Source of the DNA: a virus
Length of the DNA: 64,000 nt
Strand: one strand, 5' to 3'
Virus record (IMG/VR): IMGVR_UViG_3300027503_000002
Below the pieces are notes generated by a model that ran no database searches, had not been told where the DNA came from, and worked only from the letters and a program-made list of their open reading frames with translations. The position numbers and the translations under genes are program-made. Of the stretch, positions 1-64,000 are shown piece after piece (positions within the stretch are counted from its first letter, which is position 1; the number at the start of each line of letters is the position of its first letter).

Positions 1-23
1 GACGCCGCACGAAAGGAGCAGCC

Positions 24-362
24 GTGAGCGACACACCTAAAACCGACGCTAAAGCACAATTTTTCGGATTCAATCCAGACGAGGGCGAAGAATTCGTGCA
101 GGCTGATTTTGCCCGCGAACTGGAGCGCGAGAACGCTGCGCTGCGGCAAGCCTTGGAAGATATGCCGACTTGCAGGTGCGGCTTGAGTACCGACGAGCAA
201 TGTGCCTTGTCGGTCCAGAACGCCACACTGCGGACCGCAGCTGTCGAGGTATGCGCGCTTGCGCGCGTTTGGGTAACTGTTTGGGGAGACAAGCTCTCAC
301 CCGACACCGTAGCAAATTTTGCGGAGTTGGAAAAACAAATCTTAAAAAAGGCACAGCCGTGA
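24..362 (+). CDS. hypothetical phage protein
   Basis: 112-aa ORF with GTG start; its stop overlaps the next GTG start (GTGA coupling at 359-362). Confidence 0.6.
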   Translation: MSDTPKTDAKAQFFGFNPDEGEEFVQADFARELERENAALRQALEDMPTCRCGLSTDEQCALSVQNATLRTAAVEVCALARVWVTVWGDKLSPDTVANFAELEKQILKKAQP

Positions 363-706
363 GCAAGTCAAAACAATACTTCTGTTTCCTCCAATACTTC
401 GCCACAGGCGAGGGACTGACTGAAAATATGGCTTTTGTCGATGCCAAATCAGAAAAAGAAGCTATCAAAATCTTTTGCAGGGACTATGTTTTAAGCAAAA
501 ACACTTGCACTTTGGAGGAAGAGGTATCTTTTTTCTCTGATGTAGTTTGCATCTACGATCTAAGCAAAAAGGAAAGCCGCGCCAACGCTCAAGAAATTTT
601 AAATAATTTTTTTCGTCCCGAAGTCACTAGAAGCATCTTGAAGGCGAGGATGAAGAAAAACGCGATATTCGACTTCAACTTCCGATTCTATGCGAATTAC
701 AGCTAA
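359..706 (+). CDS. hypothetical protein
   Basis: In-frame GTG at 359 overlapping the upstream stop is a more plausible start than 170. Confidence 0.55.
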   Translation: MSKSKQYFCFLQYFATGEGLTENMAFVDAKSEKEAIKIFCRDYVLSKNTCTLEEEVSFFSDVVCIYDLSKKESRANAQEILNNFFRPEVTRSILKARMKKNAIFDFNFRFYANYS

Positions 707-710
707 ACCT

Positions 711-929
711 ATGAAAGTCACCGTCACATTTAAACTGCCCGAGGACAAATGGGACTACAACTGCTTCAAAGCTTCCGCTGAGATGTCGAGCGTCATCTTG
801 GACTTGGACAGTCTTCTTCGCTCTGTTTCCAAGCACGGTCATAACATCACATCAGTTACCGAGTTCGCCCACTTTATCCGGTCAGAGTACCTCTCTGAGG
901 TTGTAAGCGATCTTCACAAAGAGAGTTAA
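711..929 (+). CDS. hypothetical protein
   Basis: ATG at 711 just after the upstream stop; MKVTVTFKLPED... Confidence 0.6.
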   Translation: MKVTVTFKLPEDKWDYNCFKASAEMSSVILDLDSLLRSVSKHGHNITSVTEFAHFIRSEYLSEVVSDLHKES

Positions 930-940
930 AATTAATTAAA

Positions 941-1183
941 ATGGGCTGCGATAAATATTACCTCCAAGGGTTCAATTACCCAATTATGGTAAGCGAAGGG
1001 CAAGATGAGATCAGTTGCCTTTGCACCTTCCCAGATAGCGGGGTATGCAAAGAACGGCTTCGTTCCTTGGCTTATCTTGGCGCAGCAGTCGTTCTGATGT
1101 CCCGTGACCAGCTACCGCACGGGTTTTTGCCTGCTTGCTTGCCCGAAGATGTCAGGAAGGAGATTGACCAACATTTCGTTTAA
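941..1183 (+). CDS. hypothetical protein
   Basis: 80-aa ORF in a tightly packed + strand run. Confidence 0.5.
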   Translation: MGCDKYYLQGFNYPIMVSEGQDEISCLCTFPDSGVCKERLRSLAYLGAAVVLMSRDQLPHGFLPACLPEDVRKEIDQHFV

Positions 1184-1211
1184 AACAAAGATTTTAAGGC
1201 TACTATAAGAT

Positions 1212-1748
1212 ATGAATCCCGACGTTAATTATAAATCTTACGTGAACGAGACAGGCTTGTTCATCGATAACTGGCAGAATCCAGAAACAGTTTCTGCTTA
1301 CGATGACGTAATGAAGTTCTCCAACTGCACAGATGTTACCGTATCTGGGGTGCTGATTATGGGCGGCAGAGAGGACTGTATTGACGCCGTAAGAGGGTCG
1401 AACTACTTCTTCACCGACCTTTCGCTTGTTCCCTTGTGGAATGGAGTAACGATTAAAGGTAGCATAGAGAACGCTACATTCAAGAATATCTCATTTGAGA
1501 CTACGGGTAAGGACTACTGCATTGAACTGGGTCAATTCGATAACTATTGGACTCCAGGGCGCAAGCCTACCCGTGGAGTTAAACTCGAAAACGTACACAG
1601 TGTTTCGGGGGCCAAAGTGACCGTAAGGGTCTGGGACGCTGAAATGCCAACCATTATCAACTCTCCTAGCGTTGTCGTTAAGAAGATTCCAAAGTTCATT
1701 TGGTATCCTTACTTTTTGTTCAGACGCTGGCAAATTAAAAAGAATTAA
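1212..1748 (+). CDS. right-handed beta-helix (pectate-lyase-like) protein
   Basis: Repeating beta-helix-like pattern (SNCTDVTVSGVLIMGGREDCIDAVRGSN; GVTIKGSIENATFKNISF). Confidence 0.5.
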   Translation: MNPDVNYKSYVNETGLFIDNWQNPETVSAYDDVMKFSNCTDVTVSGVLIMGGREDCIDAVRGSNYFFTDLSLVPLWNGVTIKGSIENATFKNISFETTGKDYCIELGQFDNYWTPGRKPTRGVKLENVHSVSGAKVTVRVWDAEMPTIINSPSVVVKKIPKFIWYPYFLFRRWQIKKN

Positions 1749-1753
1749 AATTT

Positions 1754-1921
1754 ATGGCACAAGAAACAATGACACCAGAGATAGCTTTGGGCAATCTGAT
1801 TACAGTTTACAAGCAAAGTCGCTTAACGCCCGAAGAACACGACATTATGAAGGCGAGCATCCAAACGCTCATTGACCTCATCCAGAAGGACAAGGAAGGA
1901 AAAGCGCCCAAAAAAGGGTAA
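1754..1921 (+). CDS. small hypothetical protein (55 aa, not in ORF track)
   Basis: Read by hand: ATG 1754, MAQETMTPEIALGNLITVYKQ...KAPKKG, TAA ending 1921. Confidence 0.55.
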   Translation: MAQETMTPEIALGNLITVYKQSRLTPEEHDIMKASIQTLIDLIQKDKEGKAPKKG

Positions 1922-2058
1922 TTCAGTAAGGTTTTTAACAACAAATTGCTGTAATTAGTCTTGACGAGAGCGCCGAGTTTGTTCCAAATGAGACAGATTC
2001 GGCGCTTTCTATTAAATTACAGGCTTTTTTCGAATTAAAAATCAAAAAGGGGGAGAAG

Positions 2059-2349
2059 ATGACAGAAAATACACCAATTCCAGCAGCAATCGGGGTGCTT
2101 TTAGCGGGCGTTTTCCTTGGAGTTTTGGGGTCAAAAATCTACAGAAAATGGCGCAAGAAAAAACAGCACGAACAAGAGGTTTTTCATCAGGCACATTTGG
2201 ATGAAATTGAGGCCAAAAAACTACACGATAAATTGGTCGATTCTAGAGTAGAAATCGGCCTAAAACCACCCAAGGCTTTCAAGACAAAACGGAAGCCCCA
2301 AGACACCAAGATTCTCGGCAAAAAAAGCCTCAAGAAAAACCTTGACTAA
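2059..2349 (+). CDS. membrane-anchored basic protein
   Basis: N-terminal hydrophobic helix (AAIGVLLAGVFLGVLG) followed by a Lys/Arg-rich tail; GGAG upstream. Confidence 0.6.
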   Translation: MTENTPIPAAIGVLLAGVFLGVLGSKIYRKWRKKKQHEQEVFHQAHLDEIEAKKLHDKLVDSRVEIGLKPPKAFKTKRKPQDTKILGKKSLKKNLD

Positions 2350-2561
2350 ACCATCCCACTCCCACATAAGTGGGATGATAACGTAACACCCTATAACCAC
2401 TATACCAGTAACATAGATAATGAATACAGATAAGTATAGAGAATATAGAGAAAAGAGAGAGGTTAATGGGAATTATAAATGGGAAATGGGGAATTTTACC
2501 CATCACGGCTCTATTTTTTATTAATTTTAATTCAATTTGGAATTTTAATTCGCCCTTTTCT

Positions 2562-2810
2562 ATGCGTTATCACCTATTCACAGCTATTAGGTATCTCATT
2601 ACGACAGTTTTGTTCATCCTAGTAGGGGTTCCTGTATCAATTTTGTTTTCCCTTGTCGGAGGCGTGCTCTGCACCGCGAGCCTGTTCGTGGACTTGAACA
2701 ACACGTTCCTAACCAACGTGTTAGGTAAGCTGACGGAGTTCCAGAACAGCTATTTCCTGCACAAAAACATCAGATCGGTAATGGAAAAAATGAACTCCGG
2801 GCAGGGGTAA
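2562..2810 (+). CDS. small membrane protein
   Basis: In-frame ATG at 2562; long hydrophobic segment. Confidence 0.5.
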   Translation: MRYHLFTAIRYLITTVLFILVGVPVSILFSLVGGVLCTASLFVDLNNTFLTNVLGKLTEFQNSYFLHKNIRSVMEKMNSGQG

Positions 2811-2821
2811 AATACAACTTT

Positions 2822-3247
2822 ATGTACGAATACATTATCAAGTTAAACAGAGTAATTGATGGCGACACTATCGTAGCTGATATCGACCTTGGCTTCGATG
2901 TGTGGCTAAAAGATCAGTATATTCGCCTATATGGAGTTGACACACCAGAACTGAAGAGTAAAGATAAGGCCCACCGAGCAGCCGGGCTGCTAGCTAAGAC
3001 CAAGCTCACTGAGTTTCTCTCTTCTGCTCAAGGGCTCTCAATCAAGAGCGAGAATTTTGAACCAGAGGACGACAAATATGGGAGGATCTTAGGCACAATA
3101 ATCACTGACAGGGGCGAAAACGTGAATCACTATCTCCTAAATAACAAGTACGGTGTCGAGTACAGTGGGCAAAATAAAGGAGAAATAATGAAGGCTCACG
3201 CTGCAAATATAGAGTTCTTAACAACGAACGGGCTACTTCAATTATGA
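2822..3247 (+). CDS. thermonuclease (SNase-like) family nuclease
   Basis: RVIDGDT, IRLYGVDTPE and DKYGRILG motifs characteristic of the staphylococcal nuclease fold. Confidence 0.85.
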   Translation: MYEYIIKLNRVIDGDTIVADIDLGFDVWLKDQYIRLYGVDTPELKSKDKAHRAAGLLAKTKLTEFLSSAQGLSIKSENFEPEDDKYGRILGTIITDRGENVNHYLLNNKYGVEYSGQNKGEIMKAHAANIEFLTTNGLLQL

Positions 3248-3759
3248 ATGTAAAAGCCCTAAATATAGCTCTTTGTTTACTGTTGGCAGGATGCTCCTCC
3301 TTCTATAAGGATAAGAACGGAGAAAATATTAATAAAAATGCGCCGATCTTTGTAAGCCCAAAGACGAACGCGATTCCCGCTAATAAGCCAGCTGAACCCA
3401 AAGTTGAATACAAGGGCGAGAAATATATCTTGGTCAAAGAGACCGATTTAAATTTATTATTAAATCGAAAGGTGAGCGAGCCAGCGCCAAATAAGGGTGC
3501 GGTTGCGGCGCCCGCCGCCACTGGGGAAAATTCCCCACCCCTCGCCAAAATTGGGGAAAATTCCCCACCCACCCAATCGAAGCCAGAAATCCTTTCGGTC
3601 CCTGTCATCCGCTTGGAGCCAACTGAAGAGAAAAAGCCTTCCGCTTCCAGCAGCTGGCCGCTCTTCTTTTTGGTTGTGATTGGAGTAGCGGCGCTCTTCG
3701 CTACCGCTTGGTATTATCTGTACTATAGGCCACACAATCCTCCCCGCCCCACGAATTAA
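3244..3759 (+). CDS. lipoprotein with C-terminal TM helix (u-spanin-like topology)
   Basis: Lipobox LLAG-C, Pro/Ala-rich middle, C-terminal hydrophobic helix WPLFFLVVIGVAALFATAW. Confidence 0.55.
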   Translation: MNVKALNIALCLLLAGCSSFYKDKNGENINKNAPIFVSPKTNAIPANKPAEPKVEYKGEKYILVKETDLNLLLNRKVSEPAPNKGAVAAPAATGENSPPLAKIGENSPPTQSKPEILSVPVIRLEPTEEKKPSASSSWPLFFLVVIGVAALFATAWYYLYYRPHNPPRPTN

Positions 3760-3841
3760 AATTAATTAAAAATGGGGAGTTGGCATAAGAATTGTCCGCC
3801 CACCCCCCCGTTTTTTTTTGAAAAAAAGTGCGCGAGATGGC

Positions 3842-3869
3842 TTGACGGCGGGCGAATCTGTGGTAGAGT
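3842..3869 (+). promoter_or_regulatory. sigma70-type early promoter, probably leaderless transcript
   Basis: TTGACG-16 nt-TAGAGT with TGTG before the -10, upstream A/T tracts, ATG 8 nt after the -10. Confidence 0.65.
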
Positions 3870-3877
3870 GATCGCGT

Positions 3878-4117
3878 ATGAATAACACCACCTCAATCAA
3901 ACGCGGTCGTGGGCGCCCTGTTGGCTCCACCTCCTTTGTCAACGTCAGCCTCGCTGACCTCGATCAGTTCATCGGCACCAAGAGCGCGATCCCTGTCTCG
4001 CGCGTCTGGCTCCAGAAGATGAACCTCACGGTCCAGCCGATCACCCGCTCGATCAACGAGGCCAGCGACACCACCGACACCACCCCCAAGGTGGAGTTCA
4101 AGATCACCAAGCTCTAA
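3878..4117 (+). CDS. AT-hook-containing small DNA-binding protein
   Basis: N-terminal KRGRGRP AT-hook motif. Confidence 0.6.
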   Translation: MNNTTSIKRGRGRPVGSTSFVNVSLADLDQFIGTKSAIPVSRVWLQKMNLTVQPITRSINEASDTTDTTPKVEFKITKL

Positions 4118-4132
4118 TTGGAGACTAATCAA

Positions 4133-5062
4133 ATGTCCCGTTTTGCTGAACTAGTTGGTCAGGCGGATGTCAAGAAGAAGCTCGACTTCTATCTCGACGC
4201 CCACGAAAAGAGCCGCAAGTTCCCGTTCCTTCTCCTCACCGGAGCCAAGGGTATGGGCAAGACCGAGTTCGCCAAGGAGACTGCCCGTGGCCTCAAGGCT
4301 GCGGACGGCGCGCCCAAGGCTTTCCTCGAAATCAACTGCGGCACGATCAAGAATGCTCAAGTGTTCTTTGAACAGGTGTTTGCTCCAGTGATCCAAGGCA
4401 ACGAGATCACTGTTCTCTTGGATGAGTGTCACGCTCTCCCCAAGGACTTGATGACTGTTCTGCTTTCTGCGTTCAATACGGAGAAGACGGAGATCAAGCA
4501 AGTTACTTGGCGCGAGGGTATGTACGAGTTCAACTTCAAGAAGCAGACGTTTATGCTCGCTACCACCGAGCCTGATCGCCTGTTTGCCCCCTTGAAGGAT
4601 CGCCTGACTCATATCGATTTCCAGACCTATTCCGTGTCGGATGTCGCGAAGATTATCCAAAAGATTCTTCCTGATGTTTCGTTCAAGGGCGAGGCTCTGG
4701 ACCGCATCGCGACCACTGTCCGTGGCAACGCTCGCTCCTCCGTCCAGCGTGCGAAGCAGATCGAGATGTACTGTGAGACCAAGGCTAAAAAGGATTTCGG
4801 TTGCAAGGAGTGGGACGACCTTTGCAGCAAGATCGGCATCAACCCCTCTGGTCTTAACAACACCGAAATTCAGATTCTCCGTGCGTTGAAGGATCGTGGC
4901 GACTGCTCCCTGAATATGCTGTCAGCTATTACGGGAATGAGCCGCTCGTCCCTTCAGCGTGATTCCGAGGTCTTCCTGCTCCAGAAGGGGTTTATGAAGA
5001 TCGAGGGTCAGCGCAAGCTCACGGTGGCAGGCGCGAAGGTGTTAGAGCAAGTCAAGGCTTAA
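4133..5062 (+). CDS. ruvB: RuvB-like AAA+ ATPase (Holliday junction branch-migration helicase family)
   Basis: FAELVGQ N-terminus, Walker A GAKGMGKT, Walker B LLDECH, ATT..APLKDR sensor/Arg finger, C-terminal winged-helix-like segment; ATG at 4133. Confidence 0.8.
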   Translation: MSRFAELVGQADVKKKLDFYLDAHEKSRKFPFLLLTGAKGMGKTEFAKETARGLKAADGAPKAFLEINCGTIKNAQVFFEQVFAPVIQGNEITVLLDECHALPKDLMTVLLSAFNTEKTEIKQVTWREGMYEFNFKKQTFMLATTEPDRLFAPLKDRLTHIDFQTYSVSDVAKIIQKILPDVSFKGEALDRIATTVRGNARSSVQRAKQIEMYCETKAKKDFGCKEWDDLCSKIGINPSGLNNTEIQILRALKDRGDCSLNMLSAITGMSRSSLQRDSEVFLLQKGFMKIEGQRKLTVAGAKVLEQVKA

Positions 5063-5310
5063 CTTCATACCGAGACTGGGCAACCGTGCGTGAGTGGTGG
5101 CCCAACAATTTTCCCAGTCAAGTTAGAACAGCATTCCGCTGAGCCCACAAACAAAACAAAATAGTTAGTAATCAACAGTGGTGGCCCTACGCAAAACACA
5201 GGCACGGGTAAAGCCTTAACTTGACTGGGTTCCTTTTAAATAATAACGAAAGAGAAAGCAAATAATAACAAATAAGTGCGAAATAAATAAAAGCAAGCTC
5301 ACAAGTGGGA

Positions 5311-5363
5311 TACGTAGTTCTACGTAGCCGGGCCAGGCCCGGTTGTAAAAAAAATGTAAAAAA
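5311..5363 (+). repeat. conserved intergenic palindromic element, copy 1
   Basis: TACGTAG-TT-CTACGTA + CCGGGCC-A-GGCCCGG (5328-5342) + TTGTAAAAAAAATGTAAAAAA. Confidence 0.95.
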
Positions 5364-5422
5364 TGGTTTTCGTGCAAGATTGTTCTCGCGCAGCCACCCC
5401 TCTTCTGATCTACTTCTGGCGT

Positions 5423-5641
5423 ATGAAACTAAAGCGCGTTTGCCAGTTCAACGGGAGGGTCTACGAGATGGACTTCCCCAATATGACCGCGTCGCAGTAT
5501 TACGACGCCCGTGAGAAGTGGAAGGGTGGCCTGCTGATTCAGCAGGCGTTTCCCTTCTTGACCGCCGATGAGCGGGAGTTCATTATGACCGGAACGCCCC
5601 CGCACGTTTGGAAAGAGATCTTCGCGCAGCACGACCTATGA
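5423..5641 (+). CDS. hypothetical early protein
   Basis: cgtATG start at 5423; LIQQAFPFLTADEREFIMTG-type small phage protein. Confidence 0.65.
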   Translation: MKLKRVCQFNGRVYEMDFPNMTASQYYDAREKWKGGLLIQQAFPFLTADEREFIMTGTPPHVWKEIFAQHDL

Positions 5642-5820
5642 AGCCGATGACCCAACCCACCTACGCTTACTTGCGCGGGTTTCTCGATGCTTACAACATT
5701 GGCGCCTATCAATTCGATGCGCGCCGAAGCGAGTTGACCAGCCCCAACGCTGGAAGCGATTACAAGGCTGGATACGATAAGGGAATGACCTTCTATGCGG
5801 ATGACAATAATTTAGATTAA
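5638..5820 (+). CDS. hypothetical protein
   Basis: ATGA overlap with upstream gene; YKAGYDKG motif. Confidence 0.55.
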   Translation: MKPMTQPTYAYLRGFLDAYNIGAYQFDARRSELTSPNAGSDYKAGYDKGMTFYADDNNLD

Positions 5821-5852
5821 AAAACTGGTGGGTGGGGTGTTTACCCCAGCCG

Positions 5853-5889
5853 CCCGGCCTGGCCCGGTTGTAAAAAAAATGTAAAAAAA
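5853..5889 (+). repeat. conserved intergenic palindromic element, copy 2
   Basis: CCCGGCCTGGCCCGG + TTGTAAAAAAAATGTAAAAAAA. Confidence 0.9.
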
Positions 5890-5910
5890 GCGCGAACCGA
5901 AGTCCGCGCT
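5883..5910 (-). terminator. intrinsic terminator for the minus-strand unit 6414-5919
   Basis: AGCGCG...CGCGCT hairpin; the A-tract of repeat copy 2 supplies the U-tract. Confidence 0.6.
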
Positions 5911-5918
5911 TGACTCTC

Positions 5919-6206
5919 TCAGATTTGCCCCAGAAGCACGCTTTCCACGTACTCCTTGCCTTGGGCGAGCGTCGCCTCTGGACAGATATCGCGCACAGCC
6001 TTGATCAGGGTGATCTTGTTGGCGATGGGGTGGCTCTCCCGCGCCTGCCTCTGCGCCTCATCCCAGAGGGTGGTGAGCGCCATCCGCACCTTGGCGCTGT
6101 TGAGATCGGCGCCCCTGTCAAAGCTGATTTCGATTTCGCTATTGCACACGCCCAGCTTGGCGGCGAAGTGGTTGACGATGTCCTCGCGGTCGATGATGAC
6201 TTTCAT
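5919..6206 (-). CDS. protein with ribosomal bL12 (L7/L12) C-terminal-like domain
   Basis: ATG at 6206 (MKVIIDRED); C-terminus NKITLIKAVRDICPEATLAQGKEYVE resembles the bL12 CTD pattern KI.VIK.VR.....L.EAK..VE. Confidence 0.55.
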   Translation of the reverse strand: MKVIIDREDIVNHFAAKLGVCNSEIEISFDRGADLNSAKVRMALTTLWDEAQRQARESHPIANKITLIKAVRDICPEATLAQGKEYVESVLLGQI

Positions 6207-6207
6207 A

Positions 6208-6414
6208 TTACAGGATGTTGTGGTTTTGCAGGAAGGTGACGTATTGGTCGAGCAGGGTTTTCTTGTTCTTGGTGCGCGACCCGATGAGGTAGCGGATTTG
6301 CGGGGCAACGCTCTTGCCCGAGGAGTGACGGAGCCCGAGGGTTTCGAGCTTGAGCGCGCCCTTGAGGGCGAGCAGGCGGTAAGCGAAGATCTTGTCAGGA
6401 GTGTCAGCAATCAT
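6208..6414 (-). CDS. hypothetical early protein
   Basis: ATG at 6414 (MIADTPDK..LKGALKLETLGL); upstream TTGCAG-16-CATTCT promoter at 6543-6516. Confidence 0.6.
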   Translation of the reverse strand: MIADTPDKIFAYRLLALKGALKLETLGLRHSSGKSVAPQIRYLIGSRTKNKKTLLDQYVTFLQNHNIL

Positions 6415-6597
6415 CTTTTTGTATGGGTTAGAATTGGAGCCGCGCTGCCTGCCTCCTATGTGGCGGGTGATTAGGGAGTCTTCACGGCTTCGGTTTCTCC
6501 CCGTCAGCAAGGGAGAGAATGGAGTTTGCTCTGCGCTCTGCAACACTTTTCTGCGGACATTTTTCGTGCCAAGCCCTCCCAAAAAGCGTGTCAATGG

Positions 6598-6654
6598 GTA
6601 GAACTACGTATTTTTTGCCCAGGCCAGGCCCGGCTGTAAAAAAATTGTAAAAAA
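6598..6654 (+). repeat. conserved intergenic palindromic element, copy 3
   Basis: GTAGAACTACGTA + CCAGGCCAGGCCCGG + CTGTAAAAAAATTGTAAAAAA; about 45 nt of the left flank also resembles the left flank of copy 8. Confidence 0.9.
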
Positions 6655-6754
6655 TCGCCCATCAGAAGAAAAGTCTCGCCAGCGCGCGCCGTTCGGGCAT
6701 TCTTCCGCGCTTTTTCGCCCCCCTCCCCCCCCTCAAAAAAAAGCAAAAAAAGGT

Positions 6755-6783
6755 TTGCACGCGCGGTCCCGAGCGCCCAACCT
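6755..6783 (+). promoter_or_regulatory. early promoter, leaderless
   Basis: A-tracts, TTGCAC-17-CAACCT, ATG 8 nt downstream. Confidence 0.55.
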
Positions 6784-6791
6784 CCTAGCGT

Positions 6792-7565
6792 ATGAACTCC
6801 ATCAACCTCCGCATCTGCGGCTCAGACAATTCCGAGGTCAGCGTCGCTGAACTCGCCGCCATCAAGTCGCCCGAGAAGACGGCGACCTATCAGCCCATCC
6901 CGCACTCTGATCTCGTTTCGATCTTCCGCGACAATATGCGCGCGGCGGATTTGACCATCAAGCAGGAACTGCACACGGTTTCCCGCTTCGGTCAGCGTTA
7001 CTTCGGCCTTTTCGAGATTGACCTCGGCAAGGCTGGCACCGCTGGCACCGTCGTCGGCTTGCGTAACTCGCACGACAAGAGCTTCCCCGCTGGCATCTGC
7101 GCGGGCAACGCTCCTTTCGTTTGCAGCAATCTCGTTTTCCACAACGAGGTTGTGTTCACCCGTCGCCATACGTCGAACGTGCTGCGCGACTTGCCCCAGA
7201 TTGTCGGGCGTGCGATTGGTGCCTTGTCCGATATGTGGACGAAGCACGAAACCCGCGTCTCGACCTATCAGGGGCGCGAGCTTTCCGATGAGGAGGCTGG
7301 CAATCTGATCCTGCGTAGCTATCGGGCCGGTGCAATCGGCAAGACGATGATCGCGGATGTTCTCGATCAATGGGAGAAGCCCGCGCACGAAGAGTTTGCC
7401 CCGCGCAACCTCTGGTCCCTGCACAACGCCTTCACCGAGGTGTACAAGGGGAACTTGCTTGCGCTCCCCAAGCGCAGCCAAGCCCTGCACTCCATCTTCG
7501 ATCCGTTCGCGGGTCTGAACCTCACGGTTGACATCAAGCCCGAGGTGGAGGTGGCGACGGTCTAA
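6792..7565 (+). CDS. DUF932-family protein
   Basis: YQPIPH, GLRNSHD, FVCSNL and RRHT motifs typical of DUF932 phage/plasmid proteins. Confidence 0.75.
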   Translation: MNSINLRICGSDNSEVSVAELAAIKSPEKTATYQPIPHSDLVSIFRDNMRAADLTIKQELHTVSRFGQRYFGLFEIDLGKAGTAGTVVGLRNSHDKSFPAGICAGNAPFVCSNLVFHNEVVFTRRHTSNVLRDLPQIVGRAIGALSDMWTKHETRVSTYQGRELSDEEAGNLILRSYRAGAIGKTMIADVLDQWEKPAHEEFAPRNLWSLHNAFTEVYKGNLLALPKRSQALHSIFDPFAGLNLTVDIKPEVEVATV

Positions 7566-7571
7566 GCTATC

Positions 7572-7598
7572 GGGGGCGGTGACAGCGCCCCCTTTTTT
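7572..7598 (+). terminator. intrinsic terminator
   Basis: GGGGGCG-loop-CGCCCCC followed by T6. Confidence 0.75.
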
Positions 7599-7665
7599 CC
7601 CCTTTGCTATATCAAATTTTGCTTATTGTTCTGCTATTGTTTATTTTGCTTAGAAAAAAATTGCG

Positions 7666-7959
7666 ATGAATATCCAATCTATCGACTTTCTGAACGAACG
7701 CCTGAAGGGTTCGGAACTTTATGTAAACAAGACGCCCGAGGAGGCTCAAGCTATGTTTGATCAGGAGGTGCAAGTTGTCACTCCGCGCATCAACGGCTGG
7801 CTGACGCGCAGCGAAAGGTGGAAAGTCGCCTTCTATGCTCAGAAGCTGCCGCGCCTTACTGAACGCAAGAATTGTTCCGTTCACCTTTACAACATCGCGG
7901 TGAAACTCAACATCTCACTCGCTACAGTAAACAACTATAGATACTATAGCGGCTGGTGA
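7666..7959 (+). CDS. hypothetical protein, possible C-terminal HTH
   Basis: LYNIAVKLNISLATVNNY helix-turn-helix-like end. Confidence 0.5.
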   Translation: MNIQSIDFLNERLKGSELYVNKTPEEAQAMFDQEVQVVTPRINGWLTRSERWKVAFYAQKLPRLTERKNCSVHLYNIAVKLNISLATVNNYRYYSGW

Positions 7960-8000
7960 TATAGCAAGTCCCGCCCACTAGGGGGAAACCCCTAGGGGGG

Positions 8001-8036
8001 CCGGGCCAGGCCCGGTTGTAAAAAATTTGTAAAAAA
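8001..8036 (+). repeat. conserved intergenic palindromic element, copy 4
   Basis: CCGGGCCAGGCCCGG + TTGTAAAAAATTTGTAAAAAA. Confidence 0.95.
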
Positions 8037-8164
8037 TCCCCCTCCCTCAGAAAAGCCTTGACGCCCCCGCCGCCCGCCGCGCCGCCGCCGTGTCAAGCAA
8101 AGAAATTGGGGCCATTGCATTTTTTTTGTTTATTTATCTCCGCGCGCGCCTATTCTTTCCCCGT

Positions 8165-8860
8165 ATGAAACTTAACTTGCTCTCCTGCAATTCCGATGCG
8201 AAAACCTCCAAGGGCGAGGCTTTCGGGTGGCTGACGGCAATCCTTTACCTTGCGCCCGCGCGCCTTGCGGGCCGTGGCGAGGTTTGCAAGTGGCGCTCAA
8301 AAAACTGCACGCTTGCGTGCCTTTACACCGCCGGACGCGGTCAAATGAATTCCGTGCAAGCTGCGCGCGTGCGCCGGACGCAACTGTTTTTCGATGATTT
8401 CGCCACCTTCAAGGCTCTTTTGCTTGCCGATATCGCCGCTTTCGTCAAGTACGCAATCGCGAACGGATTGAAGCCTTGCGTGCGTTTGAACGGAACGAGT
8501 GACATTTCGTGGGAGCGCCTCGGCATTTTCGACAAGTTCCCTTCCGTGCAATTCTACGATTACACAAAGTCACCTATCCGCGCGCTTCAATTTGCCAAGG
8601 GCGCGATGCCTTCAAATTATCACTTGACTTTCTCGCGCAGCGAGGAAAACGAGAGTCAGGCGCTCGATGTCCTTTGCAACGGCGGTAACGTGGCGGCGGT
8701 CTTCCTTTCTTCAGTCTTCCCGAAAACTTGGAACGGTTTCCAAGTGGTGGACGGTGACCGGCACGACTTGCGCTTTCTTGACGGCGCGAACAAACTGGTT
8801 GCCCTAAAGGCAAAGGGCAAAGCAAAGCAAGACGTTTCCGGCTTTGTCATCCGTGCGTGA
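8165..8860 (+). CDS. Gp88-like protein (Cys-motif, possibly Fe-S binding)
   Basis: ATG 8165, 8 nt after TATTCT; C-x5-C-x3-C (CKWRSKNCTLAC), RLNGTSDI, FYDYTK, NYHLTFS, DGDRHDLRFLD motifs. Confidence 0.65.
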   Translation: MKLNLLSCNSDAKTSKGEAFGWLTAILYLAPARLAGRGEVCKWRSKNCTLACLYTAGRGQMNSVQAARVRRTQLFFDDFATFKALLLADIAAFVKYAIANGLKPCVRLNGTSDISWERLGIFDKFPSVQFYDYTKSPIRALQFAKGAMPSNYHLTFSRSEENESQALDVLCNGGNVAAVFLSSVFPKTWNGFQVVDGDRHDLRFLDGANKLVALKAKGKAKQDVSGFVIRA

Positions 8861-8981
8861 CGCAAACTTTTTCTTTTCTGTTCTACTGTTTCTCCTAGTA
8901 GTAGCTTTTCTACTGACAAAGCGAAGTTTGAAGAAATAGCGCCGCCGAGAGCCCCCGCCCCTTGTCAAGGGGTGGGGACGA

Positions 8982-9016
8982 TTTTTACATAATTTTTACA
9001 ACCGGGCCAGGCCCGG
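8982..9016 (-). repeat. conserved intergenic palindromic element, copy 5 (inverted)
   Basis: TTTTTACATAATTTTTACAA-CCGGGCCAGGCCCGG is the reverse orientation; sits where + and - transcription converge. Confidence 0.9.
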
Positions 9017-9050
9017 CCAAAGTGGGGAATTTTCCCCACCCTGCCGCCCC

Positions 9051-9221
9051 TTAACTTACTTCAAAAGGCAATTCGGTTTGATAAGTCTCCCACTTAGCTT
9101 CCGCCTCGTCTTTATCGGTATTTTCAAGGTCAAGGTCAATGATCTCAACCTCTATGTCAACAGAGGAGCGGATGCCTTGAATGGCGCCGCCCTCAACCCA
9201 GATTGCAATTTTGTTTTTCAT
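9051..9221 (-). CDS. small acidic protein (56 aa, not in ORF track)
   Basis: Read by hand: MKNKIAIWVEGGAIQGIRSSVDIEVEIIDLD...; ATGA overlap with the hydrolase gene. Confidence 0.65.
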   Translation of the reverse strand: MKNKIAIWVEGGAIQGIRSSVDIEVEIIDLDLENTDKDEAEAKWETYQTELPFEVS

Positions 9222-9661
9222 CGGTAAAAAACGTGATTTTTTATCTTAACAGTCTTTTTGAGCTTGCTTGCCCAACTGGGGGACACCGTTCCGTTGTGGT
9301 AATGCGTGGCGCCTTTCGTGTGGTTCGTGAGCTTGCCCCGCGCAATCTCCAGAGCAAGCGCCCAATTCTTGTGACGCTTTGCCTTTTCAATTCCCGTGCC
9401 GACAGCAAGACCGTTCCAACAAGAGAATTGCTTGGGGGCGAGGCAAACGATCATCTCGCCCTTGCCCTTGGCACGATTGGCGATCACTTCGCGGACCGCC
9501 TCCATACCTTCGCGCCCCTCGCCGCCCGCCTCCATAATGAGGGTAGCGGCGACCACTTCAGTCTGGGAGACTGTAACCGTGACGCTCTGCACTTGCGGCA
9601 ACGAAGCCGCCCCAGAAAAGGTCGCTGTCAGAAGCAGGAGGGAAACCATTTTGTTTTGCAT
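9218..9661 (-). CDS. cell wall hydrolase, SleB/Hydrolase_2 family, with signal peptide
   Basis: TLIMEAGGEG..GM.AV..VI.NR, PKQFSCWN, GATHYH, IKNHVFY; hydrophobic N-terminus. Confidence 0.85.
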   Translation of the reverse strand: MQNKMVSLLLLTATFSGAASLPQVQSVTVTVSQTEVVAATLIMEAGGEGREGMEAVREVIANRAKGKGEMIVCLAPKQFSCWNGLAVGTGIEKAKRHKNWALALEIARGKLTNHTKGATHYHNGTVSPSWASKLKKTVKIKNHVFYR

Positions 9662-9730
9662 ATTCCTGAACTTTATCAGTGTTCCAATTGAACGCAAGGA
9701 TTAATTTCGCAATTTTGAAGACATTCATAC

Positions 9731-10030
9731 TTAGACGGTGATGCCCTTATGGGTGAAGTTACTGATCTTTTCGAGGTTGAAACTCTTGTAAGCGTGGCCC
9801 GTGGGCGTGTCCTCGTTGTTCGTCTTGACGGTCAAGAACTCGTTGCCAGCCTTGGAAACCACAATCGCTTTGCTTTCGTGCTCACCCCAAACGCGGTGGC
9901 CGAAAGGCTTGTAGCCGATCACGCCGTTGCGGCGCTTAGTCGCGCCGTCCTTGTCAGGGTAGTCAAACGACACGATAGCGGCGCCGTTGGCAACGATCTT
10001 CTCGATGATGGAACGTAGGTTGTTATTCAT
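9731..10030 (-). CDS. WYL-like/SH3-barrel small protein
   Basis: VSFDY.DKDG..KRR...YKSFNLEKI pattern; own promoter TTGATC-16-TATCTT at 10067-10040. Confidence 0.5.
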   Translation of the reverse strand: MNNNLRSIIEKIVANGAAIVSFDYPDKDGATKRRNGVIGYKPFGHRVWGEHESKAIVVSKAGNEFLTVKTNNEDTPTGHAYKSFNLEKISNFTHKGITV

Positions 10031-10063
10031 ACGGGAAACAAGATACCACAGGCCAAGCGCCGA

Positions 10064-10600
10064 TCAAGCGTTTTCCTCATCTTCTTGCGGCTCCCACCCA
10101 AAGTGTTCGCGCACAAATTCTTGCCAATCTTTTTTGTTCGATTCTTCCAAGGTCAAGCTCACGGTCTCGATAGTTTCGCCCTCATTGAAGATTTCATAGC
10201 CCGCAAAACCGTTGCCTTCCTCGGCGTAGATGATTTGGAAGTTCGCGGGAAACATCGCAGAAAGCTTTTTGATTGCAATGGTGGGCGGGCTCCAAGCCGA
10301 ATCAAAAGAAAAAAACATCATATTTTCATTGCTCGACACCTCGTCAAACTCGGCTTCGATGTCCCATTTGGTGCCCCAATTATGCACGTTCCAGTCGTAC
10401 CAGTTGTCGTAACCGTACTTCACGACAAAGGCGATGCTTTCCTCTTCTGTTCCCTTGAACGGAGCTTGACGCTCGATCAATTCGTTGGGCGTGGGGGCAA
10501 TCTTGGCAAGGGTCAACTCGACATCTTCACCCAGCCACTCACGGAAGGCGGTCAAGTCTTTTCCCCAGACGAGCAATTTGTTTTGGCACCAGTTTGGCAT
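10064..10600 (-). CDS. DUF1281/Api92-like ferredoxin-fold protein
   Basis: MPNWCQN start (ATG 10600), WYDWNVHNWGTKWD and FDSAWSPP motifs. Confidence 0.7.
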   Translation of the reverse strand: MPNWCQNKLLVWGKDLTAFREWLGEDVELTLAKIAPTPNELIERQAPFKGTEEESIAFVVKYGYDNWYDWNVHNWGTKWDIEAEFDEVSSNENMMFFSFDSAWSPPTIAIKKLSAMFPANFQIIYAEEGNGFAGYEIFNEGETIETVSLTLEESNKKDWQEFVREHFGWEPQEDEENA

Positions 10601-10720
10601 AGGTCGGCAAACTGACAGACTGTGGGCGCTGTGCAAGCTTTTTTTTGCTAAAAAATTAGCAAATCAGCAAATACGAAATAGACAAATAAAAGTTTGGGGG
10701 GGGCAGGGGGGGGAAGTCAA

Positions 10721-10779
10721 TACGTAGAACTACGTAGTGGCCGGGCCAGGCCCGGTTGTAAAAAAATGGTAAAAAAAAA
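10721..10779 (+). repeat. conserved intergenic palindromic element, copy 6
   Basis: TACGTAG-AA-CTACGTA + CCGGGCCAGGCCCGG (10741-10755) + TTGTAAAAAAATGGTAAAAA. Confidence 0.95.
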
Positions 10780-10799
10780 GGGGGGCTTGCGCCCCCCCG
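10771..10799 (-). terminator. intrinsic terminator
   Basis: A9 followed by GGGGGGC-TTGC-GCCCCCC, directly after the stop of 11130-10801. Confidence 0.7.
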
Positions 10800-10800
10800 C

Positions 10801-11130
10801 TCACACCCCGTCGTCCTCCCAAGGGTTGTAGTAGCCCCCCTCGTTCCGCTCCTCCCAATAGGAGTCCAGATGGGCGTCCTCGGCGGGGTGCGCGGGCTGG
10901 TAGTCCTCGTTGGTGCCGTGCCCAGCGGAGGCGAGGGCGTCGCCGTCAGCCTCGGCGTCGCTGCGGAAGCCGTCAAACGGCTCGTCGCTGTCCTGCTCGG
11001 CAACGAGGTAGGCCGAATTGAGGTTGTCGATGATGGTCTCCAGTTGGGGCATATTGACGCGACCGCTGACATCGCGCAGGGCGGACAGAACAAGGGAGGC
11101 TTCGGTGAGGGTGAGGGGCAGGTTGATCAT
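10801..11130 (-). CDS. acidic hypothetical early protein
   Basis: D/E-rich (DAEADGDALASAGHGTNEDY); promoter TTGACC-16-CATTCT at 11182-11155. Confidence 0.65.
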   Translation of the reverse strand: MINLPLTLTEASLVLSALRDVSGRVNMPQLETIIDNLNSAYLVAEQDSDEPFDGFRSDAEADGDALASAGHGTNEDYQPAHPAEDAHLDSYWEERNEGGYYNPWEDDGV

Positions 11131-11193
11131 AGGATGATGATGGTTGCAGGACAGAGAATGACTCAGTTTTGCGTGCGGTCAATTTTTATTTGG

Positions 11194-11279
11194 TAAGTAG
11201 AACTACGTATTGACCGGGCCGGGCCCGGTTGTAAAAAATTTGTAAAAATGCATCTCTACGTATTACTACCTACTTGACA
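11194..11279 (+). repeat. conserved intergenic palindromic element, copy 7 (with right arm)
   Basis: TAAGTAGAACTACGTA + CCGGGCCGGGCCCGG + TTGTAAAAAATTTGTAAAAA + degenerate CTACGTA site + TTGACA. Confidence 0.9.
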
Positions 11280-11312
11280 AGGTTATGTAAGATTTTCCGA
11301 CACAACAGGGCG

Positions 11313-11334
11313 AAAAAAAAGGGGCTTTCGCCCC
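11313..11334 (-). terminator. intrinsic terminator
   Basis: A8-GGGGC-TTTC-GCCCC. Confidence 0.65.
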
Positions 11335-11343
11335 CCGCTAGGG

Positions 11344-11574
11344 TTAACCCTGCCACTCCCTGCGGGGCAGGGGGTAGTACGGCTCGGTGTTGAAATCGGC
11401 CAGCGCATCGCGCAGGCACGCGCGGACGATGGCGTCGTCCTCGATGATATCGCCGTCCAGATTTTCAACGACGATGTCGAGCACCTCGGCGCGACCGTTG
11501 CGCGTCGCCTCAAGCTCCGCGCGGTAGAAGTAAACTTCGCCGTTGATGGTGATTTCCACAGGTTCAATGTTCAT
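11344..11574 (-). CDS. hypothetical early protein
   Basis: Leaderless arrangement TTGCGG-16-TACTCT-7-ATG. Confidence 0.65.
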   Translation of the reverse strand: MNIEPVEITINGEVYFYRAELEATRNGRAEVLDIVVENLDGDIIEDDAIVRACLRDALADFNTEPYYPLPRREWQG

Positions 11575-11634
11575 GAGAGAGAGAGTAAGGAGAGAGAGGG
11601 TAACCGCAAGCTTTTTTTCGTGTTTTTTTAGTAG

Positions 11635-11660
11635 AAAAAAGGGGGCGATTTCTCGCCCCC
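11635..11660 (-). terminator. intrinsic terminator
   Basis: A6-GGGGGCGA-TTTC-TCGCCCCC. Confidence 0.7.
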
Positions 11661-11667
11661 GAGAGAT

Positions 11668-11853
11668 TCAGGAAGTCGGGCCGGTGTCAAGGCCCACATC
11701 GGCGCCGTATTGAAACGTGCGGTCCCAAGCGTCTTCTTCCGCGACGAACAGCGCAGCCATATCGTCCAGAAACTTTTTCATCCCGATATGGTCAACGTCC
11801 GACATCGGGGAGTAGTGGTCCTTCTTGAGGGCGGGGGGATTAATGATGTTCAC
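11668..11853 (-). CDS. hypothetical early protein
   Basis: GTG start at 11853, 7 nt after TTGTGT-16-CATTCT. Confidence 0.55.
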   Translation of the reverse strand: MNIINPPALKKDHYSPMSDVDHIGMKKFLDDMAALFVAEEDAWDRTFQYGADVGLDTGPTS

Positions 11854-11943
11854 AGGGGAGAGAATGAACCGCGCGCAGCCGAACACAAGCTTTTTTTTGA
11901 TTATTTTCGGGACATTTTCCGTGCCAAGGGGTGCAAGAAACCT

Positions 11944-12038
11944 TGTCAATGCGTAGAACTACGTATTTTTTGGCCGGGCCAGGCCCGGTTGTAAAAATTT
12001 TGTAAAACTAACGATCTACGTAGAAGTACCCATTGACA
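11944..12038 (+). repeat. conserved intergenic palindromic element, copy 8 (both arms)
   Basis: TGTCAA-TGCGTAGAACTACGTA-CCGGGCCAGGCCCGG-TTGTAAAAATTTTGTAAAA-CTACGTAGAAGTAC-TTGACA. Confidence 0.95.
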
Positions 12039-12080
12039 CACCCCCTGTAAGCTTTTCCTACAGGGGGGTGTCGGGAAACC

Positions 12081-12329
12081 TTACCAGACGATCTTGCCCA
12101 CCTTGCCCCCGCTGTTGCGGGTCTCGGCTTCGGCCTGATAGCCTTGCAAGATGGACACCATCGCAGCGGCGAGGGCGTTGCTCTGCTCCCAAGTCAAGTC
12201 GGGAACGGCCTTTTTGAAGTCGCTCGCGTGGCAGAACGGGCTCGCGTTCAGCGCGCGCGTGGCGAAGTAGAAGTTGGCGCGATCCGCATTGATCTGCGCT
12301 TCGGTCTTGTGGATGGTCTGGTATTCCAT
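12081..12329 (-). CDS. hypothetical early protein
   Basis: 82-aa ORF downstream of 12570-12367. Confidence 0.6.
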   Translation of the reverse strand: MEYQTIHKTEAQINADRANFYFATRALNASPFCHASDFKKAVPDLTWEQSNALAAAMVSILQGYQAEAETRNSGGKVGKIVW

Positions 12330-12366
12330 TTTTTTGGGTGGGTTGAGGTTGAGGGAAAGGATGGGA

Positions 12367-12570
12367 TTACTTGCCGAGATAGCAAGCGATTTCTTCGCGC
12401 GTGGCGTGACGGAAAAAGGTCACGGCGGAGACGTTAGTTTCAGCGTGGTGACGGTGGACAACGTTGCCGTTGTCCTGCAAAACCGCGCGCTCGACGCGCC
12501 CAAGCTTGGTGTGGAAGTAGAGGCGACCGCGCTTGAGGACATTCAGCTTGTTTTCAGTATTGGTATTCAT
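12367..12570 (-). CDS. hypothetical early protein
   Basis: Promoter TTGCGG-16-TATTCT at 12608-12581, ATG 10 nt later. Confidence 0.6.
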   Translation of the reverse strand: MNTNTENKLNVLKRGRLYFHTKLGRVERAVLQDNGNVVHRHHAETNVSAVTFFRHATREEIACYLGK

Positions 12571-12808
12571 TACGTCCCCGAGAATAGGGGCGCGGCACCG
12601 TGCCGCAAGCTTTTTTTTGATTTTTTAATGCGATTGGAAACACCCTCCCCCATTTCCAAAAAAACGCCCCCGCGATTCCCAGGGCAACGGCGGGGGGTGG
12701 TTTTTAGTCCGCATTCCCCCATTTTTAACCATTTGAAACTCCCTTTATCTCTCCTTTATGTTTATCCCTATATATATCCCCCCCCCACCCGTATTTATAA
12801 AAAACAAT

Positions 12809-12830
12809 AAAAAAGCCCCCAGATGGGGGC
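12809..12830 (-). terminator. intrinsic terminator ending the 16.9-12.9 kb minus-strand block
   Basis: A6-GCCCCC-AGAT-GGGGGC. Confidence 0.6.
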
Positions 12831-12863
12831 CGAGGGGAACGAAAAAACCGGGCGGACCCAGTT

Positions 12864-12965
12864 TCACCAATGGTGAATAATGTTGACTATCAACGCGATA
12901 TCAGCAATTATCGCGAGAATCATTAGAACGAATTGGAACTTTTCGCTTTTTGTATCAAATGTCAT
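12864..12965 (-). CDS. 33-aa membrane peptide (not in ORF track)
   Basis: Read by hand: MTFDTKSEKFQFVLMILAIIADIALIVNIIHHW, overlapping the end of the APS kinase gene. Confidence 0.4.
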   Translation of the reverse strand: MTFDTKSEKFQFVLMILAIIADIALIVNIIHHW

Positions 12966-13395
12966 AGTGGTTTTGTTTGGAAAGGATCATTTTGGCAGCT
13001 ACTTCGGCCCAGAGAGCGGGCGAACCGCCTTCTGTTATTATTAAATCAGGAGCCAGCGGGGGCTCAAACAGCTTTGTTGTGTCGGGATAATGGCGGCAGG
13101 GTTTTCGATCAATAAAAATCATAAAAAAATCATCCCCGAAAGCTTTTCTGGTGGCAAAAGTGGGACATACAAAATCAGCAATAACATAATTGTCGCTCCT
13201 AGCAACAATGTCGCACAATATCCCCATTCTTCTACTGTGCTCAATTCTATCCTCAACCGAGAACCCCAAGTCTTTATGAATCTCTTTTCTTATCTCGTCG
13301 GCGTTTAGGTGAACGGCGCCCAACATCTCTGCGAGGTGCTTGGCGAGCGTTGTCTTCCCCACGCCCGGCAATCCCATTACTAGTATCTTCTTCAT
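12955..13395 (-). CDS. cysC: adenylylsulfate (APS) kinase-like P-loop kinase
   Basis: GLPGVGKTT, LNADEIRK..KDLGFSVEDRIE, ADFVCP, FEPP motifs of the APS kinase family. Confidence 0.75.
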   Translation of the reverse strand: MKKILVMGLPGVGKTTLAKHLAEMLGAVHLNADEIRKEIHKDLGFSVEDRIEHSRRMGILCDIVARSDNYVIADFVCPTFATRKAFGDDFFMIFIDRKPCRHYPDTTKLFEPPLAPDLIITEGGSPALWAEVAAKMILSKQNHYDI

Positions 13396-13436
13396 TCAGC
13401 AGCTTTATTAAATCTTTAATCAGTATAGCTTTACCT

Positions 13437-13979
13437 TTATGCTCTGTCCAGTGCTCTTTCGGGAGTCTCTTTAATAATTCTATTTGATTCATTGATGTCG
13501 GCGTCCAAGCGCGAGATTAAGTTGGTTAGCTCCTTCTCTGAGAAGTGCTGGACTGGATAACCCTCAAACGCTGAAACTTGATAGTACATAACAGTTGTGG
13601 AGATCTTCCGCAAAAACTCTATCTTGTTTCGGTTCTCTCTGCGAGGAAGGTTATCGAAGAGATAAGCCCTTGGCGCCAAAATATTTGGGGCCGAACGATT
13701 CGCAACGTGAGTGCGCGAGAAGATGCGGTGCGTTGGGAAATCCAGCTTAAAGACGTTATTCATCTCCAAGGCATAGTCGTGGGTAGCAATGGTGAGCATA
13801 TGCACTTGGCCCCGGTTCCTTAGCATTTTGAGGAGTTGTCGTGCGCCATTACGCAAAATAACATCATAGTCCTCATTACCCGCCCTAACTCTGACTGCAT
13901 CGTCAGCAGGACGAGTTACTGGGTAGGTAGAATGGATTAGAGTCTCGTCGAGATCGACGAATATAGGAATGTTATTCAT
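13437..13979 (-). CDS. HAD-superfamily (FCP1/NIF-like) phosphatase
   Basis: FVDLDETLIHS motif I; LRNG, IFSR, LFDN. Confidence 0.7.
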   Translation of the reverse strand: MNNIPIFVDLDETLIHSTYPVTRPADDAVRVRAGNEDYDVILRNGARQLLKMLRNRGQVHMLTIATHDYALEMNNVFKLDFPTHRIFSRTHVANRSAPNILAPRAYLFDNLPRRENRNKIEFLRKISTTVMYYQVSAFEGYPVQHFSEKELTNLISRLDADINESNRIIKETPERALDRA

Positions 13980-14176
13980 TTACCAGAAACAACTTGAACA
14001 GCGTACTCATCATCATTGATTACAAACGACCAGAAGATTTCCATCTCCTCTTCTGAGGAAAGGCCAATTTGCTTTGCTAATTTCTCAATATCAGCATCAC
14101 TTTTCTTGTAGTAAGCATCTCTTTCTTTTCTGATCCTTCTTATTTCCTTCAGGTATTTCTTTTGAATATTAATCAT
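13976..14176 (-). CDS. hypothetical protein
   Basis: Coupled ORF in the minus-strand operon. Confidence 0.55.
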   Translation of the reverse strand: MINIQKKYLKEIRRIRKERDAYYKKSDADIEKLAKQIGLSSEEEMEIFWSFVINDDEYAVQVVSGK

Positions 14177-14415
14177 GGTTCTTTGGTATACTGAAAAACT
14201 TTGCCAGCAGTTGCGCTGCCAAAAAGTAGGCCACAGAATGCAGTGACGCTGCTGGGAATGTCAAGCATTTGTTGGCTGTAAATGCACAATCCCGCCCAAA
14301 TTAACAAGGGCAAGACAGCGGCAACCATACAAACGATAAACATTTGCAGTCGAATAGACGAAGGAGCCCCGTCGCCTTCTTGCAGAGAGCGGCCAATCCA
14401 ATTAAAAAACTTCAT
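14173..14415 (-). CDS. two-TM membrane protein (holin-like)
   Basis: PSSIRL followed by two hydrophobic helices. Confidence 0.45.
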   Translation of the reverse strand: MKFFNWIGRSLQEGDGAPSSIRLQMFIVCMVAAVLPLLIWAGLCIYSQQMLDIPSSVTAFCGLLFGSATAGKVFQYTKEP

Positions 14416-15485
14416 TTTACAACTAGCGTGAATGTCTCGCTGCTTCTTGTTCCAGAAGAGTTGGTGACAGTCACAGTGTAAGTTCCAGCATCTCCGCTAA
14501 CAACGTCAGGAATGTACAAGCTCGCAATGTTTGCGCCAACAATCGTTGTTCCGTTCTTTGCCCAAGTAAAGGTGAAAGGAGGAGTTGCGGAGCGGTCAAT
14601 CACCGCCTTTAGGGTGATAGTGTCGCCAATATAGGCCACCATTTCAAGAGAGAACAGGTCGCCATCAAGACCCCAAACATTGAGTCCGTACTTTGTTAAG
14701 GTGAACTTAGACCCGCGCGCGCGAGTTCTGAAAGCGTTGTCAGGATTCGTTAGAGTTACTCCTGTTGAGGGAAGAACAGTAACGTAAGAAGATTCTGATG
14801 TGTTTACGCCAGAAATCTGCGCGCCAACAGGGAGAATCTCTGAGCCTACAAACTCCTGTGGAATAACAAGAGTGATTCTTGATCCTGCTGGAGGATTGAA
14901 AACAATTGTGCCGCCAAGATCAGAAGCTCTCAAAATGTAGTCTGCCGTAACAGTATTAATCTTTAGAATTGTTGGCAGCGTTGCGGGCTTGTTTAAGATT
15001 TGCGCTGCGCCCGAAGCCGCATTCCAATCTGCGTTAACTTGTGATCCGATGCTGGATGGCTTGTTCAAGATCTGTGCGGGACCGGAAGTCGCGTTCCAGT
15101 CAGCATTCACAATCGTAGGCTTATTCAAAATTTGAGCTACGCCAGTTGTCGCATTCCAGTCCGCGTTGACTTGAGCAGCGGGAATAACCGGCTTGTTCAA
15201 GATCATTGAAACGCCAGAAGTCGCATTCCAATCCGCATTAATCTGAGGCGAATTATTTAATGTGGGCTTGTTCAGAATCATCGCTGGCCCAGATGTCGCA
15301 TTCCAGTCTGCGTTAACTGGCGAAACGATGGTTGGCTTATTGAGAATTAAAGCGGGACCAGAAGTTGCCGCCCAGTCCGCGTTTACCTGACGACCGTTAG
15401 ATCTTGAACTTTCAATTCTGGGATTCTCCGCAGAGAAAACTGGAAGCGAAAGGAATAAGAATGCGATTAATATTAACTTTTTCAT
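14412..15485 (-). CDS. secreted protein with six NADW..SG...ILNKP repeats and a C-terminal Ig-like domain
   Basis: Signal peptide; 6 repeats; FTWAKNG...DAGTYTVTVTN I-set Ig signature. Confidence 0.7.
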   Translation of the reverse strand: MKKLILIAFLFLSLPVFSAENPRIESSRSNGRQVNADWAATSGPALILNKPTIVSPVNADWNATSGPAMILNKPTLNNSPQINADWNATSGVSMILNKPVIPAAQVNADWNATTGVAQILNKPTIVNADWNATSGPAQILNKPSSIGSQVNADWNAASGAAQILNKPATLPTILKINTVTADYILRASDLGGTIVFNPPAGSRITLVIPQEFVGSEILPVGAQISGVNTSESSYVTVLPSTGVTLTNPDNAFRTRARGSKFTLTKYGLNVWGLDGDLFSLEMVAYIGDTITLKAVIDRSATPPFTFTWAKNGTTIVGANIASLYIPDVVSGDAGTYTVTVTNSSGTRSSETFTLVVK

Positions 15486-15488
15486 TGA

Positions 15489-16106
15489 TTAAACCCAAAA
15501 AAATTGTCTGTTTTCTATGACCCATCGACACAACTTTGTATCGTGATCTTCAATGGCTTGTTCAATAGTATGAACCTCTTTGTAAGCCTCTTCATAATGC
15601 TTGCTGTGATCGACTCTTTCGTAAGCCTTGTCAAGAGATTTCTCTAATTCATCTCTTCCAGTTTTTGCATAGTTGTACATTTCCTTTAATTCTCTTTCAA
15701 ATTTTTTGTGAACCTCAGTATCGGAATAAACAACGTGATCGAAACATTTTTCACGATCTACAAATTCAATGACCGCCTGAATGTGGAAATTTACAATCGT
15801 ATAAGTCAAGTCCTGCCAGCGATGAGAGAATACGCTGTCGCGCATTTCCTTTCTCGGATTACGCAAGCGCCCCTTGATCTCGTACTTCAACTCGCGCAGA
15901 GGCATAACAATACGTACACTCCATAAACAAGGAAGTTCGCGGCGCAGAAAATACTGAACTGGATAATTAGACTTATAATATTGAGCATTGTGCTCCCAAC
16001 CGTCGAAAGAAAGCGCGTAAGGCTCGATGTACCACTTGCAAGGCCACCACCAAACAGTCTTTTCATACTTTTTAGTCAGATGCTCCTCAAAAGAATAGGG
16101 TTTCAT
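15489..16106 (-). CDS. hypothetical protein
   Basis: 205-aa ORF in the packed minus-strand block. Confidence 0.65.
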   Translation of the reverse strand: MKPYSFEEHLTKKYEKTVWWWPCKWYIEPYALSFDGWEHNAQYYKSNYPVQYFLRRELPCLWSVRIVMPLRELKYEIKGRLRNPRKEMRDSVFSHRWQDLTYTIVNFHIQAVIEFVDREKCFDHVVYSDTEVHKKFERELKEMYNYAKTGRDELEKSLDKAYERVDHSKHYEEAYKEVHTIEQAIEDHDTKLCRWVIENRQFFWV

Positions 16107-16107
16107 A

Positions 16108-16689
16108 TTAAAGAAAAAAACGCGCGAGGCTGCTAATTTTTATGCTCAGCCAGATCAGAGGCTTGTAGAAAAATCTGTAGCCAACGGCTCTTTTAATTTG
16201 ATAAAATTTAAAATACTTGTTGTACCAAGCGTTTCGGATTCTGTCTGCTTCTTTTCGCCAAGCTAAATCGCGCTCCTTGCGCGGAGTATTGTCGGTTTTT
16301 TCAAACTCCACAAGTTCAATTTTTTCCAGTTGCCCCTTATTGTAAGTTGCACAGAACTCAATCATACAATCGTACTTTCCAGCAACATCCATAATATAAT
16401 TATAAAAATTAACCTTGCCGTGAAAATGAGTGTCCTCTTGGTAAGGGTCATTTCTTTCCATATGGCCAAGCCGCGAAAAAATGCTTTTGGCTTTTTTATC
16501 GCCCTCAATCCATTTTGTCTCCTTGTACTTTTCCACAAAGAGTCTGCCGTTCTGCATAAAATACAGATCGAGGCAACAGTTTAGGTCTTTGCTTTGGAAC
16601 TCTTGAAGCTTTTTCTCCAAGCCAAGATCAATCATCTCTTGGGTGATGGGAAGCTTTTCAGCTACCGCGATAGTGTCAAACATGCCCAT
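16108..16689 (-). CDS. hypothetical protein (MGMFD-start phage family)
   Basis: MGMFDTI..FQSKDL..FHGKVNFY pattern. Confidence 0.65.
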   Translation of the reverse strand: MGMFDTIAVAEKLPITQEMIDLGLEKKLQEFQSKDLNCCLDLYFMQNGRLFVEKYKETKWIEGDKKAKSIFSRLGHMERNDPYQEDTHFHGKVNFYNYIMDVAGKYDCMIEFCATYNKGQLEKIELVEFEKTDNTPRKERDLAWRKEADRIRNAWYNKYFKFYQIKRAVGYRFFYKPLIWLSIKISSLARFFL

Positions 16690-16690
16690 A

Positions 16691-16927
16691 TTATTTTTTT
16701 TTAAGTTTAAATTTACCGTCTTCTAATTCCGCCCACTCGATATCATCGCCCTCTTTCCAACCTAAGCTTTTCAGCATCTTTTCAGGAATCTCAATATATT
16801 GGTCGCCGTTGTCAAGTGTTTTTAGGGGAACAATGATATTTTTCTGGTTAAAAATGTTGTCCCAGTTTTCGGAGTACTGGTCATACTTTACTGAAAATGG
16901 ACGCGGTTTAGATCCTTTGCCGTTCAT
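16691..16927 (-). CDS. AbrB/MazE/SpoVT-type DNA-binding protein
   Basis: IEIPEKMLKSLGWKEGDDIEW swapped-hairpin signature. Confidence 0.7.
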   Translation of the reverse strand: MNGKGSKPRPFSVKYDQYSENWDNIFNQKNIIVPLKTLDNGDQYIEIPEKMLKSLGWKEGDDIEWAELEDGKFKLKKK

Positions 16928-16996
16928 GCTAATGGTATAGTAAGTTGTGCTGATCTTTTTCTATAAATTTTACGGATTGGAATAAACGCAGAACTA

Positions 16997-17003
16997 GTGT
17001 AAA
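16997..17003 (+). promoter_or_regulatory. putative late promoter core GTGTAAA
   Basis: The TGTAA core recurs shortly upstream of the starts at 23853, 25776, 27436, 29323, 30265, 38669, 46393(-), 48327(-), 48380 and 50411. Confidence 0.6.
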
Positions 17004-17012
17004 ATACTAGTA

Positions 17013-17825
17013 ATGTCATATATAAGTTACAACAATATTCTTGGATATGTCTCCACGGGAGACGAGCAATCCCTGAATACGGGAACATATAACAGACTTT
17101 ACGCATTAAATATTAACGCCAGCAACTCTGCGAACATTCAGAGAATCAAAAGAATTGGTGGCGAAGAGGACTACTACAATCAGACTGGTCCAAAATCTGC
17201 AACTGTTTCAGCTACAATCGTTCCTGTTACGGGCGCGGGAGGAAATCAGATCACTGGGCTGCTGGCATTGACTGGCGATTTTACGAGCGGATCATACATC
17301 CAGATTCCAAGCTATCGTTTCGACAAGTGTTTTCTAAAAAGTTTTGGCGCTGTTTTTGAACCTTGGAGAGTTTGTCAGGTTTCTTTACAGTTTGATTCTT
17401 ACGGAATGGCAACGGGAGCAGGCATCACCTCTCAAACTCCATCAGAATCATCTGCAAGTTTAATTTCTCCGTTACGCGGAACTTCGATTGCAATCACAAA
17501 CGCTGGATATTTTTCTGGACCAATTACCGAATACGAAAATATTTCTTTTGAAGTCTCTGTTGATCGCGCAGCTAATTATGAAATTGGTCAAGAGTACCCG
17601 ACAAAAGTTAGTGTAGCCAGAATCACCAAAACGTTGCAGATTAACGGTATTTCAAACCTAAATTGGATCTCTGATTATCAGCCGAATCAGACGATGAATT
17701 GTCAGATAACAATGGCTGACAGTAACGTGATTGGTATTACTGGAGTGCTCACAAATCAATCTTTCTCAGTAGATGCAAACGGAGTTGCAAAAACCAACCT
17801 CACAGTTGTTGAGGAAATGGTTTAA
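17013..17825 (+). CDS. virion protein, tail-tube-like paralog
   Basis: Beta-rich; weakly parallels 59479-60249 (FDKCFLKSF..VSLQFDSYG vs FNRAYLNNY..LSADFTIFG). Confidence 0.45.
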   Translation: MSYISYNNILGYVSTGDEQSLNTGTYNRLYALNINASNSANIQRIKRIGGEEDYYNQTGPKSATVSATIVPVTGAGGNQITGLLALTGDFTSGSYIQIPSYRFDKCFLKSFGAVFEPWRVCQVSLQFDSYGMATGAGITSQTPSESSASLISPLRGTSIAITNAGYFSGPITEYENISFEVSVDRAANYEIGQEYPTKVSVARITKTLQINGISNLNWISDYQPNQTMNCQITMADSNVIGITGVLTNQSFSVDANGVAKTNLTVVEEMV

Positions 17826-17828
17826 TTT

Positions 17829-18590
17829 ATGGCCAAAAAAGCCTCGAAAAACAAGAAGAATAAACCCGCAGATATCGTAATCCCTCAACTAAATTATGAG
17901 TTAAAATTTAAGGAGCGGAAATTTAAATTCAGCGAGAAGCAGCAAGAGTTGCTGAAAATGCTAATGGATGAAAATACTAAAATAGTATTTATTGCTGGGC
18001 CAGCAGGAACATCAAAAACTTTTATGGCAGTTTATGCTGCCTTAAACCTAATCAAAGAATCGGAAAAGGAGGTAGTTTATGTCAGGACAATCATTGAGAG
18101 CGGCGAAAGATCCCTTGGCTCTCTGCCCGGAACAATTAACGAGAAGTTCCAGCCCTTCCTCCAGCCATTAGAAGATAAAATACACGAAATTATCGAGGCT
18201 ACTGACGCCAACAAACTGAAAGAGGACGGTCGCATTGCGGCTATTCCAGTCAACTTTCTTAGAGGCAGTACCCTTTCTGATAAAATTGTAATTGCGGATG
18301 AAGTGCAAAACTTTACCCATAAAGAGATTACAACACTTATCACTAGAATCGGTGAAGGGTCAAAGATCTTCCTTTGTGGTGATTTTATGCAGTCTGATAT
18401 GCGTGGCCAAAACGGTTTTGAGGATTTCTTTGAGCTGTTTGCCGACGAGGAATCGAGTCAAAATGGCATACTAACATTTAAATTTACAGAAGATGATATA
18501 AAAAGAAGCCAAATCCTAAAATTTATTGTAAAGAAGATAGATAGGGCTACTAATGAGCAGAGGCGAAATAAAAATAGCAATCTTAAGTAA
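17829..18590 (+). CDS. phoH: PhoH-family ATPase
   Basis: GPAGTSKT, LGSLPG, FLRGSTL, IADEVQN, TRIGEGSK, CGDFMQSD. Confidence 0.9.
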   Translation: MAKKASKNKKNKPADIVIPQLNYELKFKERKFKFSEKQQELLKMLMDENTKIVFIAGPAGTSKTFMAVYAALNLIKESEKEVVYVRTIIESGERSLGSLPGTINEKFQPFLQPLEDKIHEIIEATDANKLKEDGRIAAIPVNFLRGSTLSDKIVIADEVQNFTHKEITTLITRIGEGSKIFLCGDFMQSDMRGQNGFEDFFELFADEESSQNGILTFKFTEDDIKRSQILKFIVKKIDRATNEQRRNKNSNLK

Positions 18591-18900
18591 TTGGGCAAAT
18601 ATCATAAAGGTGTTTGGTGGTATCGTCATCGCCTCTGCTCTTTTTTATTTAAATGCTACCTACGTGACAAAGAGTGATTTCACCCCAGTAGCCCAAGAGA
18701 TAAAGATTCAAGCGCAGCAGATTTCGTATGTAAACGCCGAGGTAAAAAACATATCTCGGCGTTTGTCTAAGATAGTGGATGATGAAGGAGATCCAGTAAA
18801 TACTGATAAGATGGTTGAAATTCAGAAGGATATTGCTAAAATATTAATGAGAATGGAAAACCTTAACGAAAAGGTGGACCGTTTGGATAAAAACAAATAA
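18553..18900 (+). CDS. membrane-anchored coiled-coil protein
   Basis: One TM helix followed by a heptad-like region. Confidence 0.55.
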   Translation: MSRGEIKIAILSNWANIIKVFGGIVIASALFYLNATYVTKSDFTPVAQEIKIQAQQISYVNAEVKNISRRLSKIVDDEGDPVNTDKMVEIQKDIAKILMRMENLNEKVDRLDKNK

Positions 18901-18902
18901 AA

Positions 18903-19286
18903 ATGTCCACTGTTTTCTGCTCTAGTTGCGGAGCAAAGCATCAATATGCTGGTTTTCCGCCCAACTTCTGTTCAAAATGCGGCTCACCAATGACAGCAAA
19001 GGCTGTTCAGCAGAGTTCCGCAAGAGTGCAGCCACAAAAAACAGTAGAGCCTGCTGACAACGAAGAAATTTCAGAGGATCAGAGCGACATTAATGAGCTT
19101 CCTCATTTAGACAAGTTAGATGTAGAAATCTCTATCGAAGGAGGCTTCAGAGCCTTTAGTTTAGAAGAGCTTTCTACTTCGCCAACGACAGCAAGAACAC
19201 AAAAGTTCAAGCCAATTCGTCGTGACGGCATATCAGACTTGTCTCCTCAGAAATACGGAAGCTCAAAGAATGAGGCGCAAGATTAA
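18903..19286 (+). CDS. zinc-ribbon protein
   Basis: FCSSCG...FCSKCG. Confidence 0.65.
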   Translation: MSTVFCSSCGAKHQYAGFPPNFCSKCGSPMTAKAVQQSSARVQPQKTVEPADNEEISEDQSDINELPHLDKLDVEISIEGGFRAFSLEELSTSPTTARTQKFKPIRRDGISDLSPQKYGSSKNEAQD

Positions 19287-19977
19287 GTACGAGGAAAAGC
19301 AAGACGTAGTAGATCGGATAATCGAAAAGCACAGATATATGTGGCAGCTAAAGGCTGTTGCGTGGATGGATTTCGAAGATGTGGCGCAAATAATTAGATT
19401 TCACATCTCCAAAAAGTGGCATATGTGGAAACAGGATCGGCCTCTTGAGCCTTGGTTGGCTAGAATCGCATCCAATCAAATCAAGAATCTTTTAAGAAAT
19501 AATTACTCCAATTACGTTCGTCCTTGTTTAAGTTGCAAATACAATCAGGGGAATGAGCCGCCTGCCTGCTCTGTTACTCCAAGCGGACTGCAATGCTCAG
19601 AATGCCCGCTTTATCGTAAATGGGAAAAGACCAAGAAGAGTGCTTATGATGTTAAGCTTTCTGTTTCCATAGAAGGCCATATAGACAATGTCTATGCAAT
19701 GAAAGACAGCAGTTTGGACATATTGTCCAGCGCAAATAAGCTACACGAAGAGATGAGGCTTTATCTTGCACCGAAACAGTACAAGGTTTATGCCAGACTC
19801 TATATCGATGGAGCAGATGAAGAAAAGGTTGCCGCAGAAATGGGGTACAAGACAAATGAAAAGGGCAAGAAGGCGGGATACAAGCAAATCAAGAATTTAA
19901 AGAAGCTTTTTAAGCAGATCGCTTTAAAAATTCTACAAAACGAGGACATCATCACTGGTTATGAATCTAGAAATTAA
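19270..19977 (+). CDS. phage sigma-70/ECF-like sigma factor with Cys-rich insertion
   Basis: Region-2-like DFEDVAQ..LEPWLARIASNQIKNLLR, insertion CLSC..C..CSECP, C-terminal HTH-like EEKVAAEMGY; ATG at 19270. Confidence 0.6.
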   Translation: MRRKIKYEEKQDVVDRIIEKHRYMWQLKAVAWMDFEDVAQIIRFHISKKWHMWKQDRPLEPWLARIASNQIKNLLRNNYSNYVRPCLSCKYNQGNEPPACSVTPSGLQCSECPLYRKWEKTKKSAYDVKLSVSIEGHIDNVYAMKDSSLDILSSANKLHEEMRLYLAPKQYKVYARLYIDGADEEKVAAEMGYKTNEKGKKAGYKQIKNLKKLFKQIALKILQNEDIITGYESRN

Positions 19978-21022
19978 ATTTACCCCAGAAGATGGAGAAA
20001 AGATTAAAAAGCTTGCGGCTGAATTTCCTGATTTAAATCTAATCACAAGAAAGTTTTTTAACGACGAAGAGTTGGATGGTAGAAGTAAACAGGGCATCGC
20101 AATCAGGGCTTTCTTAGCCGCAAACAAAATTAATTACAAGACTTCTAAGTACCAGAAGGTTGGAAGTTTACCGCTAACTGATGAGCAAAAAGATTTTATA
20201 GAAGGTCAGGCCAAAATGGGGGTGGCGAGTCTTCAGATAGCGGAGTTGGTTTACCCAGATAAGCAAGTAGTGCAGTTGAGCACTGAGCACAGAACAGTGA
20301 TGGAGTATTTACGCTCAATTGGGGATGGGTCAATGCCAGAAAATGAAACGGCGCTAGGCGTCAAATATCAAGTTCCGCGCTCAGTAGAGCGCGTTATAAA
20401 TAAAATCAATGCGGCAACAGGCGAAAATCTGAATAAAGAAAAGATCAGCCGTCACCACAAGTATTGCATAGATAAACTCGCCATAAACTTATCCAATTCC
20501 CGCTTCCAAAAGATCATCAATTGCTATACATCCCAAGAGGATAGGAATATTTTTGAGGAGGAGTTTATACGTATGACTTGGGACAAGCCTGATCTCACTG
20601 CGGACGAGGTTAATTTGTATATGAATGTTTGCAAAGAAATCATTAACCTCGAAACTACTTCGCGTCACTTGGACAAGCTGAATAAAATGTTTGAAGAGAC
20701 GCAGGAACAAAATGAAATGAGTATTCGTTTGGCCGAGATTATCAAAGCCAAAAGCGGGGAGTATCACCAATGCGAAGGTCGCGTTGAAAGCTTAATTAAA
20801 AAGCTGCAAGGTGATAGAGCAGGCAGAATTAATGCAAAACAAAAGGAAAATGCGTCTGTTTTGTCAATTGTGCAAATGTTTCAAGACGAAGAAGAGCGAG
20901 CTAATATGGTGAAGATCGCTGAGATGCAAAGGTCTCTGGTTAAGGATGAAGCGCAAAGACTGGAGAGTATGTCGGAATGGAAAGCTCGTATTCTTGGCAT
21001 ATCATTAGATGATGCAGTGTAA
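19961..21022 (+). CDS. hypothetical protein (candidate terminase small subunit by position)
   Basis: HTH-like SLQIAELVY and coiled-coil C-terminus; two genes upstream of TerL. Confidence 0.4.
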   Translation: MNLEIKFTPEDGEKIKKLAAEFPDLNLITRKFFNDEELDGRSKQGIAIRAFLAANKINYKTSKYQKVGSLPLTDEQKDFIEGQAKMGVASLQIAELVYPDKQVVQLSTEHRTVMEYLRSIGDGSMPENETALGVKYQVPRSVERVINKINAATGENLNKEKISRHHKYCIDKLAINLSNSRFQKIINCYTSQEDRNIFEEEFIRMTWDKPDLTADEVNLYMNVCKEIINLETTSRHLDKLNKMFEETQEQNEMSIRLAEIIKAKSGEYHQCEGRVESLIKKLQGDRAGRINAKQKENASVLSIVQMFQDEEERANMVKIAEMQRSLVKDEAQRLESMSEWKARILGISLDDAV

Positions 21023-21971
21023 AATATGCGACGTTTCTTTTCCTTCTGAGAGAAGCTTGCACGCTCACTTAAAGAAGCATAAGGCTTCTTTGGGTGAATA
21101 CTACACTACTTACTATCCCCGCAAAAATCTTTTGACTGGAACCTTGCTTCCGTTTAAAGACAAAGAGTCGTATTTTGAGAAGGACTTTGAAAATAGAGAG
21201 CAGCTTTTGAGGTGGTGCGAGATAGAGTCAGCAGAAAATGTCAAAGCGCAGATCAAAAAGATGCTTGCGTACAGGGTCGAAAGTAAAGATTTAAAATACG
21301 CACCGTTTCACTTGGAGTTGGAAACTAGTGAGATGCCAACAATTGATTTGTATAAAAAGCATTTTGGCAGTTACTCTAAAGCCTGCGACGAAATTGGGGC
21401 AGAGCCAATGTTTAGAAGGAGTTTGCCAAAAAAGTTTTATGAAGACTTTTCTGAAGTTGAAATCTTTGTGGATACAAGAGAGCAACAACCGTTGAGTTTT
21501 AAAAACGAGAAGCAAGTTAAGCTAGATTTTGGCGATTACACTGCCAGCGGGGCCAATTATACAAAAACATTTGTGGACCGCAAGTCAGAGTCTGATTTTA
21601 AAGGAACTTTAGTGGGAGATAACCTAGACAGGTTCAAGCGCGAGCTTCAGAGAGCGAAGGAGATGGAGTGTTATCTGTTTATTGTCGTGGAATCTACTTT
21701 AGAACGTATAAGTAGTAATAATGACTTTACTCCTCATAAGGCGAATCTTAAATTTATTTACCATAATATGAGATTGCTGCAACACGAATTTGCGGGGTAT
21801 TGTCAATTTATATTCTCGGGCAATAGAAAGAACAGCGAGGTTCTTATTCCAAAGCTTTTGGCTATTGGCAGTCCTCTTTGGGATGTGGATGTTCAATATT
21901 TTTTAGATAAGGATTCTTTATGGCTTGGATCGAAGGAAACCAAAAAAGAAAAAGCACCTTCAGCAAGGTAA
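21009..21971 (+). CDS. C2H2 zinc finger + ERCC4-type nuclease
   Basis: CKIC..HAHLKKH; IFVDTREQ, LDFGDY, VDRKS..DF (ERCC4/XPF signature). Confidence 0.75.
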   Translation: MMQCKICDVSFPSERSLHAHLKKHKASLGEYYTTYYPRKNLLTGTLLPFKDKESYFEKDFENREQLLRWCEIESAENVKAQIKKMLAYRVESKDLKYAPFHLELETSEMPTIDLYKKHFGSYSKACDEIGAEPMFRRSLPKKFYEDFSEVEIFVDTREQQPLSFKNEKQVKLDFGDYTASGANYTKTFVDRKSESDFKGTLVGDNLDRFKRELQRAKEMECYLFIVVESTLERISSNNDFTPHKANLKFIYHNMRLLQHEFAGYCQFIFSGNRKNSEVLIPKLLAIGSPLWDVDVQYFLDKDSLWLGSKETKKEKAPSAR

Positions 21972-23788
21972 ACGAAGAGATCCTTAAACACAAGGGATTT
22001 CTGGAAGAGCGGGACGCTAAAATCCTGCTCTATAAATTTTTGCGTAGTAATATATCGTTTTCTTCTGAAATGATATGCGGTGTTAAGCTTTTCCCGTTCC
22101 AGCATCTCGCAATCAAGACGATGTTTGAGACCGACTACTCGATGATGGTTTGGAGCCGTGGTCTTTCCAAGAGTTTTACTTGTGCAGTTTTTGCATCCTT
22201 GGACGCCATCTTGAATCAGGGCGTTCATATTGGCATTGTCAGCAAAACATTTCGTCAGGCAAAAATGATTTTCCGTAAGATTGAAGAGATCTCTGAAAAG
22301 CCAAATGCAGCATTTTTAAAACAGTGCATCACAAAGGTCTCTAAAAGCTCGGACGAGTGGACGATGGAAATAGGGCGTAGTAAAATTACTTGTCTGCCGC
22401 TTGGTGATGGCGAAAAGCTTCGTGGCTTCCGCTTTCATAGAATGATGATCGACGAGTTCTTGTTGATGCCAGAAAGAATCTTCAACGAAGTTATTATTCC
22501 GTTCCTTTCTGTTGTGCAAAATCCAACTGAAAGAAAACAGGTATACGATTTGGAAACTGAGTTAATTAAACGCGGCGATATGAAAGAGGAGGATCGCTTT
22601 CGTTGGCCTAATAATAAAATTATTGTGCTTTCGTCAGCCTCTTATCAGTTTGAGTATATGTACAAGCTTTACAAGCAGTACGAGTCACTGATCAATTACC
22701 CAGAAAAAGACGGTAAGGGTGGATCGACAAGAGCCATTTTGCATTTTTCTTATGATGTTGCTCCGCAGGGTTTGTATGACGAGAGTCTTTTGACGCAGGC
22801 AAAATCTACGATGTCTGAATCACAGTTTATGAGAGAGTTCGGCTCTAGATTTATGGATGATTCTTCTGGTTACTTTAAACTCAGCAAGATGCACGAATGC
22901 ACCATAAAAGCTGGCGAAGGTCAAAGCATAGAGGTGGCTGGAGAAAAAACCGCTGAATACATTCTTAGTTTTGACCCTTCTTGGGCAGAAAATGAGTCTT
23001 CTGACGATTTTGCGATGAATGTCATAAAGTTGGATAAAGCAAATAAGAGGGGCGTTCTTGTTCATAACTACGCAGTTTCTGGCGCAAATCTGAAAAAGCA
23101 TATCGAATATCTCCATTATTTAATGACCAGCTTTAATATCGTAGCGATGTGCGGCGACTACAATGGCGGTGTCCAATTCATTAATGCTGCAAATGAAAGT
23201 GAGTTATTCAAAAACGCAAAAATCGAAGTAAAGATGTTTGAGGCAGATTTTGATTCCCCAGAGAGCTATCAAACAGAACTCAGGAAGGCAAGATCAGCGT
23301 ATAGCTTAGAACAGAGGCGTATTTGTTATTTACGAGTTCCGACTAGCACTTGGATAAGATATGGTAACGAACTATTACAGTCTAACTTTGATCATAGAAA
23401 AATTTTATTCGCTGCTGAAGCGGTCAATGATGATTTTACTACTCAAAAGGGTAAAACAATTCCTATCAAGAACTTAAAGTTTGTAAGAGATCAAGAAGAT
23501 ACTCAAAGCATCGAGGCAAAGATGGTAGATTTTGTAGACCATCAAGCAGACATGATCGAATTGGTGAAAGCTCAATGTTCGTTAATTATTCCGACAACAA
23601 CTGCAAACGGCCATCAAAGCTTTGACTTGCCGCCAGAACTAAAGCGTCAAAGTGGCGCAGAGAAAACGAGAAAAGACTCTTATTCCTGTCTTGTCTTGGG
23701 CAACTGGATGACAAAAGTCTACTTTGATATGATGGAATGTCAGATGCAATCAGTATCTTCTACTTTTACGCCGTTTTTCGCTCGATAA
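21920..23788 (+). CDS. terL: terminase large subunit
   Basis: LFPFQ, SRGLSKS Walker-A variant, LRGFR..MIDEF Walker B, SFDPS..DDFA and RKDSYS nuclease motifs; directly upstream of portal. Confidence 0.85.
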   Translation: MAWIEGNQKRKSTFSKVNEEILKHKGFLEERDAKILLYKFLRSNISFSSEMICGVKLFPFQHLAIKTMFETDYSMMVWSRGLSKSFTCAVFASLDAILNQGVHIGIVSKTFRQAKMIFRKIEEISEKPNAAFLKQCITKVSKSSDEWTMEIGRSKITCLPLGDGEKLRGFRFHRMMIDEFLLMPERIFNEVIIPFLSVVQNPTERKQVYDLETELIKRGDMKEEDRFRWPNNKIIVLSSASYQFEYMYKLYKQYESLINYPEKDGKGGSTRAILHFSYDVAPQGLYDESLLTQAKSTMSESQFMREFGSRFMDDSSGYFKLSKMHECTIKAGEGQSIEVAGEKTAEYILSFDPSWAENESSDDFAMNVIKLDKANKRGVLVHNYAVSGANLKKHIEYLHYLMTSFNIVAMCGDYNGGVQFINAANESELFKNAKIEVKMFEADFDSPESYQTELRKARSAYSLEQRRICYLRVPTSTWIRYGNELLQSNFDHRKILFAAEAVNDDFTTQKGKTIPIKNLKFVRDQEDTQSIEAKMVDFVDHQADMIELVKAQCSLIIPTTTANGHQSFDLPPELKRQSGAEKTRKDSYSCLVLGNWMTKVYFDMMECQMQSVSSTFTPFFAR

Positions 23789-23852
23789 ATAAAAGCAAAA
23801 CAAAGTACTTTTGGACTTTTGCGTGTAACTTTTAATATAAAGAACTACCAAA

Positions 23853-25772
23853 ATGGCCCGCTCTTATATCAAAAAATCTGAATATTGGAATAGGAACAAA
23901 AAGCCAGAGGTTCTGGCCCAGCCTCCTGTAGAGCCAAAGTTAGTAGGCGGCTCTTACTTTAACGAGGTCTCTCAGGCTTCCAGAACAGTTTCTAATTCCT
24001 CTTCCACTAAGAGCAGAATGCCTGCGAATGGTACAGATTCTAACATTCGCAGATATGCGCTGTTAAGCCAAGGCTTGCTTCCTTTTGATTTTTCTAAAGA
24101 CGGCGTAGATGTAAGAGACGCTATTCTTCTTTGTCAAAAAGCTTACGCAAATGTCGCAATTGTCAGAAACACAATCGATATTGCGACCGAGTTTGCTAAT
24201 ACAGACATCTATTTAGAGGGTGGCACCGAAAGAAGCAGAGAATTTTTCAGCAAATGGTTTAAGAAGATCAAGCTGTGGAAGATGAAAGATCAGTACTTCC
24301 GCGAGTATTATCGCAGCGGAAATATTTTCTATTACCGTATAGACGGCAAGTTTAACGCTGAAGATTTTAAACTTCTTTCTGGCCTTAGTGAGAACGGTAT
24401 CGTTAACAATCGTGTTCCCCTTCGCTATATCTTGATCAATCCTTATGAAATCGTTGCGAAGATTTCCAGTTCGTTTGCAGAGGCTGTTTACGAGAAGGTG
24501 CTTTCCGAGTATGAACTTGAGAGACTGAAGAATCCAAAAGATGATGCCGATGTAGAACTTCTTAAAGGTTTTCCTCCAGAGGTTCAAGAGCAGATCAAGA
24601 GTAAGCAATACTTTAGAGACGGTCTAAAGATGAAGCTCGATCCCCAATATTTGCTCTATTCATTTTACAAGAAGCAGGATTACGAGCCATTCGCAATTCC
24701 TTTCGCTTATCCTGTTTTAGAGGATGTAAACGCCAAGATTGAACTCAAGCACATTGATCAGGCTATCTCGCGCACAGTCGAGAACGTTATTCTTTTGATT
24801 ACAATGGGCGCAGAGCCGGACAAGGGCGGTGTTAATCCCGCCAATATGACCGCAATGCAAAACCTTTTTATGAACGAAAGCGTTGGTCGCGTTTTAGTTT
24901 CTGACTACACCACCAAGGCAGACTTCGTAATTCCCGACCTAAAGAAAGTCGTTGGCGAAGAAAAGTATAAGATCTTAAATCAAGATATTAAAGAAGGTTT
25001 GATGAATGTATTGCTTGGAGAGGAAAAGTATAACGGGCAAAACGCAAAGATTAGTTTCTTTATGGAGCGTTTGAAAGAGGCTAGAAACTCTTTCCTTAAC
25101 GACATTATCCAGCCAGAGATTATCCGTATCTCGAAAGATCTTGGGTTCAGAGCTTATCCTACAGCCAAATTCACCGAGATTGATTTGAAGGACGAGACCC
25201 AGTACATGAGAACGATCTCTCGTTTGATGGAGCTTTCTATTCTTACTCCAGAGCAAGGTATCGAGGCTATTCAAACTGGCAAACTCCCAGACGCGCGCGC
25301 GCTCGCGCCCGCGCAGGAGCAGTACATCTCTGAGAGAGAAAAGGGTTATTATAACCCAATTGTTGGCGGTGTTCCTGTAGTACCACCCGCTGTTCCCTCT
25401 GCTCCAACCGGAGCCCCAACCAATAGCACTTCTGGTAGACCTCTTGGCACTCCTAACCAAGCTTCGCGCAAAGATATTCAGGCTGTTGTTTATGAAGTCG
25501 ATGCTTTTATGAAAGCTTCCGAAGACTTTGTTGCTGACAAGTTTAAAGTCAAGAAGCTTTCAAAGCAGCAGAAGCAGAATGTTGTAGAGTTATGCAAGAA
25601 GGTCGTGGTATCATCTGACAGGGAGAATTGGGTATCTACTTTGCAAAAATGTATGGCTAATCTTGATGAAATTGAGAAGCTGAAGCCGCTGCCACAAGTT
25701 TCGCAGACTGCCGATGAATTTTTATTAGAAGAATATTCTGCGGCAATTTTTTATCATTCTGCTGTAAAGTAA
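23853..25772 (+). CDS. portal protein
   Basis: Position between TerL and protease; REYYRSGN-type portal pattern; 639 aa. Confidence 0.75.
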   Translation: MARSYIKKSEYWNRNKKPEVLAQPPVEPKLVGGSYFNEVSQASRTVSNSSSTKSRMPANGTDSNIRRYALLSQGLLPFDFSKDGVDVRDAILLCQKAYANVAIVRNTIDIATEFANTDIYLEGGTERSREFFSKWFKKIKLWKMKDQYFREYYRSGNIFYYRIDGKFNAEDFKLLSGLSENGIVNNRVPLRYILINPYEIVAKISSSFAEAVYEKVLSEYELERLKNPKDDADVELLKGFPPEVQEQIKSKQYFRDGLKMKLDPQYLLYSFYKKQDYEPFAIPFAYPVLEDVNAKIELKHIDQAISRTVENVILLITMGAEPDKGGVNPANMTAMQNLFMNESVGRVLVSDYTTKADFVIPDLKKVVGEEKYKILNQDIKEGLMNVLLGEEKYNGQNAKISFFMERLKEARNSFLNDIIQPEIIRISKDLGFRAYPTAKFTEIDLKDETQYMRTISRLMELSILTPEQGIEAIQTGKLPDARALAPAQEQYISEREKGYYNPIVGGVPVVPPAVPSAPTGAPTNSTSGRPLGTPNQASRKDIQAVVYEVDAFMKASEDFVADKFKVKKLSKQQKQNVVELCKKVVVSSDRENWVSTLQKCMANLDEIEKLKPLPQVSQTADEFLLEEYSAAIFYHSAVK

Positions 25773-25775
25773 TAT

Positions 25776-27398
25776 ATGTCTTTCAAATACAAAACAAGAT
25801 TAGACGGCATCTCATTCGCCTGTCATAAACTTGGGGACACAGATTTTCCGCTTATTTCAAAAGCTTCGCTCGACGAATTAAAAAAACTTTCGCCAAATAT
25901 TGATATAGAAAACAACCCAGATTTGCTGGGCGTTTCATTCAATCTTGCTGTTCCAAATATGATTAACAATAACGGCGATGGCATTTCTGGCGCCACTGCT
26001 TCTAAGATTGCAAAAAGATTCCTGCATAAATATCTGAATATTGAGCACAACAAGAAGCGAGTTGTCGGGCACATCACCAATTATTCGTTTAATAATTTTC
26101 AGACAAACGAGTTTATGAGCGACGATGACGCCGCTCGCACTCTTGATCCAGTTTATCTTTCTGTCGCAGGCGTCATCTACAGAACTGTAGACAAGTCGTT
26201 CACTTCCTTAATGTTGCGCAACTCTGATAAGAATGATAAGTTCAATAATGCAATTTCAGCAAGCTGGGAAATTGGTTTTAGCAGCTATTACTTAGCTATT
26301 GGAAGCCAGTCACTCAAAGAAGCAGAGATTGTCACTGATGCAGCGCAAGTTCAAGAACTTTCTCAGTTTTTAAAAGCAAAGGGCGGCAGCGGCAAGATGA
26401 AAGATGGCACTCCAATTTATCGTTTGATTGTTGGAGAGATTTATCCTCTTGGCGGCGGTTTTACCACTAATCCGGCGGCACAAGTTAATGGCGTCGTCGC
26501 TTTTGATAACGATGCCAGTATTTCTCTAAAAGACTCGGAGGACGAAAAAGAAGACGACAAAGAGGAAGAAAATCAAGATATCGAGACAGAAGAATCTTCT
26601 GCGGATTTTCGTGAAGAGGTCGCCGCCTTCTTGACGAATAAAAAATCAAATTCCATTTCAGTGATAAAAAATGTAAAAAATATAAACCATATGGACTTAG
26701 AAAAACTTATTTCAGAACTTAAGTCTGCCCTTTTGGAGAAAAAGTTTGGTGAAGAGGCCGTCGCTTCAATGACCAGCCAATTCGTAGAAGCTATCAAGCA
26801 AAAGGATGCAGAGTATCGCGAGTCTCTGTCCGCAGAGAAAAACGCTAAAGAGCAAGCTGAGAAGCTTTATAAAGAGACTGTCGCTTCCGTAGAGCAGATG
26901 AAGTCAGAGCTTTCCAAGACTCAAGAGGAGCTTAATCAAATTAAGAAAGTTCAAGCCGAAGAGCAAGCTCTCGCTCGTCAGAATGCTCGCGTAGCTGAAC
27001 TTGATGCCGCTTTCGATCTTTCTGATGATGATCGCAAGCTGGTTATCGGTGAAGTCCAAGCTCTTGACGCTTCCGAAGAGGCTTTCGCTTCTTACAAAGA
27101 GAAGTTCAATGCTATTTGGAAGCACAAAAACAAAGAGTTCGTCAAAGCCCAGCAGGCCGAGATCGAAAAGAAGATTTCCGAGCAAGTCGAGGCTCGTCTC
27201 AAGGAAGTTAGCAAAGCTTCCACTGTAACCGCAGAGGTTAAAGTCGAAGAGAAGAAGCCCGATGTCGATGCCGCCCTCGAAAGCGCTAAAGCGACAAACA
27301 CCGCGCCAGATAGCAAGATTTCTGGCGAACCCAGTCTCCGTGAGAAGTTTGCAAAAGCTTTCTCTCGCGAAAATATTAGCGTAAGCTATTCCAAATAA
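25776..27398 (+). CDS. prohead protease / scaffold fusion
   Basis: NIEHNK and SASWEI (His/Ser) N-terminal domain, acidic linker, long coiled-coil C-terminal half. Confidence 0.7.
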   Translation: MSFKYKTRLDGISFACHKLGDTDFPLISKASLDELKKLSPNIDIENNPDLLGVSFNLAVPNMINNNGDGISGATASKIAKRFLHKYLNIEHNKKRVVGHITNYSFNNFQTNEFMSDDDAARTLDPVYLSVAGVIYRTVDKSFTSLMLRNSDKNDKFNNAISASWEIGFSSYYLAIGSQSLKEAEIVTDAAQVQELSQFLKAKGGSGKMKDGTPIYRLIVGEIYPLGGGFTTNPAAQVNGVVAFDNDASISLKDSEDEKEDDKEEENQDIETEESSADFREEVAAFLTNKKSNSISVIKNVKNINHMDLEKLISELKSALLEKKFGEEAVASMTSQFVEAIKQKDAEYRESLSAEKNAKEQAEKLYKETVASVEQMKSELSKTQEELNQIKKVQAEEQALARQNARVAELDAAFDLSDDDRKLVIGEVQALDASEEAFASYKEKFNAIWKHKNKEFVKAQQAEIEKKISEQVEARLKEVSKASTVTAEVKVEEKKPDVDAALESAKATNTAPDSKISGEPSLREKFAKAFSRENISVSYSK

Positions 27399-27435
27399 TA
27401 AAAATTAACTGTAAAGCAAATTAAAGGATAACTAT

Positions 27436-28065
27436 ATGGCAAATCGTCTTCTACCGTTCCGTCAATATGACGAACATGATGTGGTAAACATGTACGCCCT
27501 TGTTGACGCAGCTGTCAACGAGAACGTAACTGGTGTTGGTACTGGTGATGCTGGTGTCTTCGTTAAAGTTTCCGCTGGTAACTTTGACCTCGACCCAGTC
27601 TCTTACGCTACCGACTCTTACCTCGGCAAAACTGACTACCCCTTTATGGGGGCTAACTCCTATCCCAAGGTTAATCTGAAGGTTACTCCTGCCGCCTCTG
27701 GCGACCTGACTAACTGCCTTGGTCTTACCCTCCGTCAGACTGCAAAGTTTGATGAGAACGGTGAGAAACTTCTCTATTACCGCCAGAAGGCTGAAGAGCT
27801 TATGTGCGTACTGCCCGGCCAAGCCGTTCCAGTCGCTACCCGTGGCATCTTCACCCTCGGCGCAAACGCTATCGACGGCACCCTGACCGTTGGTTCCGGT
27901 TTCAAACTTTCCGCTAATGGCGGCAAGATCACCGGCTGTCTGCACAGTGACGGTGGCAAACTCGGTATCGTTCTCGGCACCGGCTCACGCTCACCCCTCA
28001 CCTCAACTGCAAACCTCAATGACCAGTTCTCTGGCGTCTTCGCCGTAGTTGGTCTGCGCATGTAA
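27436..28065 (+). CDS. capsid decoration/cement protein
   Basis: Between scaffold and MCP; GQAVPVATRG motif; strongly biased codon usage. Confidence 0.6.
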   Translation: MANRLLPFRQYDEHDVVNMYALVDAAVNENVTGVGTGDAGVFVKVSAGNFDLDPVSYATDSYLGKTDYPFMGANSYPKVNLKVTPAASGDLTNCLGLTLRQTAKFDENGEKLLYYRQKAEELMCVLPGQAVPVATRGIFTLGANAIDGTLTVGSGFKLSANGGKITGCLHSDGGKLGIVLGTGSRSPLTSTANLNDQFSGVFAVVGLRM

Positions 28066-28084
28066 TAAGAAAGGAACTATCTAA

Positions 28085-29230
28085 ATGAAAATCACCTTAA
28101 AGCGCACTCCAGAACAAGTTGAGCTTATCAAAGCAATGGCTAGCCGTAATCGCACCGTTGCTTATGACGCTCAAGTCGCCCTTGCTGAATTTATCGGCCC
28201 CGTTCTCGCGGAAGTTGTAAACAATGCTCCCACACTGAGCAATCTGTTCACCACTCTGCCTTTTAACGCTGACGATAATCCCAGCATCCCACTCGACCTC
28301 TACTTCGACATCAATGACGAGGACTACATCACTGTATACTCGCAGTCAGTAGCTGGCGGTCTCCCCACCAATCAGGTTCTTCCCACCGTATCGGAGATGA
28401 AGATCACCACCTACAGCCTTGACAGCGCACTTTCGTTCGACCGCAAGTACGCCGCCAAGCACCGTATGGATGTTGTCGCCAAGACCTTCACCCGTATGGC
28501 TCAGGAAATCCTCCTGAAACAGGAGCGCACCTCTGCTAACCTCGTAATGTCCGTTCTCGCTACCGCTACCACCAATGGTAAAGATCACGTTCAACGTGCC
28601 AATGCCGCTGGTCGTTTCCTGCTGGCTGACCTGAACGAACTGCTCACCCTCGGCAAGCGTATCAACACCTCTTGGGCTAAGGGTACTCCTGCTGGTGGCG
28701 CCCGTGGTGGCCTGAGCGATCTTCTGGTTTCCCCAGAGATCGTCGAGCAGATCCGCGCTATGGCCTACAACCCCATCAATGTCAAGGGCTCGCCCTCCGT
28801 CGCTTCTGCTGGCAACGGCAGCGAGAACGGTATCGCCGCTCCTGATGAGATGCGTATGGCTGTTTACAACAGCGCTGGTATCCCCAGCTTCTATGGCGTA
28901 TCCATCCTTGAGTTCGGTGAAATGGGTAAAGGTCAGAAGTTCAACACCATCTTCGACACCGCTGCTGGTTCCGACACCTTCGCTAAGGCTGACGGTTCCA
29001 CTGGCGCTGCCCAGTTCGATGGTGCAACTGAAGAGATCCTCGTTGGTATCGACCGCTCCCGTGAGTCCCTGCTCCGTGTTGTTGCTACTGATCCAGACTC
29101 CAGCGCCGAGTTCACCCTCGTTGCTGACGACCAGTACAGCATCCGTCAGAACAAGATCGGCTACTTCGGTTCGATGGAAGAGGGTCGTATCATCCTCGAC
29201 ACCCGCGCCCTCGTAGGCAAGATCGTCTAA
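28085..29230 (+). CDS. major capsid protein
   Basis: 381 aa, position in head module, highly biased codons, AAGGA RBS, strong terminator downstream. Confidence 0.8.
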   Translation: MKITLKRTPEQVELIKAMASRNRTVAYDAQVALAEFIGPVLAEVVNNAPTLSNLFTTLPFNADDNPSIPLDLYFDINDEDYITVYSQSVAGGLPTNQVLPTVSEMKITTYSLDSALSFDRKYAAKHRMDVVAKTFTRMAQEILLKQERTSANLVMSVLATATTNGKDHVQRANAAGRFLLADLNELLTLGKRINTSWAKGTPAGGARGGLSDLLVSPEIVEQIRAMAYNPINVKGSPSVASAGNGSENGIAAPDEMRMAVYNSAGIPSFYGVSILEFGEMGKGQKFNTIFDTAAGSDTFAKADGSTGAAQFDGATEEILVGIDRSRESLLRVVATDPDSSAEFTLVADDQYSIRQNKIGYFGSMEEGRIILDTRALVGKIV

Positions 29231-29244
29231 GGTTAATGTTTAGC

Positions 29245-29277
29245 AAAAACCCGCCTCGAAAGGGGCGGGTTTTTTTA
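29245..29277 (+). terminator. intrinsic terminator after MCP
   Basis: AAAAACCCGCCTC-GAAA-GGGGCGGGTTTTTTT. Confidence 0.85.
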
Positions 29278-29322
29278 TTCTCTATAACATAGAAAAGTGT
29301 AAAATATAGAGTATTATCTTAT

Positions 29323-29718
29323 ATGGAAATCTCTACTGGACAAAGCAAGGCTCCTAAAAAGACAAATCTTATTGACGAAATTAATTCTATACAAGATAAG
29401 AACTCGCCCGAATACAGGGATAAAATCAGACAGCTAGAAAAGACTCTCGGAATCACAGAAATTAATATTTTTGGAACAGCTAACCGCAAGATTTTTGAAG
29501 AGAATCTAGACGTTATGTCTGATCGTCAAATTCAAGCTCTCGCTAGCAAGCTAAAAATTGATCCTGCTGGAAGCAGGCCAAATTTAAAGCAGCGACTACT
29601 TCGTCAATTTGACACTCAAAATGTTGCGAGCAGGGGATATTTTGTACCCCAGCCGCAAGCTAAACAAATTTTCTCTGATGATCAGAGAGAACAATTAAAC
29701 AAGGTTTTAAATGGCTAA
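29323..29718 (+). CDS. hypothetical protein
   Basis: ORF after a GTGTAAA motif. Confidence 0.65.
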   Translation: MEISTGQSKAPKKTNLIDEINSIQDKNSPEYRDKIRQLEKTLGITEINIFGTANRKIFEENLDVMSDRQIQALASKLKIDPAGSRPNLKQRLLRQFDTQNVASRGYFVPQPQAKQIFSDDQREQLNKVLNG

Positions 29719-30193
29719 CATCCAAGAGATAGCGAGTGGAATTTTTTATTACGAATTCGACGGCGATACTGGTGAGACAAATATCAGTATGATTTCTGGC
29801 TGGCTGTCAGCCAACCTTGGCGAGCTTAACAGTCTCATATACACAGATTATAGCGGCGCTTCTAGTGATTTAGGGTTAGAGGAGCAGAACATCCTCAAGC
29901 ACCTTTATTTGATGCATTATTACAAAAAGAAGTCGCGCAATGCAATCAAAACAATTGGAAGCGCAACGCCGACAAATAATGTTGTTTCAATTCGTGATGA
30001 AGATTCTTCTGTTACTTTCTTGAATGGCAACGAAGTTAGCAAACAGTTTGTAATTTTGTCAAAAGATCACGGCGCCGAATTAAATAGGTTAGTTCACGCT
30101 TACAATTCTTATCAGAGCAAGCCTGTGCAAGTTGTAGCTAAGAATATGGTCGGTGAAGTTTTAAATAGTTTAGCGACTGGATCTTTAACTTAA
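29711..30193 (+). CDS. putative head-tail adaptor/neck protein
   Basis: Position after MCP; helical protein. Confidence 0.45.
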   Translation: MANIQEIASGIFYYEFDGDTGETNISMISGWLSANLGELNSLIYTDYSGASSDLGLEEQNILKHLYLMHYYKKKSRNAIKTIGSATPTNNVVSIRDEDSSVTFLNGNEVSKQFVILSKDHGAELNRLVHAYNSYQSKPVQVVAKNMVGEVLNSLATGSLT

Positions 30194-30214
30194 ATTTAAT
30201 TAAAATTAAAAATC

Positions 30215-30243
30215 AAAAGCGCATCTTTTATGGTGCGCTTTTT
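30215..30243 (+). terminator. intrinsic terminator
   Basis: AAAAGCGCATC-TTTTAT-GGTGCGCTTTT. Confidence 0.7.
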
Positions 30244-30264
30244 GTGTAAATTGTATTAAGCGCC

Positions 30265-30606
30265 ATGCCAGCCTCCACCTACAATATTTCAATCGAAAGG
30301 AATGTAGATTTCTGTTTAGTGCTAACTTTGAAGAATGATACTGGAACAACCATTGATGTAACTAATGCCACAATTGATGCAGAAATCAAACAAGATTATT
30401 ACTTTCCAAATCTTCAAACTTTCACGGTCACTAAAATCACCCCGGCTTCAGGCTTAATTAAGCTAACCCTGACTGCGGCACAAACTGCCGCTCTTCACCC
30501 TGGTCCTTTAAAGTACGATGTGTTAGTCAAATACGCAGATAATACAATTCAAAAAATATTAAAAGGAACAGTAAACGTAGACACTAACATCTCAACATTA
30601 TCATAA
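30265..30606 (+). CDS. virion structural protein (fibre anchor-like)
   Basis: [19 protein letters not shown] pattern seen at fibre/baseplate N-termini. Confidence 0.55.
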
Positions 30607-30607
30607 C

Positions 30608-33600
30608 ATGTCTCATACAGTTGTAGAGGTCATCGTTTCCGGTATATGCGGACCAGTCGAAATCGTAGAGACTTCAACTGGCGTTTGCCCTCCAACTGAG
30701 ATAGTTGAGGTTGATCAGATTATTGGTAATGGTACTAGTGGTATAAATGGAACCAGTGGGACAAACGGTACAAGCGGCACCAGTGGATCAAGTGGCATAA
30801 GTGGTAGCAGCGGCTCTTCTGGTACAAGCGGCACCGCCGGAACAAGTGGCTCTTCTGGCACAAGCGGAATCAATGGCACAAGCGGTTCAAGCGGCACAGC
30901 GGGGACAAGTGGTTCAAGCGGAATCAATGGAACAAGCGGCACGACTGGAACAAGCGGCAGTAGTGGTACTAGTGGCGTAAATGGGACCAGTGGCACTACA
31001 GGAACTAGCGGTTCTTCAGGAACGAATGGAACAAGTGGCAGTAGTGGTAGCAGTGGCGTTAGCGGTACAAGTGGTACAGCTGGAACAAGTGGAACTTCAG
31101 GAAGTAGCGGTATTAATGGAACAAGTGGCACTACGGGCACCAGCGGTTCAAGTGGAAGCAGCGGAGTTAGTGGTACTAGTGGTTCTTCAGGAACTAGTGG
31201 CACAGCGGGCACCAGCGGTATTAATGGAACCAGTGGCAGCAGTGGCTCTAGCGGAACGAGTGGCACAGATGGCACAAGTGGCATCAATGGCACTAGTGGA
31301 TCTAGCGGAACCAGTGGAACTTCCGGTTCAAGTGGAACTTCAGGTTCCAGTGGAAGTAGCGGCACAGATGGTACCAGTGGAACAAGTGCTACGAGTGGCG
31401 TAAATGGAACCAGCGGCACCGATGGAACAAGTGGTTCTAGCGGTACAAGTGGTTCTAGCGGATCTAGTGGAACCACCGGCACTAGCGGTACAGCAGGTAC
31501 TAGCGGCGTTAACGGTACTAGCGGTGTAAATGGCACCAGCGGCACTGATGGCACAAGTGGCAGCAGTGGCTCTAGTGGTTCTTCTGGTACCGCAGGCACA
31601 TCAGGTCAAAACGGTAACTTTGGCGGCGCTTCTTTTAAATATAATTTTAGTTCAGTAACAACTGATATTGATCCAGGAGCGGGTAATTTCGCCTTTAACC
31701 AATCGACTCAAGACACATCCACAAGAATTAATCTTGACGATGTGGATCTGAATAACTCCGATATTCAGAATTATCTCAGGACGATTGATGATTCAACATC
31801 GACAATCAAAGGTCACGTAAAAGTAAGCAAGCTATTTGATACTGGAACTTTTATTCTGTTTACTATCAGCGCAACAGAAGAGGCTTCTGGATTTTTTAAG
31901 ATTACTGTTTCTCCTGTAGATAGTTCAAGCGCCAATCCTTTTAGTGATGGTGATGATTGCATTCTTACATTTGCCAGAACTGGTGACAAAGGAGATAATG
32001 GATCAAATGGCACAAGTGGCAGCAGCGGCAGCAGTGGCAGCAGCGGTACAAGTGGAGTTAACGGCACTAGTGGCACTGATGGCACTAGCGGAATAAACGG
32101 AACTAGCGGCTCAAGTGGTTCAAGTGGAACAACTGGAACTAGTGGCTCTAGCGGTACCGATGGTACTAGCGGCGTTGATGGAACTAGTGGATCTAGTGGT
32201 AGTAGCGGTTCTAGTGGCAGCAGCGGCATCAATGGAACTAGCGGCACTACGGGAACAAGCGGTAGCAGTGGCACAGCCGGAACAGATGGAACTAGTGGCT
32301 CTAGTGGAACATCTGGCATAAACGGAACAAGTGGATCTAGTGGCGTTAACGGTACTAGTGGATCAAGTGGCATAACTGGAACTAGCGGGACTAATGGAAC
32401 TAGTGGGAGCAGCGGCAGCAGCGGTGCAGATGGAACTAGTGGCGTTAATGGAGCCAATGGTTCATCTGGCACAAGTGGTGTAAATGGCTCTAATGGCACA
32501 AGTGGTGCAGCGGGCACAAGCGGCAGCAGTGGTACTAGTGGTGCTACAGGTTCTTCTGGCGCAAGTGGTAGTAGCGGTACAAGCGGTACAGCCGGAACAA
32601 GTGGTAGCAGCGGTACTGATGGTGTCGCAGGCGCTAGTGGAACCAGTGGCTCTAGCGGAACAAGTGGCGCGACTGGATCTTCTGGCGCGAGCGGAACCAG
32701 TGGCACTAGCGGAGCCAACGGCGCTAATGGTTCTAGCGGAACTAGTGGCCAAACTGGCACAAGCGGCACAAGCGGTAACAGCCTTGCGGTTTCCGGTACT
32801 CCAACCTATCTAGCTAAATTTACTACAACAGGAACAATTGGCGACAGCATTGCTTATGAATCTGGCAGTTTAATCACTGTTTCTGGTTCAGTAAAAACAA
32901 ATGAATTAATATTCAATACTGGTTACGCCGACCCCGTTGGTGTTGGCGAAATGAACTGGAATGATGGTCGTGGCACAGTTAGCCTTGGCCTTCTTGGTGG
33001 TAATGTTGATCTCGATCTTGGTCAGCAAATGTTTGAGCGAGTCACCAATCAAACAACTGGTACTCTTTCCAAGGGCACTGTTGTTTATGTTTCCGGCGCC
33101 CAAGGAAATAAAATCATTGTTCAAAAATCTTACGCTGGTAGCGAAATGGGCTCCACAAAAACATTCGGCCTTATGGCTGAAGATGTTGCTGTTGGTGCCG
33201 ATGGCTACGTTATCATCAACGGACTTCTCAAGGGAATAAACACAACTGGTATTCCAGAGGGCGCTTCTCTCTGGCTGTCGCCAACAATTTCCGGCGCTTA
33301 TCAAACTGGAATTCCAATCGCGCCAGATCACGGCGTCTTTCTTGGCTACGTCGTGCGCGCGCATCAGAGCGCGGGCGAGATCCTTGTTAAAGTTCAAAAT
33401 GGTTATGAATTGCAAGAGTTGCACAACGTTCGCCTGATTGGTGTTCAGGACAACGATATGCTGTCCTATCATTCGGCTTCTGGTGTTTGGTTTAATACAA
33501 ACACTCTTGAGCTTAATGGCACTGGTCAGCATTTTATTTCTGGCAGCTTGGACATTTTCAGGACATTCTACGCCGAATCTATCGAGCGCAACGTTGATGT

Positions 33601-36385
33601 AAAAACTACAGGTTATGTTGTCACAACTCTTGATGACGTTATCGTTGGTAATTCCTCTTCGCCAATTACTGTCACACTGATTTCCGCCTCGGCTAATAGC
33701 GGCAGACAGTATACGATAAAAAATAAAGGCACTGGAACTCTAACAATCGACGCCACTTCTCTTGGTCAAATTGATGGCGCCAATACTTACGTTTTAGATC
33801 AGTACGAAGCAGTTACTGTAATTAGCGACGGATCAACTTGGAACGTGGCTGTTGGTGGAACTTCTGGCTCATCTGGTACAAGCGGTACTGCTGGCTCGTC
33901 TGGATCAAGTGGTACTTCTGGTACAACTGGCACTTCTGGTTCTTCAGGCACGAATGGCTCCAATGGTACTAGCGGTGTTAATGGTACGAGCGGAACAACT
34001 GGTACTAGCGGCTCATCAGGTACTAGTGGTGCAAATGGCGCTAACGGCACCAGCGGTACAACTGGCACTAGCGGTACAGCAGGCACCAGCGGCGCGAACG
34101 GTGCTAATGGCACAAGCGGTGTCAATGGTACTAGCGGTACGACCGGCACTAGCGGCACCAGCGGAGCAAATGGCGCCAACGGTACTAGTGGTGTAAACGG
34201 TACAAGCGGGATTAATGGCACAAGCGGCACAGCTGGTACCAGCGGAGCAAACGGCGCTGTTGGCACTAGCGGTACAACAGGCACAAGTGGCACTAGTGGC
34301 ACCAGCCCACTAGTTGGATGGTCGGTAAAAACATCTAGCTATACAGCGGTAAACGGTGATCGCCTTCTCGCTGACACTTCAGCTGGAGCATTTACTATTA
34401 CTTTGCCAGCTTCTCCATCTGCTGGTCATTATGTAGAATTTAATGATCCAGAAGAAACTTGGCCGATAAATAATCTGACAATTGCAAGAAATGGTTCTAG
34501 AATCGATAGCTTGCTTGAAGATCTTGTATGTAATATTTCAGCTACAATCGGCTTAACTTATATTGATGCGACAATTGGTTGGAAAATCGATGTTATTTCT
34601 GAAATCGGTGGCACTCAAGGAACTAGTGGTAGCAGTGGCATTAATGGTACCAGTGGTATCAATGGCACTAGCGGTACAAATGGGACTAGCGGAACTACTG
34701 GTACTAGTGGTACTACCGGAACTAGTGGAATTAATGGCACAAGTGGTGTTAATGGTACGAGCGGAGTCAATGGAACAAGTGGCACAACTGGTACTAGCGG
34801 CATTAACGGAACCAGTGGTACTACTGGCACTAGCGGTACAGCAGGCACTAGCGGCGCAAATGGCGCTAACGGCACTAGCGGCGTCAATGGCACTAGCGGT
34901 ACAACGGGTACAAGTGGCACTAGCGGTGCAAATGGCACCAGTGGCACGACAGGTACTAGCGGCGCAAATGGCGCTAATGGTACAAGTGGAGTTAACGGAA
35001 CTAGTGGCGTTAATGGCGCAGCTGGGACAAGTGGTACAGCTGGTACTAGCGGTGCAAATGGTGCTGCTGGCACTAGTGGGACAACAGGTACTAGCGGTAC
35101 AAGCGGAACTAGCCCACTTGTTGGCTGGACGGTAAAAACCTCAAATTACACCGCAGTTAATGGTGATCGTATTCTTGCAGACACTTCTGCTGGCGCTTTT
35201 ACGATTACCCTACCAGCTACTCCATCTGCTGGTAACTATGTTGAAATTAATGATTTTAAAGAAACTTGGCCAACTAATAATTTAACTGTAGCTAGAAATG
35301 GATCGAGAATCGAAAGCTTGTTAGAAGACTTAACTTGTAATTTCTCTGCTCTTCTAGGATTTACTTATATCGATGCTACAATCGGCTGGAAAGTAGACTT
35401 TATCGCTGAACTTGGCGGAACACAGGGCACTAGTGGTACCAGTGGCGCAAATGGCACAAGTGGCGTAAGTGGAACAAGCGGCACAAATGGCACAAGCGGA
35501 AGCAGTGGTGCTAGCGGTACTAGTGGCGTTAACGGTACCAGCGGTGTAAATGGAACAAGTGGTACCAGTGGCGCAAATGGCACAAGCGGTGTAAACGGAA
35601 CGAGCGGCGTCAATGGAACTTCTGGTACAAGCGGTGCTAATGGCGCTGCTGGAACCAGCGGTGTTAATGGAACGAGTGGTACTAGCGGCGCGAACGGTGC
35701 TAATGGCACTAGCGGTATAAATGGTACTTCTGGCACCACTGGCACTAGCGGCACAAGTGGAGCTAATGGTGCAGCTGGTGCTAACGGAACTAGCGGAACT
35801 ACAGGAACAAGTGGTACAAGCGGCGCTAATGGCGCAGCGGGTGCAGCGGGTACCAGTGGCACAACTGGCACTAGCGGTACAAGTGGTGCTAACGGTGCGG
35901 CAGGCACAAGTGGCACAAGTGGCGCTGGAACTATTTCTGGCACTACCAATACAATTGCTAAATTTACTTCTTCAACTGCCGTTGGCAATTCTTCTATTAC
36001 TGACACTGGATCGCTTGTAACAATCGGCGTTAATACCACAATCAACGGCCATATGGCCGCGCAGACCAAGGCGTTCCTTATTGACCACCCCACAAAGAGC
36101 GGAATGAAGTTGCAGTACGCCTGCTTGGAAGGCCCAGAAAACGGCGTGTACGTGCGCGGGCGCGGGCGCGGGGGCGTGATCTCACTGCCCGATTACTGGG
36201 TCGCGCTGGTTGATCCTCAGTCTATCACTGTTCAACTCACTCCGTTTGGCTATCAGCAAAACCTTTATGTTGAAAAAATTGAAGGCAACTTTATTTATAT
36301 ATCGTCAGACTCGCCCGATCTGGATTATTTTTATATAGTCTACGCCGAGCGTGTTGATGTAGAGAAACTTAAAGTGGAGTTTTAA
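30608..36385 (+). CDS. 1925-aa fibre protein with Gly-X-Y ([12 protein letters not shown]) collagen-like tracts and globular domains
   Basis: Gly at every third residue over five long tracts; duplicated [18 protein letters not shown] domains; C-terminal [17 protein letters not shown] domain. Confidence 0.8.
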
Positions 36386-36386
36386 T

Positions 36387-37019
36387 ATGCCGAATAATTA
36401 TGGGCCAAGGATAGTTACAGATGGGTTAGTGCTGTGCTTGGATGCGGGGAACTCAAAAAGCTATCCGGGTAGCGGGACAGCTTGGAATGATTTAAGTCGA
36501 AATGGAAACAATGGAACTTTGAATGGACCAACGTTTAATAGCGCAGATAGGGGAAGTATTGTGTTTGATGGCACTAATGATTATGTTTCAACTAATTATA
36601 CTCAACCCGCATATACTACAGCTTCGTCATTTACTTGGAACACTTGGGTAAAACCAACAAGAAATAGCAGCGCCGACATCATAATGGGTTGTAGACAAGG
36701 GGATTTTACAAAACTTACTACAAGTAATATGGAATATTTTCCAACAATTTTTGGTGGAGCAATGCCCATCGGGTCTTGGATAAACGTATGCGTCGTTAAA
36801 AATGGCACAAGTTTGTCTTATTACAGAAATGGAGTTTTGATTGCAAGCACCACAAGTTCCACCACAAAAAATTCCGCTTTATTTTTTGTTGGAGGTGACA
36901 ATTTGGCTGGAGAGTATGGGGCTTTTAGCGTAGCAGTTGCTCAAGTGTATGGTAGAGCATTGTCGCCATCAGAAATCCTTCAAAACTACAATGCCATCAA
37001 AGGCCGATTTAAACTTTAA
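36387..37019 (+). CDS. LamG/concanavalin-A-like lectin protein
   Basis: IVTDGLVLCLDAGN.KSY.GSGT.W.D ... YGRALS..EI.QNYNA.KGRF. Confidence 0.75.
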   Translation: MPNNYGPRIVTDGLVLCLDAGNSKSYPGSGTAWNDLSRNGNNGTLNGPTFNSADRGSIVFDGTNDYVSTNYTQPAYTTASSFTWNTWVKPTRNSSADIIMGCRQGDFTKLTTSNMEYFPTIFGGAMPIGSWINVCVVKNGTSLSYYRNGVLIASTTSSTTKNSALFFVGGDNLAGEYGAFSVAVAQVYGRALSPSEILQNYNAIKGRFKL

Positions 37020-37022
37020 ACT

Positions 37023-37283
37023 ATGAGTCACCAATTCGAACATCGCGAATACTTAATCATTCCAGTCTCCGAATTAACGAAGGTTAATTTTGATGAAGTT
37101 CTTGAAACTTCTGCCGAAACTGTGCGCAAATCAATCGATCAAGCTAAAACATTTGTGAAGTGGGACGGCGAAGCGCCAGCGTTCGCCGCCACAATCTCTG
37201 GGGCAGAAGGTCCATATACTTACGAGGAAATTTTAGATATCCTGACAGGTGTCGGTTGGACCCAGACTGGAATGCCTATTTAA
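37023..37283 (+). CDS. small hypothetical virion-associated protein
   Basis: ETSAETVRKS..KTFVKW, GPYTYEEIL; lies between LamG genes. Confidence 0.6.
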   Translation: MSHQFEHREYLIIPVSELTKVNFDEVLETSAETVRKSIDQAKTFVKWDGEAPAFAATISGAEGPYTYEEILDILTGVGWTQTGMPI

Positions 37284-37284
37284 A

Positions 37285-37956
37285 ATGTACAGCAACGGTC
37301 CAAAAATAGTTACAGATGGCCTTGTGCTATGTTTGGATGCTGGAAACCCGAAAAGCTATTCGGGCAGTGGAACAGCTTGGACAGATATTAGCAGAAATGG
37401 TATAAATGGAACGCTAACAAACGGTCCAACATATAGCAGTGCCAATAATGGAAGCATCATATTTGATGGTGTTGATGACTATGTTATATTTAGTGGTACA
37501 ATCGTGACATCCACCGCCACTTTTTTGATTTGGATATATAGAAATGGAGATCAAGCACAATATGATGGCGTGTTTCTTTCCAGAGGAACAAACGTGACTG
37601 GGTTAAACTTTTTTAGCAGCAACCAGATTGGCTATCATTGGAATGATAACGCAAATACTTATAATTGGGCCAGCGGTTTGATCGTGCCGAATTTGCAATG
37701 GTCTCTTTGTGCGGTTTCTGTGGGAGCAACTTCAGCAACCGCATATCTATGTCAGCAAACTGGAATAACTTCCGCCGTTAACAATGTGAGTCACGCATCA
37801 ACCACTTTAAACAATATACAAATGGGGCGAGATAGTGGTTTTGGTAACAGATTTTTTGCGGGAAACATAGCAGTTGCTCAAATATATAACAGAGCATTGT
37901 CCCGCGCTGAAATAATTCAAAACTACAACGCCACCAAAGGAAGGTTCAAGCTATGA
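37285..37956 (+). CDS. LamG/concanavalin-A-like lectin protein
   Basis: Paralog of 36387; ATG at 37285. Confidence 0.75.
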   Translation: MYSNGPKIVTDGLVLCLDAGNPKSYSGSGTAWTDISRNGINGTLTNGPTYSSANNGSIIFDGVDDYVIFSGTIVTSTATFLIWIYRNGDQAQYDGVFLSRGTNVTGLNFFSSNQIGYHWNDNANTYNWASGLIVPNLQWSLCAVSVGATSATAYLCQQTGITSAVNNVSHASTTLNNIQMGRDSGFGNRFFAGNIAVAQIYNRALSRAEIIQNYNATKGRFKL

Positions 37957-38648
37957 GTGTCTCCGGGGGTCCAGATATAGTTGAAAATGGTTTAGTTTTA
38001 TGTTTGGATGCGGGGAACACAAAGAGTTACCCCGGTTCTGGGACAGTTTGGACTGATTTGAGTAGGAATGGAAATAATGTCACTCTAATAAATGGACCAA
38101 CATTTAGCAGTGCAAATGGGGGTATTATTGCATTTGACGGAAGCAATGATTATGGCTCATGCGCAATAAGTTTATCTAGTTCTAATATGACTATAGAAAT
38201 GGCATTTAGGCAAAATAGCGGGGGTCAAAGCTGGGTTGATTTTGCAGTTTTAGACGATGGAACAAATAACCTTTTGTTAGAGTATGGAGGATTTAACGGA
38301 GTACCAAATACAAACGGCCATTTAAGATATTATGGAAGTGCTATTAATGGAGCAGCAAGCGATGCATTAGCTTCAGCTTCTCAATTTCCGGCGGATGGGA
38401 AAATACATGTTTTGGGATTATCAGTTACTTCTTCTACTGCAACTTCTTATTTTGACGGCGTCTTACAAGGAACAGCTTCATTTAGTCCGACAATAAATTT
38501 TACAAGATTAGTGCTTGCAAATGATTTATTAAGAACAAGCAGAAATTGCGCTTGTAATATATATTATGCGAAACTGTATAATCGTGGATTATCTAGCAGC
38601 GAAATCCGTCAAAACTACAACGCCACAAAAGGTCGCTTTCGACTCTAA
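37953..38648 (+). CDS. LamG/concanavalin-A-like lectin protein
   Basis: Third paralog with the same N- and C-terminal motifs. Confidence 0.75.
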   Translation: MSVSGGPDIVENGLVLCLDAGNTKSYPGSGTVWTDLSRNGNNVTLINGPTFSSANGGIIAFDGSNDYGSCAISLSSSNMTIEMAFRQNSGGQSWVDFAVLDDGTNNLLLEYGGFNGVPNTNGHLRYYGSAINGAASDALASASQFPADGKIHVLGLSVTSSTATSYFDGVLQGTASFSPTINFTRLVLANDLLRTSRNCACNIYYAKLYNRGLSSSEIRQNYNATKGRFRL

Positions 38649-38668
38649 TTCCAGTGTAAATTATAAAA

Positions 38669-39583
38669 ATGCCTAATATTTTAATCAACCCTAATTCTGG
38701 CATCCTAGAGTTCAATACTGGAACTACAGGTTCTTCGTCTTTAGACGCTTCTCTAAGTGGCGCAGTAAGACTTGCCTTTTCTAATAGCGGCACGCTTGGA
38801 GTTCAAAGTTTTTCTACTGGAACAGTTGATAAGTTTTTCGTTGAGGGCATAAACGGACGCTTATTTGGTGTTGACGATGTAATGACTGGCTCACTTATGA
38901 GCGTTAACGACATTGCGGGCCTGCCAATTTTGGAAGTATTTAGTGATGATAGGGTTGTGATGGGACAATACGCCTCAAATACCTTGCACGTTTCGGGTGA
39001 CTGGGCTGCTGTAAAGGCGCTGCCAATCAGCGGCATTTCTCTTAATGTTTCTGGCGTCAGCAGATTTAACACAACTGGATTAGTAATTTCAGGCGATTCG
39101 ATTTCAGCCAGTGGTAAATTCTCACTTTCTTCAGGTACAACGGGCAGGGCTACATTTAATATTCCGCACGGCATTGCACCAACCTCTCCAGTTGATGGCG
39201 ACATTTGGACGACAACTTCTGGAATGTACGTAAGGGTTAGCGGCTCAACAGTAGGGCCGCTGGGACCACAATTCTTTTTAGTTTCTGGTTTTACTGGCAC
39301 TGGTCTTACGCTAGAGCGCGGGCATGCGGGCGATTATATCAGAACCACTGCCGCAACAGCAGTAACCGTTACTGTGCCGCCAACATCAGTCGTCGCTTGG
39401 CCAACTGACTGCGAAATTATGCTGGAGCAAGCTGGCGCTGGTCAGGTTACTTTTGCCACAGGAACAGGGGTCGTGATTAACACTAGCGAGACTCTCAAAA
39501 CACAGAAACAGTACTCGGTAGTAGCATTAAAAAATGTCTCTGGAGATGTCTGGACATTGTTTGGAGAAAGAGAACTCGTTTAA
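38669..39583 (+). CDS. tail fibre/spike-related protein
   Basis: APTSPVDGDIW motif; C-terminal QAGAGQVTF..QYS..W.LFG domain. Confidence 0.55.
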   Translation: MPNILINPNSGILEFNTGTTGSSSLDASLSGAVRLAFSNSGTLGVQSFSTGTVDKFFVEGINGRLFGVDDVMTGSLMSVNDIAGLPILEVFSDDRVVMGQYASNTLHVSGDWAAVKALPISGISLNVSGVSRFNTTGLVISGDSISASGKFSLSSGTTGRATFNIPHGIAPTSPVDGDIWTTTSGMYVRVSGSTVGPLGPQFFLVSGFTGTGLTLERGHAGDYIRTTAATAVTVTVPPTSVVAWPTDCEIMLEQAGAGQVTFATGTGVVINTSETLKTQKQYSVVALKNVSGDVWTLFGERELV

Positions 39584-39598
39584 TATAATATATAAAAT

Positions 39599-40108
39599 AT
39601 GCAAACTTTCCTTTACAATTTAAATACCCAAAAAAGGGAAGGGGAGATCCGAGAGGGGCGATATTTAGTTGATGGCCAACCTGGGATATTGCCAGACTTT
39701 CTTATAGAGCTTGAGATTGAAAAGCGTCCAGATCCATTTTTTGATCCTGCTACTCAAGTCCTTGAAGGGCGATCTTTTGCAGATTTACTTAATTTTAAAT
39801 GGGTTGAAGAAACTTATGTTAGAAATTTAACTCAAGATGAGATTAACGAAAGGTTACCCAAGCCTCCAGATACTTGCACTCCGAGGCAGCTAAGAATAGC
39901 ATTAATACAAACAGGAATATCTCTTTCTACAATAGAAGCACAAATCGATGGAATTTCAGATCCAGTTCAAAGAGAAATTGCCCGTGCGGAATGGGAATAT
40001 GCGTTAGAAATAAAAAAACAACACCCTCTCGTCGGAATGATCGCTTCAACTTTAAATTTAAACGAGCAGCAAGTTAGTGATATATTTGCATTAGCTGTGA
40101 CATTATAA
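39599..40108 (+). CDS. tail fibre assembly-like protein
   Basis: TPRQLRIAL..EWEYA..HPLV..IFALA pattern typical of fibre-associated proteins. Confidence 0.5.
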   Translation: MQTFLYNLNTQKREGEIREGRYLVDGQPGILPDFLIELEIEKRPDPFFDPATQVLEGRSFADLLNFKWVEETYVRNLTQDEINERLPKPPDTCTPRQLRIALIQTGISLSTIEAQIDGISDPVQREIARAEWEYALEIKKQHPLVGMIASTLNLNEQQVSDIFALAVTL

Positions 40109-40116
40109 AGTGAAGT

Positions 40117-42321
40117 ATGAGCTTATCGTTCTCGACGCCATTAAGAAGAAATAAACCTAGAAGAAATGCTTTTATTATTTCTGCTGGAAGCTCCTCTTCT
40201 TTCGCTATTGATAAAAACGGTAAAACATGGGGATGGGGAGACAATACTAATGGAAAATTAGGAAATAATACGACAACAGAGCGCACTACACCAACAAGTA
40301 TTGCGGGAAGTGTTAAAACATTTTGTCAAATAGACAATGGATCGACCTTCTGTTCTGCTATTGATAAAAATGGTTTAGTTTGGGGATGGGGTTATGGAAA
40401 TTATGGACAATTAGGAAATGGAACTACTACAGGTGCAATGTTAACTCCCGTCAGTGTTACTGGAGTACGTAAGACATTTTGCAAAGTTGCTGTAGGGCAA
40501 AACCATGTAATTGCAATAGATCAGTACGGAAGAGCGTGGGCATGGGGAATAAATCAATATGGACAATTGGGAGATAATACTACAGTCAGCAAACGAACGC
40601 CGATAAGTGTACTTGGAGCAGTTAAAACTTTTTGTTCTTTAGCCGCAACTGCGGTTTTGGGCTCATCTTTAGCTATAGATAAAAATGGTCGGGTTTGGGG
40701 TTGGGGATATAATGGACGAGGACAGCTAGGCAGTAATTCAGTTTCCCAGCAAAATACTCCAGTTGCTATAGCTGGAGTGCTCAAAACTTTTTGTAAAATT
40801 GCTATGGGAAATGCGCACACTATTGCAATAGATAAAAATGGAAGACTTTGGGGATGGGGCTATAACAGGTATGGACAGTTGGGAAATAATGGAACTGGGA
40901 GCCAAAGAACTCCTGTTAGTATTCTGGGTGCAGTAAAAACTTTTTGTCATATAAATAATGGATATGATGTTTCTTATGCACTTGATAAGAACGGTAGAGC
41001 GTGGGCATGGGGAAATAACTCTGGAGGCGTCCTTGGAGATGGAAGCCTAATAGATAGATTTACTCCAGTTAGTGTCGCGGGAACTATTAAAACATTTTGT
41101 CAAATATCAGGAGGGATAGCTCATGCTATTGCTGTTGATAAAAATGGTAGATCTTGGGGGTGGGGGCAAAATGATATTGGTCCATTAGGAATCGGCTCAT
41201 TTCCGTTTAAATGCACTCCAGCAGCTATAGCAGGATCTATAAAAACTTTTTGTGAAATATACTCTGATTCTCATGTGGCGGCAATAGATAAAAATGGCAG
41301 GATTTGGGGATGGGGTATAAATGCTCAATATGGAACTCTTGGAGATGGCACTACCGTAATAATGAGAAAAACTCCAGTAAGTTTAGCGGGAGCTGTTAAA
41401 ACATTTTGTAAAATAATAACTTCTGCTGGAGGCGTCCATACACTCGCTATTGATAAAAATGGCCGAGCTTGGGGATGGGGATGGAATGGATATTTGCAAC
41501 TTGGAGACGGAACTAGCTCCAATCGCTGCACTCCAGTAAGCGTTGCTGGAGCAGTTAAAACATTTTGTGAAATTGGTGCGGGCAGAGGTCAAGGTTCAGC
41601 CATAGATAAAAATGGTCAAGTATGGATGTGGGGACTTAATAACACTAATCAGCTTGGCAATGGAACTTTTTCAAATTCTGCTACGCCGGTTAAAATTGGA
41701 GGTTTAGTTAAAACATTTTGTAAAATATCTACAGGTGAAAATTGGACCCTCGCAATTGAAAAGAATGGTCAAGTTTGGGCTTGGGGAAGAAATGCAAATA
41801 ATCAAACTGGAACAGGTGGTGGTGTAAATATAGCAACTCCAACAAAGATTATCGGTCTTGCAAAAACATTTTGCAAAGTAGAAGCTGCAAGAATTCATTC
41901 TATGGCTATTGATAAAAATGGCCGAGCTTGGGGATGGGGCGATAATGGATATGGAAAAATTGGAGATAATACTGTAACCTTTAGAACATCGCCAGTAAGT
42001 GTCGCCGGTGCGGTAAAAACTTTTTGCCATATAAGTGCTGGACCTAATCATACACTTGCTATTGATAAAAATGGAAGAGCATGGGCATGGGGCTTCAATC
42101 ATCGCGGTCAATTAGGCGACAACAGCAGAACTAGCCGAAGAACTCCTGTTAGTGTTGCTGGAGCAATTAAAACATTCTGCAAAATAAACTCTGGATCTAA
42201 TAATTCAATAGCTATTGATAAAAATGGAAAAGTCTGGGCTTGGGGAGATAATCCATTTGGAAGCAACGGGGATAACACTTCAGCTTTATCAGAAACTCCT
42301 GTGCAAATTTGTAGTATTTAA
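40117..42321 (+). CDS. RCC1/BLIP-II repeat protein (14 repeats)
   Basis: 14 x [AIDKNG.(A/V)W(G/A)WG.N..GQLG...TP......KTFC]. Confidence 0.9.
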   Translation: MSLSFSTPLRRNKPRRNAFIISAGSSSSFAIDKNGKTWGWGDNTNGKLGNNTTTERTTPTSIAGSVKTFCQIDNGSTFCSAIDKNGLVWGWGYGNYGQLGNGTTTGAMLTPVSVTGVRKTFCKVAVGQNHVIAIDQYGRAWAWGINQYGQLGDNTTVSKRTPISVLGAVKTFCSLAATAVLGSSLAIDKNGRVWGWGYNGRGQLGSNSVSQQNTPVAIAGVLKTFCKIAMGNAHTIAIDKNGRLWGWGYNRYGQLGNNGTGSQRTPVSILGAVKTFCHINNGYDVSYALDKNGRAWAWGNNSGGVLGDGSLIDRFTPVSVAGTIKTFCQISGGIAHAIAVDKNGRSWGWGQNDIGPLGIGSFPFKCTPAAIAGSIKTFCEIYSDSHVAAIDKNGRIWGWGINAQYGTLGDGTTVIMRKTPVSLAGAVKTFCKIITSAGGVHTLAIDKNGRAWGWGWNGYLQLGDGTSSNRCTPVSVAGAVKTFCEIGAGRGQGSAIDKNGQVWMWGLNNTNQLGNGTFSNSATPVKIGGLVKTFCKISTGENWTLAIEKNGQVWAWGRNANNQTGTGGGVNIATPTKIIGLAKTFCKVEAARIHSMAIDKNGRAWGWGDNGYGKIGDNTVTFRTSPVSVAGAVKTFCHISAGPNHTLAIDKNGRAWAWGFNHRGQLGDNSRTSRRTPVSVAGAIKTFCKINSGSNNSIAIDKNGKVWAWGDNPFGSNGDNTSALSETPVQICSI

Positions 42322-42323
42322 TT

Positions 42324-43067
42324 ATGACTAAACCAGTTCTTGTTATAACTCACGAACGCTCTGGCACACATCTTGTTATCAATTCGATAAACTACGAAAA
42401 AAAAGGTGAATTTTTGACCGTTGGTTATACGCCAAATAATATAGATTTTAATTTAAAAGGCTATAAGCATATAACTTATAAGGATATTATGTGCAATGCC
42501 TGTTTCTTGGACTCGGTTAATAAATCTCATCACCAAGTAGAGTTTATGAAGGATTATTTAGATTTTTTATTTAGCAAGTATAGGGTTATTTACGTTAAGC
42601 GCGATATCAAGGATGTATTAAATAGCTATTATAAATTTATCCCAAAGCCAGAACAAAAAGATTTTCCAGTGTTTGAAGAATGGGTGTTTTCCAAGCCTGA
42701 TGATATTGGCAGAAAGTTTCTACAGCCTTATGCACCTGATCCACATATAATTATTGAACCAGAAAATTATATTCATCGATGGTTCTTGCATACCAGCGGC
42801 TGGCTCAAGCACAAAGATAAAATGCTTGTAGTTAATTATGAGGATATGCTTACAGATTACCAGCATCAAAAACAAAGAATTGAAAGCTGGATTGAAAAAA
42901 AGATTGCGGATAAGATCCCAGATGTTCACGACAAGTCTTTACCAAACTTCGGCCCCGTCAAAGGAAAGATCGGCGGACATAAGGAAGTTATGTCAGAAAA
43001 ATTAGCCGCGAAGATTGAAGATTTGCTGTCTCTTTATAATATTAAAGAGACGAATGAAAAAGGATAA
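42324..43067 (+). CDS. PAPS-dependent sulfotransferase
   Basis: 5'-PSB loop ITHERSGTH, 3'-PB motif KRDIKDVLNSYY, VNYEDM, KGKIGG. Confidence 0.8.
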   Translation: MTKPVLVITHERSGTHLVINSINYEKKGEFLTVGYTPNNIDFNLKGYKHITYKDIMCNACFLDSVNKSHHQVEFMKDYLDFLFSKYRVIYVKRDIKDVLNSYYKFIPKPEQKDFPVFEEWVFSKPDDIGRKFLQPYAPDPHIIIEPENYIHRWFLHTSGWLKHKDKMLVVNYEDMLTDYQHQKQRIESWIEKKIADKIPDVHDKSLPNFGPVKGKIGGHKEVMSEKLAAKIEDLLSLYNIKETNEKG

Positions 43068-44652
43068 CTTAGTTTTAACCATCTCGATTGGCGATTATTA
43101 CAACGAAGTAGCAAAGCTCACGCTACCTTCTATCCAAAAGTATGCGGAGAAAATCGGCGCCGATTTTCTAAACGTCACAGAGTTCAACAAATACTACATT
43201 ACCCAAAAGTGGAATAAGTTCCTGATTGGCGAACTCTTAAATCAGTACAAGCGAATCATTTATCTTGATATTGATATTTTAATCAGAGATGATTGCCCCA
43301 ACTTGTTTGAAGTTGTCCCAGAGACTAAGCTGGGAATGTTCAATGAGGGCCGTTATGCGCCAAGGTTTGAGTATCTGGAACAAGCCTCGGAGTACTACAA
43401 GGAGCCATTGAAGAAGTGGAACGGCAAGTTCTACAATTCGGGCGTAATGGTTATCTCCCGAATCCACAAGCAGATCTTCAGACTTCCGCGAGGCATTGAT
43501 TTCGTAGAAACTGATCAGCCATTCATCAATCTGCGAATTTTAAATGATAAGGTTGATATGTTTGACCTCCACTACGACTTTAATCGTATGGATATCTTGG
43601 ATAAGTTCTGCGGCATCTCGCGCCTAAACTCGTATATCGTTCACTACGCTGGTGCGCCAAAAGATATGCAAATGGGCGTTATCTACAAGGATATCCTTCA
43701 ATGGGAAAAAGACAAGGAGGAGGGCTACAAGTATAAGCGAAACATCCTTATTAGCGTAACAGCAGGAATGGGCGACCAGCTATGTTCAGAGCCTGCTATC
43801 CGCTATACTCAGAAGCTTTATCCTGACGCTAATATCACTGTTGTATCGCACTTCCCTCGTCTCTTTGAGCACCTTAGCTGCCCCGTGGTTAATTATGATC
43901 AATGGAAGGGAATTAATGACGCTATCTTGACAATGCATACTTGCCCTGACGATGAGCAGTCAGAACACAAGATGTCACACGTTCTGTTCCACCCAACAGA
44001 CTTTGCCTCGATGTCAATGATCAAGCGTACTATCCCACACACTGACAAGACGATTCAACTCAAGCTAGATGCAGAGGATGTCAGTTATGTTATCGACTTA
44101 TTTAAAGACAAGAAGCCTGAAAAGCCTACTGTTGTGGTTCACGCTGGTCGCTGGTGGCCCTCAAAGACTTTGCCAGTTGAGTGGTGGCAGTCTATTGTGG
44201 ATAAACTGTCGGAAAAGCTTACAGTTGTGCTGATTGGCAAGAGCATTGACGAGAAACAGGGCTATCTACCAATCAAAGTTCCACAGGACGGCTACGATCT
44301 CCGCGATCTGACCACTCTTGGGCAATTATTTGCCTTAATTTCACTGTCTAGATGCCTTGTAACGAATGATTCATCACCGCTTCATATTGCTGGTGCTTTT
44401 GATAATTGGATTGTGACATTCCCAACCTGTAAGCATGAAGATCACATCCTTCCATATAGAAACGGTACTCAGTCTTACAAAACCAAGGCTCTCCGTAAAG
44501 ATCTGTTGCTCGATGGTCTAGAAATCCGTCACACTGAGTTCAAGCACGATACTATCGATCTTATCCCCAAGGGTAAGACTCTCTGGGATTATCTCCCAGA
44601 TGCCGATACCGTAGTTAAGGAAGTTATGGACATTTACGATAACAAGCGATGA
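43054..44652 (+). CDS. bifunctional glycosyltransferase (GT8-like + GT9-like)
   Basis: N-half YLDID, YNSGVMV, DQ, IVHYAG (GT-A); C-half GMGDQL, HAG..KTLP, TNDSSPLHIAGA (GT-B, heptosyltransferase-like); ATG at 43054. Confidence 0.8.
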   Translation: MKKDNLVLTISIGDYYNEVAKLTLPSIQKYAEKIGADFLNVTEFNKYYITQKWNKFLIGELLNQYKRIIYLDIDILIRDDCPNLFEVVPETKLGMFNEGRYAPRFEYLEQASEYYKEPLKKWNGKFYNSGVMVISRIHKQIFRLPRGIDFVETDQPFINLRILNDKVDMFDLHYDFNRMDILDKFCGISRLNSYIVHYAGAPKDMQMGVIYKDILQWEKDKEEGYKYKRNILISVTAGMGDQLCSEPAIRYTQKLYPDANITVVSHFPRLFEHLSCPVVNYDQWKGINDAILTMHTCPDDEQSEHKMSHVLFHPTDFASMSMIKRTIPHTDKTIQLKLDAEDVSYVIDLFKDKKPEKPTVVVHAGRWWPSKTLPVEWWQSIVDKLSEKLTVVLIGKSIDEKQGYLPIKVPQDGYDLRDLTTLGQLFALISLSRCLVTNDSSPLHIAGAFDNWIVTFPTCKHEDHILPYRNGTQSYKTKALRKDLLLDGLEIRHTEFKHDTIDLIPKGKTLWDYLPDADTVVKEVMDIYDNKR

Positions 44653-45188
44653 ATAAATTTAGTTCCTTCCGCCCGCTCATGCACGAACATGAGTACAAGT
44701 TTATTGAAAAGTATCTAAATAAAAATGACACGTTGCTTGAGTTTGGTAGTGGCAATAGCACTGTTTATTTTTCTGGATTGGTGAAGAAGGTAATTTCCAT
44801 CGAGCACGACATCGACTGGATTAAAAATATCCAAAAGATCGTTAATGCTTACGATATCCAGAATATCGAACTGATCTATCAAGCCGCTCACTCTCCAGAT
44901 CCAAAGCCTTGCAGATACGAACAGTTCAAGGACTACATTCATTTGCCTGCAACCAAGAAGCTAAAGTTCACCAAGGCGCTGATTGATGGTCGCGCGCGTA
45001 AGTATTGCGCCAAGTATCTTTGGGATATTATTGATCAGGATGTGCTGGTATTCATCCATGACTTCAATCGCTCTGATTATCAGATGGCTCTGAAGTATTA
45101 CGATCTGGTTGAGATGCTGACAGAAGGTCAAGGAATTGCGGCTTTAAGAAAAAAGCCAGAAGTGGTAAAAGAAGACTTTTACTACTAA
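44649..45188 (+). CDS. class I SAM-dependent methyltransferase (glycan O-methyltransferase-like)
   Basis: LEFGSGNST, SIEHD, LIDGRAR, IHDF. Confidence 0.75.
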   Translation: MNKFSSFRPLMHEHEYKFIEKYLNKNDTLLEFGSGNSTVYFSGLVKKVISIEHDIDWIKNIQKIVNAYDIQNIELIYQAAHSPDPKPCRYEQFKDYIHLPATKKLKFTKALIDGRARKYCAKYLWDIIDQDVLVFIHDFNRSDYQMALKYYDLVEMLTEGQGIAALRKKPEVVKEDFYY

Positions 45189-45190
45189 TA

Positions 45191-45220
45191 AAAAACCCCC
45201 GAATTTCTTCGGGGGTTTTT
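45191..45220. terminator. bidirectional intrinsic terminator
   Basis: AAAAACCCCCGAA-TTTC-TTCGGGGGTTTTT between convergent genes. Confidence 0.85.
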
Positions 45221-45238
45221 GTTTTAGGTCAGTTCAGG

Positions 45239-46393
45239 TTAGATACTGGGAGTATAAGCAGTGTTCTGTACCCATACGAAGACGCCGTTTGTGGTGTCCT
45301 GTGGGCTACCGATCTGAGTAGTGAAGCTCAGGTCAACGCTCTTATTGTCGCCAATTGCGCTTGAGAAGTTCTCGCTTACCAGCTTGGCGCCTCTGATCTC
45401 ATAGATAACGCGATCATTAGCACCGGGCAGCTTGAACGCGAAGGCAAGGTTCTTTGTGGTATCGGCGTTAAGCAGGGTCTCGATTGCACCGCTGGACTTG
45501 AGGTCAGCAACAATTGCGCTCATATTGACAGTTACCTCTACAGGGAAGTCAATAACCTTGGTGAAGCCGAAGCGGCTACCAAGACGCTCAAGGGTGGTAC
45601 GACCAATTGGAATCTCAATTGAGAGGTTCTGGATGTGAGCAGCAGTATTGTTGAATGGAGAACCTTCAACACCAGTGGGCAGTTCAGCGACTACGCCATC
45701 AGGCAGGATTACTGTGATGTCGCCGGGGCGAAGCGCGGAAACGCCTACGCTGCCAGTAACTGGGGCAGGAAGTTGGAAAAGGCTTGCAGATCCAGTTCCA
45801 GCCTCAACGAAGATACCGGGGACAACGCCAGAAGAGCCGCTGATAACGTTAACGTTAAGACCTTCACAGGTTACCGAAACAGTGGGAAGACCACCTACTG
45901 CGGCTTCTACAGTGTAGTTTGTGATATAAGCGTTGCCGATACCGATTGTTCTGGCAACTCCAGAATTTTGATAAATTCCGGTAGCGGAACCGTTGGCGTC
46001 GTTACCCTCTGCTACGGTGAGGATATGGAAGTTACGGCCAGATACGATACCAATGTTATTGGTTGCGTTGCTGGAATCGACGAGTCCACTGATGAATGAT
46101 CCAGCAGCAGAGCTTGTTCCTACGTTAAATCCAAGGGCAGTTTCGTTATTACCAGTAGTAAGGTAGTAAGAGAAGTCAAGGTTTACAGTAGGAGCCTCGA
46201 TTGAGATTTGGTCAATACGAGCAAGGTTACCAAATTGGTTAACGTCTTGGCGATTGATAGTAAAGCCATAGTTGGCTGACTGAACGCGGTGAAGCTGTCT
46301 AATGATGCTGGATGCGTGGGTGGCTGTCGGAACAGCTGTACCGTCTGCGACATAAAGAGCTTCTGATTGATAAATTACTCTGTTGCGTGCCAT
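45239..46393 (-). CDS. major tail tube protein
   Basis: MARNRVIYQSEALY start, beta-rich, highly biased codons like the MCP, near chaperones and tape measure. Confidence 0.65.
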   Translation of the reverse strand: MARNRVIYQSEALYVADGTAVPTATHASSIIRQLHRVQSANYGFTINRQDVNQFGNLARIDQISIEAPTVNLDFSYYLTTGNNETALGFNVGTSSAAGSFISGLVDSSNATNNIGIVSGRNFHILTVAEGNDANGSATGIYQNSGVARTIGIGNAYITNYTVEAAVGGLPTVSVTCEGLNVNVISGSSGVVPGIFVEAGTGSASLFQLPAPVTGSVGVSALRPGDITVILPDGVVAELPTGVEGSPFNNTAAHIQNLSIEIPIGRTTLERLGSRFGFTKVIDFPVEVTVNMSAIVADLKSSGAIETLLNADTTKNLAFAFKLPGANDRVIYEIRGAKLVSENFSSAIGDNKSVDLSFTTQIGSPQDTTNGVFVWVQNTAYTPSI

Positions 46394-46452
46394 AAGTTGT
46401 TAGTTAAGAAGGTTTGAAATACTTTACATTTTTTTATCTAAAAATGGAATAA

Positions 46453-47289
46453 TTAAGCTCTTGGATGGCGGTACTTGACGACTTCAAAATCAATAAAGCC
46501 GATATAAGGCTTAGCGTTGCCTCCTCTAGCGCGAGAGTCTTTGAGCTTAGAGCAAACTACTTCATCAATAAAAAAGTCATTCTGATTTATAACAGAAGAA
46601 TCATAAGAGTATGTTCCGTTTTTGACATCTCCATATTCTGTGAGCGGGTATCCAGTAAAGTCCTTGTATTTAAAGCTACTAGATTTAGCGTCGGCAAAAA
46701 TAGACAGAACGCCGTCAAGTTGATAGGGGTTATCGGTAAAAACGACGCACTTCACAAATGAGCGGCTTTCATCTTCTCCACCAAACGAAAACGGAGAATT
46801 ATAAGTAGAGTCATTTGCAATAAAGATAGCTGGAGCAACTTGATCATATGGCGGTATATATTTGCCAGTCCAAGGAAATTTTTTATTCGCGTCGAGGTTG
46901 TTATCTAGAATCAGGTCGTCCTCGTTTTCGTTAGTAAGATAGATATTGAAATCCTTAACCGCAAAAGATCCTGTGACCGCAACTCCTGTAGAAACGCCGC
47001 TAATTAGCGCTCTACCATTGATATAGTCTATAATAACCCCATCGTTGCGACCCTTAAAAACTCCCGAAACATGAACGCCGCTAGGAATACTTGCTCCAGT
47101 AATTGTGGAGTCGTATACAAACTGTTTGTAAGGAGTACCGAAAGCTTTGTAAGTGGTTGATATTCTTGGGTCTGCATAATAAGTGAAAGTGCCAGTCTGA
47201 TTGCTATAAGCCTCACCCTTCTCTAAAAGATAGTGATCAAGCCATAGAGCAAAAGATGTCGTTACGTTATGTTGATATTGCGGTTTCAT
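46453..47289 (-). CDS. putative tail terminator/completion protein
   Basis: Position immediately before the tail tube in transcription order. Confidence 0.45.
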   Translation of the reverse strand: MKPQYQHNVTTSFALWLDHYLLEKGEAYSNQTGTFTYYADPRISTTYKAFGTPYKQFVYDSTITGASIPSGVHVSGVFKGRNDGVIIDYINGRALISGVSTGVAVTGSFAVKDFNIYLTNENEDDLILDNNLDANKKFPWTGKYIPPYDQVAPAIFIANDSTYNSPFSFGGEDESRSFVKCVVFTDNPYQLDGVLSIFADAKSSSFKYKDFTGYPLTEYGDVKNGTYSYDSSVINQNDFFIDEVVCSKLKDSRARGGNAKPYIGFIDFEVVKYRHPRA

Positions 47290-47875
47290 CTAATAGGTTT
47301 ATCTTTTTTTCGAAGTTAGCCAATATAGCGCTAATGTATTTTACATTTTTAAATCTAGTTTTTCTTCTAATATTTTTACTTGTTTGGATAGCGGTGTCAG
47401 ATCTGGATGTCGGAAGATCTTCTCGCAGGGTGTAAAAGTACTGGCCAATACCGGAAATTCCTGTTTCGATGCCTTTCGCCCAACTGCGCCCCGGAGCCCA
47501 AGGCATTGGCGAGACATCCCATATGTCTTCTTTTGCTGGAATAAATACGTTCCAAATTACCCCGCCATCAATCAATCTAGAAAAGGTAATGGTGCTTTTC
47601 TGAAACGCCTCTGTTATTGGCGATATCGGATCGTCTCCGTTATAAAAACCAATATAAGAAAAAAGATTACCATAGCCATCGAGAGTTCCGCTAATGTTTT
47701 GAGCCGTTGGACCAGCTTCGATTTCTTTTGTAACAGGGTGTCTAAGAAATTCATTGATCGTTTCTCTTTTTATCCTTTCGAAAGCTAAGAAAACACGCCT
47801 TTCTACGCTATTTTTTAATATTGGCGCGACATCTTTATTGATTTTTTTTGCAACATTTGCTGGGATCTTCGCCAT
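47267..47875 (-). CDS. putative neck/tail completion protein
   Basis: Position; basic C-terminus. Confidence 0.4.
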   Translation of the reverse strand: MAKIPANVAKKINKDVAPILKNSVERRVFLAFERIKRETINEFLRHPVTKEIEAGPTAQNISGTLDGYGNLFSYIGFYNGDDPISPITEAFQKSTITFSRLIDGGVIWNVFIPAKEDIWDVSPMPWAPGRSWAKGIETGISGIGQYFYTLREDLPTSRSDTAIQTSKNIRRKTRFKNVKYISAILANFEKKINLLDETAIST

Positions 47876-47877
47876 AA

Positions 47878-48327
47878 TTACTCGTTAATTGGGGATAGGA
47901 TGAATGAATAATATCTTGGCCCAAACATTCCATAAGGCTTTGAATCAGAAGAGATTGCATATCTACGACCATCAAATTCGACACGACGAGCTTCTTTTAG
48001 AACAGTGTAGGCAGAAGCTGGCACTTTGATTTTAACGCTGCCAGCAGGATAGTCTATTTTTTGCTGAGTATCGGCTCCGGGTACTGGGGCTTTGGCCTGA
48101 TCTAAGTACTTAATCTTAGCCTGAAATGTATTGGAAACAGTTGTGAACTCCTTGTTTTCTACAGCTGGAACGTCTCTATCGTAAAAATAATTATAACTAG
48201 CTGAAGTGGAGATCACAGTCTCTCTGGGGTTAGAGTATACGGTTATCTGCCTAGAGAAGGTATCAAACACATCATCAATCACTTCATTGATAAAGTTTTT
48301 CTGCGCGTCTGAGAGGTAAGATGCCAT
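47878..48327 (-). CDS. putative head-closure protein
   Basis: Beta-rich; VEFDGRRYAI pattern of head-closure proteins. Confidence 0.45.
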   Translation of the reverse strand: MASYLSDAQKNFINEVIDDVFDTFSRQITVYSNPRETVISTSASYNYFYDRDVPAVENKEFTTVSNTFQAKIKYLDQAKAPVPGADTQQKIDYPAGSVKIKVPASAYTVLKEARRVEFDGRRYAISSDSKPYGMFGPRYYSFILSPINE

Positions 48328-48334
48328 ATTTTAC

Positions 48335-48360
48335 TTTACACTTTTTATATCAGATGTAAT
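48335..48360. promoter_or_regulatory. divergent pair of putative late promoters
   Basis: TTTACAC (minus-strand GTGTAAA, 48335-48341) and TGTAAT (48355-48360) between divergent genes. Confidence 0.55.
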
Positions 48361-48379
48361 ATATAGTAAGGTAAAAGGT

Positions 48380-48676
48380 ATGACGGGCAAGGACTATTTA
48401 AATGACAGGGTAAAGGTTAATACTTCTGATCTTTTCAAGCGTATGCTTGGAATCCTAGAAGATATTAAGCACGAACACGACCGTCAATTTGCAATATTGT
48501 ATTCTTCGGCTCCCGATTCCTTCAAGCCTGTAGTCAAACAAGCCAATTATCTTGATGAAAATCAAATGGCTTGGTTAAGAAAAAAAGTTCTCGATATGGG
48601 CAATGAATCCATTCGAAAAATGACTACCGAAATGGATTTGATCCATATTGAATTTCATCACACATTTAAACAATGA
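48380..48676 (+). CDS. hypothetical protein
   Basis: First gene of the chaperone/tape-measure operon. Confidence 0.6.
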   Translation: MTGKDYLNDRVKVNTSDLFKRMLGILEDIKHEHDRQFAILYSSAPDSFKPVVKQANYLDENQMAWLRKKVLDMGNESIRKMTTEMDLIHIEFHHTFKQ

Positions 48677-49404
48677 AAGAACTATTCGACTTCACAGTCA
48701 AAATTAATAAGGAAGTAGAAAAAACCGAGACCCGTGAGGAAGATGGCAAGACTATCACGGTCACCAGTAAAGTAAAGGAAGACGTTCCTGTGCGGATAAT
48801 CTTCAAACAACCATCGCGCCGTGATACTGAAGACGCGGAGATTCAATTTAGCGTGGAGATGTCAAACTGCATTAAGAAGGGCATTTTGACAAAAGGAATG
48901 TTAGTTAAGAAGTACTCTGATACCGGAGGCATCTTCTCCGAAGATGATGACAAGCGTCTGACAGCAATGTACATTGATATGGCAAAAATGCAGAGAGAGT
49001 ACGTTGCTCTTGAAAATGGTTCGGCAGAAGAGAAAGAGCGTGCGAATACAATTCTGGAAAAGCTTGCCGCAACAAGAAAGGAGATGGTAGATCTTGAGTC
49101 TACATATCTTAATCTTTTCAACAATACCGCAGATGTAATTGCACAGAACAATCTAATTCGTTGGTTCTGTGTTAACCTTGCTTACAAGCAGGAGCAAAAT
49201 GGCAAGATCGAGCCGCTTTTTAACGGTTCGACTTACGAGCAAAAGCTTGACAATATGAGAGACCTTGACGAGGCAGAAGACCCTCTTTATCAAGCTACTT
49301 TCAGAAAGTTAGCCACATTTGTTTCTTTCTGGTATTACAGCAAGAATGCGACCAAGGAAGATTTCAAAAAGCTAGAGAAAGATCTTGAAGAAGGAAAGTA
49401 TTAA
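48673..49404 (+). CDS. putative tail assembly chaperone
   Basis: Position two genes before the tape measure. Confidence 0.5.
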   Translation: MKELFDFTVKINKEVEKTETREEDGKTITVTSKVKEDVPVRIIFKQPSRRDTEDAEIQFSVEMSNCIKKGILTKGMLVKKYSDTGGIFSEDDDKRLTAMYIDMAKMQREYVALENGSAEEKERANTILEKLAATRKEMVDLESTYLNLFNNTADVIAQNNLIRWFCVNLAYKQEQNGKIEPLFNGSTYEQKLDNMRDLDEAEDPLYQATFRKLATFVSFWYYSKNATKEDFKKLEKDLEEGKY

Positions 49405-50374
49405 CGAAATTGATTTATTCTTGGCGTTCTGCCAGATAGTAGAGGGTTGCTCTGAGAAGGTTTTCTTGGGCAACCCTGTTTTTATTAAACATATAACTAT
49501 TAAAGAGCGTGAATTCTTTAATAAGAAATATAAAGCTTATCTAGCTCACGCCATATCTAAGGGGCTTCCAAAAGAAGACGACGCCTTAAAAAAGGCAATA
49601 GAGGACGAGTTATGGTCGCAGAAAGAGGACGAAGAGATTAAAGTGTCAGAAAAATATATTGAAACACTTAATATAACCAGAAAAAAAGTATTTAAAAAGC
49701 TTCAGATTGATGAAATTGAAAAAAATATAAGGGAAGAAAAGGAAAAGGTCGCCAAAAAACTTGCAGAAAAAAAGCAAATCTTGGGAAAAACTGCCGAGGA
49801 TTATGCATCTAGTAGAGCTAGTGACTATCTGATATATAGCTGTTTTTATAAGGACAAGGAATTAAATCAACGGTTTTTTTCCGAGCAAGAGTTTGACGAA
49901 ATATCAAACAAAGAACTTGAGGAGTGTATTTTGGTTTACAATAGTTATTTTAACGATATTTCTGATTTAAATATTCAACATATTGCCATTTCTGACTTTT
50001 TCCATCCAAACTATCTTGTTTTAGATCATCCGATGGAGCTTTTTGGAAAGCCGATGACAAAACTTTCCGAAAATCAAATTAGGTTGATAATTTATGCCAA
50101 AATATTTAAAAATATATTTGAGACTGTAGAGCATATTCCAGAGGAGATAAAAAAAGATCCAGAAGCGTTATTGCAATATAAAGACAAGAATCAGGCTCAA
50201 AAAGAGTTCGAAAACAAAACAAAATCGAAGAAAAAAGGCAATGTTGATGGTGCAGAAATGGTATTCGGAGCTACAAAAGAAGAAATAGGAAAAGACACTA
50301 AGACCTTGAAAGATGTTATGAAGGATAAAACATCTCTTTCAATGGAAGACTTGATGAAATTGCACGATAAATAA
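49385..50374 (+). CDS. putative tail assembly chaperone (second)
   Basis: TTG start overlapping the previous gene; immediately upstream of the tape measure. Confidence 0.5.
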   Translation: MKKESINEIDLFLAFCQIVEGCSEKVFLGNPVFIKHITIKEREFFNKKYKAYLAHAISKGLPKEDDALKKAIEDELWSQKEDEEIKVSEKYIETLNITRKKVFKKLQIDEIEKNIREEKEKVAKKLAEKKQILGKTAEDYASSRASDYLIYSCFYKDKELNQRFFSEQEFDEISNKELEECILVYNSYFNDISDLNIQHIAISDFFHPNYLVLDHPMELFGKPMTKLSENQIRLIIYAKIFKNIFETVEHIPEEIKKDPEALLQYKDKNQAQKEFENKTKSKKKGNVDGAEMVFGATKEEIGKDTKTLKDVMKDKTSLSMEDLMKLHDK

Positions 50375-50410
50375 TATAAATTCTGTGTAAATAACCTCAA
50401 AGGTTAAAGG

Positions 50411-53400
50411 ATGGCAAAAGGAATCACAGTACCTGTAGTCCAGTCGGGTTTAGAAGCCTCTATCGAGGCGGCGGCCAAAAAAGCTGGACCGCTGACTCTT
50501 TCTGCGTCTGTTGATCCTGGTTCCTTTAAAAGACTAGCCCAGCCTCTTGGTAGAGTAAGCGGTCTGGCAACAGAGTTCGAAAAGTCAATTGCCGCATCAA
50601 ATGCGCGTGTTATCGCATTCGGCGCTTCTGTAGGTATCATCAATGGCGTACAAAATGCTTTTGCTACGCTTGTTAAAACAACAATTGAAGTTGAAAAAAG
50701 CTTGGCTAATATTGCCATTATTAGCGGAAAAACTACTCAGGAACTTGAACCATTTTCCAGAGCGCTTTTTGAGATTGCCAAAACTACCTCGCAATCTTTC
50801 CAGACAGCCTCCGAGGCGGCACTAGAGTTCTCTAGACAGGGCTTGGGTCTTGAAGAAACGCTAAAAAGAACTCAGGACGCCCTTACTCTTACTCGTTTCA
50901 CAACTTTAAGCGCTGCTGAAGCCGTGGATGTACTCACGGCTGCGGCAAACTCTTTCGGAGCAACTGGAATTACAACTAGCGAGATTCTGAATAAGCTGGT
51001 TGCCGTAGATACTAAATTCGCAGTCTCTGCTGAAGACTTGGCTAAAGGCTTGTCCCGTGCTGGCTCGATTGCTCAAGAAGTTGGCGTTAGCTTTGACGAA
51101 TTAAATGCCATCGTCACAATTGCACAAGAAAGAACTGCGCGTGGTGGCGCGGTAATTGGTAACGCATTCAAGACAATTTTCACCAGAATCAGATCAGATG
51201 AAACTATCAAAGCATTGCAAAGCATTGGTATCTATTCATTTGATGCCGAAGGTAGACTGAGGCCGGTTGTAAGTCTTCTTGAGGAATTGGCTGGGAAAAT
51301 TAATACCCTTAGCGAAACCAAGAGAATCGAAGTTCTTGAGGCGATTGCTAGCAAGTACAACATCAACGTTTTGACAGCGCTTGTTGACGACTTGGGCTCA
51401 ACAGCGAGCAAGTTTAGAGAGGCGAGAGATGTTTCTGCGGGCGCGCAAAGCGAGGCATACCAGCGTCAGATTGAACTCAATCAAACTCTAGATGCAGTTA
51501 TCACAAGAGTTACAAATTCAGCCGCTCAGCTTGCTGATACTCTTGGCAGAATTGGCGTTACTGACAGCCTTAAGTCGCTTTTAAACTTTTTTGACAACAT
51601 TCTTACTGGGATTAATGACGTTATCGATTCCGAAGGAATTGGCGGCACTATTGCTAAAGGTTTAATTTCTGGACTTAGTGGAGTATTTTTCAAGATCGGC
51701 ATTCCTCTTCTTCTTGCGATATTCGTTAAGCTGACAAAAGACATTGCCCAATTCGGCACTGAGTCACTAAAAACTATCTTGGGAATCAACAAGGAAGTCA
51801 GGGAGCGCCAAGCTTTGGAACAGGCTGTTGTTAATACGCTGATCAAGGATCAGCAAGTAATGGCGACAATCCTGTCTCTAAGCGGAGATCGCAGAAAGCA
51901 AGAAGAGTATTTACTTTCTGTTTACAATAGGCAGTTAGCGGCGCTTCAGCAAGTACAAAGCATCGCGGCAAATGTTGCCCCTGCACTACAAGCCGCTGGA
52001 CTTAGCGCTACATCTGGAACGATTAAAAAGAGAGCGGCGGGAGGTTATCTGCCAGCAGAAGAGGCGAAAGATGTGCGTCGTGGAGTTGGTGGGGCCAGCC
52101 CTTCTTCTAAAGTCGTAGAGATTCCAAACTTCTCGTTTGGCGGCGGTAAGCGTGGCACGATGGTAGCAAATACCAGCGAATATATTGTGCCTAATTATGC
52201 TGGTGGTAGCGGTACGGCTATCTTTAATCAGGATATGGCGAAGGAGTATGGTCTACCGCCCGGAGCTAAAAAGATTACAGCTTCTGGTGGATTTGTGCCT
52301 GCTAATGGGTTTGTACCAAATTTTGCGGCTAAAAAATTCAATGTTTTTGATCAAGCAAAGGCTAAAGTTAAAAAAGATCAAGAGCCTATAGACTATGTAG
52401 ATCTTGATGGAATACGCAGGTCTGCATATTTAACTTTGGATGCATCAATTGATCCGGTAGGAAGATTTTCTAAATTACAATCTTCAGCGCAGCAGAAATT
52501 AACTGAAAAACTAGGACCAATCGCAGAAAATGCTAAAATTGTTCCTGACCAAGGATCAATTGAATTTGTACAAATTAATAAAAGCTTGCAAAGAGATGAT
52601 TTAGTTCAAAAAATTCGTGAAACTAAAAACAAAATTCAAGCTAATCCAAAAGCTAAAATAGATAAGGATATTGAGGATATTATCCAGTCTATTTTGCCAG
52701 AAACAAAAGGTAGTGTTGACAATAATCTTAAAGCTGCCGTCAAAACAGAACTTCAAGTTCAGGGGCCAGCAGCATTTAGGTCTGGAAATATATTAGAGGA
52801 TATTTTGTTCAAAAAAATTACTGGAACGATAGAGGGAAGAAATAGCAAAACTTGGGATTTGCCAGCAGAACAATCTGGCGCTTTTAAAAGCAGATTTGGG
52901 TTCAAATCTAAATTTGGAGACATAAAATTAGGTTCGTCAACAAGTAGTATTTCGTCATTCATTGGAAAGCATATCATTTCTCCAACGGGTCAAAATGCAT
53001 CGGGGGGCTACATTCCAAATTTTGCGCGCTACGTTTATGACGCTGACAGAGTTGATGCAGATAAAAATAACCTACTAAAGGCTATTTTAGCTTCTCGCGT
53101 CAAGAAGAATTTAATAGTTGGACCAGCGGGATCTGGTAAGTCAACTTACGGGGAGTCTCTTGGTTCATTTATAACCAATATTGCCCAGTTAACAGACGCC
53201 AGTGAGATCGATATTCTTTCAGGCGCGGCAAGAACAAAAGATGGCGGCGTTTCTAAAAACTTCCAGCAAATTTCTGATGCGGTAAATGCATCTGGAGGAA
53301 AGATCTCTTATTTGTACACTGGCAATATGGACATTCTGTCCAGAAGAACTGGAAGAATCGCAGAGGGTCCAAAACAAGGCGATCTCAGAAGCAAGAAGCA

Positions 53401-56400
53401 AATTGCAGGATCGATGTTTGCTCCGCTTAATCAGTTTGATTTTATTTCAAAAGTAAAAGGCTCTGCTAAAAACTTTGAGATGATTCGCGGCGCCAAGGGA
53501 TATGTTCCAAATTTTGCCGATAAAAAGCCAGCGACAATAAAGGGCGGAAAGGTTGATAGAAAAACATATACGGGACCAAGAGCGCTTGTTAGCGCTCAGG
53601 GTATAGCAGGCATGATTGTTCCTGACCAAGCTAATCAGGAAACAATGACTAATTATCTCAAGAAAAATCCTTGGGGCTTCCAAACAAAAGAAGACGTATA
53701 CCTTCCTCCAGAAAATAGTCTTATAACTAATGTAAGGTACAATACTTACGGCTTGAATGAGCAGGCGTTTGAAGGACAGGCTTTGAAGAAAAGCGGAACA
53801 CAAACCTTGATTGAAGCTGATGTTGAAAAAGCTGGCATAGAGATAGCGAAAAAATGGGCTACAAAATATTCAGATGAGTATGCGAAAAAGATGCCTGGCC
53901 GTTCAGTTAAAACTAATTATGATGAAAATTTTATCCGCACATCCTTTACAGAATCAGAAGGCGCCGTCTCGGCAATCTCTACTTTAGGAGGCGGTATATT
54001 TGAGTCTTCTATTAGGGCAGCTTTAGATACTCAAGTTGGACAAAGAATAGAAAAAGCACAAAAAGAAGATTCAAATAACAGGTTAGATTTCCCAGTTAAT
54101 CCATTTCTTAAAGAATTATTTGGTATTGGCGGTGGCGAGCAATTTGTAGATGCAAAGATTTCAGGAAGCCCCGGTTCAACAGGAAGAAAACTAGCTGATC
54201 AAATTGTTGCCGCTCAACTTTATAAACCATACAAAACTGTCAAGACTGCCGCAGCAGAAGGCTATATTCCAAATTTTGCACAAAAGAAACAGCAGTCTAT
54301 CTTGGCCCCATCTGGACAGTTCTATGACCTTGATACCGCTGACGCATTTCTTGCTGCATCTAATGTAAATCTTGAAGCCAAGCCATCTGCTCCAAAGGGT
54401 TTAGGGGATGAATTAAAGAAGAGAATTCTAACTTCAGCTAGAAGAGTTTATGGACCAAATGCACAGATTGGTATTTCAAGATTGCCGGGCAAGAGAGAGG
54501 CTTTCACTTCAACAGTACTGGCAAATCCAGCTTTAGCTGATGACTTCATTGCCTTGCAAAAAGCAACAACTGGTGGCGTTGGACCAGAGTCCAACACTCC
54601 AGAAGCTCTTGCAAAATTTAATAATCCAACGCCTTTTGATCCAACTCCTTGGCCAGCAGTAAGAGCGGTTGGCGGCAAAACTCGCTCGATTAAGAAGGTT
54701 GGGCCAAGATCTTTGAATGCCGCAGCGGGCTACATTCCAAACTTTGCAGATCTTTTTGTTGATTACGATTATACTATTTTTGGACAACAGCTTGGCAAGG
54801 CAACTGATTTTAATGCTCAAAAAGCATTAATTAAAAATATTCCAGAAGACCAAATGACTGAGCAGGAGCGCCAAGCTCGCGATGCTCAAATGAAGCTTTT
54901 GACTCCGTTTGGTCAAAAACTTCTGCAATCGAAGAAGCCTTTCAAACTTGCAACGGCAAGATGGAATGATTATCAACCTGGTATTGAATCCTCTTTGAAG
55001 GGTTTAGGTTTTAATGTTAATGGTGTTTTCGCTTTGGGCAGAGAGTTCTCTGAAGAGCAGTACAAGGTCGATAACCCCAAGTTTGCAGAAGAGATGAAAA
55101 AGCCAGAGGGTGAAAGAAATACTAGAGTAAAACCTAAAATCGATCCATCTGCTGCCCAGAAAAAAGCGTTGTTTTTTAAAGAGCGTGCGCCGAAAATTGC
55201 TACAGGCGATATTGATTTTGTAGATAATGATCCAGCGAACTTGCAAGCAGTAAAATCGCTGATGCCGAAAATAAATACGTTTACTCCTGATCAGTATGCG
55301 GCAAAGCTTTTGGCCCCACAGCGAGTAAAAGGAACAAAGGCTTCGCTGGGATATGTTCCGAACTTTGCTGATAATGACCCATTAAAAGAAGCTGTTAATA
55401 GAGAAGTTGGTGCTGGCGTGCCGCCCGCGCGCGTGCGCGTGACGCAGGATGAAAGATTAAAGAACTCAAAAAACCCAAATGGTCTCGCCGTTATCAACAC
55501 CAGAGACGAGCCAAATGGCAAGATTCCAAATGATTTTAGAGAAAGAGGAATGCGCGCGGCTATGGGAAGTAGAGGGTTTGTACCAAATTTTGCAGATCTT
55601 AGTACAAAACAAATTAAAGAAATTTTAGGCAAGTCTCCAAATCCAATAAGTGCAGAACGGTACACAGGTGGTGAAGGTTTTGATTACGGGGTTCAAACTC
55701 AAAAACAAGGAGATCAGAAACAGGAAGCAAATGATGAAACAAAAAAAATTGATATTGGCAAATTCCTTGTTCTTCAGACCGCAATAGTTGGAGCTACATC
55801 AGCAGTTCAGGCGTTCACAGAAGAAAATAGTAACGCGGCAAATGCTTTAGAAGGTGTAAACGCCGGTCTTTCTGGACTTGCAACATTCGCATCTTTAGCG
55901 GGAAGCGTAAACATACCTCTTAGAATATTTCTTGGTTCGTTGACGGCTTTAGCTTCCGCCGCTCCTTTGATCAGTAGAATTTTTGAAGCTCAAAAAACTC
56001 CCGCCGAAAAAGCTAGCGAGGCTTTAACAAAACTGGCTAGAGAGGCCGAAAGAACTGGTCAAAAACTCACGCCAGAAAATATTTTAGCAAAATTAACAGA
56101 AGGTCGTGCTGAAGGTAAACAAAAACAAGAGGCTGTAAAAGTTTCAGATCTTGTAGAAAAAGCAATAACTAGTACACAATCTGTTGGATTTCCAGATATT
56201 TCTAAGGACTTGATAAAACAAATAAGCGCTGTTCTGTCTGCTACTGGAAATATAACAAGAGATCAAGAGGGCAAAATCACTGGAGTTGATACGGACGCAA
56301 TTAATAAAATTTTTGCAGGGGTGATCACAAAGACAACTGAACAAGGATTAGCTAGTCAAGATTTTATGGGAGGGGTTCAACCTGGTGTTGAGCGCACAGC

Positions 56401-59400
56401 AGTAAATGAAAATTTATTGCAAGAAAATGTCATTGATCTTTTAAACGATCAAATTAAAAATGAGAAACAAAGACTTTCAATTAGACAAGAAGGTCAAGTC
56501 TTAGATAAAGTTCAACAGGCGCTTTTGACTAGGGATAATGAACTACTTTTGTCTAGACAAAAAGCGCTTGAGTCTATTTTTCAAACACAGTTAAAAATAA
56601 ATGAAAAATATAATGAAGAGTCTTTAAGAATTGAAGGCTTGTCTGCTGCACTAGAAAGAGAGAAACAGTTTAGAACAGAATCTTACACAATATCCCAAAA
56701 AGCAGCCTTAGATAAAGAAAAAGCAGAAGCGGAATATAATAAAACTGTGGCGCAGATCGCGCTTGATTTAAGAAAAAATTTAGGCGCTGGGGCTAAAGAA
56801 TCTGTGCTTGGAGGAACTCAACAGGTTCAAGACTTTTTAGGCAATTTAGATACCAGTAAATTACAAGGCTTAATTGATGGATATGCCAATGCGCTTAAAA
56901 CTAACGAGCAAGCTTTAAAAGATGGTACAGTAAAAATTGATGACGTTTTTGGTTCAGTTTGGTCAAAATTTACAGAAGGACTTGTTGGCGTTCCTCCAGA
57001 ATTAAATAACTTAATACTGGGTTCAAAAGAGCAGTTTTTAGCTTTAGTAAGATCAGCTTATGAAACTAAAGCGAATGCCGATCAGACTAGAATATTAACA
57101 AATACGCAGATTGATTTCGCCGCAACAAATTCAGAAGCTAATACAGAACTTAGAAAATTACAAAGCGCATACAAACAGAATAGGTCAAGACTGGCGTACT
57201 TGAATAGCCGCAATGACGGAAGCGAAACTCAAGATATTACATCTGATGAAGCTGCGGCAGTTGAAGAACAGTTAAATATTCAAAGAGAAAAATTAATTAC
57301 TTCCATACAAGACTTGGAAATTGCTAATGCGGAAGAAATAGCCCTGCTTCCAGAAAAGAAAAAAGCTGATTTACAAAGAGTCCTAATTACCAACGGTCAC
57401 GCAAAATCAATTCGTGAATTAACTGGAATCGATCAGGCAGCGGCAATTGCAGCTTCAAATCTTAGTGAAGAAACTGATAAAAGAGTATTTCAGTTAAAAA
57501 CTGACGCTAAAAATGCAGAACTAAAGCTTAATACAGATAATAATTTATTAAATGCAGAAACAGACTTGATCGACGCCTATAATCAAGCCTACAAAGGCAG
57601 TATCCAAACTGAAACTGTTGCAGCTAAATTAAGAAGTGCTCAATCAAAATTGACAAAATCCGAGTCTGATAAAGATGATGAATTACAAGTTCAAATTGCT
57701 CTTATACAGCAAAATTGGAAAGGTGAAAGCAGAGATATCCAAAGAAAGACTGAGCTTTTAAGAGAGCAGAATAAAAAGATCAGTGTAACTCAGCAAGCCA
57801 TACGATTAGAAGAGCAGTTAAATCTTGAAGCTGAACAGTTAATTGAAGCTAGAAGAAAAGCCTCCGCAGCGCTTTCAGAAATCAATCTGACAAAAGCGAT
57901 TGAAAATCAAATTACTTCCGCTGGAACTGCAAACATTCAGGAAATAACAAAAACAATAGTGCAAGGCCGAGCTTTAACACAAACTGGAGTACAGTCTAGT
58001 TTTGAGCAGCAGGCAAGAGCTTCGGTTTTTGAAAGAAGAATGGCTGGAAGAACAGAAGTTGATCTAAGAGAGAGTACTAATATTCTTAGTGGGAGAGACA
58101 ACTCCATTCAGCAAAATTTACAAATTCAACGAGGCGTTCTTCTCGATCAGGCCGAAACATTCCAGCAAATTATTGGTAATCAGACACCAAAACTGTTTGC
58201 GGATGGAATGGCGGAAGCGATGCAGGCTGCTCTTAATCAGGCAGATGATCTTGGTGGCGCATTAAGAAATGTTGCCCTTAACTTCCTAAAGAGCCTTCAG
58301 AGCGCATTTTTACAAAGTGCTTCAAGACAGATTGTAGCTTCTATTCTGCCAACAGGCGCGGCAAAGGGTGGCTATGTAAAGGGTTACGCAACTGGTGGTC
58401 TTGTGACTGGCGGTAGCGGATATAAGGATGATGTGCCAGCAATGTTGAGTGAGGGTGAATATGTAATTCGCAAGTCTTCTGTTAAAAAGTATGGCGCATC
58501 TAATCTACAAAAGCTAAATTCAGGAGAAGCTCCTAAGTTTGCAGCTGGTGGCATTTTCCTACCCGGTATTCGTGGCCAAACTGAAATTTCAGGCTATAAG
58601 GATTTAACCGCTTTTGCTAAACAAACAACAACAAGCGGCGCAACAGATGTATTAGCTGGCGGCGCAACAACCGCTTTTGCCAACCTTGAAGATCAAAGCT
58701 CAAGACTTTCTGCTTATGCTTTGATGAGAGAGGATGACACCATAAATCAGGAGATTCGCAGCGCTCAAGAGCAGGCTATGAATATAATGGCCGAAAGAGA
58801 AGCTTACAGAACTGCTGAAAGAAAAGCATTTCAGAAACAGCTTGTTGGAACAGTAGCCTCCGCTGCTTTAAGTTATGGAATAAATGCTGGGGTTGGAAAA
58901 TTAGGAAGTCTATTTAGTGGTGCGGCAGCGGCTGGAAAGGGTTCCGCTACTGGATTAGGTTTAATGGACCAAGTTTCTGGCAAAACTCAATTTTTGACAA
59001 ATGCGAAGCCTTTTAGTTTTCAATCTCCACCAGCATTCAATTATAGCTTTGGCCCAACAAAGGCTTATGGTGGAATGATCAAGCGTTACAACGCTGGCGG
59101 TCCAACAGACGATATTCCCGCACTTCTTATGGGTGGCGAGTATGTAATGAATCGCCAAGCAACCAAGAAATACGGTAAACAATTCTTTGATTCGATCAAT
59201 CAAGGCCGCGCTCCAAGATTTGCTGATGGCGGTCAAGTTTCCACCGCAGAGCCAAGCTTCGCTGAGAAAGCGGCGACAAGTTCTGACTCTAAAGCCGCAG
59301 GAGCTACAAATGTTAGCATCAATATCAATGTAACTGGCGGAACATCAGATACCCAGACTCAGGGTGATACCAAACAGGGCGGCATTGACTACAAGAAGAT

Positions 59401-59479
59401 GAGCGAGCAGATCAAACAAGTCGTCATCCAAACAATCAATGAGGAAAAGAGACTAGGCGGATCATTAAGAAGTAGATAA
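50411..59479 (+). CDS. tape measure protein (3022 aa) with inserted enzyme-like modules
   Basis: N-terminal TP901-type TMP core (EFSRQG, AVSAEDLAKGL.RAGS, IGNAFKTIFTRI), long coiled-coil, C-terminal YATGG..DDVPAMLSEGEYV motifs. Confidence 0.85.
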   Translation: MAKGITVPVVQSGLEASIEAAAKKAGPLTLSASVDPGSFKRLAQPLGRVSGLATEFEKSIAASNARVIAFGASVGIINGVQNAFATLVKTTIEVEKSLANIAIISGKTTQELEPFSRALFEIAKTTSQSFQTASEAALEFSRQGLGLEETLKRTQDALTLTRFTTLSAAEAVDVLTAAANSFGATGITTSEILNKLVAVDTKFAVSAEDLAKGLSRAGSIAQEVGVSFDELNAIVTIAQERTARGGAVIGNAFKTIFTRIRSDETIKALQSIGIYSFDAEGRLRPVVSLLEELAGKINTLSETKRIEVLEAIASKYNINVLTALVDDLGSTASKFREARDVSAGAQSEAYQRQIELNQTLDAVITRVTNSAAQLADTLGRIGVTDSLKSLLNFFDNILTGINDVIDSEGIGGTIAKGLISGLSGVFFKIGIPLLLAIFVKLTKDIAQFGTESLKTILGINKEVRERQALEQAVVNTLIKDQQVMATILSLSGDRRKQEEYLLSVYNRQLAALQQVQSIAANVAPALQAAGLSATSGTIKKRAAGGYLPAEEAKDVRRGVGGASPSSKVVEIPNFSFGGGKRGTMVANTSEYIVPNYAGGSGTAIFNQDMAKEYGLPPGAKKITASGGFVPANGFVPNFAAKKFNVFDQAKAKVKKDQEPIDYVDLDGIRRSAYLTLDASIDPVGRFSKLQSSAQQKLTEKLGPIAENAKIVPDQGSIEFVQINKSLQRDDLVQKIRETKNKIQANPKAKIDKDIEDIIQSILPETKGSVDNNLKAAVKTELQVQGPAAFRSGNILEDILFKKITGTIEGRNSKTWDLPAEQSGAFKSRFGFKSKFGDIKLGSSTSSISSFIGKHIISPTGQNASGGYIPNFARYVYDADRVDADKNNLLKAILASRVKKNLIVGPAGSGKSTYGESLGSFITNIAQLTDASEIDILSGAARTKDGGVSKNFQQISDAVNASGGKISYLYTGNMDILSRRTGRIAEGPKQGDLRSKKQIAGSMFAPLNQFDFISKVKGSAKNFEMIRGAKGYVPNFADKKPATIKGGKVDRKTYTGPRALVSAQGIAGMIVPDQANQETMTNYLKKNPWGFQTKEDVYLPPENSLITNVRYNTYGLNEQAFEGQALKKSGTQTLIEADVEKAGIEIAKKWATKYSDEYAKKMPGRSVKTNYDENFIRTSFTESEGAVSAISTLGGGIFESSIRAALDTQVGQRIEKAQKEDSNNRLDFPVNPFLKELFGIGGGEQFVDAKISGSPGSTGRKLADQIVAAQLYKPYKTVKTAAAEGYIPNFAQKKQQSILAPSGQFYDLDTADAFLAASNVNLEAKPSAPKGLGDELKKRILTSARRVYGPNAQIGISRLPGKREAFTSTVLANPALADDFIALQKATTGGVGPESNTPEALAKFNNPTPFDPTPWPAVRAVGGKTRSIKKVGPRSLNAAAGYIPNFADLFVDYDYTIFGQQLGKATDFNAQKALIKNIPEDQMTEQERQARDAQMKLLTPFGQKLLQSKKPFKLATARWNDYQPGIESSLKGLGFNVNGVFALGREFSEEQYKVDNPKFAEEMKKPEGERNTRVKPKIDPSAAQKKALFFKERAPKIATGDIDFVDNDPANLQAVKSLMPKINTFTPDQYAAKLLAPQRVKGTKASLGYVPNFADNDPLKEAVNREVGAGVPPARVRVTQDERLKNSKNPNGLAVINTRDEPNGKIPNDFRERGMRAAMGSRGFVPNFADLSTKQIKEILGKSPNPISAERYTGGEGFDYGVQTQKQGDQKQEANDETKKIDIGKFLVLQTAIVGATSAVQAFTEENSNAANALEGVNAGLSGLATFASLAGSVNIPLRIFLGSLTALASAAPLISRIFEAQKTPAEKASEALTKLAREAERTGQKLTPENILAKLTEGRAEGKQKQEAVKVSDLVEKAITSTQSVGFPDISKDLIKQISAVLSATGNITRDQEGKITGVDTDAINKIFAGVITKTTEQGLASQDFMGGVQPGVERTAVNENLLQENVIDLLNDQIKNEKQRLSIRQEGQVLDKVQQALLTRDNELLLSRQKALESIFQTQLKINEKYNEESLRIEGLSAALEREKQFRTESYTISQKAALDKEKAEAEYNKTVAQIALDLRKNLGAGAKESVLGGTQQVQDFLGNLDTSKLQGLIDGYANALKTNEQALKDGTVKIDDVFGSVWSKFTEGLVGVPPELNNLILGSKEQFLALVRSAYETKANADQTRILTNTQIDFAATNSEANTELRKLQSAYKQNRSRLAYLNSRNDGSETQDITSDEAAAVEEQLNIQREKLITSIQDLEIANAEEIALLPEKKKADLQRVLITNGHAKSIRELTGIDQAAAIAASNLSEETDKRVFQLKTDAKNAELKLNTDNNLLNAETDLIDAYNQAYKGSIQTETVAAKLRSAQSKLTKSESDKDDELQVQIALIQQNWKGESRDIQRKTELLREQNKKISVTQQAIRLEEQLNLEAEQLIEARRKASAALSEINLTKAIENQITSAGTANIQEITKTIVQGRALTQTGVQSSFEQQARASVFERRMAGRTEVDLRESTNILSGRDNSIQQNLQIQRGVLLDQAETFQQIIGNQTPKLFADGMAEAMQAALNQADDLGGALRNVALNFLKSLQSAFLQSASRQIVASILPTGAAKGGYVKGYATGGLVTGGSGYKDDVPAMLSEGEYVIRKSSVKKYGASNLQKLNSGEAPKFAAGGIFLPGIRGQTEISGYKDLTAFAKQTTTSGATDVLAGGATTAFANLEDQSSRLSAYALMREDDTINQEIRSAQEQAMNIMAEREAYRTAERKAFQKQLVGTVASAALSYGINAGVGKLGSLFSGAAAAGKGSATGLGLMDQVSGKTQFLTNAKPFSFQSPPAFNYSFGPTKAYGGMIKRYNAGGPTDDIPALLMGGEYVMNRQATKKYGKQFFDSINQGRAPRFADGGQVSTAEPSFAEKAATSSDSKAAGATNVSININVTGGTSDTQTQGDTKQGGIDYKKMSEQIKQVVIQTINEEKRLGGSLRSR
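52307..55594 (+). repeat. seven in-frame G[YF][IV]PNFA peptide repeats inside the tape measure
   Basis: Codon starts at 52307, 53006, 53498, 54260, 54728, 55349 and 55574. Confidence 0.9.
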
Positions 59480-60249
59480 TGAAATCATCAGTATCAAGCT
59501 ATGAAAACAGTCTTTATATCAGCGGCGTCAAAATATTTGGCGTCAACGATGTTAATTTCGGCTATTCTTTGCCGATTGAGCACATCAATGTTATCGGCGC
59601 TAATAAATTTACTACTTTTACCAATAACGCGCCGCAGTCAAACCTGAGTGTTCAGAAGTACCTTTCGCCAGCAGACTTCTTTTTAAATTTTACGGGGGCT
59701 GGACAGGTCAGCGGCGGTTTATTTTACAATAATAAGAATTTTACATTTAATCGCGCGTATCTTAATAATTATTCTGTTTCCTGCGCCGTTGGAAACTTTC
59801 CATCTCTAAGCGCCGATTTCACAATCTTTGGTAATGTAGGAACTGGTGTCGCAAGTTCGGGGGCTAGCCAAACAGGCGCACTATCAGTCGTCCGTCCTAG
59901 AGATATAGCTATTCGATGCGATGGTACTGGAACAAACAGAATCGAAGCTTTTACATACTCACTTGAGTGCCCAAGACAGGCTTTTTATCATCCAACTGGA
60001 TCAACTCCAATGGATGTTGTGACATTGCGCCCATTTAGGGCAACCGCCCAGTTCACGCTTGGCGTTGATGATTATGAGTCGAAAAGAGTTTTAGATTATA
60101 TTGTTGATTCCAACAAGCAGAATATTAATATAACAATAGGGTCTCTGGCGACATTTTCAATGAACAATATGGAGTTAATAAGTGAAACGATCAATTCGTC
60201 CGCAACTGACGAGCTTTCGTTAACGCTTACTTATCAAGGATTTGTCTAA
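59479..60249 (+). CDS. tail-tube-like tail-tip protein
   Basis: AYLNNYSVSCAVGNFPSLS and VVRPRDI align with tail tube AYITNYTVEAAVGGLPTVS and ALRPGDI. Confidence 0.6.
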   Translation: MKSSVSSYENSLYISGVKIFGVNDVNFGYSLPIEHINVIGANKFTTFTNNAPQSNLSVQKYLSPADFFLNFTGAGQVSGGLFYNNKNFTFNRAYLNNYSVSCAVGNFPSLSADFTIFGNVGTGVASSGASQTGALSVVRPRDIAIRCDGTGTNRIEAFTYSLECPRQAFYHPTGSTPMDVVTLRPFRATAQFTLGVDDYESKRVLDYIVDSNKQNINITIGSLATFSMNNMELISETINSSATDELSLTLTYQGFV

Positions 60250-61211
60250 TGTCATTTCTATACGACAGAGATTATAATGTCACAGGAACGGTTCAAACAA
60301 CGTTTGATTTTAAACCGTCTTATGGAACCTCTGTCAATTTTTCGGCGGATTTAAGCTCTTATGTTACTGTCGATAATTATTTATATTCAATGCCAAGAGG
60401 AATGAATCATTTGCAGATGACGGTGCAAATGCCATTTGAAAACAGAAAAGAGGCTGAAGCTACAAGAATTGCCAGTTTCTTTGAGAATCTTCGCGGCACA
60501 GGATATTTCACTTTTACCGATCCAGCTTCGATATACAAGCCAGTTAATTTATTTTGCGGCGGAATTCAAACTAATTTCACAGTCAATGATCTTTATACAA
60601 TACAAGTCGAATTGGCTACGGATCAAGTTTCGTCTCTTTTAAATTGGAATGGAATGTTTGTTACGGGCTCTGGCATAAAGGGAAGTTGGGCCACATCTAC
60701 TGCGTATTCAAAATACGATGTTGTCAGACATACTGGCAATGCATCTTTCCCGCAGAATACCGGCAACTTATATGATTGCTTTTATTACTGTACTGGCGAT
60801 CACACAAGCCAGTCTTCCATCAATGGCTCAGAAATTACCAACGGAAAATGGACGCAGGAGTTCTTTTTTCAGCCAACTTACTCGTCAACGGTGGGCAAAG
60901 AGACTTCTACTTTAAAGACAGAGTTGCCGTATTCATTCACAAAAAGAAGCGATTTTGGACTGCACGGAAATGTTCTAAAACAATTTACGATGGAGTTTAA
61001 GGGAATCACTGATCTTGAGGCGAGATCGATTTTACACTTTCTAACTGGAAGACAGGGCTATAGAAAGTTCCAGTATAAAATACCAAATATATATAATAAA
61101 AACAAATACTTTTTTGCACCAGAGTGGAAGCACACTTTTGTTTATAAAAATGTAAATGATATTTCAGTAACGCTGGTGGAAGATCCTGTCGGCATAAGGA
61201 GGGTTTACTAA
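60249..61211 (+). CDS. minor tail (distal-tail-like) protein, duplicated domain with CBM-like insert
   Basis: Two FxP(S/T)Y..EA..I..F....G...F units; WATSTAYSKYDVV insertion. Confidence 0.55.
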   Translation: MSFLYDRDYNVTGTVQTTFDFKPSYGTSVNFSADLSSYVTVDNYLYSMPRGMNHLQMTVQMPFENRKEAEATRIASFFENLRGTGYFTFTDPASIYKPVNLFCGGIQTNFTVNDLYTIQVELATDQVSSLLNWNGMFVTGSGIKGSWATSTAYSKYDVVRHTGNASFPQNTGNLYDCFYYCTGDHTSQSSINGSEITNGKWTQEFFFQPTYSSTVGKETSTLKTELPYSFTKRSDFGLHGNVLKQFTMEFKGITDLEARSILHFLTGRQGYRKFQYKIPNIYNKNKYFFAPEWKHTFVYKNVNDISVTLVEDPVGIRRVY

Positions 61212-64000
61212 TGGGCAGACCAATCTCATATGAAATGCAAATGATGTTTGTTGGTTCCTCTGGCGCTTTTGAGGAGGCGATGAACACGGGCAGCGGAATC
61301 AGTCGTCTTGATTTTATTCAGGGCTACGACTTCTCTTTCAATATTGAAAGAACTCCGCTGAAACAAATCGGCTCCGATTCGTTTGCTACAAGGCAGACTC
61401 AGCTTGCGCCGGATGTTAATTTAAATATTCAATACTATTTGAATGATGGCTGGAATGATAAGTATATTGGACTGGATATACCGACAGGTACGACTGGTAA
61501 CCCATTCGATTCTATTCTTTCGTCTACTGGCGACCGTAATTTCTATATCAGTATCGCGCAGAATGATGGAATGGATCAGAACTTACAAACAGGAATTGTT
61601 AATAGTAATATTCTCGCGATTGGTAACGCCTATATTACTAACTATGAAATCAGTGTGGCAGTTAATCAGCTGGCGACTGTTTCGTGTTCTTTTGTGGGCG
61701 CAAATGCTAATGTGCAAGATTATGCGACTTCGAAGTACTTACCATCGGTAAATACCCTTGTTAGTGGCCAAAATGCTCAAGATGCAAATAAAAATTTCTC
61801 GTTAAACTTTGTCAATAACTCAAGAACTGAAAGGTATTTGCCAAAAGCAAAGGAAGTATTTAATGGCGGATGTCCTTACAGTAAATGTAAGATTACCCCA
61901 GACTTTCAGTCAGGTGGCGGCACTTCGCCAATTACTTTTGGCTTCTTTGACGCGATTGCCAACAACTTCCAGAGTATGCAATTCTCTGTTCAGTTTGAAC
62001 GCAAGGCTCTTTATGGGTTTGGCAATAATCATCCATACATTAGAAAAATTCAAAGACCAACAGTTGCCACATTATCTTTGTCGGCGCTGATTGATGATTT
62101 TCAAGCTGAAAATTTGAGTAAGGTTTTTCACGCTGAAGGTGGAACTCAGAAATCAATGTTGATTGAGTTTTTTAATTTAGAAGACGTTAAAAAGTTTGGG
62201 TTGTCGTTACAAAACCTAACGCTTGAGTCTTATAACCTTGGAGCAAGAATTGGAGACAGGGTTTTAGTAGAAACTAATTGGAGCGTTGAGGTTAAGAACG
62301 GCGCAGGGGCAGATATTGGTATGGTTGGGTCTTATGGACCGCCGCTTCTTGATGTAACAAAAGTTAATGAGTCTTTTGCAGTTGAGAGGTTATTTTTTCA
62401 AGCGGCTGCATCAGACGCTGGACAGTCTTTTGCTATCGATAAAAATGGAACACTATGGGGTTGGGGAGTCAATACTTACTGGTCAGAGAATTTCCGCGTT
62501 AATACAATTAATTCTTTAGAAGGTCAAGTGGCAACTCCTACAAAAATAATAGGCGCTAATCGTACTTTTTGTAAAGTAGTATCTACGGGAGGAGGCTTTA
62601 GCGCTATAGACAAAAAAGGTAAAGTCTGGAGTTGGGGGCCAAACAATTATGGTCAAATTGGAGACGGCTCTACAACAAGTCGCACATTGCCAACATCTTT
62701 ATATGGCAATAAAACATTTTGTGAAATATCTGGGACTTTTGATAGAAAAGTAGGCTTAGATAAAAACGGTAAGCTTTGGGCTTGGGGGCAATTAAGTAAT
62801 TCTCCGGCAGTATGCTCTTCAACTCCAGTAGCAGTTTATCAAGACAAGACATTCTGTAAAATATCTAATGCTTCGGATTTTATCGACAAAAATGGTAAAG
62901 CTTGGGCGTGGAGTTATCCAAATCCAACTGCTGTCGGCGGTAATAAAACATTCTCCGAAATATCCTCAGCTGGTAATTATACGCTTGCGATAGATAAATA
63001 TGGAAAGGCTTGGGGCTGGGGATATAACGGTGCTAATAATATTGGAAGCGGAAGTAGCATTCCAGATTTTGTCAATTCTAATAGTCCAATAGCTGTTTAT
63101 GGAAATAAAACATTTTGTAAAATATTTGCAAGAGATGAATTTAACGGAATTGGAACCTCTTTTGCAATTGATAAAAATGGCAAAGCTTGGGGATGGGGAG
63201 CGAATGGATATGGACAGTTAGGAGATAATTCGATAATAAATAGATGCACGCCAGTGGCAGTTTGTGGAAATAAAATATTTTCTAATATTTATATTGGATA
63301 TACTACAGCGAGTTGGACTGCGGCGGACGATATTCCCCGTCCTTTTGTTATTGGAATAGATAATAACAATACAGCTTGGAGTTGGGGAAGTAATTTAGCA
63401 GGAACTTTAGGAAACGGTAATAAACATTACCATTGTGTTCCTATTTTAGTTAATAGCGCTAGAACATTCTGTAAAATAGCGGCTAATGCATACACTTCTC
63501 TTACATTAGATAAAAATGGTCTGGCTCAATTTTCTGGATTCACTAATATTTATGGAAATAAAACCGTATGCGAAATTGGTCTTTCTTTGGAAAGTTACTA
63601 TATAATAGATAATGCTGGTAAAGCTTGGGCTTGGGGGACCAATGACTTTGGGCAGTTGGGAGATAATTCAATAACTTCTCGGGCTACTCCAGTTCAGGTA
63701 TATGGCAGTAAAACTTTTTGTAAAATTATAGGAAACAATGCAACATTCAGCGGCGATGCATTTGCACTCGCTATAGATAAATATAATAAAGCTTGGGCGT
63801 GGGGCATAAATACTAGGGGGCAGCTTGGAAATAATTCTATAACTAGTAGGCGTACTCCTGTCGCAGTTTGCGGAAACAAAACATTTTGTCAAATATGTGC
63901 TGGATATGATCACGTTCTCGCAATTGACAAAAATGGTAAAGCTTGGGGCTGGGGAGGTAATTACTTTGGAGCAGTTGGAGATGGCTCTACAGTATGTAGA
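61211..64000 (+). CDS. tail-tube-like domain fused to RCC1 repeats (partial, runs off the window; missing from ORF track)
   Basis: ATG 61211 overlaps the upstream TAA; read by hand with no stop found; N-domain matches tail tube motifs, RCC1 repeats from about 62420. Confidence 0.8.
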   Translation, partial: MGRPISYEMQMMFVGSSGAFEEAMNTGSGISRLDFIQGYDFSFNIERTPLKQIGSDSFATRQTQLAPDVNLNIQYYLNDGWNDKYIGLDIPTGTTGNPFDSILSSTGDRNFYISIAQNDGMDQNLQTGIVNSNILAIGNAYITNYEISVAVNQLATVSCSFVGANANVQDYATSKYLPSVNTLVSGQNAQDANKNFSLNFVNNSRTERYLPKAKEVFNGGCPYSKCKITPDFQSGGGTSPITFGFFDAIANNFQSMQFSVQFERKALYGFGNNHPYIRKIQRPTVATLSLSALIDDFQAENLSKVFHAEGGTQKSMLIEFFNLEDVKKFGLSLQNLTLESYNLGARIGDRVLVETNWSVEVKNGAGADIGMVGSYGPPLLDVTKVNESFAVERLFFQAAASDAGQSFAIDKNGTLWGWGVNTYWSENFRVNTINSLEGQVATPTKIIGANRTFCKVVSTGGGFSAIDKKGKVWSWGPNNYGQIGDGSTTSRTLPTSLYGNKTFCEISGTFDRKVGLDKNGKLWAWGQLSNSPAVCSSTPVAVYQDKTFCKISNASDFIDKNGKAWAWSYPNPTAVGGNKTFSEISSAGNYTLAIDKYGKAWGWGYNGANNIGSGSSIPDFVNSNSPIAVYGNKTFCKIFARDEFNGIGTSFAIDKNGKAWGWGANGYGQLGDNSIINRCTPVAVCGNKIFSNIYIGYTTASWTAADDIPRPFVIGIDNNNTAWSWGSNLAGTLGNGNKHYHCVPILVNSARTFCKIAANAYTSLTLDKNGLAQFSGFTNIYGNKTVCEIGLSLESYYIIDNAGKAWAWGTNDFGQLGDNSITSRATPVQVYGSKTFCKIIGNNATFSGDAFALAIDKYNKAWAWGINTRGQLGNNSITSRRTPVAVCGNKTFCQICAGYDHVLAIDKNGKAWGWGGNYFGAVGDGSTVCR

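Follow-up and report, generated by a model that had tools for sequence, protein, structure and literature searches.

A recurrent palindromic element may mark transcription-unit boundaries and cassette crossover points in the early gene island of a freshwater phage

In T4-like phages, genes are shuffled by PeSL (promoter-early stem-loop) cassettes (Arbiol et al., 2010, PMC2839356; Comeau et al., 2014, PMC4122927). The element described here was found in a 64-kb window (the whole stretch of DNA that was analysed) from an uncultured freshwater phage of the large siphovirus type, which carries an early accessory-gene island with small genes. Like the PeSLs, it is a repeated composite motif located between the genes of a hyperplastic region, where genes are small and most of them orphans (PMC2839356, PMC4122927). 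The likeness extends to a G/C stem-loop beside an AT-rich tract, placed upstream of promoter and start codon, to degraded half-copies, to rearrangement junctions between relatives in or beside the motif, and to repeat homology that also covers the first codons of the gene that follows. A first-pass annotation of this DNA had drawn the same analogy, and the position of the element between autonomous promoter-gene-terminator units of the island bears it out. There are also clear differences. PeSLs belong to T4-like myoviruses and their stem-loops vary between T4 subgroups, whereas the palindrome studied here is conserved across lineages that differ in all other modules. The constant part is a perfect all-G/C 15-bp palindrome with phased boxes, which alone is neither a promoter nor a canonical terminator, and it also occupies convergent junctions devoid of promoters. 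In addition, the element can have two arms and be symmetric, cassettes undergo inversion besides insertion and deletion, and the genes are leaderless, without a Shine-Dalgarno part. With confidence that is about evenly balanced, we propose that it constitutes a PeSL-like transcription-unit boundary cassette, which is also a crossover point for cassette shuffling.

The nucleus of the element comprises 36 nt, namely the palindrome CCGGGCC-N-GGCCCGG and two abutting TGTAAAAAA boxes in helical phase. In all eight copies (Table 1), two TGTAAAA (A) boxes, about 11 bp apart, abut the core. TGTAAA resembles a motif close to several structural-gene starts. A scan of the 64 kb with CCGGGCCNGGCCCGG, tolerating up to three mismatches, gave nine matches against 0.81 expected, a number reached in none of 100 shuffles; one match overlaps the copy at 8001, and the real cores are the eight at 5328, 5853, 6619, 8001, 9002, 10741, 11214, and 11974. 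The earlier count of eight copies, each a palindrome with two TGTAAAA boxes, is hence confirmed, as is the claim that the window holds no others: the 64-kb scan found none outside 5328-11988. All copies are intergenic, confined to the island, and separate units of one to four genes, as had been described. The A boxes lie to the right of the core in seven of the eight, the copy at 9002 being inverted. This copy does mark a convergent junction, as had been pointed out, yet the non-inverted copy 2 (5853) likewise lies at one. The TACGTA palindromes reported beside the copies were recovered by a scan for TACGTAG-NN-CTACGTA (up to three mismatches), which returned eight matches against 1.14 expected, seven of them within elements (5311, 6595, 10721, 11194, 11257, 11950, and 12017). 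GTCAA stands on the left of copies 3, 6, and 8, as claimed, and of copy 7 as well; TTGACA together with a second TACGTA dyad (11257, 12017) was correctly noted for copies 7 and 8, on their right. Full elements fold as quasi-palindromes of ~100 nt with imperfect terminal inverted repeats of 17-21 nt. Copy 8 folds in its entirety in this way (z -3.96), and copy 3 is 85% identical to it over 98 nt (repeat family D20). The observation underlying the first-pass annotation is thereby confirmed, while its interpretation overall is partly supported. None of the results hinted at staged DNA injection or replication initiation, two further roles that it had listed.

Table 1. Positions of the element copies and of the gene pair heading the island.
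Feature	Position	Strand	Description
AT-hook protein gene	3878..4117	+	KRGRGRP motif in translation; first of gene pair heading the island
RuvB homologue (AAA+ Holliday-junction branch-migration motor)	4133..5062	+	conserved left border of the island
Copy 1	5311..5363	+	dyad 5311-5326, core 5328-5342, A boxes 5343-5363; followed by + gene at 5423
Copy 2	5827..5911	+	convergent junction; core 5853-5867 (one arm mismatch), A boxes 5868-5889
Copy 2, flanks			3' hairpin 5827-5854 of + gene; minus-strand terminator stem 5888-5911 with A boxes as T-tract
Copy 3	6555..6654	+	divergent region; core 6619-6633 (one mismatch), A boxes 6634-6654
Copy 3, left side			TTGGCACG box 6557-6572 (-), TGTCAA 6589-6594, half dyad 6595-6610
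Copy 4	7978..8036	+	3' hairpin 7978-7995 of gene 7666-7959, core 8001-8015, A boxes 8016-8036
Copy 5 (inverted)	8953..9039	-	convergent junction; A boxes 8982-9001, core 9002-9016
Copy 5, flanks			plus-strand terminator stem 8953-8977 of GP88 gene with A boxes 8982-9001 as T-tract; hairpin 9022-9039 at end of minus-strand gene 9051-9221
Copy 6	10715..10798	+	GTCAA 10716-10720, dyad 10721-10736, core 10741-10755, A boxes 10756-10779
Copy 6, flank			minus-strand terminator stem 10779-10798 of gene 10801-11130 with A boxes as T-tract
Copy 7	11155..11300	+	dyad 11194-11209, TTGA fused to core 11214-11228, A boxes 11229-11248
Copy 7, outer parts			second dyad 11257-11272, TTGACA 11274-11279, degenerate 3' hairpin arm
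Copy 7, predicted promoter	11155-11182	-	leaderless, for gene 10801-11130
Copy 8 (fullest form)	11861..12080	+	dyad 11950-11965, core 11974-11988, A boxes 11989-12007, dyad 12017-12032, TTGACA 12033-12038
Copy 8, left side			predicted leaderless promoter 11861-11888 (-), TTGGCACG box 11912-11927 (-), TGTCAA 11944-11949
Copy 8, right end			covarying 3' hairpin ~12035-12076, abutting stop codon of gene 12081-12329

The island lies directly downstream of the AT-hook gene and the RuvB homologue, and its units are self-contained arrangements of promoter, gene, and terminator, mostly leaderless. Leaderless promoters are predicted 5-9 nt from the start codon at 3842-3869 (TTGACG-N16-TAGAGT, for the AT-hook gene) and, on the minus strand, at 6516-6543, 11155-11182, 11582-11609, and 11861-11888. 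Genes leading away from an element have their own predicted promoter of the TTGnnn-N16-TAnnnT type, 30-150 nt farther out. Since no arm class offers a -10-like hexamer 16-18 nt from TTGACA, promoter status of this motif is not supported, and the suggestion of outward -35-like hexamers was not upheld. Genes arriving from the A-box side bring their own G/C hairpin, which abuts the boxes and turns them into the T-tract of a predicted canonical intrinsic terminator; by consensus scan, such stems lie at 5911-5888 (-), 8953-8977 (+), and 10798-10779 (-) of copies 2, 5, and 6, respectively. Genes arriving from the opposite side, or via a dyad arm, end in a covarying hairpin beside the palindrome. This 3' arm follows the stop codons of differing genes, and two of its pairs are compensated (CG/UA/AU; AU/CG) in 19 cells, with one break. 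RNA folds at the copies have z-scores of -2.2 to -5.9. Read either way, the palindrome itself does not make a canonical terminator, given that TTGT and then A's come after it and that no T-tract follows it in other lineages. Copy 3 is located between divergent genes, where a terminator is unneeded, which counts against the boundary-cassette explanation.

Signals of this kind could also be operators and nothing else, with palindrome, dyads, and boxes binding repressors or activators that switch the early island jointly and have no part in termination or recombination. The comparison to be made is with the stoperators of mycobacteriophages and the repeated palindromes of Cluster O phages. Stoperators of Cluster A are asymmetric, genome-wide, and oriented with transcription, and the Cluster O palindromes are 17 bp long. 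Many copies, a short conserved sequence of the protein-binding type, short intergenic gaps, and a location beside promoters are common to these systems and the element, which, unlike them, is palindromic, restricted to one island, always accompanied by AT-rich boxes, and found at rearrangement junctions. An operator function agrees with the conservation of sequence rather than structure, with the 11-bp spacing of the boxes, as expected for head-to-tail dimers, and with the distribution of TACGTA dyads, nine of which lie in the island, in intergenic DNA only, compared to four in the remaining 52 kb. Candidate DNA-binding proteins are encoded nearby, including one with an HTH-like C-terminus (7666-7959), an AbrB/MazE-like protein (16691-16927), and a sigma-70 region 2 protein (19222-19977). 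However, copies 2 and 5 occupy convergent junctions, which offer no promoter on either side for them to control, the distance from element to promoter varies from 30 to 150 nt, dyad arms face gene ends (29) as often as gene starts (35), and exchange of flanks at the nucleus edges would be left unexplained; we regard a purely operator-based role as unlikely.

In Thermus phage P23-45, the pre-early region contains conserved motifs for promoters and a terminator motif of 26 nt (PMC10770324); in both systems, repeated signals of conserved sequence are set among the genes that a long-tailed siphovirus expresses first. By analogy to P23-45 and N4, the hairpin and boxes could direct a phage RNA polymerase as its sequence-specific promoter or terminator, or the TGTAAA boxes could be a late promoter for the sigma-like factor, given that the phage encodes the sigma-70 region 2 protein and that TGTAAA precedes the starts at 17013, 25776, 27436, 38669, and 50411 by 9-30 nt, and likewise those of the minus-strand genes whose ends are at 46393 and 47289. 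Yet the boxes aim at a gene on the same strand in only three of the eight copies, with the other five facing terminators or directed such that they would drive antisense transcription, and in other lineages the palindrome is kept without TGTAAA. The P23-45 motifs are oriented with transcription and are used by a virion RNA polymerase that forms a fusion with the tape measure protein, whereas the element has no consistent orientation relative to genes and no phage RNA polymerase gene was found within the 64-kb window. Dedication to a phage-specific transcription enzyme is very improbable.

Comparison with ~50 related contigs, in which the nucleus was located at 10 viral and 38 metagenome loci and several times in many of these, revealed a constant centre between changing flanks. 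The palindrome arms are perfect in 64 of 81 unique contexts; among the 17 variants, a pair is broken in 16 and compensated in one, so that sequence rather than pairing is conserved and a plain hairpin role would not account for it. Gene order and orientation between copies vary among relatives, with the DUF932 cassette being inverted and other genes relocated. At the site orthologous to copy 1, alignment shows an invariant 36-nt nucleus, both flanks swapped, and the cassette inverted. Homology ends at 8036 in two relatives at copy 4 and exactly at 11214 in four at copy 7, and one of the latter (L038) carries 106 additional nt between TTGACA and core. Across the nucleus, flank types of the two sides reassort, in one case with all four combinations represented; these counts are not phylogenetically independent. 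Several of the comparisons place breakpoints exactly at nucleus edges. On the other hand, many rearrangement ends in relatives of 80% identity coincide with gene boundaries 170-730 nt from any copy, and enrichment over all contigs is only about two-fold (39% of breakpoints within 100 nt of a core versus 20% expected, again not phylogenetically independent). Copies at orthologous positions also keep private mutations across relatives, such as GGCCGGG at the equivalent of copy 5, indicating that exchange between copies is infrequent.

High copy number, partial and degenerate forms, and the inverted repeats at the ends of the full, quasi-palindromic copies (TGTCAA-TACGTAG...CTACGTA-TTGACA) recall a selfish MITE- or REP-like element that spread through intergenic DNA. 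REP/BIME sequences are likewise G/C-rich palindromes at gene 3' ends and between transcription units, and have the capacity to stabilise or terminate transcripts, to bind nucleoid proteins, and to favour rearrangements. REPs, however, are imperfect palindromes of bacterial chromosomes mobilised by RAYT, whereas the perfect 15-mer core is peculiar to a single phage group. Among 185,579 species genomes of bacteria and archaea, none was found to contain it in repeated form, and the five bacterial matches were single and all without a second box. A mobile element restricted to one island, with copies at orthologous positions in relatives ~20% diverged and a constant centre instead of constant ends, has a minimal chance of being the correct description. 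Moreover, no transposase or RAYT gene was found, copies 7 and 8 show no target-site duplication, and no close genome pair among these relatives differs only by a whole element plus such a duplication.

In the boundary-cassette explanation, each copy would represent the invariant nucleus between promoter-gene-terminator units. Palindrome, lineage-specific AT-rich boxes, and dyads are putative regulator binding sites, with the palindrome being the putative target of a conserved dimeric protein, and bound regulators may insulate adjacent units against read-through and coordinate their expression. Because the same stretches of 36-110 nt recur between all units, the general recombination system of the phage could cross over inside the elements and reshuffle, delete, or insert whole cassettes, and palindromic symmetry would allow for their inversion as well. 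Such shuffling probably resembles that at the PeSLs.

An alternative is that shuffling, including inversion, is the selected function rather than a by-product, as expected from a site dedicated to recombination or to the processing of junctions. Its G/C palindrome would be recognised directly or be extruded as a cruciform between easily melted AT-rich boxes, and the AT-hook protein and the RuvB homologue would load there to drive branch migration and exchange. The first-pass annotation had likewise considered a cassette-exchange site; flanks are indeed exchanged at nucleus edges, but searches around the island turned up no recombinase or resolvase gene. On its own, an all-G/C arm of 7 bp with a 1-nt centre forms cruciforms poorly, crossover confined to the palindrome would yield cores without A boxes (none in 82 contexts), and the private mutations argue against frequent exchange. 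The gene pair, furthermore, is tied to the element by synteny only, and RuvB may serve general recombination or replication of the phage. We give this possibility a small chance, to which the exact swapping of flanks at nucleus edges, the inversion of cassettes between copies, and the ~100-nt quasi-palindromic folds contribute. The product of 4133-5062 is a full-length RuvB homologue (Pfam RuvB_N 3e-9, RuvB_C 1e-7; E 7e-15 to PDB entries 1j7k and 1in4 over residues 5-290), with weaker matches to RFC and DnaX (PDB; 2e-5 or worse). In lineages with a RuvB-like protein 70-83% identical, the same 15-bp palindrome occurs 3-9 times per locus between completely different boxes, which lack TGTAAA and are all AT-rich. 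Retention of the palindrome amid such turnover argues for its sequence-specific recognition by a conserved protein. AT-hook homologues (51-79% identity) directly precede the RuvB-like gene in 12 of 12 distant loci, and in every lineage examined this pair lies immediately upstream of the island, with all cores at all loci downstream of the RuvB-like gene.

The palindromic element is best accounted for as a boundary cassette in the sense of the promoter-early stem-loop (PeSL) cassettes of T4-like phages (PMC2839356, PMC4122927). As a boundary cassette, each repeated intergenic unit would end the incoming transcript, hold regulatory sites and precede the promoter of the next unit, and given that the element is repeated, homologous exchange would reshuffle cassettes at its copies. 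We infer that the element insulates the units, that a protein binds its palindrome, and that the underlying recombination is homologous rather than site-specific. A PeSL unites an AT-rich tract, sigma-70-like -35 and -10 elements about 17 nt apart, a Shine-Dalgarno sequence and a start codon in one repeated unit, its stem-loop is a terminator just upstream of the promoter, and exchange between adjacent copies yields minicircles (PMC2839356, PMC4122927). The analogy, drawn in the first-pass annotation, holds in part. As with PeSLs, a repeated motif lies between the genes of a hyperplastic island, most of them small orphans, and close relatives differ by insertions, deletions and replacements with junctions in the motif, although many junctions here also lie at gene borders. 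Unlike in PeSLs, the promoters of outgoing genes lie outside the constant unit, 30-150 nt from the 36-nt nucleus (the palindrome and two adjoining TGTAAA boxes, termed A boxes), the cassette genes have no Shine-Dalgarno sequence, and some copies (2 and 5) stand at sites without any promoter. Features that go beyond the PeSL are the palindromic nucleus, the two-armed symmetry, the inversion of cassettes and the conservation across lineages.

The window derives from a large tailed phage, with the island of small early genes set apart by a G+C content of 52-56% at ~4-13 kb, compared with ~40% elsewhere in the window. No cultured relative of the island was found by blastn among 50,697 phage records, and protein searches with the large terminase subunit (TerL), GP88 and the RuvB-like protein returned distant matches only, from mixed hosts. 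Genes were called by a GC3-minus-GC2 score, given that a length-based caller and one using GC at codon positions 1 and 3 chose antisense frames in the G/C-rich island. All eight copies of the element are intergenic, lie at 5.3-12.0 kb only and divide the island into units of one to four small genes; the flanking genes encode 50-260 aa and mostly lack a family match. Just before the terminase gene, an open reading frame at 21009-21971 encodes a protein that has a C2H2-type zinc finger at its N-terminus, contains a homing-endonuclease-associated repeat and weakly matches the ERCC4 nuclease.

Features of the island and of the surrounding window, in window coordinates
Feature	Position	Strand	Remarks
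AT-hook gene	3878-4117	+	
RuvB homologue	4133-5062	+	
Palindrome cores, copies 1-8	5328, 5853, 6619, 8001, 9002, 10741, 11214, 11974		copy at 9002 inverted
Unit	5423-5820	+	two genes, no family match
Unit	5919-6414	-	two genes, no family match
Unit	6792-7959	+	two genes: DUF932, then protein with HTH-like C-terminus
Unit	8165-8860	+	one gene, GP88 family
Unit	9051-10600	-	four genes, including SleB-type hydrolase and DUF1281_C protein
Unit	10801-11130	-	one gene, no family match
Unit	11344-11853	-	two genes, no family match
Unit	12081 onward	-	several genes
Leaderless promoter	3842-3869	+	with start codon, 3842-3880
Leaderless promoter	6516-6543	-	with start codon, 6508-6543
Leaderless promoter	11155-11182	-	with start codon, 11148-11182
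Leaderless promoter	11582-11609	-	with start codon, 11574-11609
Leaderless promoter	11861-11888	-	with start codon, 11853-11888
Canonical intrinsic terminator	5911-5888	-	predicted; T-tract in A boxes of copy 2
Canonical intrinsic terminator	8953-8977	+	predicted; T-tract in A boxes of copy 5
Canonical intrinsic terminator	10798-10779	-	predicted; T-tract in A boxes of copy 6
Hairpins on box-less side	5827-5854, 7978-7995, 9022-9039		adjoin palindrome
TTGGCACG-N4-TTGT box	6557-6572, 11912-11927	-	arms of copies 3 and 8; sigma-54 -24/-12-like
TTGGCACG-N4-TTGT box	3780-3795	+	sigma-54 -24/-12-like
TGTAAA(n)TA, nearby gene starts	17013, 25776, 27436, 38669, 50411		9-30 nt upstream of start
TGTAAA(n)TA, nearby genes	46393, 47289	-	9-30 nt upstream of start
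Large terminase subunit gene	21920-23788		
Tape measure protein gene	50411-59479		3022 aa

The composition of the element is in all points as the first-pass annotation had described it. The 15-bp palindrome CCGGGCC-N-GGCCCGG occurs in eight copies in the 64 kb and nowhere else in them (nine matches including one overlapping, against 0.81 expected), and two A boxes, 11 bp apart, abut every copy, on the right side in seven and on the left at 9002. The dyad TACGTAG-NN-CTACGTA has eight matches against 1.14 expected, seven of the eight inside elements, and the GTCAA and TTGACA words lie where they had been placed. Their interpretation as outward -35-like hexamers did not stand: the TTGACA adjoining the dyad lacks a -10 partner at 16-18 nt in every arm class, so that these hexamers are not established as promoters. 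TTGAC is not enriched in intergenic DNA of the island over its coding DNA. A search of Rfam returned no family at its threshold. An 84-nt G/C-rich insert (8037-8119), bounded by TTGACG and TGTCAA, separates the GP88 promoter from the A boxes of copy 4 and is missing in two close relatives (loci L035 and L027).

Transcripts entering the element would meet different putative terminators depending on the side from which they arrive. A consensus scan predicts three canonical intrinsic terminators at copies 2, 5 and 6, with the A boxes of these copies, on the other strand, as T-tracts. Genes arriving from the box-less side have a separate hairpin adjoining the palindrome, and those arriving through the dyad arm a longer terminal hairpin, the onset of which is fixed a few bases past the stop codons of dissimilar genes; over 27 distinct copies of this hairpin, two pairs covary (CG/UA/AU and AU/CG), with one break. 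The palindrome itself was rejected as an intrinsic terminator, given that TTGT and then A's follow it and that it lacks a T-tract in other lineages, too; only the separate hairpins that adjoin the A boxes, read on the opposite strand, combine a G/C stem with a T-tract. Outgoing genes are preceded by an A-run and then by TTGnnn-N16-(C/T)AnTCT or TAGAGT, with an ATG, GTG or TTG start codon only 5-9 nt further on, and the transcripts are therefore leaderless. For gene 6208, the real start is perhaps a TTG at 6510, giving a protein of 100 aa instead of 68. Small orphan proteins that are unrelated to one another have their first codons in common where their genes follow the same type of arm (MNNTT, MNTTT, MNLNT; gene 3878 in the window, and arms in the related loci L001, L004, L006, L029, L030, L034, L037, L039 and L049), which indicates that the repeated unit continues past the start codons for a few codons.

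Copy 3, and possibly copy 1, separates divergent genes, copies 2 and 5 lie between convergent ones, and copies 4, 6, 7 and 8 are in tandem arrangement. Given that the core-plus-box unit has no fixed orientation to transcription, it is not a directional promoter, whichever way it is read. The palindrome agrees in stem and loop size with N4-type DNA-hairpin promoters, which have a 5-7 bp stem and a 3-nt loop and precede genes that a virion RNA polymerase reads in one fixed direction, but this reading was discarded because same-strand downstream genes are present at three of the eight copies in one direction and at four of eight in the other, with two copies facing gene ends only; no large virion RNA polymerase was found in the window, the 3022-aa open reading frame encoding the tape measure protein. 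Recognition of the element by a polymerase or sigma factor specific to the phage has a precedent in phage P23-45 (PMC10770324) and would agree with the occurrence of TGTAAA near several structural-gene starts; we consider it very unlikely. By its position upstream of these starts, TGTAAA(n)TA may be a late-promoter motif used by the sigma-like protein encoded at 19222-19977.

The TTGGCACG-N4-TTGT box was downgraded as a sigma-54 promoter (TGGCACG-N4-TTGCW, with GG at -24 and GC at -12 at a fixed distance), its -12 position being GT or GA, with GC absent, in nearly all copies. For this reason, and because the lineage of the related locus L062 carries the box as an inverted pair (TGCCAA-N20-TTGGCA), the sequence makes it more likely to be an operator half-site. 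That the element is a pure operator array seems unlikely. Mobile elements were also weighed. Imperfect terminal inverted repeats are present, as in a MITE or REP-like element, but no target-site duplication was seen at copies 7 and 8, and neither an integrase nor a transposase nor a recombinase was found near the island; we give a MITE-like origin hardly any credence. Integron attC sites, which go with an integrase gene, cassettes of a single orientation and an imperfect palindrome with conserved R and L boxes, were rejected given that no integrase was found, that cassettes here lie in both orientations and that the core palindrome is perfect.

Pattern scans for the nucleus recovered 10 viral loci (on 6 contigs) and 38 metagenome loci, many with several copies. 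Five single core-and-box matches in bacterial and archaeal genome bins, all in unrelated MAGs and all without the second box, were judged to be chance. Over 81 unique contexts, the arms of the palindrome are perfect in 64, have one broken pair in 16 and are compensated in one, indicating that the sequence is conserved beyond mere pairing. At least one box pair accompanies every core, and about half of the cores have box pairs on both sides, so that the full element is a quasi-palindrome of ~100 nt.

The suspicion that gene content between copies is shuffled among related phages was borne out. Relatives are collinear with the window at ~80% identity on both sides of the island, in the RuvB-like gene to its left and from 12.85 kb onward to its right, and differ in the order and orientation of the cassettes in between. 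In relatives, the DUF932 gene and the homologue of gene 5423 point the other way relative to cores of unchanged orientation, and homologues of genes 9051 and 6208 have been relocated, the former beside the RuvB-like gene and the latter beside the hydrolase. Five sequences compared at the orthologue of copy 1 share an unaltered 36-nt nucleus between flanks that have both changed, the left being a dyad or a hairpin and the right a promoter or a terminator, depending on the relative. Across all contigs, 12 left-flank types each pair with two or more right-flank types, the converse also occurs, and for one pair of flank types all four combinations were seen. The related expectation that breakpoints fall at the element was upheld only partly. 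Homology of close relatives to the window breaks exactly at 11214, 11974 and 8036, and 39% of high-identity breakpoints over all contigs are no more than 100 nt away from a core compared with 20% expected, an enrichment of only two-fold in non-independent data. Many junctions with relatives of 80% identity coincide with gene borders that are distant from all copies. No clustering of contig ends at the element, which would have hinted at population variants, was seen (2 of 72 ends within 60 nt).

The island is headed by a gene pair that extends the comparison to more distant phages. The product of the second gene is a full-length RuvB homologue (Pfam RuvB_N and RuvB_C; PDB RuvB entries at E 7e-15 over residues 5-290), and these matches favour RuvB over the clamp loader called by PHROGs. 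The AT-hook protein encoded next to it carries a KRGRGRP motif. RuvA and RuvC were not found among the window ORFs scanned. Viral contigs searched with the RuvB-like protein yielded 12 distant loci (70-83% protein identity), and an AT-hook homologue lies directly upstream of the RuvB-like gene in 12 of 12. Eight of these loci contain the exact palindrome, one to nine times each, always intergenic and downstream of the RuvB-like gene; another ends at that gene, and its island was thus not captured. Shortened G/C palindromes or other repeats replace the exact palindrome in three. Of two further lineages without the 15-bp core, locus L064 has long GGGGTAGG(T) tandem arrays in its place (11545-15730), and locus L065 has shortened cores (CCCGGCCNGG) with TTGCAA boxes alongside (10470-14165). 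That the element is a site dedicated to recombination or junction processing, on which the AT-hook and RuvB pair acts, is unlikely. Slightly more doubtful is that the palindrome and its AT-rich flanks form a loading or recognition site for the AT-hook protein and the RuvB-like motor, permitting orientation-blind moving, flipping or exchange of cassettes, or DNA translocation or remodelling; if so, the early genes would be diversified by a phage-encoded machine and not at a passive recombination hotspot.

The modules flanking the palindrome differ wholly by lineage. In the window lineage they are TGTAAAAAA boxes and TACGTA dyads; in the distant loci L057-L062 an A/T run and CTTGACA plus 8 nt on one side and TATATAGCGCTATATA-type boxes on the other; in L067 and L068 arrays of GTGGAACATTT boxes; and in L063 TTGCAA...TTTGCGA boxes. 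The right-flank boxes of L057-L062 (e.g. ACACTATATAGTG) resemble the NrdR-box consensus, maybe by coincidence. Given that the 15-mer persists where all neighbouring signals have been exchanged and synonymous sites are saturated, it is under sequence-specific constraint, and a conserved binding protein, of phage or host, would be the simplest cause.

Phage accessory genes, such as those for host takeover and anti-defence, turn over very fast by mechanisms that are understood in few systems, and the PeSLs of T4-like phages are the main worked example. A boundary cassette would bring the same logic to an unrelated, uncultured group, large freshwater siphovirus-type phages, and add three features to it: a palindromic nucleus of perfect conservation, which persists across lineages when all other regulatory modules have changed, a symmetry that permits cassette inversion, and constant linkage to the AT-hook and RuvB gene pair. 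If a conserved protein binds the palindrome, it could provide a handle on how dozens of autonomous leaderless genes are insulated and coordinated. The palindrome also offers a sequence tag to find such islands in metagenomes.

Cores in the distant locus L059 are paired at a distance of 80-95 nt (2186/2281, 6139/6218 and 8387/8466), and in two of these three pairs the cores bracket a short unit with CCTGGTGCACCTGG, perhaps an empty cassette or a gene for a small RNA. In the window, the AT-rich non-coding stretch to the left of copy 1 (5215-5305) is conserved at every base in relatives and can still be recognised in more distant lineages; it may encode a small RNA or form a regulatory array.

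Follow-up and report, generated by a model that had tools for sequence, protein, structure and literature searches.

Here, we describe a tape measure protein (TMP) encoded in a 64,000-nucleotide (64-kb) stretch of viral DNA (IMG/VR record IMGVR_UViG_3300027503_000002; hereafter the window) that carries an array of modules, each closed by the peptide [AG][AS]xG[YF][IV]PNFA. This junction motif is the boundary at which modules are gained, lost and exchanged between related phages. Given module swapping exactly at the motif, the tail probably serves as a carrier that brings ready-made proteins into the host.

The gene encodes the TMP of a large, uncultured siphophage, to which contigs of up to 137 kb are related. 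The ORF list and translation give a 3022-aa protein that matches PF10145 (E 1.1e-27) and several PHROG tape-measure families. Tail-gene synteny around the gene is kept in relatives, with which the N-terminus shares 44-99% identity. Transmembrane-like segments flank the array on both sides, and C-terminal joint 1 resembles by eye both lambda gpH 733-782 and the segment past the T5 pb2 cleavage site.

50411-59479, + strand: tape measure protein gene, 3022 aa (PF10145, PHROG TMP families, tail-gene synteny)
50777-51346, + strand: PF10145 PhageMin_Tail domain (Pfam), aa 123-312, inside the conserved N-terminal 539 aa
51659-51745, + strand: hydrophobic, transmembrane-like segment upstream of the array, aa 417-445 (Kyte-Doolittle scan, peak 2.09)
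55763-55984, + strand: hydrophobic, transmembrane-like segments downstream of the array, aa 1785-1858 (Kyte-Doolittle scan)
58367-58552, + strand: C-terminal joint 1, aa 2653-2714, GGYV..YATGG...DDVPA.L.EGEYV...KYG...APKFAAGG (phrog_13338 match at 2650-2712)
59069-59233, + strand: C-terminal joint 2, aa 2887-2941, GGMI...DDIPALL.GGEYV...KYG...APRFADGG (phrog_3547 match at 2877-2996)

The core motif G[YF][IV]PNFA starts at aa 633, 866, 1030, 1284, 1440, 1647 and 1722 (spacings of 233, 164, 254, 156, 207 and 75 aa). These are the seven copies, at the same coordinates and spacings, that a sequence-only reading of the window had listed together with the related peptides GGYLP (nt 52040) and YIVPNYA (about nt 52181), both of which we recovered; a further motif-like peptide, IPNFSF, lies at nt 52121. 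Translated in all six frames, the entire window yields nine occurrences of the pattern or its loose variants, all in the TMP ORF, and no head protein carries the motif. Since the motif is confined to one ORF of the window and conserved across hundreds of related TMPs, its presence here is not due to chance. The extended form was derived from 442 copies. In agreement with the earlier remark that such an arrangement was not recognised as described, neither the motif nor motif-fenced TMP arrays were found in the searchable literature.

52307-52327, + strand: motif copy 1, GFVPNFA (this and all following copies by pattern scan)
53006-53026, + strand: motif copy 2, GYIPNFA
53498-53518, + strand: motif copy 3, GYVPNFA
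54260-54280, + strand: motif copy 4, GYIPNFA; DNA homology to relative L002 stops here
54728-54748, + strand: motif copy 5, GYIPNFA; its last codon is the end of DNA homology to relative L001
55349-55369, + strand: motif copy 6, GYVPNFA; DNA homology to L001 and L002 restarts at its first codon
55574-55594, + strand: motif copy 7, GFVPNFA; its last codon marks where homology to L001 and L002 stops

The modularity of the array is strongly supported by comparison with relatives. Among 119 homologous TMPs, each with 1-12 motif copies, 322 segments fall into 50 families arranged in 55 different module orders (architectures), with families 0 and 1 found in either order; module number and identity thus vary between conserved flanks, as the sequence-only reading had predicted. 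Close relatives differ by whole modules, and DNA homology to them breaks off at motif ends with codon precision: for L001 and L002, blastn HSPs terminate at aa 638.7, 1289.7, 1445.7, 1647.0 and 1728.7, all motif edges. Overall, a motif lies no more than 3 aa away for 47% of HSP ends and for 40% of HSP starts, compared to 3.7% of random positions. Relative L083 is a mosaic (identity 99% in the N-terminus, 47% in M3, 96% in M5 and 61% in the C-terminus), and copies of M4 are 80-84% identical whatever the identity of their flanks.

The motif is conserved as a peptide and not as DNA. Its 166 copies comprise 115 distinct 21-mers, and its codon frequencies follow the gene background (CCA 0.60 vs 0.58, AAT 0.74 vs 0.75, GCT 0.50 vs 0.45), so selection acts on the peptide. 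That the motif is instead kept solely as a DNA microhomology anchor for recombination, its peptide being functionless, would fit the homology breakpoints on the motif and the AT-rich core CCAAATTTTGC repeated in most copies, but synonymous sites vary freely and the peptide persists in TMPs whose N-termini are merely 25-45% identical. We consider this reading very improbable and already largely refuted by the codon data; the homology anchor that had been offered earlier as an alternative cannot explain conservation of a motif with background codon usage.

The segment ahead of and including motif copy 1 (X0) and the last segment (M6) are universal scaffold rather than cargo. Of the related TMP ORFs searched, 79 contain X0 (46-96% identity); it has 29 invariant columns in alignment A6 and holds three PNF-type elements in about 60 aa. 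M6 has 75 matches in the related TMP ORFs searched, follows the pattern PLxDAIxRE..AGV..IRV.Q...L.N..NP.GLAV.NTRDEP.G and contains a degenerate GKIPND.

52028-52327, + strand: X0, universal scaffold, aa 540-639, with GGYLP, IPNFSF, YIVPNYA and motif copy 1 (homologs, alignment A6)
52328-53005, + strand: M1, 226 aa, distant M3 paralog with a conserved E...D...(D/E)xK signature (jackhmmer, alignment A1)
53027-53497, + strand: M2, 157 aa, P-loop NTPase-like module with GPAGSGKST, common in the family (Pfam, PDB profile, alignment A4)
53519-54259, + strand: M3, 247 aa, commonest module family, folded domain with invariant E170/D198/K221 (alignment A1, AlphaFold2)
54281-54727, + strand: M4, 149 aa, few relatives (copies in L001, L009, L083 and L084)
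54749-55348, + strand: M5, 200 aa, predicted HAD-superfamily phosphatase module (alignment A3, language-model and fold matches)
55370-55573, + strand: M6, 68 aa, universal scaffold element, nearly always array-terminal (homologs, alignments)

The segments had been described as mostly unrelated to one another, which holds apart from the scaffold M6 and the pair M1 and M3; the jackhmmer M3 profile matches M1 at E 8.7e-5, with invariant E, D and K common to both (alignment A1), and the M1 family is rare among related TMPs. Modeled alone by AlphaFold2, M3 folds confidently (pLDDT 80.9; domain core 84-97), with a long helical hairpin and with the motif ends as coil outside the fold (pLDDT 55-61), as expected of an independent domain; the fold has no PDB or Atlas match. 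M5 is a predicted HAD phosphatase: its invariant residues (DxDxT, T, K, D; alignment A3) are the HAD motifs, language-model matches are to T5 dNMPase and HAD clusters (0.91-0.93), and the best fold match is the T4 Pnkp phosphatase (Z 8.5, rmsd 3.7 over 127 residues), with nearly all other top fold matches also HAD enzymes. Confidence in the M5 model is low (pLDDT 58.5), and Pfam gives no HAD match for M5 and no hit for M4. For M2, the enzyme evidence is the P-loop signature only, since AAA Pfam matches are sub-threshold and the profile match to PDB chains is confined to Walker A; no free-standing M2 homolog of 86-275 aa was found. Enzyme motifs, proposed earlier for several modules, are thus borne out for M5 and for SNase (E 1.9e-9) and GNAT (E 7.4e-5) modules of relatives, and reduce to a Walker A in M2. 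Muralytic domains of homologs (lysozyme, chitinase, SLT) lie at aa ~2000-2160, off the motif-fenced array.

The earlier phrase "magazine of effector enzymes" is too strong, as 63 of 69 module families have no Pfam match and the M3/M1 family, with no recognised fold, is nearly TMP-restricted: its 203 hits among 1.84 billion representatives are nearly all in long proteins, matched at aa ~620-900. The commonest modules, M3/M1 and M2, are almost TMP-only and lack a recognised enzyme fold; they may have a structural role and not be effectors. These data, with the M3 hairpin and the lack of free-standing M2 relatives, would suit modules that are interchangeable structural fillers or channel parts (for tail-length tuning or a trans-envelope conduit), their enzyme-like motifs being relics. 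We regard this as unlikely given that catalytic-type residues stay invariant in diverged copies (E/D/K in M3/M1; the HAD set in M5), the SNase and GNAT domains of relatives are bona fide, proline makes up 5.4% of the cargo region vs about 1.5% of the coiled-coil flanks, and the rapid swapping looks like an arms race.

The proposed explanation, which joins the modular array, its peptide boundary, delivery and T5-like cutting and to which we give an even chance as a whole, is as follows. Between X0 and M6 lies a row of independently folding modules. Since this array belongs to the N-terminal half and is flanked by hydrophobic segments, it would be the last TMP part out of the tail, just ahead of the DNA, and would bring ready-made proteins into the cell: here a putative HAD phosphatase and a P-loop protein, in relatives staphylococcal-nuclease and GNAT modules. 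Least certain are the last two steps, in which the junction peptide would be a multiplied form of the T5 pb2 maturation site and cutting near PNF|A, at tail maturation or after ejection, would free the modules. Folded modules of three or six chains must also fit a narrow tube lumen, which counts against this explanation.

T5 pb2 is cut after R1127 (Linares et al., 2023; PMC10038345), the sole mapped TMP cut. The site reads SFVPR|AEGG and resembles the junction motif, but the shared stretch is brief, with FVP followed by A and one or two residues in between; directly before the cut T5 has R, where the present TMP would have F or N. In the 1219 aa of pb2, [YF][IV]P is found a single time, precisely at the cleavage site, and in the present TMP eight times (the seven motif copies and FVPAN directly before copy 1). 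This site is the one real lead towards cleavage and gives indirect support to the termini at PNF/A guessed earlier, the least certain part of our account.

A TMP must remain a continuous ruler throughout tail assembly. This need would be served if the junction peptide were an uncut structural or docking element with the modules remaining tethered: a hydrophobic staple holding TMP chains in register, or a site at module borders for the tail assembly chaperone or tube lumen, by which tube polymerisation could continue past a series of folded domains. Pfam and PHROG searches revealed no protease in the TMP or the window, and ORF 25776-27398, earlier called a prohead protease, matches neither. PNF/PxFA elements recur in X0 and in C-terminal joints common to many TMP families; were all three in X0 cut, the best-conserved segment would end in small pieces, so a structural role fits better there. 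Strict conservation of 7-10 residues suits a binding site and a cleavage site equally. Yet the motif ends are low-confidence coil without predicted packing in the M3 and M5 models, no partner was identified, and the look-alike site in T5 pb2 is cut. We hold tethering to be possible, if somewhat doubtful.

Cleavage is known in T5 pb2 and in lambda gpH, which is converted to gpH* and gpHC (PMC12617516). In both, a single cut near the C-terminus at tail maturation splits off a piece, enzymatic or terminal, which is retained in the tail; no protease is known to make either cut, and only the T5 site has been mapped. The AxGG...GE.V joint past the T5 cut has counterparts in lambda gpH and in the two C-terminal joints of the present TMP, whereas the seven look-alike peptides of its N-terminal half have no GG...GE.V joint behind them. 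Muralytic domains are embedded in the TMPs of mycobacteriophage TM4 (PMC1796659) and T5 (the pb2 peptidase), likewise as enzymatic motifs acting during infection; their targets are in the cell wall, whereas the present modules look nucleotide- or nucleic-acid-directed. A precedent is gp96 of Thermus phage P23-45, a TMP in which a virion RNA polymerase forms the N-terminal part and serves to transcribe pre-early genes (Chaban et al., 2024; PMC10770324). There, too, a giant TMP bears at its N-terminal part a fused, cytoplasm-acting enzyme that is active right after infection, but it is one fixed enzyme, not a motif-fenced shuffled array, and is unrelated in sequence. Sle1-type effectors of actinobacterial contractile injection systems (Nagakubo et al., 2026; PMC13277306) similarly load an exchangeable functional domain on a TMP-related chassis into a tail-like particle; they differ in having a single C-terminal functional domain, no repeated junction motif and an injection system that is not a phage.

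Polyvalent proteins of phages and conjugative elements (Iyer et al., 2017; PMC5512222, with no mention of tape measure proteins) combine in one giant chain a large number of domains that are unrelated and quickly reshuffled, among them nucleases, GNAT, phosphatases and lysozymes. The prediction is that they reach the host together with the DNA and that processing yields separate units. The present array similarly strings shuffled unrelated domains in a giant protein. Polyvalent proteins are described as head-packaged or conjugation-delivered and have their own MPTase peptidase (PMC5512222), whereas here the chassis is a TMP, no peptidase domain was found and the units are fenced by one conserved junction peptide. 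Enzyme-bearing TMPs and polyvalent proteins are already known kinds, and a TMP array fenced by one junction peptide is related to both.

The tape measure protein (TMP; 50411-59479, +, 3022 aa) carries seven copies of the motif G[YF][IV]PNFA, which fence a row of modules, the array, in its N-terminal half. A regular-expression scan places the copies at aa 633, 866, 1030, 1284, 1440, 1647 and 1722 (nt 52307, 53006, 53498, 54260, 54728, 55349 and 55574), in agreement with the positions and spacings of the sequence-only reading, and confirms the related elements GGYLP and YIVPNYA directly upstream, where IPNFSF is also found. When all six frames of the 64 kb are scanned, the motif and its loose variants turn up in the TMP open reading frame alone. 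The array lies between two scaffold elements, X0 (aa 540-639, holding motif copy 1) and M6, with the motif-to-motif segments as follows:

52328-53005, +, module M1
53027-53497, +, module M2
53519-54259, +, module M3
54281-54727, +, module M4
54749-55348, +, module M5
55370-55573, +, M6, the last scaffold element

The protein is of TP901-1 type (PF10145 / TIGR01760), with a Pfam match to PF10145 (PhageMin_Tail) near its N-terminus at aa 123-312 (E 1.1e-27), and PHROG tape-measure families match its N- and C-terminal parts (down to E 4.9e-48). The N-terminus shares at most 29% identity with TMPs of cultured phages (Bacillus and Enterococcus phages), and the middle region had no tblastn match among 50,697 GenBank phages. 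Lake, estuarine and marine metagenomes have yielded contigs of relatives, up to 137 kb long, and a host search of 185,579 species genomes gave only three matches, all to MAG contigs with inconsistent taxonomy. The TMP gene is the longest of a tail module and has distal-tail and minor-tail genes after it: downstream, a 256-aa and then a 320-aa gene follow in all relatives examined, with a match of the 320-aa product to phrog_14 (minor tail protein) and a weak one to PF05939. Two reading frames directly upstream (48673-49404, 243 aa, and 49385-50374, 329 aa, both +) overlap by 20 nt, with the 329-aa frame in +1 relative to the 243-aa frame and having TTG as its sole start. Neither has a Pfam match, the pair and a 98-aa frame that precedes it are kept in all relatives examined, and programmed frameshifting could yield a tail chaperone pair of the G/GT type from the two.

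The neighbours in the window are typical of a tailed phage (terminase large subunit, a 1925-aa collagen-like fibre, RCC1-repeat proteins and a minor tail protein). The putative portal (23853-25772) and putative capsid protein (28085-29230) have no Pfam or PHROG match. The 1925-aa protein (30608-36385, +) matches collagen-like tail-fibre PHROGs (down to E 1.5e-138), and its glycine codons account for the local rise in G+C. G+C is also raised at 4000-12900 (52-56% vs ~40% elsewhere in the window), where intergenic gaps are unusually long and open frames on the opposite strand shadow the genes. No rRNA, tRNA, Rfam match or tandem repeat was found in this stretch, and Rfam and tRNA scans of the first 20 kb and of the whole window likewise found nothing. 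Further annotated features are:

4118-5062, RuvB-like AAA ATPase, within the high-G+C stretch
6789-7565, DUF932 protein, within the high-G+C stretch
8033-8860, GP88 protein, within the high-G+C stretch
14412-15485, -, 357-aa protein with a C-terminal immunoglobulin-like domain (I-set/Ig_3, E about 2e-7)
40117-42321, +, large RCC1-repeat (beta-propeller) protein
61211-64000, +, large RCC1-repeat (beta-propeller) protein, located after the minor tail genes and probably a tail tip or receptor-binding protein

With aa 540-1760 as the query, 544 homologs of TMP size were obtained, which cover the query patchily (7-74%) at high identity, and 119 proteins were retained. These carry 1-12 motif copies each, and a logo of 442 copies gives the consensus [AG][AS]xG[YF][IV]PNFA. 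More than 120 further IMG/VR stretches match the GYIPNFA DNA pattern, with about 72 of 80 checked matches falling in large ORFs akin to the TMP family, and some GYIPNFA-bearing relatives are only 25-45% identical at their N-termini. Cutting the 119 TMPs from motif to motif yields 322 segments, which group into 50 families and are arranged in 55 different orders, so that the number and identity of modules between motifs vary, as had been predicted. The two commonest families are found in both orders, and a family of 65-73 aa is last in the array in nearly all cases. Set against the window order M1-M2-M3-M4-M5-M6, one homologous TMP (P0003) has a different module at the place of M5, a second (P0005) has no M5, and a third (P0007) has neither M4 nor M5.

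Homology breaks at the motifs. DNA homology of the window to two related loci, L001 (flanks 92-96% identical) and L002, breaks off or restarts at aa 638.7, 1289.7, 1445.7, 1647.0 and 1728.7, each of which opens or closes a motif copy to the codon. When all protein pairs are taken, 47% of the points inside the array where homology ends, and 40% of those where it starts, fall within 3 residues of a motif, compared to 3.7% of random positions, a descriptive measure because the protein pairs are non-independent. A third locus, L083, is a mosaic relative to the window TMP: its N-terminal 539 aa are 99% identical, M1 and M2 are absent, and identity is 47% in M3, 84% in M4 and 96% in M5, with 61% over the C-terminus. 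The array is thus modular, and modules are exchanged at the motif. A 2023 survey of mosaicism in phage proteins confirmed no genuine recent case in TMPs (PMC10684548); the motif-fenced TMPs described here are the first in which a recent exchange of modules is clear.

The motif is under selection as a peptide. The seven window copies differ from one another at synonymous sites, 166 copies in non-redundant relatives comprise 115 distinct 21-mers, and at every motif position codons occur at the same frequencies as elsewhere in the gene; it is from this background-like codon usage that selection on the peptide follows. The proposal that the repeat is a DNA homology anchor therefore does not hold as the cause of its conservation, and survives in the lesser form that its AT-rich core, a matter of codon bias, may aid recombination. 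Within M6 of the window, aa 1706-1711 hold a decayed copy, GKIPND, at a position that reads G-x-IPNFA in most relatives and there closes the M6 element; in the window it is followed by 18 extra residues and a fresh GFVPNFA. Searches of the literature with motif strings found nothing relevant.

Essentially all relatives have X0 and the core of M6, which are therefore scaffold rather than cargo. The idea, formed by eye, that they are paralogs was rejected, with hhalign pairing only 13 columns, the motif itself. Transmembrane-like hydrophobic segments flank the array (aa 417-445 and 1785-1858), and proline makes up 5.4% of the array vs about 1.5% of the flanking coiled-coil-like parts. Lysozyme, chitinase-class-I-like and SLT domains in three homologs (P0065, P0068 and P0097) lie at aa ~1990-2165, outside the motif-fenced array; these muralytic-type domains mark a second site for insertions, which lies in the C-terminal half and has no PNFA fence.

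HAD-superfamily phosphatases share motifs I-IV (DxDxT; S/T; K; for IV, acidic residues such as DD), and M5 carries the set DxDxT, T, K and D, with D12, D14, T16, T76, K146 and D166 invariant across two subfamilies. M5 was folded alone, and a joint MAFFT alignment of M4-M5-M6, in which the repeated motif had put M5 homologs on M6, was discarded. Although model confidence is low (pLDDT only 58.5), nearly all top structure matches (Foldseek, VIA) are HAD enzymes of the Rossmannoid HAD fold, the best being the phosphatase domain of T4 Pnkp (5uj0_B; Z 8.5, rmsd 3.7, 127 aligned); the match to 7ef7 has E 4.2e-3. Language-model look-alikes (0.91-0.93) are phage HAD families, the T5 deoxynucleotidase family among them. 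No Pfam match at E up to 10 and no PDB match by sequence or profile search was found for M5. Together, the conserved motifs, look-alikes and fold matches give good support to its prediction as a HAD phosphatase.

M1 and M3 form one superfamily (the M3 profile matches M1 at E 8.7e-5). An alignment of 25 sequences has E170, D198 and K221 invariant and mostly D or E two residues before the lysine, so that an E...D...(D/E)xK signature is present. The confident M3 AlphaFold2 model (pLDDT 80.9, pTM 0.73; motif-bearing ends in coil at pLDDT 55-61) had no Foldseek match in the PDB at E <= 0.001, matched a helical hairpin best (Z 5.3) and no nuclease in a VIA-wide search, and reached only TM <= 0.29 in an Atlas structure search. 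A language-model search with M3 gave no usable match, and M3/M1 profiles against the PDB nothing meaningful. PD-(D/E)xK nucleases have a restriction-endonuclease-like core fold (alpha-beta-beta-beta-alpha-beta); with no nuclease among the fold matches, this reading of M3 and M1, which the sequence signature suggests, was not adopted. Searching 1.84 billion representatives with the M3 profile found just 203 proteins. Almost all of these are long TMPs, with the match at aa ~620-900, and the few short ones inspected are fragments. M2 has a Walker A motif and only sub-threshold AAA matches (Pfam, E up to 10). It resembles known proteins solely at Walker A, none of its other conserved motifs has a known counterpart, and a search for free-standing relatives of similar length found none. 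A T4 Pnkp-like kinase-phosphatase pair was considered for M2 and M5, which are non-adjacent and independently distributed among relatives. Neither the nuclease reading of M3/M1 nor the kinase reading of M2 is established.

Pfam at E up to 10 found nothing in the individual modules beyond the AAA matches of M2, and the TMP middle region found nothing among PDB sequences. A wider census, which took in about 200 loci and 69 module families (vs the 50 families of the 119 TMPs), gave Pfam matches only in single cases, to staphylococcal nuclease (SNase), GNAT, DUF7178 and AAA_30. In a 164-aa fragment, P0236, a GYIPNFA junction is followed by a GNAT-like acetyl-CoA-binding signature (GERGKGIGSGLY), a recognizable enzyme module immediately after the junction peptide. 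The array was proposed to be a magazine of enzymes; a few are recognizable (the putative HAD module M5 in the window, SNase and GNAT in relatives), but most module families have no known domain, and so much unrecognized material makes that description an overstatement.

The TMPs of T5 (pb2) and lambda (gpH) are cleaved in tail maturation (PMC10038345; PMC12617516). The pb2 cut was mapped after R1127 by mass spectrometry (PMC10038345), whereas for gpH neither site nor protease is known (PMC12617516). An older T5 report, cited in PMC10038345 (Zweig and Cummings 1973), described an involvement of the host. In the reference T5 genome, the site reads SFVPR, then the cut, then AEGGMMYPGVSYQMGEHGTEVV. 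The string [YF][IV]P occurs once in the 1219-aa pb2, at the cut site, and eight times in the window TMP, namely in the seven motif copies and in FVPAN directly before copy 1. The T5 site (SFVPR before the cut, AEGG after it) and all seven copies of [YF][IV]PNFA are alike in [YF][IV]P followed, one or two residues on, by A, a short resemblance only, in which the residue before the cut differs. After the T5 cut comes an AxGG...GE.V joint; by eye, lambda gpH has FATGG...GEFV...YATGG, and the C-terminus of the window TMP has the joint twice, ending APKFAAGG and APRFADGG. Within the window TMP, the T5-like joint goes only with these two PxFA.GG sites at the C-terminus (aa 2710 and aa 2937) and is absent after the seven internal copies. 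From the likeness to the T5 cut site and the joint in gpH and the window C-terminus, the motif can plausibly be read as a short, multiplied derivative of the T5/lambda TMP joint boundary, with a predicted cut near PNF and the following A. The clustering of PNF-type elements inside conserved X0 agrees at least as well with a structural role, against which stands the cleavage of T5 pb2 at a look-alike site.

No peptidase family is among the Pfam matches of the whole TMP, its modules or the 69 module-family representatives, and we know of no protease for the T5 or lambda cut. The open reading frame at 25776-27398 (+, 540 aa) had been taken for a prohead protease that might cut the motif; it has no Pfam or PHROG family match, no head protein of the window carries the motif, and the link was dropped.

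TMPs occupy the tail lumen and exit ahead of the DNA. GNAT and P-loop domains require acetyl-CoA and NTPs, which are present only in the cytoplasm. The GNAT modules of relatives, the P-loop of M2 and the N-proximal position of the array favor the cytoplasm as the plausible, predicted destination of the modules. Phage P23-45 has, as the N-terminal portion of its TMP, a virion RNA polymerase for pre-early genes (PMC10770324). We tentatively suggest, as a possibility we consider rather doubtful, that the motif acts as a portable signal for processing and descends from the T5-/lambda-type TMP maturation site, and that with it a large clade of uncultured siphophages makes the TMP a reprogrammable polyprotein injector. 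Any peptide-fenced module would be loaded in the tail, reach the cytoplasm before the DNA does and be released there, and early takeover and anti-defence functions would be delivered as protein, replacing the pre-early expression step of T5-like phages. If true, the tail lumen of long-tailed phages would be a hold for changeable, ready-made proteins, beyond the roles of ruler and wall-degrading enzyme, and under a rule of one module plus one peptide the TMP could be used as a chassis to carry chosen proteins into bacteria. The junction peptide may also offer a handle on how T5 and lambda TMPs are cut, its seven-fold look-alike site being a convenient substrate for seeking a protease or self-cleavage chemistry, and the ~50-70 module families, mostly with no known domain, supply candidates for proteins with early or anti-defence action.

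The nearest concepts are polyvalent proteins, enzyme-bearing TMPs (TM4, T5 and P23-45) and the TMP-like effectors of contractile injection systems (PMC13277306). Like the polyvalent proteins (Iyer et al., 2017), the TMP family brings several effector-type domains of unrelated kinds together in a single giant protein and shuffles them rapidly, here as 50-69 module families, 55 architectures and HAD, SNase, GNAT and P-loop modules. Polyvalent proteins are also predicted to reach the recipient cell along with the DNA, as the modules of the TMP may do. They bear their own peptidase (MPTase or similar), whereas none was found in the window TMP, and tape measures are nowhere mentioned in the polyvalent-protein paper (PMC5512222). 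What sets the present TMPs apart from all of these is a repeated junction peptide that fences a shuffled internal array, which none of these systems describes.

What the first reader, a model, noticed from the sequence alone, without database searches (positions are those of the whole stretch)
53027..55348. P-loop kinase and HAD phosphatase modules inside the tape measure (PNKP-like pair)
Seen: module 2 has LIVGPAGSGKSTY (Walker A at 53120-53143) and a later RR 'lid'-like segment. Module 5 starts DLFVDYDYT (DxD at 54761) and continues ATAR, QKK and FVDNDPANL, matching HAD motifs I-IV in order. Established: T4 polynucleotide kinase combines a P-loop kinase and a HAD phosphatase to heal RNA/DNA ends cut by host defences. 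Inference: the virion may inject end-healing or nucleotide/second-messenger-modifying enzymes before any phage gene is expressed, as a pre-emptive anti-defence.
Basis: partly seen in the sequence, partly recalled or inferred. Interest (0 to 1): 0.75.

Follow-up and report, generated by a model that had tools for sequence, protein, structure and literature searches.

The report
Kinase and phosphatase cassettes in tape measure
A phage tail tape measure protein carries, among six swappable inserts, an intact-looking P-loop kinase-fold domain and an intact-looking HAD phosphatase domain, which are probably delivered into the host with the tail contents but assort independently of each other.

Summary
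ORF 50411-59479 is a 3,022-aa tape measure protein (PF10145, PHROG tape measure families). Between two hydrophobic segments it holds six cassettes separated by G[YF][IV]PNFA linkers.

Cassette 5 (54749-55348) keeps all four HAD motifs. Relatives in other tape measure proteins read DWDGT / ATxR / K / VDD. The model is weaker (pLDDT 66), but 49 of its 50 best structural matches are HAD enzymes.

Neither cassette matches a Pfam family. The "PNKP-like pair" reading is only partly supported. The two cassettes are never adjacent and they assort independently. A 94%-identical relative has another cassette in the HAD slot. Profile comparison with T4 PseT finds only the P-loop and motif I.

Substrates and injection into the host are inferred. 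The scan noted this same stretch in overlapping windows of this genome, not on other DNA.

The parts
50411..59479 (+). Tape measure protein ORF, 3,022 aa
   Evidence: PF10145 at aa 123-312, E 1.1e-27. PHROG tape measure families, phrog_4211 E 4.9e-48. A minor tail protein gene follows at 60249-61211 (phrog_14).
51659..51739 (+). Hydrophobic segment upstream of the array (aa 417-443)
   Evidence: Kyte-Doolittle 19-aa window, maximum 2.09.
53006..53026 (+). Linker GYIPNFA before cassette 2
   Evidence: One of seven G[YF][IV]PNFA motifs (52307, 53006, 53498, 54260, 54728, 55349, 55574).
53027..53497 (+). Cassette 2: P-loop kinase-fold domain, 157 aa
53039..53047 (+). Invariant D877-x-D879 at the end of the N-terminal strand (YVYDAD)
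   Evidence: D5 and D7 are invariant in alignment A4. Strand at residues 2-5 of the model. Proposed Walker B or catalytic base; this is inference.
53120..53143 (+). Walker A, GPAGSGKS
   Evidence: P33, G35, G37 and K38 are invariant.
53342..53389 (+). Lid-like helix and loop: R978, R979, R982, D991, R993
   Evidence: Invariant in A4. Helix 100-113 follows strand 93-97.
53498..53518 (+). Linker GYVPNFA after cassette 2
54728..54748 (+). Linker GYIPNFA before cassette 5
54749..55348 (+). Cassette 5: HAD-superfamily phosphatase domain, 200 aa
   Evidence: Homologous 142-aa cassettes occur in 15 related tape measure proteins. AF2 pLDDT 65.8. All listed Foldseek hits, and 49 of the 50 best VIA hits, are HAD enzymes.
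54761..54775 (+). HAD motif I, DYDYT (D1451, D1453, T1455)
   Evidence: Invariant in A2; relatives read DWDGT or DFDGT.
54953..54961 (+). HAD motif II, T1515-A-R1517
   Evidence: T69 and R71 are invariant.
55163..55165 (+). HAD motif III, K1585
   Evidence: K139 is invariant.
55223..55231 (+). HAD motif IV, D1605-N-D1607
   Evidence: D159 is invariant; relatives read VDD or VDN.
55349..55369 (+). Linker GYVPNFA after cassette 5
55925..55981 (+). Hydrophobic segment downstream of the array (aa 1839-1857)

Best explanation
The tape measure protein of this uncultured phage carries an array of six globular cassettes between two hydrophobic segments. G[YF][IV]PNFA linkers bound each cassette. Cassette 2 is a roughly 155-aa P-loop kinase-fold domain of an unnamed family. 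It has a Walker A, an arginine-rich lid (RRxxR...DxR) and an unusual N-terminal hhhDxD strand, which probably supplies the Walker B or catalytic acid. Cassette 5 is a small HAD phosphatase domain with all four catalytic motifs. Both look catalytically intact. Cassette 2 is under measured purifying selection, and cassette 5 keeps every catalytic residue despite about 35% identity to its relatives. Each has free-standing phage homologues. They are independent, individually exchangeable cargo modules, not an obligate pair. Inferred mechanism: when the tail empties, the tape measure protein leaves first and its hydrophobic segments enter the membrane. The basic cassette array (pI 9-10) is then exposed to the host interior. 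There the kinase uses host ATP to phosphorylate a nucleic-acid end or a nucleotide-type substrate, and the HAD removes a phosphate from such a substrate, before any phage gene is expressed. Shown here: anatomy, folds, residue conservation, selection and cassette shuffling. Inferred: catalysis, substrates and delivery.
For: Tape measure identity. Cassette limits. Cassette 2: AF2 pLDDT 91.4. Structural neighbours are all P-loop kinases. The nearest ESM Atlas clusters are AAA_33 and Zeta_toxin at about 0.9. There are 14 invariant residues, including the Walker A and lid arginines. dN/dS is 0.055-0.073. It occurs in 45 proteins, including six free-standing 147-159-aa proteins that begin with Met at the module start. 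One of these lies among small ORFs on a 58-kb marine contig. Cassette 5: a homologous cassette family with DWDGT / ATxR / K / VDD, all catalytic positions invariant. Free-standing homologues P0153 and P0154 start at Met and keep the motifs. HAD-only structural neighbours. The Atlas places the canonical cassette near small viral HADs, T5 dNMPase and HAD_PNKP. Independence: and P0002. Hydrophobic flanks and basic pI.
Confidence: 0.6

Rival explanations
1. Cassettes 2 and 5 together act as a split polynucleotide kinase-phosphatase. They heal 5'-OH and 3'-P or 2',3'-cyclic-P ends made by host anticodon nucleases or other defence nucleases, as T4 Pnkp does.
Against: These matches are tied within 1 Z with adenylate kinases, zeta toxin, MDP-1 and generic HADs. 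hhalign against T4 PseT finds only the P-loop and motif I. There is no invariant Asp about 20 residues after the P-loop Lys, where T4 has D35. The cassettes are never adjacent and assort independently. P0002, 94% identical, lacks the HAD. No ligase module was recognised in the array, and earlier readers noted no ligase elsewhere in this genome.
Confidence: 0.17
2. Both cassettes act on small nucleotides rather than polymer ends. The HAD would be a 5'-(deoxy)nucleotidase like T5 Dmp, or would degrade a phosphorylated signal. The kinase would be an NMP- or nucleoside-type kinase. Together or separately they would reshape the host nucleotide or second-messenger pool at entry.
For: The Atlas places the canonical HAD cassette next to Phage_T5_dNMPase clusters (0.93, 172 shared features). 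Adenylate, UMP and guanylate kinases tie for best structural match to cassette 2. The window's cassette 5 has gained helical inserts at the cap positions, which in HADs usually goes with small substrates (own knowledge).
Against: No NMP-binding motif was recognised. The Atlas scores are leads only. There is no Pfam hit to PF26880 or to any kinase family.
Confidence: 0.2
3. Cassette 2 is a zeta-toxin or AvrRxo1-like kinase. It would phosphorylate UDP-GlcNAc or NAD(H) to disturb the host envelope or metabolism at entry.
Confidence: 0.08
4. The cassettes have no catalytic role after ejection. They could be structural spacers or plugs in the tail. Alternatively they could work only in the producing cell during late infection or assembly.
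For: Delivery is untested. Globular domains of 150-250 aa fit poorly in a tail lumen. The array varies from one to about eleven cassettes among relatives, so no single cassette is essential.
Against: Exactly the catalytic residues are invariant across 27-45% identical homologues. dN/dS is about 0.06. Free-standing homologues keep the same residues outside any tape measure protein. A spacer would not need them.
Confidence: 0.1

Closest known systems
T4 polynucleotide kinase-phosphatase (PseT) and bacterial Pnkp / Pnkp1 RNA-repair enzymes
   Same: A P-loop kinase-fold domain and a small DxDxT HAD phosphatase in one phage polypeptide. These are the top-ranked, though tied, structural neighbours for both cassettes. 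An Arg follows the motif II Ser/Thr by two residues in both.
   Different: No profile similarity beyond the P-loop and motif I. The domains are not adjacent and are inherited independently. The kinase lacks the post-P-loop catalytic Asp and instead has an invariant N-terminal DxD. The protein is a virion tape measure, not an early cytoplasmic enzyme.
Polyvalent proteins of phages and conjugative elements (Iyer et al. 2017, PMC5512222)
   Same: One giant polypeptide strings together many unrelated enzyme modules. It is proposed to enter the host with the DNA and act before gene expression.
   Different: That paper does not mention tape measure proteins, HAD domains or P-loop kinases. Its proteins are marked by embedded zincin-like peptidases for processing. 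Here no peptidase was recognised, and the modules are set off by a repeated G[YF][IV]PNFA linker.
Tape measure proteins with embedded muralytic domains (mycobacteriophage TM4 Rpf-like motif, T5 pb2, staphylococcal phage tape measures; own knowledge)
   Same: An enzymatic domain inserted in a tape measure protein and used at entry.
   Different: Those domains cut peptidoglycan outside the cytoplasm. A kinase needs ATP, so it must act in the cytoplasm. A multi-cassette array with free-standing homologues is not described there.
Sle1-type tape-measure-related effectors of actinobacterial contractile injection systems (PMC13277306)
   Same: A tape-measure-derived scaffold with an exchangeable functional domain, loaded in a tail-like particle and ejected.
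   Different: A different lineage with a single C-terminal functional domain, and not a phage. No kinase or HAD cassettes are reported in the abstract; I did not read the full text.
Small phage HADs: T5 5'-deoxynucleotidase (PF26880) and HAD_PNKP (PF25109)
   Same: Size of about 140-160 aa, a DxDGT motif, viral origin, and nearest Atlas clusters.
   Different: No HMM match at E <= 10. This is a separate sequence family.

Membership tests
Tail tape measure protein | Tape measure core domain and position in the tail gene block | tested here: met
   PF10145 E 1.1e-27. Twelve PHROG tape measure families. A minor tail protein gene lies downstream.
P-loop kinases (fold class) | Walker A, GxxxxGK[ST] | tested here: met
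   GPAGSGKS; P33, G35, G37 and K38 are invariant in 17 sequences.
P-loop kinases (fold class) | Three-layer alpha/beta fold whose nearest structures are kinases | tested here: met
P-loop kinases (fold class) | Arginine-bearing lid after strand 4 | tested here: met
   R106, R107, R110 and R121 are invariant, in helix 100-113 and the loop that follows strand 93-97.
P-loop kinases (fold class) | Walker B or catalytic acidic residue on a strand after the P-loop | tested here: inconclusive
   There is no invariant acidic residue between the Walker A and the lid. The invariant D5 and D7 lie on an N-terminal strand instead. I could not inspect the geometry.
P-loop kinases (fold class) | Phosphotransfer activity | not testable with these tools
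   Needs an enzyme assay.
T4 Pnkp / PNK kinase family (AAA_33) | Profile similarity beyond the P-loop | tested here: not met
   hhalign against T4 PseT aligns 20 columns, probability 59%. AAA_33 scores 12.4 bits for the window cassette against a 27-bit cut-off.
T4 Pnkp / PNK kinase family (AAA_33) | Kinase fused directly to its phosphatase partner and inherited with it | tested here: not met
   Two cassettes lie between them. About 30 long tape measure proteins have the kinase cassette only, three architectures have the HAD only, and seven have both.
HAD superfamily | Motifs I-IV in order (DxDx[TV]; S/T; K/R; DD or DxxxD) | tested here: met
   D5, D7, T9; T69; K139; D159-N-D161. The catalytic positions D5, D7, T9, T69, K139 and D159 are invariant in 10 sequences and present in the free-standing P0153 and P0154.
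HAD superfamily | Rossmann-like HAD fold | tested here: met
   49 of the 50 best VIA matches and all listed Foldseek matches are HAD enzymes. The model is of low confidence (pLDDT 65.8).
HAD superfamily | Match to a curated HAD sequence family | tested here: inconclusive
   No Pfam family at E <= 10 for any of 10 members. No PDB sequence hit with the profile.
PNKP-type 3'-phosphatase (HAD_PNKP) | Specific similarity to the T4 Pnkp phosphatase domain | tested here: inconclusive
   hhalign aligns only motif I, E 0.084. VIA gives Pnkp1 7.9 and T4 7.2-7.5, tied with MDP-1 and others. Atlas HAD_PNKP clusters score 0.91.
Polyvalent proteins (Iyer et al. 2017) | Array of unrelated effector modules in one protein delivered with the DNA | tested here: inconclusive
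   The array of unrelated cassettes is shown. Delivery is not testable here.
Polyvalent proteins (Iyer et al. 2017) | Embedded processing metallopeptidase | tested here: inconclusive
   No peptidase family was found in the whole protein. Cassettes 1, 3 and 4 have unknown folds.

The most novel reading that the evidence does not exclude
The G[YF][IV]PNFA-delimited array is a programmable effector-delivery platform. Phages of this lineage load their tape measure protein with interchangeable enzymes captured from free-standing phage genes. These are released into the host at ejection, possibly by cleavage at the linkers. The kinase and HAD cassettes would then be pre-made counter-defence enzymes that repair cut RNA ends or destroy nucleotide alarm signals before any phage gene is transcribed.
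Probability: 0.25. Interest if true: 0.85.

Novelty: new variant of a known kind. Interest (0 to 1): 0.6.

Why it matters
Enzymes known inside tape measure proteins cut cell wall. A kinase needs ATP, so finding one there, conserved in dozens of metagenomic phages, implies that part of the tape measure protein works in the host cytoplasm. That would make the tail's ruler a carrier for pre-made intracellular enzymes, a route of early host takeover or counter-defence not described for long-tailed phages.

The finding also defines two unnamed domain families, a 150-aa P-loop kinase fold with an N-terminal DxD strand and a 142-aa HAD. Each has free-standing and embedded forms.

It gives a clear case of recent cassette exchange in a tape measure protein: 94% identity with one cassette replaced. 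A 2023 survey of phage protein mosaicism reported that it could not confirm any such case (PMC10684548).

Practically, linker-bounded cassettes suggest a way to load foreign cargo into phage tails.

Tried and rejected
- **Sequence searches on the window cassettes alone.** Pfam and PDB gave only sub-threshold P-loop hits for cassette 2 and nothing for cassette 5.
- **tblastn of aa 873-1646 against 50,697 phage records.** No match.
- **Word-index homologue searches with either cassette alone.** Nothing.
- **IMG/VR scan with cassette 5 alone.** Nothing. The HAD relatives only appeared after fetching loci related to P0010.
- **Profile of the HAD family against PDB sequences.** No hit.
- **The genome search 'own'.** No genome is held for this window, so I could not look for a phage RNA ligase.
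- **Paralogy of cassettes 1 and 3, proposed by earlier notes.** Not supported by BLASTP (E 2.8).
- **Single-linkage clustering of all cassettes.** It merged the cassette 2, 3 and 6 families through unsplit double cassettes, so I used HMM calls instead.
- **Cassette 3 profile against PDB.** Only chance-level hydrogenase hits.
- **Literature searches for tape measure proteins with kinase, HAD or effector domains.** No prior description found.
Full report
**The gene.** The finding lies inside one ORF, 50411-59479 on the + strand, 3,022 aa.
- It is a tape measure protein. PF10145 matches aa 123-312 at E 1.1e-27. Twelve PHROG tape measure families match the N-terminal and C-terminal parts.
- The gene two downstream is a minor tail protein (phrog_14).
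- An earlier follow-up in this scan calls the genome an uncultured river phage. No whole genome is held for it.

**Anatomy of the insert region.** The motif G[YF][IV]PNFA occurs seven times between aa 633 and 1728. It splits the region into six cassettes:

| Cassette | aa | Note |
|---|---|---|
| 1 | 640-865 | unknown |
| 2 | 873-1029 | nt 53027-53497 |
| 3 | 1037-1283 | unknown |
| 4 | 1291-1439 | unknown |
| 5 | 1447-1646 | nt 54749-55348 |
| 6 | 1654-1721 | core module, widespread |

- The cassettes show no significant similarity to each other.
- The array lies between two hydrophobic segments, aa 417-443 and 1839-1857. Every cassette is basic, pI 9.0-10.0.
- At the DNA level the linkers share CCA AAT/C TTT GC.

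**Relatives.** A full HMMER search with aa 640-1728 against 1.84 billion representatives gave 332 hits. I ran a per-cassette phmmer on the 150 listed.
- Cassette 6 occurs in 134 proteins and the pre-array module M0 in 101. These belong to the core of this tape measure lineage.
- Cassette 2 occurs in 45 proteins, cassette 3 in 18, and cassettes 1 and 4 in 2 each.
- Cassette 5 gave only one weak piece, in P0010.
- P0002 is 94% identical over aa 640-1449 and has cassette 6 again. In the slot of cassette 5 it has an unrelated 130-aa cassette. That is a recent, clean cassette replacement at the linkers.

**Cassette 2.**
- The alignment of 45 copies and the curated 17-row alignment A4 give 14 invariant residues: D5, D7, P33, G35, G37, K38, S65, K71, R106, R107, R110, D119, R121 and A132. 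In the ORF these are D877, D879, the Walker A at 53120-53143, R978, R979, R982, D991 and R993.
- Six proteins of 147-159 aa (P0038, P0050, P0058, P0061, P0062, P0068) begin with Met exactly at the module start and end at its end, with no linkers. The family therefore also exists as ordinary genes.
- P0038 lies on a 58-kb marine contig among small ORFs next to a DprA-like gene, not in a tail block.
- Two more distant tape measure proteins (L031, L032) carry the domain without PNFA linkers.
- Against two 85-86% identical copies, dN/dS is 0.073 and 0.055. dS is near saturation.
- AlphaFold2 on A4 gave pLDDT 91.4 and pTM 0.87. The model has five strands and a long helix, residues 100-113, that carries the three arginines.
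- Foldseek on PDB and BFVD gave only weak E-values (8e-4 or weaker). The best-ranked hits are P-loop kinases: adenylate, guanylate and shikimate kinases, polynucleotide kinases and zeta toxins.
- The nearest ESM Atlas clusters carry AAA_33 and Zeta_toxin at about 0.9. This is a lead only.
- Pfam gives only sub-threshold P-loop matches. hhalign against T4 PseT (L035:6-908:-) aligns 20 columns around the P-loop.
- One feature is unusual. No acidic residue is conserved on the strands after the Walker A. The invariant acids D5 and D7 end an N-terminal hhhDxD strand. I infer that this strand supplies the Walker B or catalytic acid. I could not check the geometry.

**Cassette 5.**
- Alone it has no detectable relatives.
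- Fetching 20 IMG/VR loci related to P0010 and splitting their tape measure proteins at the linkers revealed a family of 142-aa cassettes that clusters with it.
- In alignment A2 (10 rows, 30-37% identity to the window copy) the invariant columns include D5, D7, T9 (motif I; DWDGT in relatives, DYDYT here), T69 and R71 (motif II), K139 (motif III) and D159 (motif IV; VDD or VDN).
- The window copy is 58 aa longer. It has inserts after motif I and between motifs II and III, which are the two HAD cap positions, and a longer C-terminus.
- A profile search found two free-standing proteins, P0153 (133 aa) and P0154 (131 aa). They start with Met at the module start and read DFDGT / ATAR / K / VDD.
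- The AlphaFold2 model is mediocre (pLDDT 65.8, pTM 0.56). Even so, every listed Foldseek hit is a HAD enzyme (best E 2.6e-3), and so are 49 of the 50 best VIA hits.
- The VIA scores are Pnkp1 phosphatase domain 7.7-7.9, BT 3qnm 7.7, MDP-1 7.6 and T4 Pnkp phosphatase 7.2-7.5. These are tied.
- The Atlas places a canonical cassette (L001:5202-5630) next to unnamed viral proteins of 145-164 aa (0.95), T5 dNMPase clusters (0.93) and HAD_PNKP clusters (0.91).
- No Pfam family matches any member. hhalign against T4 PseT aligns only motif I, E 0.084.

**Are they a pair?** I searched HMMs of both families against all collected tape measure proteins.
- Both cassettes occur in 7 proteins: the window, L003, L005, L006, L009, L012 and L019.
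- The HAD occurs alone in 9. These are three distinct full-length architectures, plus near-duplicates and one truncated copy.
- Cassette 2 occurs alone in 47, of which about 30 are tape measure proteins of 1,400 aa or more.
- Where both occur they are never adjacent. Cassette 3 always follows cassette 2, and zero or one further cassette precedes the HAD.
- The sample is biased by how it was collected, but it is enough to show independent inheritance.
- I recognised no ligase-like cassette.

**Reading.**
- Shown: a genuine tape measure protein; a linker-bounded cassette array; two cassettes with kinase and HAD folds; invariance of the catalytic residues; measured purifying selection on cassette 2; free-standing homologues; and recent cassette exchange.
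- Inferred: both are active enzymes, they are exposed to the host interior when the tape measure protein is ejected, and they act on phosphorylated nucleic-acid ends or nucleotides.
As an obligate PNKP-like pair it is not supported.

**Prior knowledge.**
- The polyvalent-protein concept (PMC5512222) covers injected multi-enzyme polypeptides. It does not mention tape measure proteins, HAD domains or P-loop kinases.
- A 2026 paper describes tape-measure-related modular effectors in actinobacterial injection systems (PMC13277306).
- A 2023 survey saw mosaic signal in tape measure proteins but could not confirm recent cases (PMC10684548).
- Five literature searches found no tape measure protein with kinase or HAD cassettes.
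- I therefore rate this a new variant of a known kind.

**Limits.** Model coordinates could not be inspected. Only two structure predictions were allowed, so cassettes 1, 3 and 4 remain unfolded.

Noticed in passing
window 53519-54259 (cassette 3): This cassette family has 16 members in the fetched loci and 18 hits among the database proteins. It keeps invariant E162, D190, E207 and D211-x-K213, a PD-(D/E)xK-like pattern. In tape measure proteins that hold both, it usually follows cassette 2 directly. It has no Pfam or PDB sequence match.
   Followed up: partly
window 54728-55369 compared with P0002 aa 1442-1585: P0002 is 94% identical on both sides but has an unrelated 130-aa cassette in the slot of cassette 5. 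That cassette type also occurs in 13-15 other tape measure proteins. This is a clean, recent swap at the linkers.
   Followed up: partly
window 52307, 53006, 53498, 54260, 54728, 55349, 55574: The seven linkers share CCA AAT/C TTT GC at the DNA level. This short microhomology could guide cassette exchange. Whether the motif is also a cleavage or docking site is unknown.
   Followed up: no
window 51659-51739 and 55925-55981: Hydrophobic, membrane-like segments flank the whole cassette array. All six cassettes have pI 9.0-10.0.
   Followed up: partly
window 52067-52288 and 55370-55573: Modules M0 and cassette 6 are the widespread core flanks of the array, found in 101 and 134 of 150 relatives. 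Both contain short 'G-x-x-V-x-N-x-x-E...P-N' stretches that resemble the linker itself.
   Followed up: no
L031:2995-3438 and L032:2992-3501: More distant tape measure proteins carry the cassette 2 domain without PNFA linkers, so the domain entered tape measure proteins in more than one architectural setting.
   Followed up: no
L003:5160-6212 and L005:4150-5196: A degenerate linker (KFVPSYA or KFVPNYA) joins two cassettes into one 350-aa unit. Linkers can decay.
   Followed up: no
related TMPs P0031, P0088, P0093 (database proteins): Arrays of 7-11 cassettes of mostly unique types occur in some relatives, one of them 4,831 aa long. I saw more than 50 cassette clusters in all.
   Followed up: no
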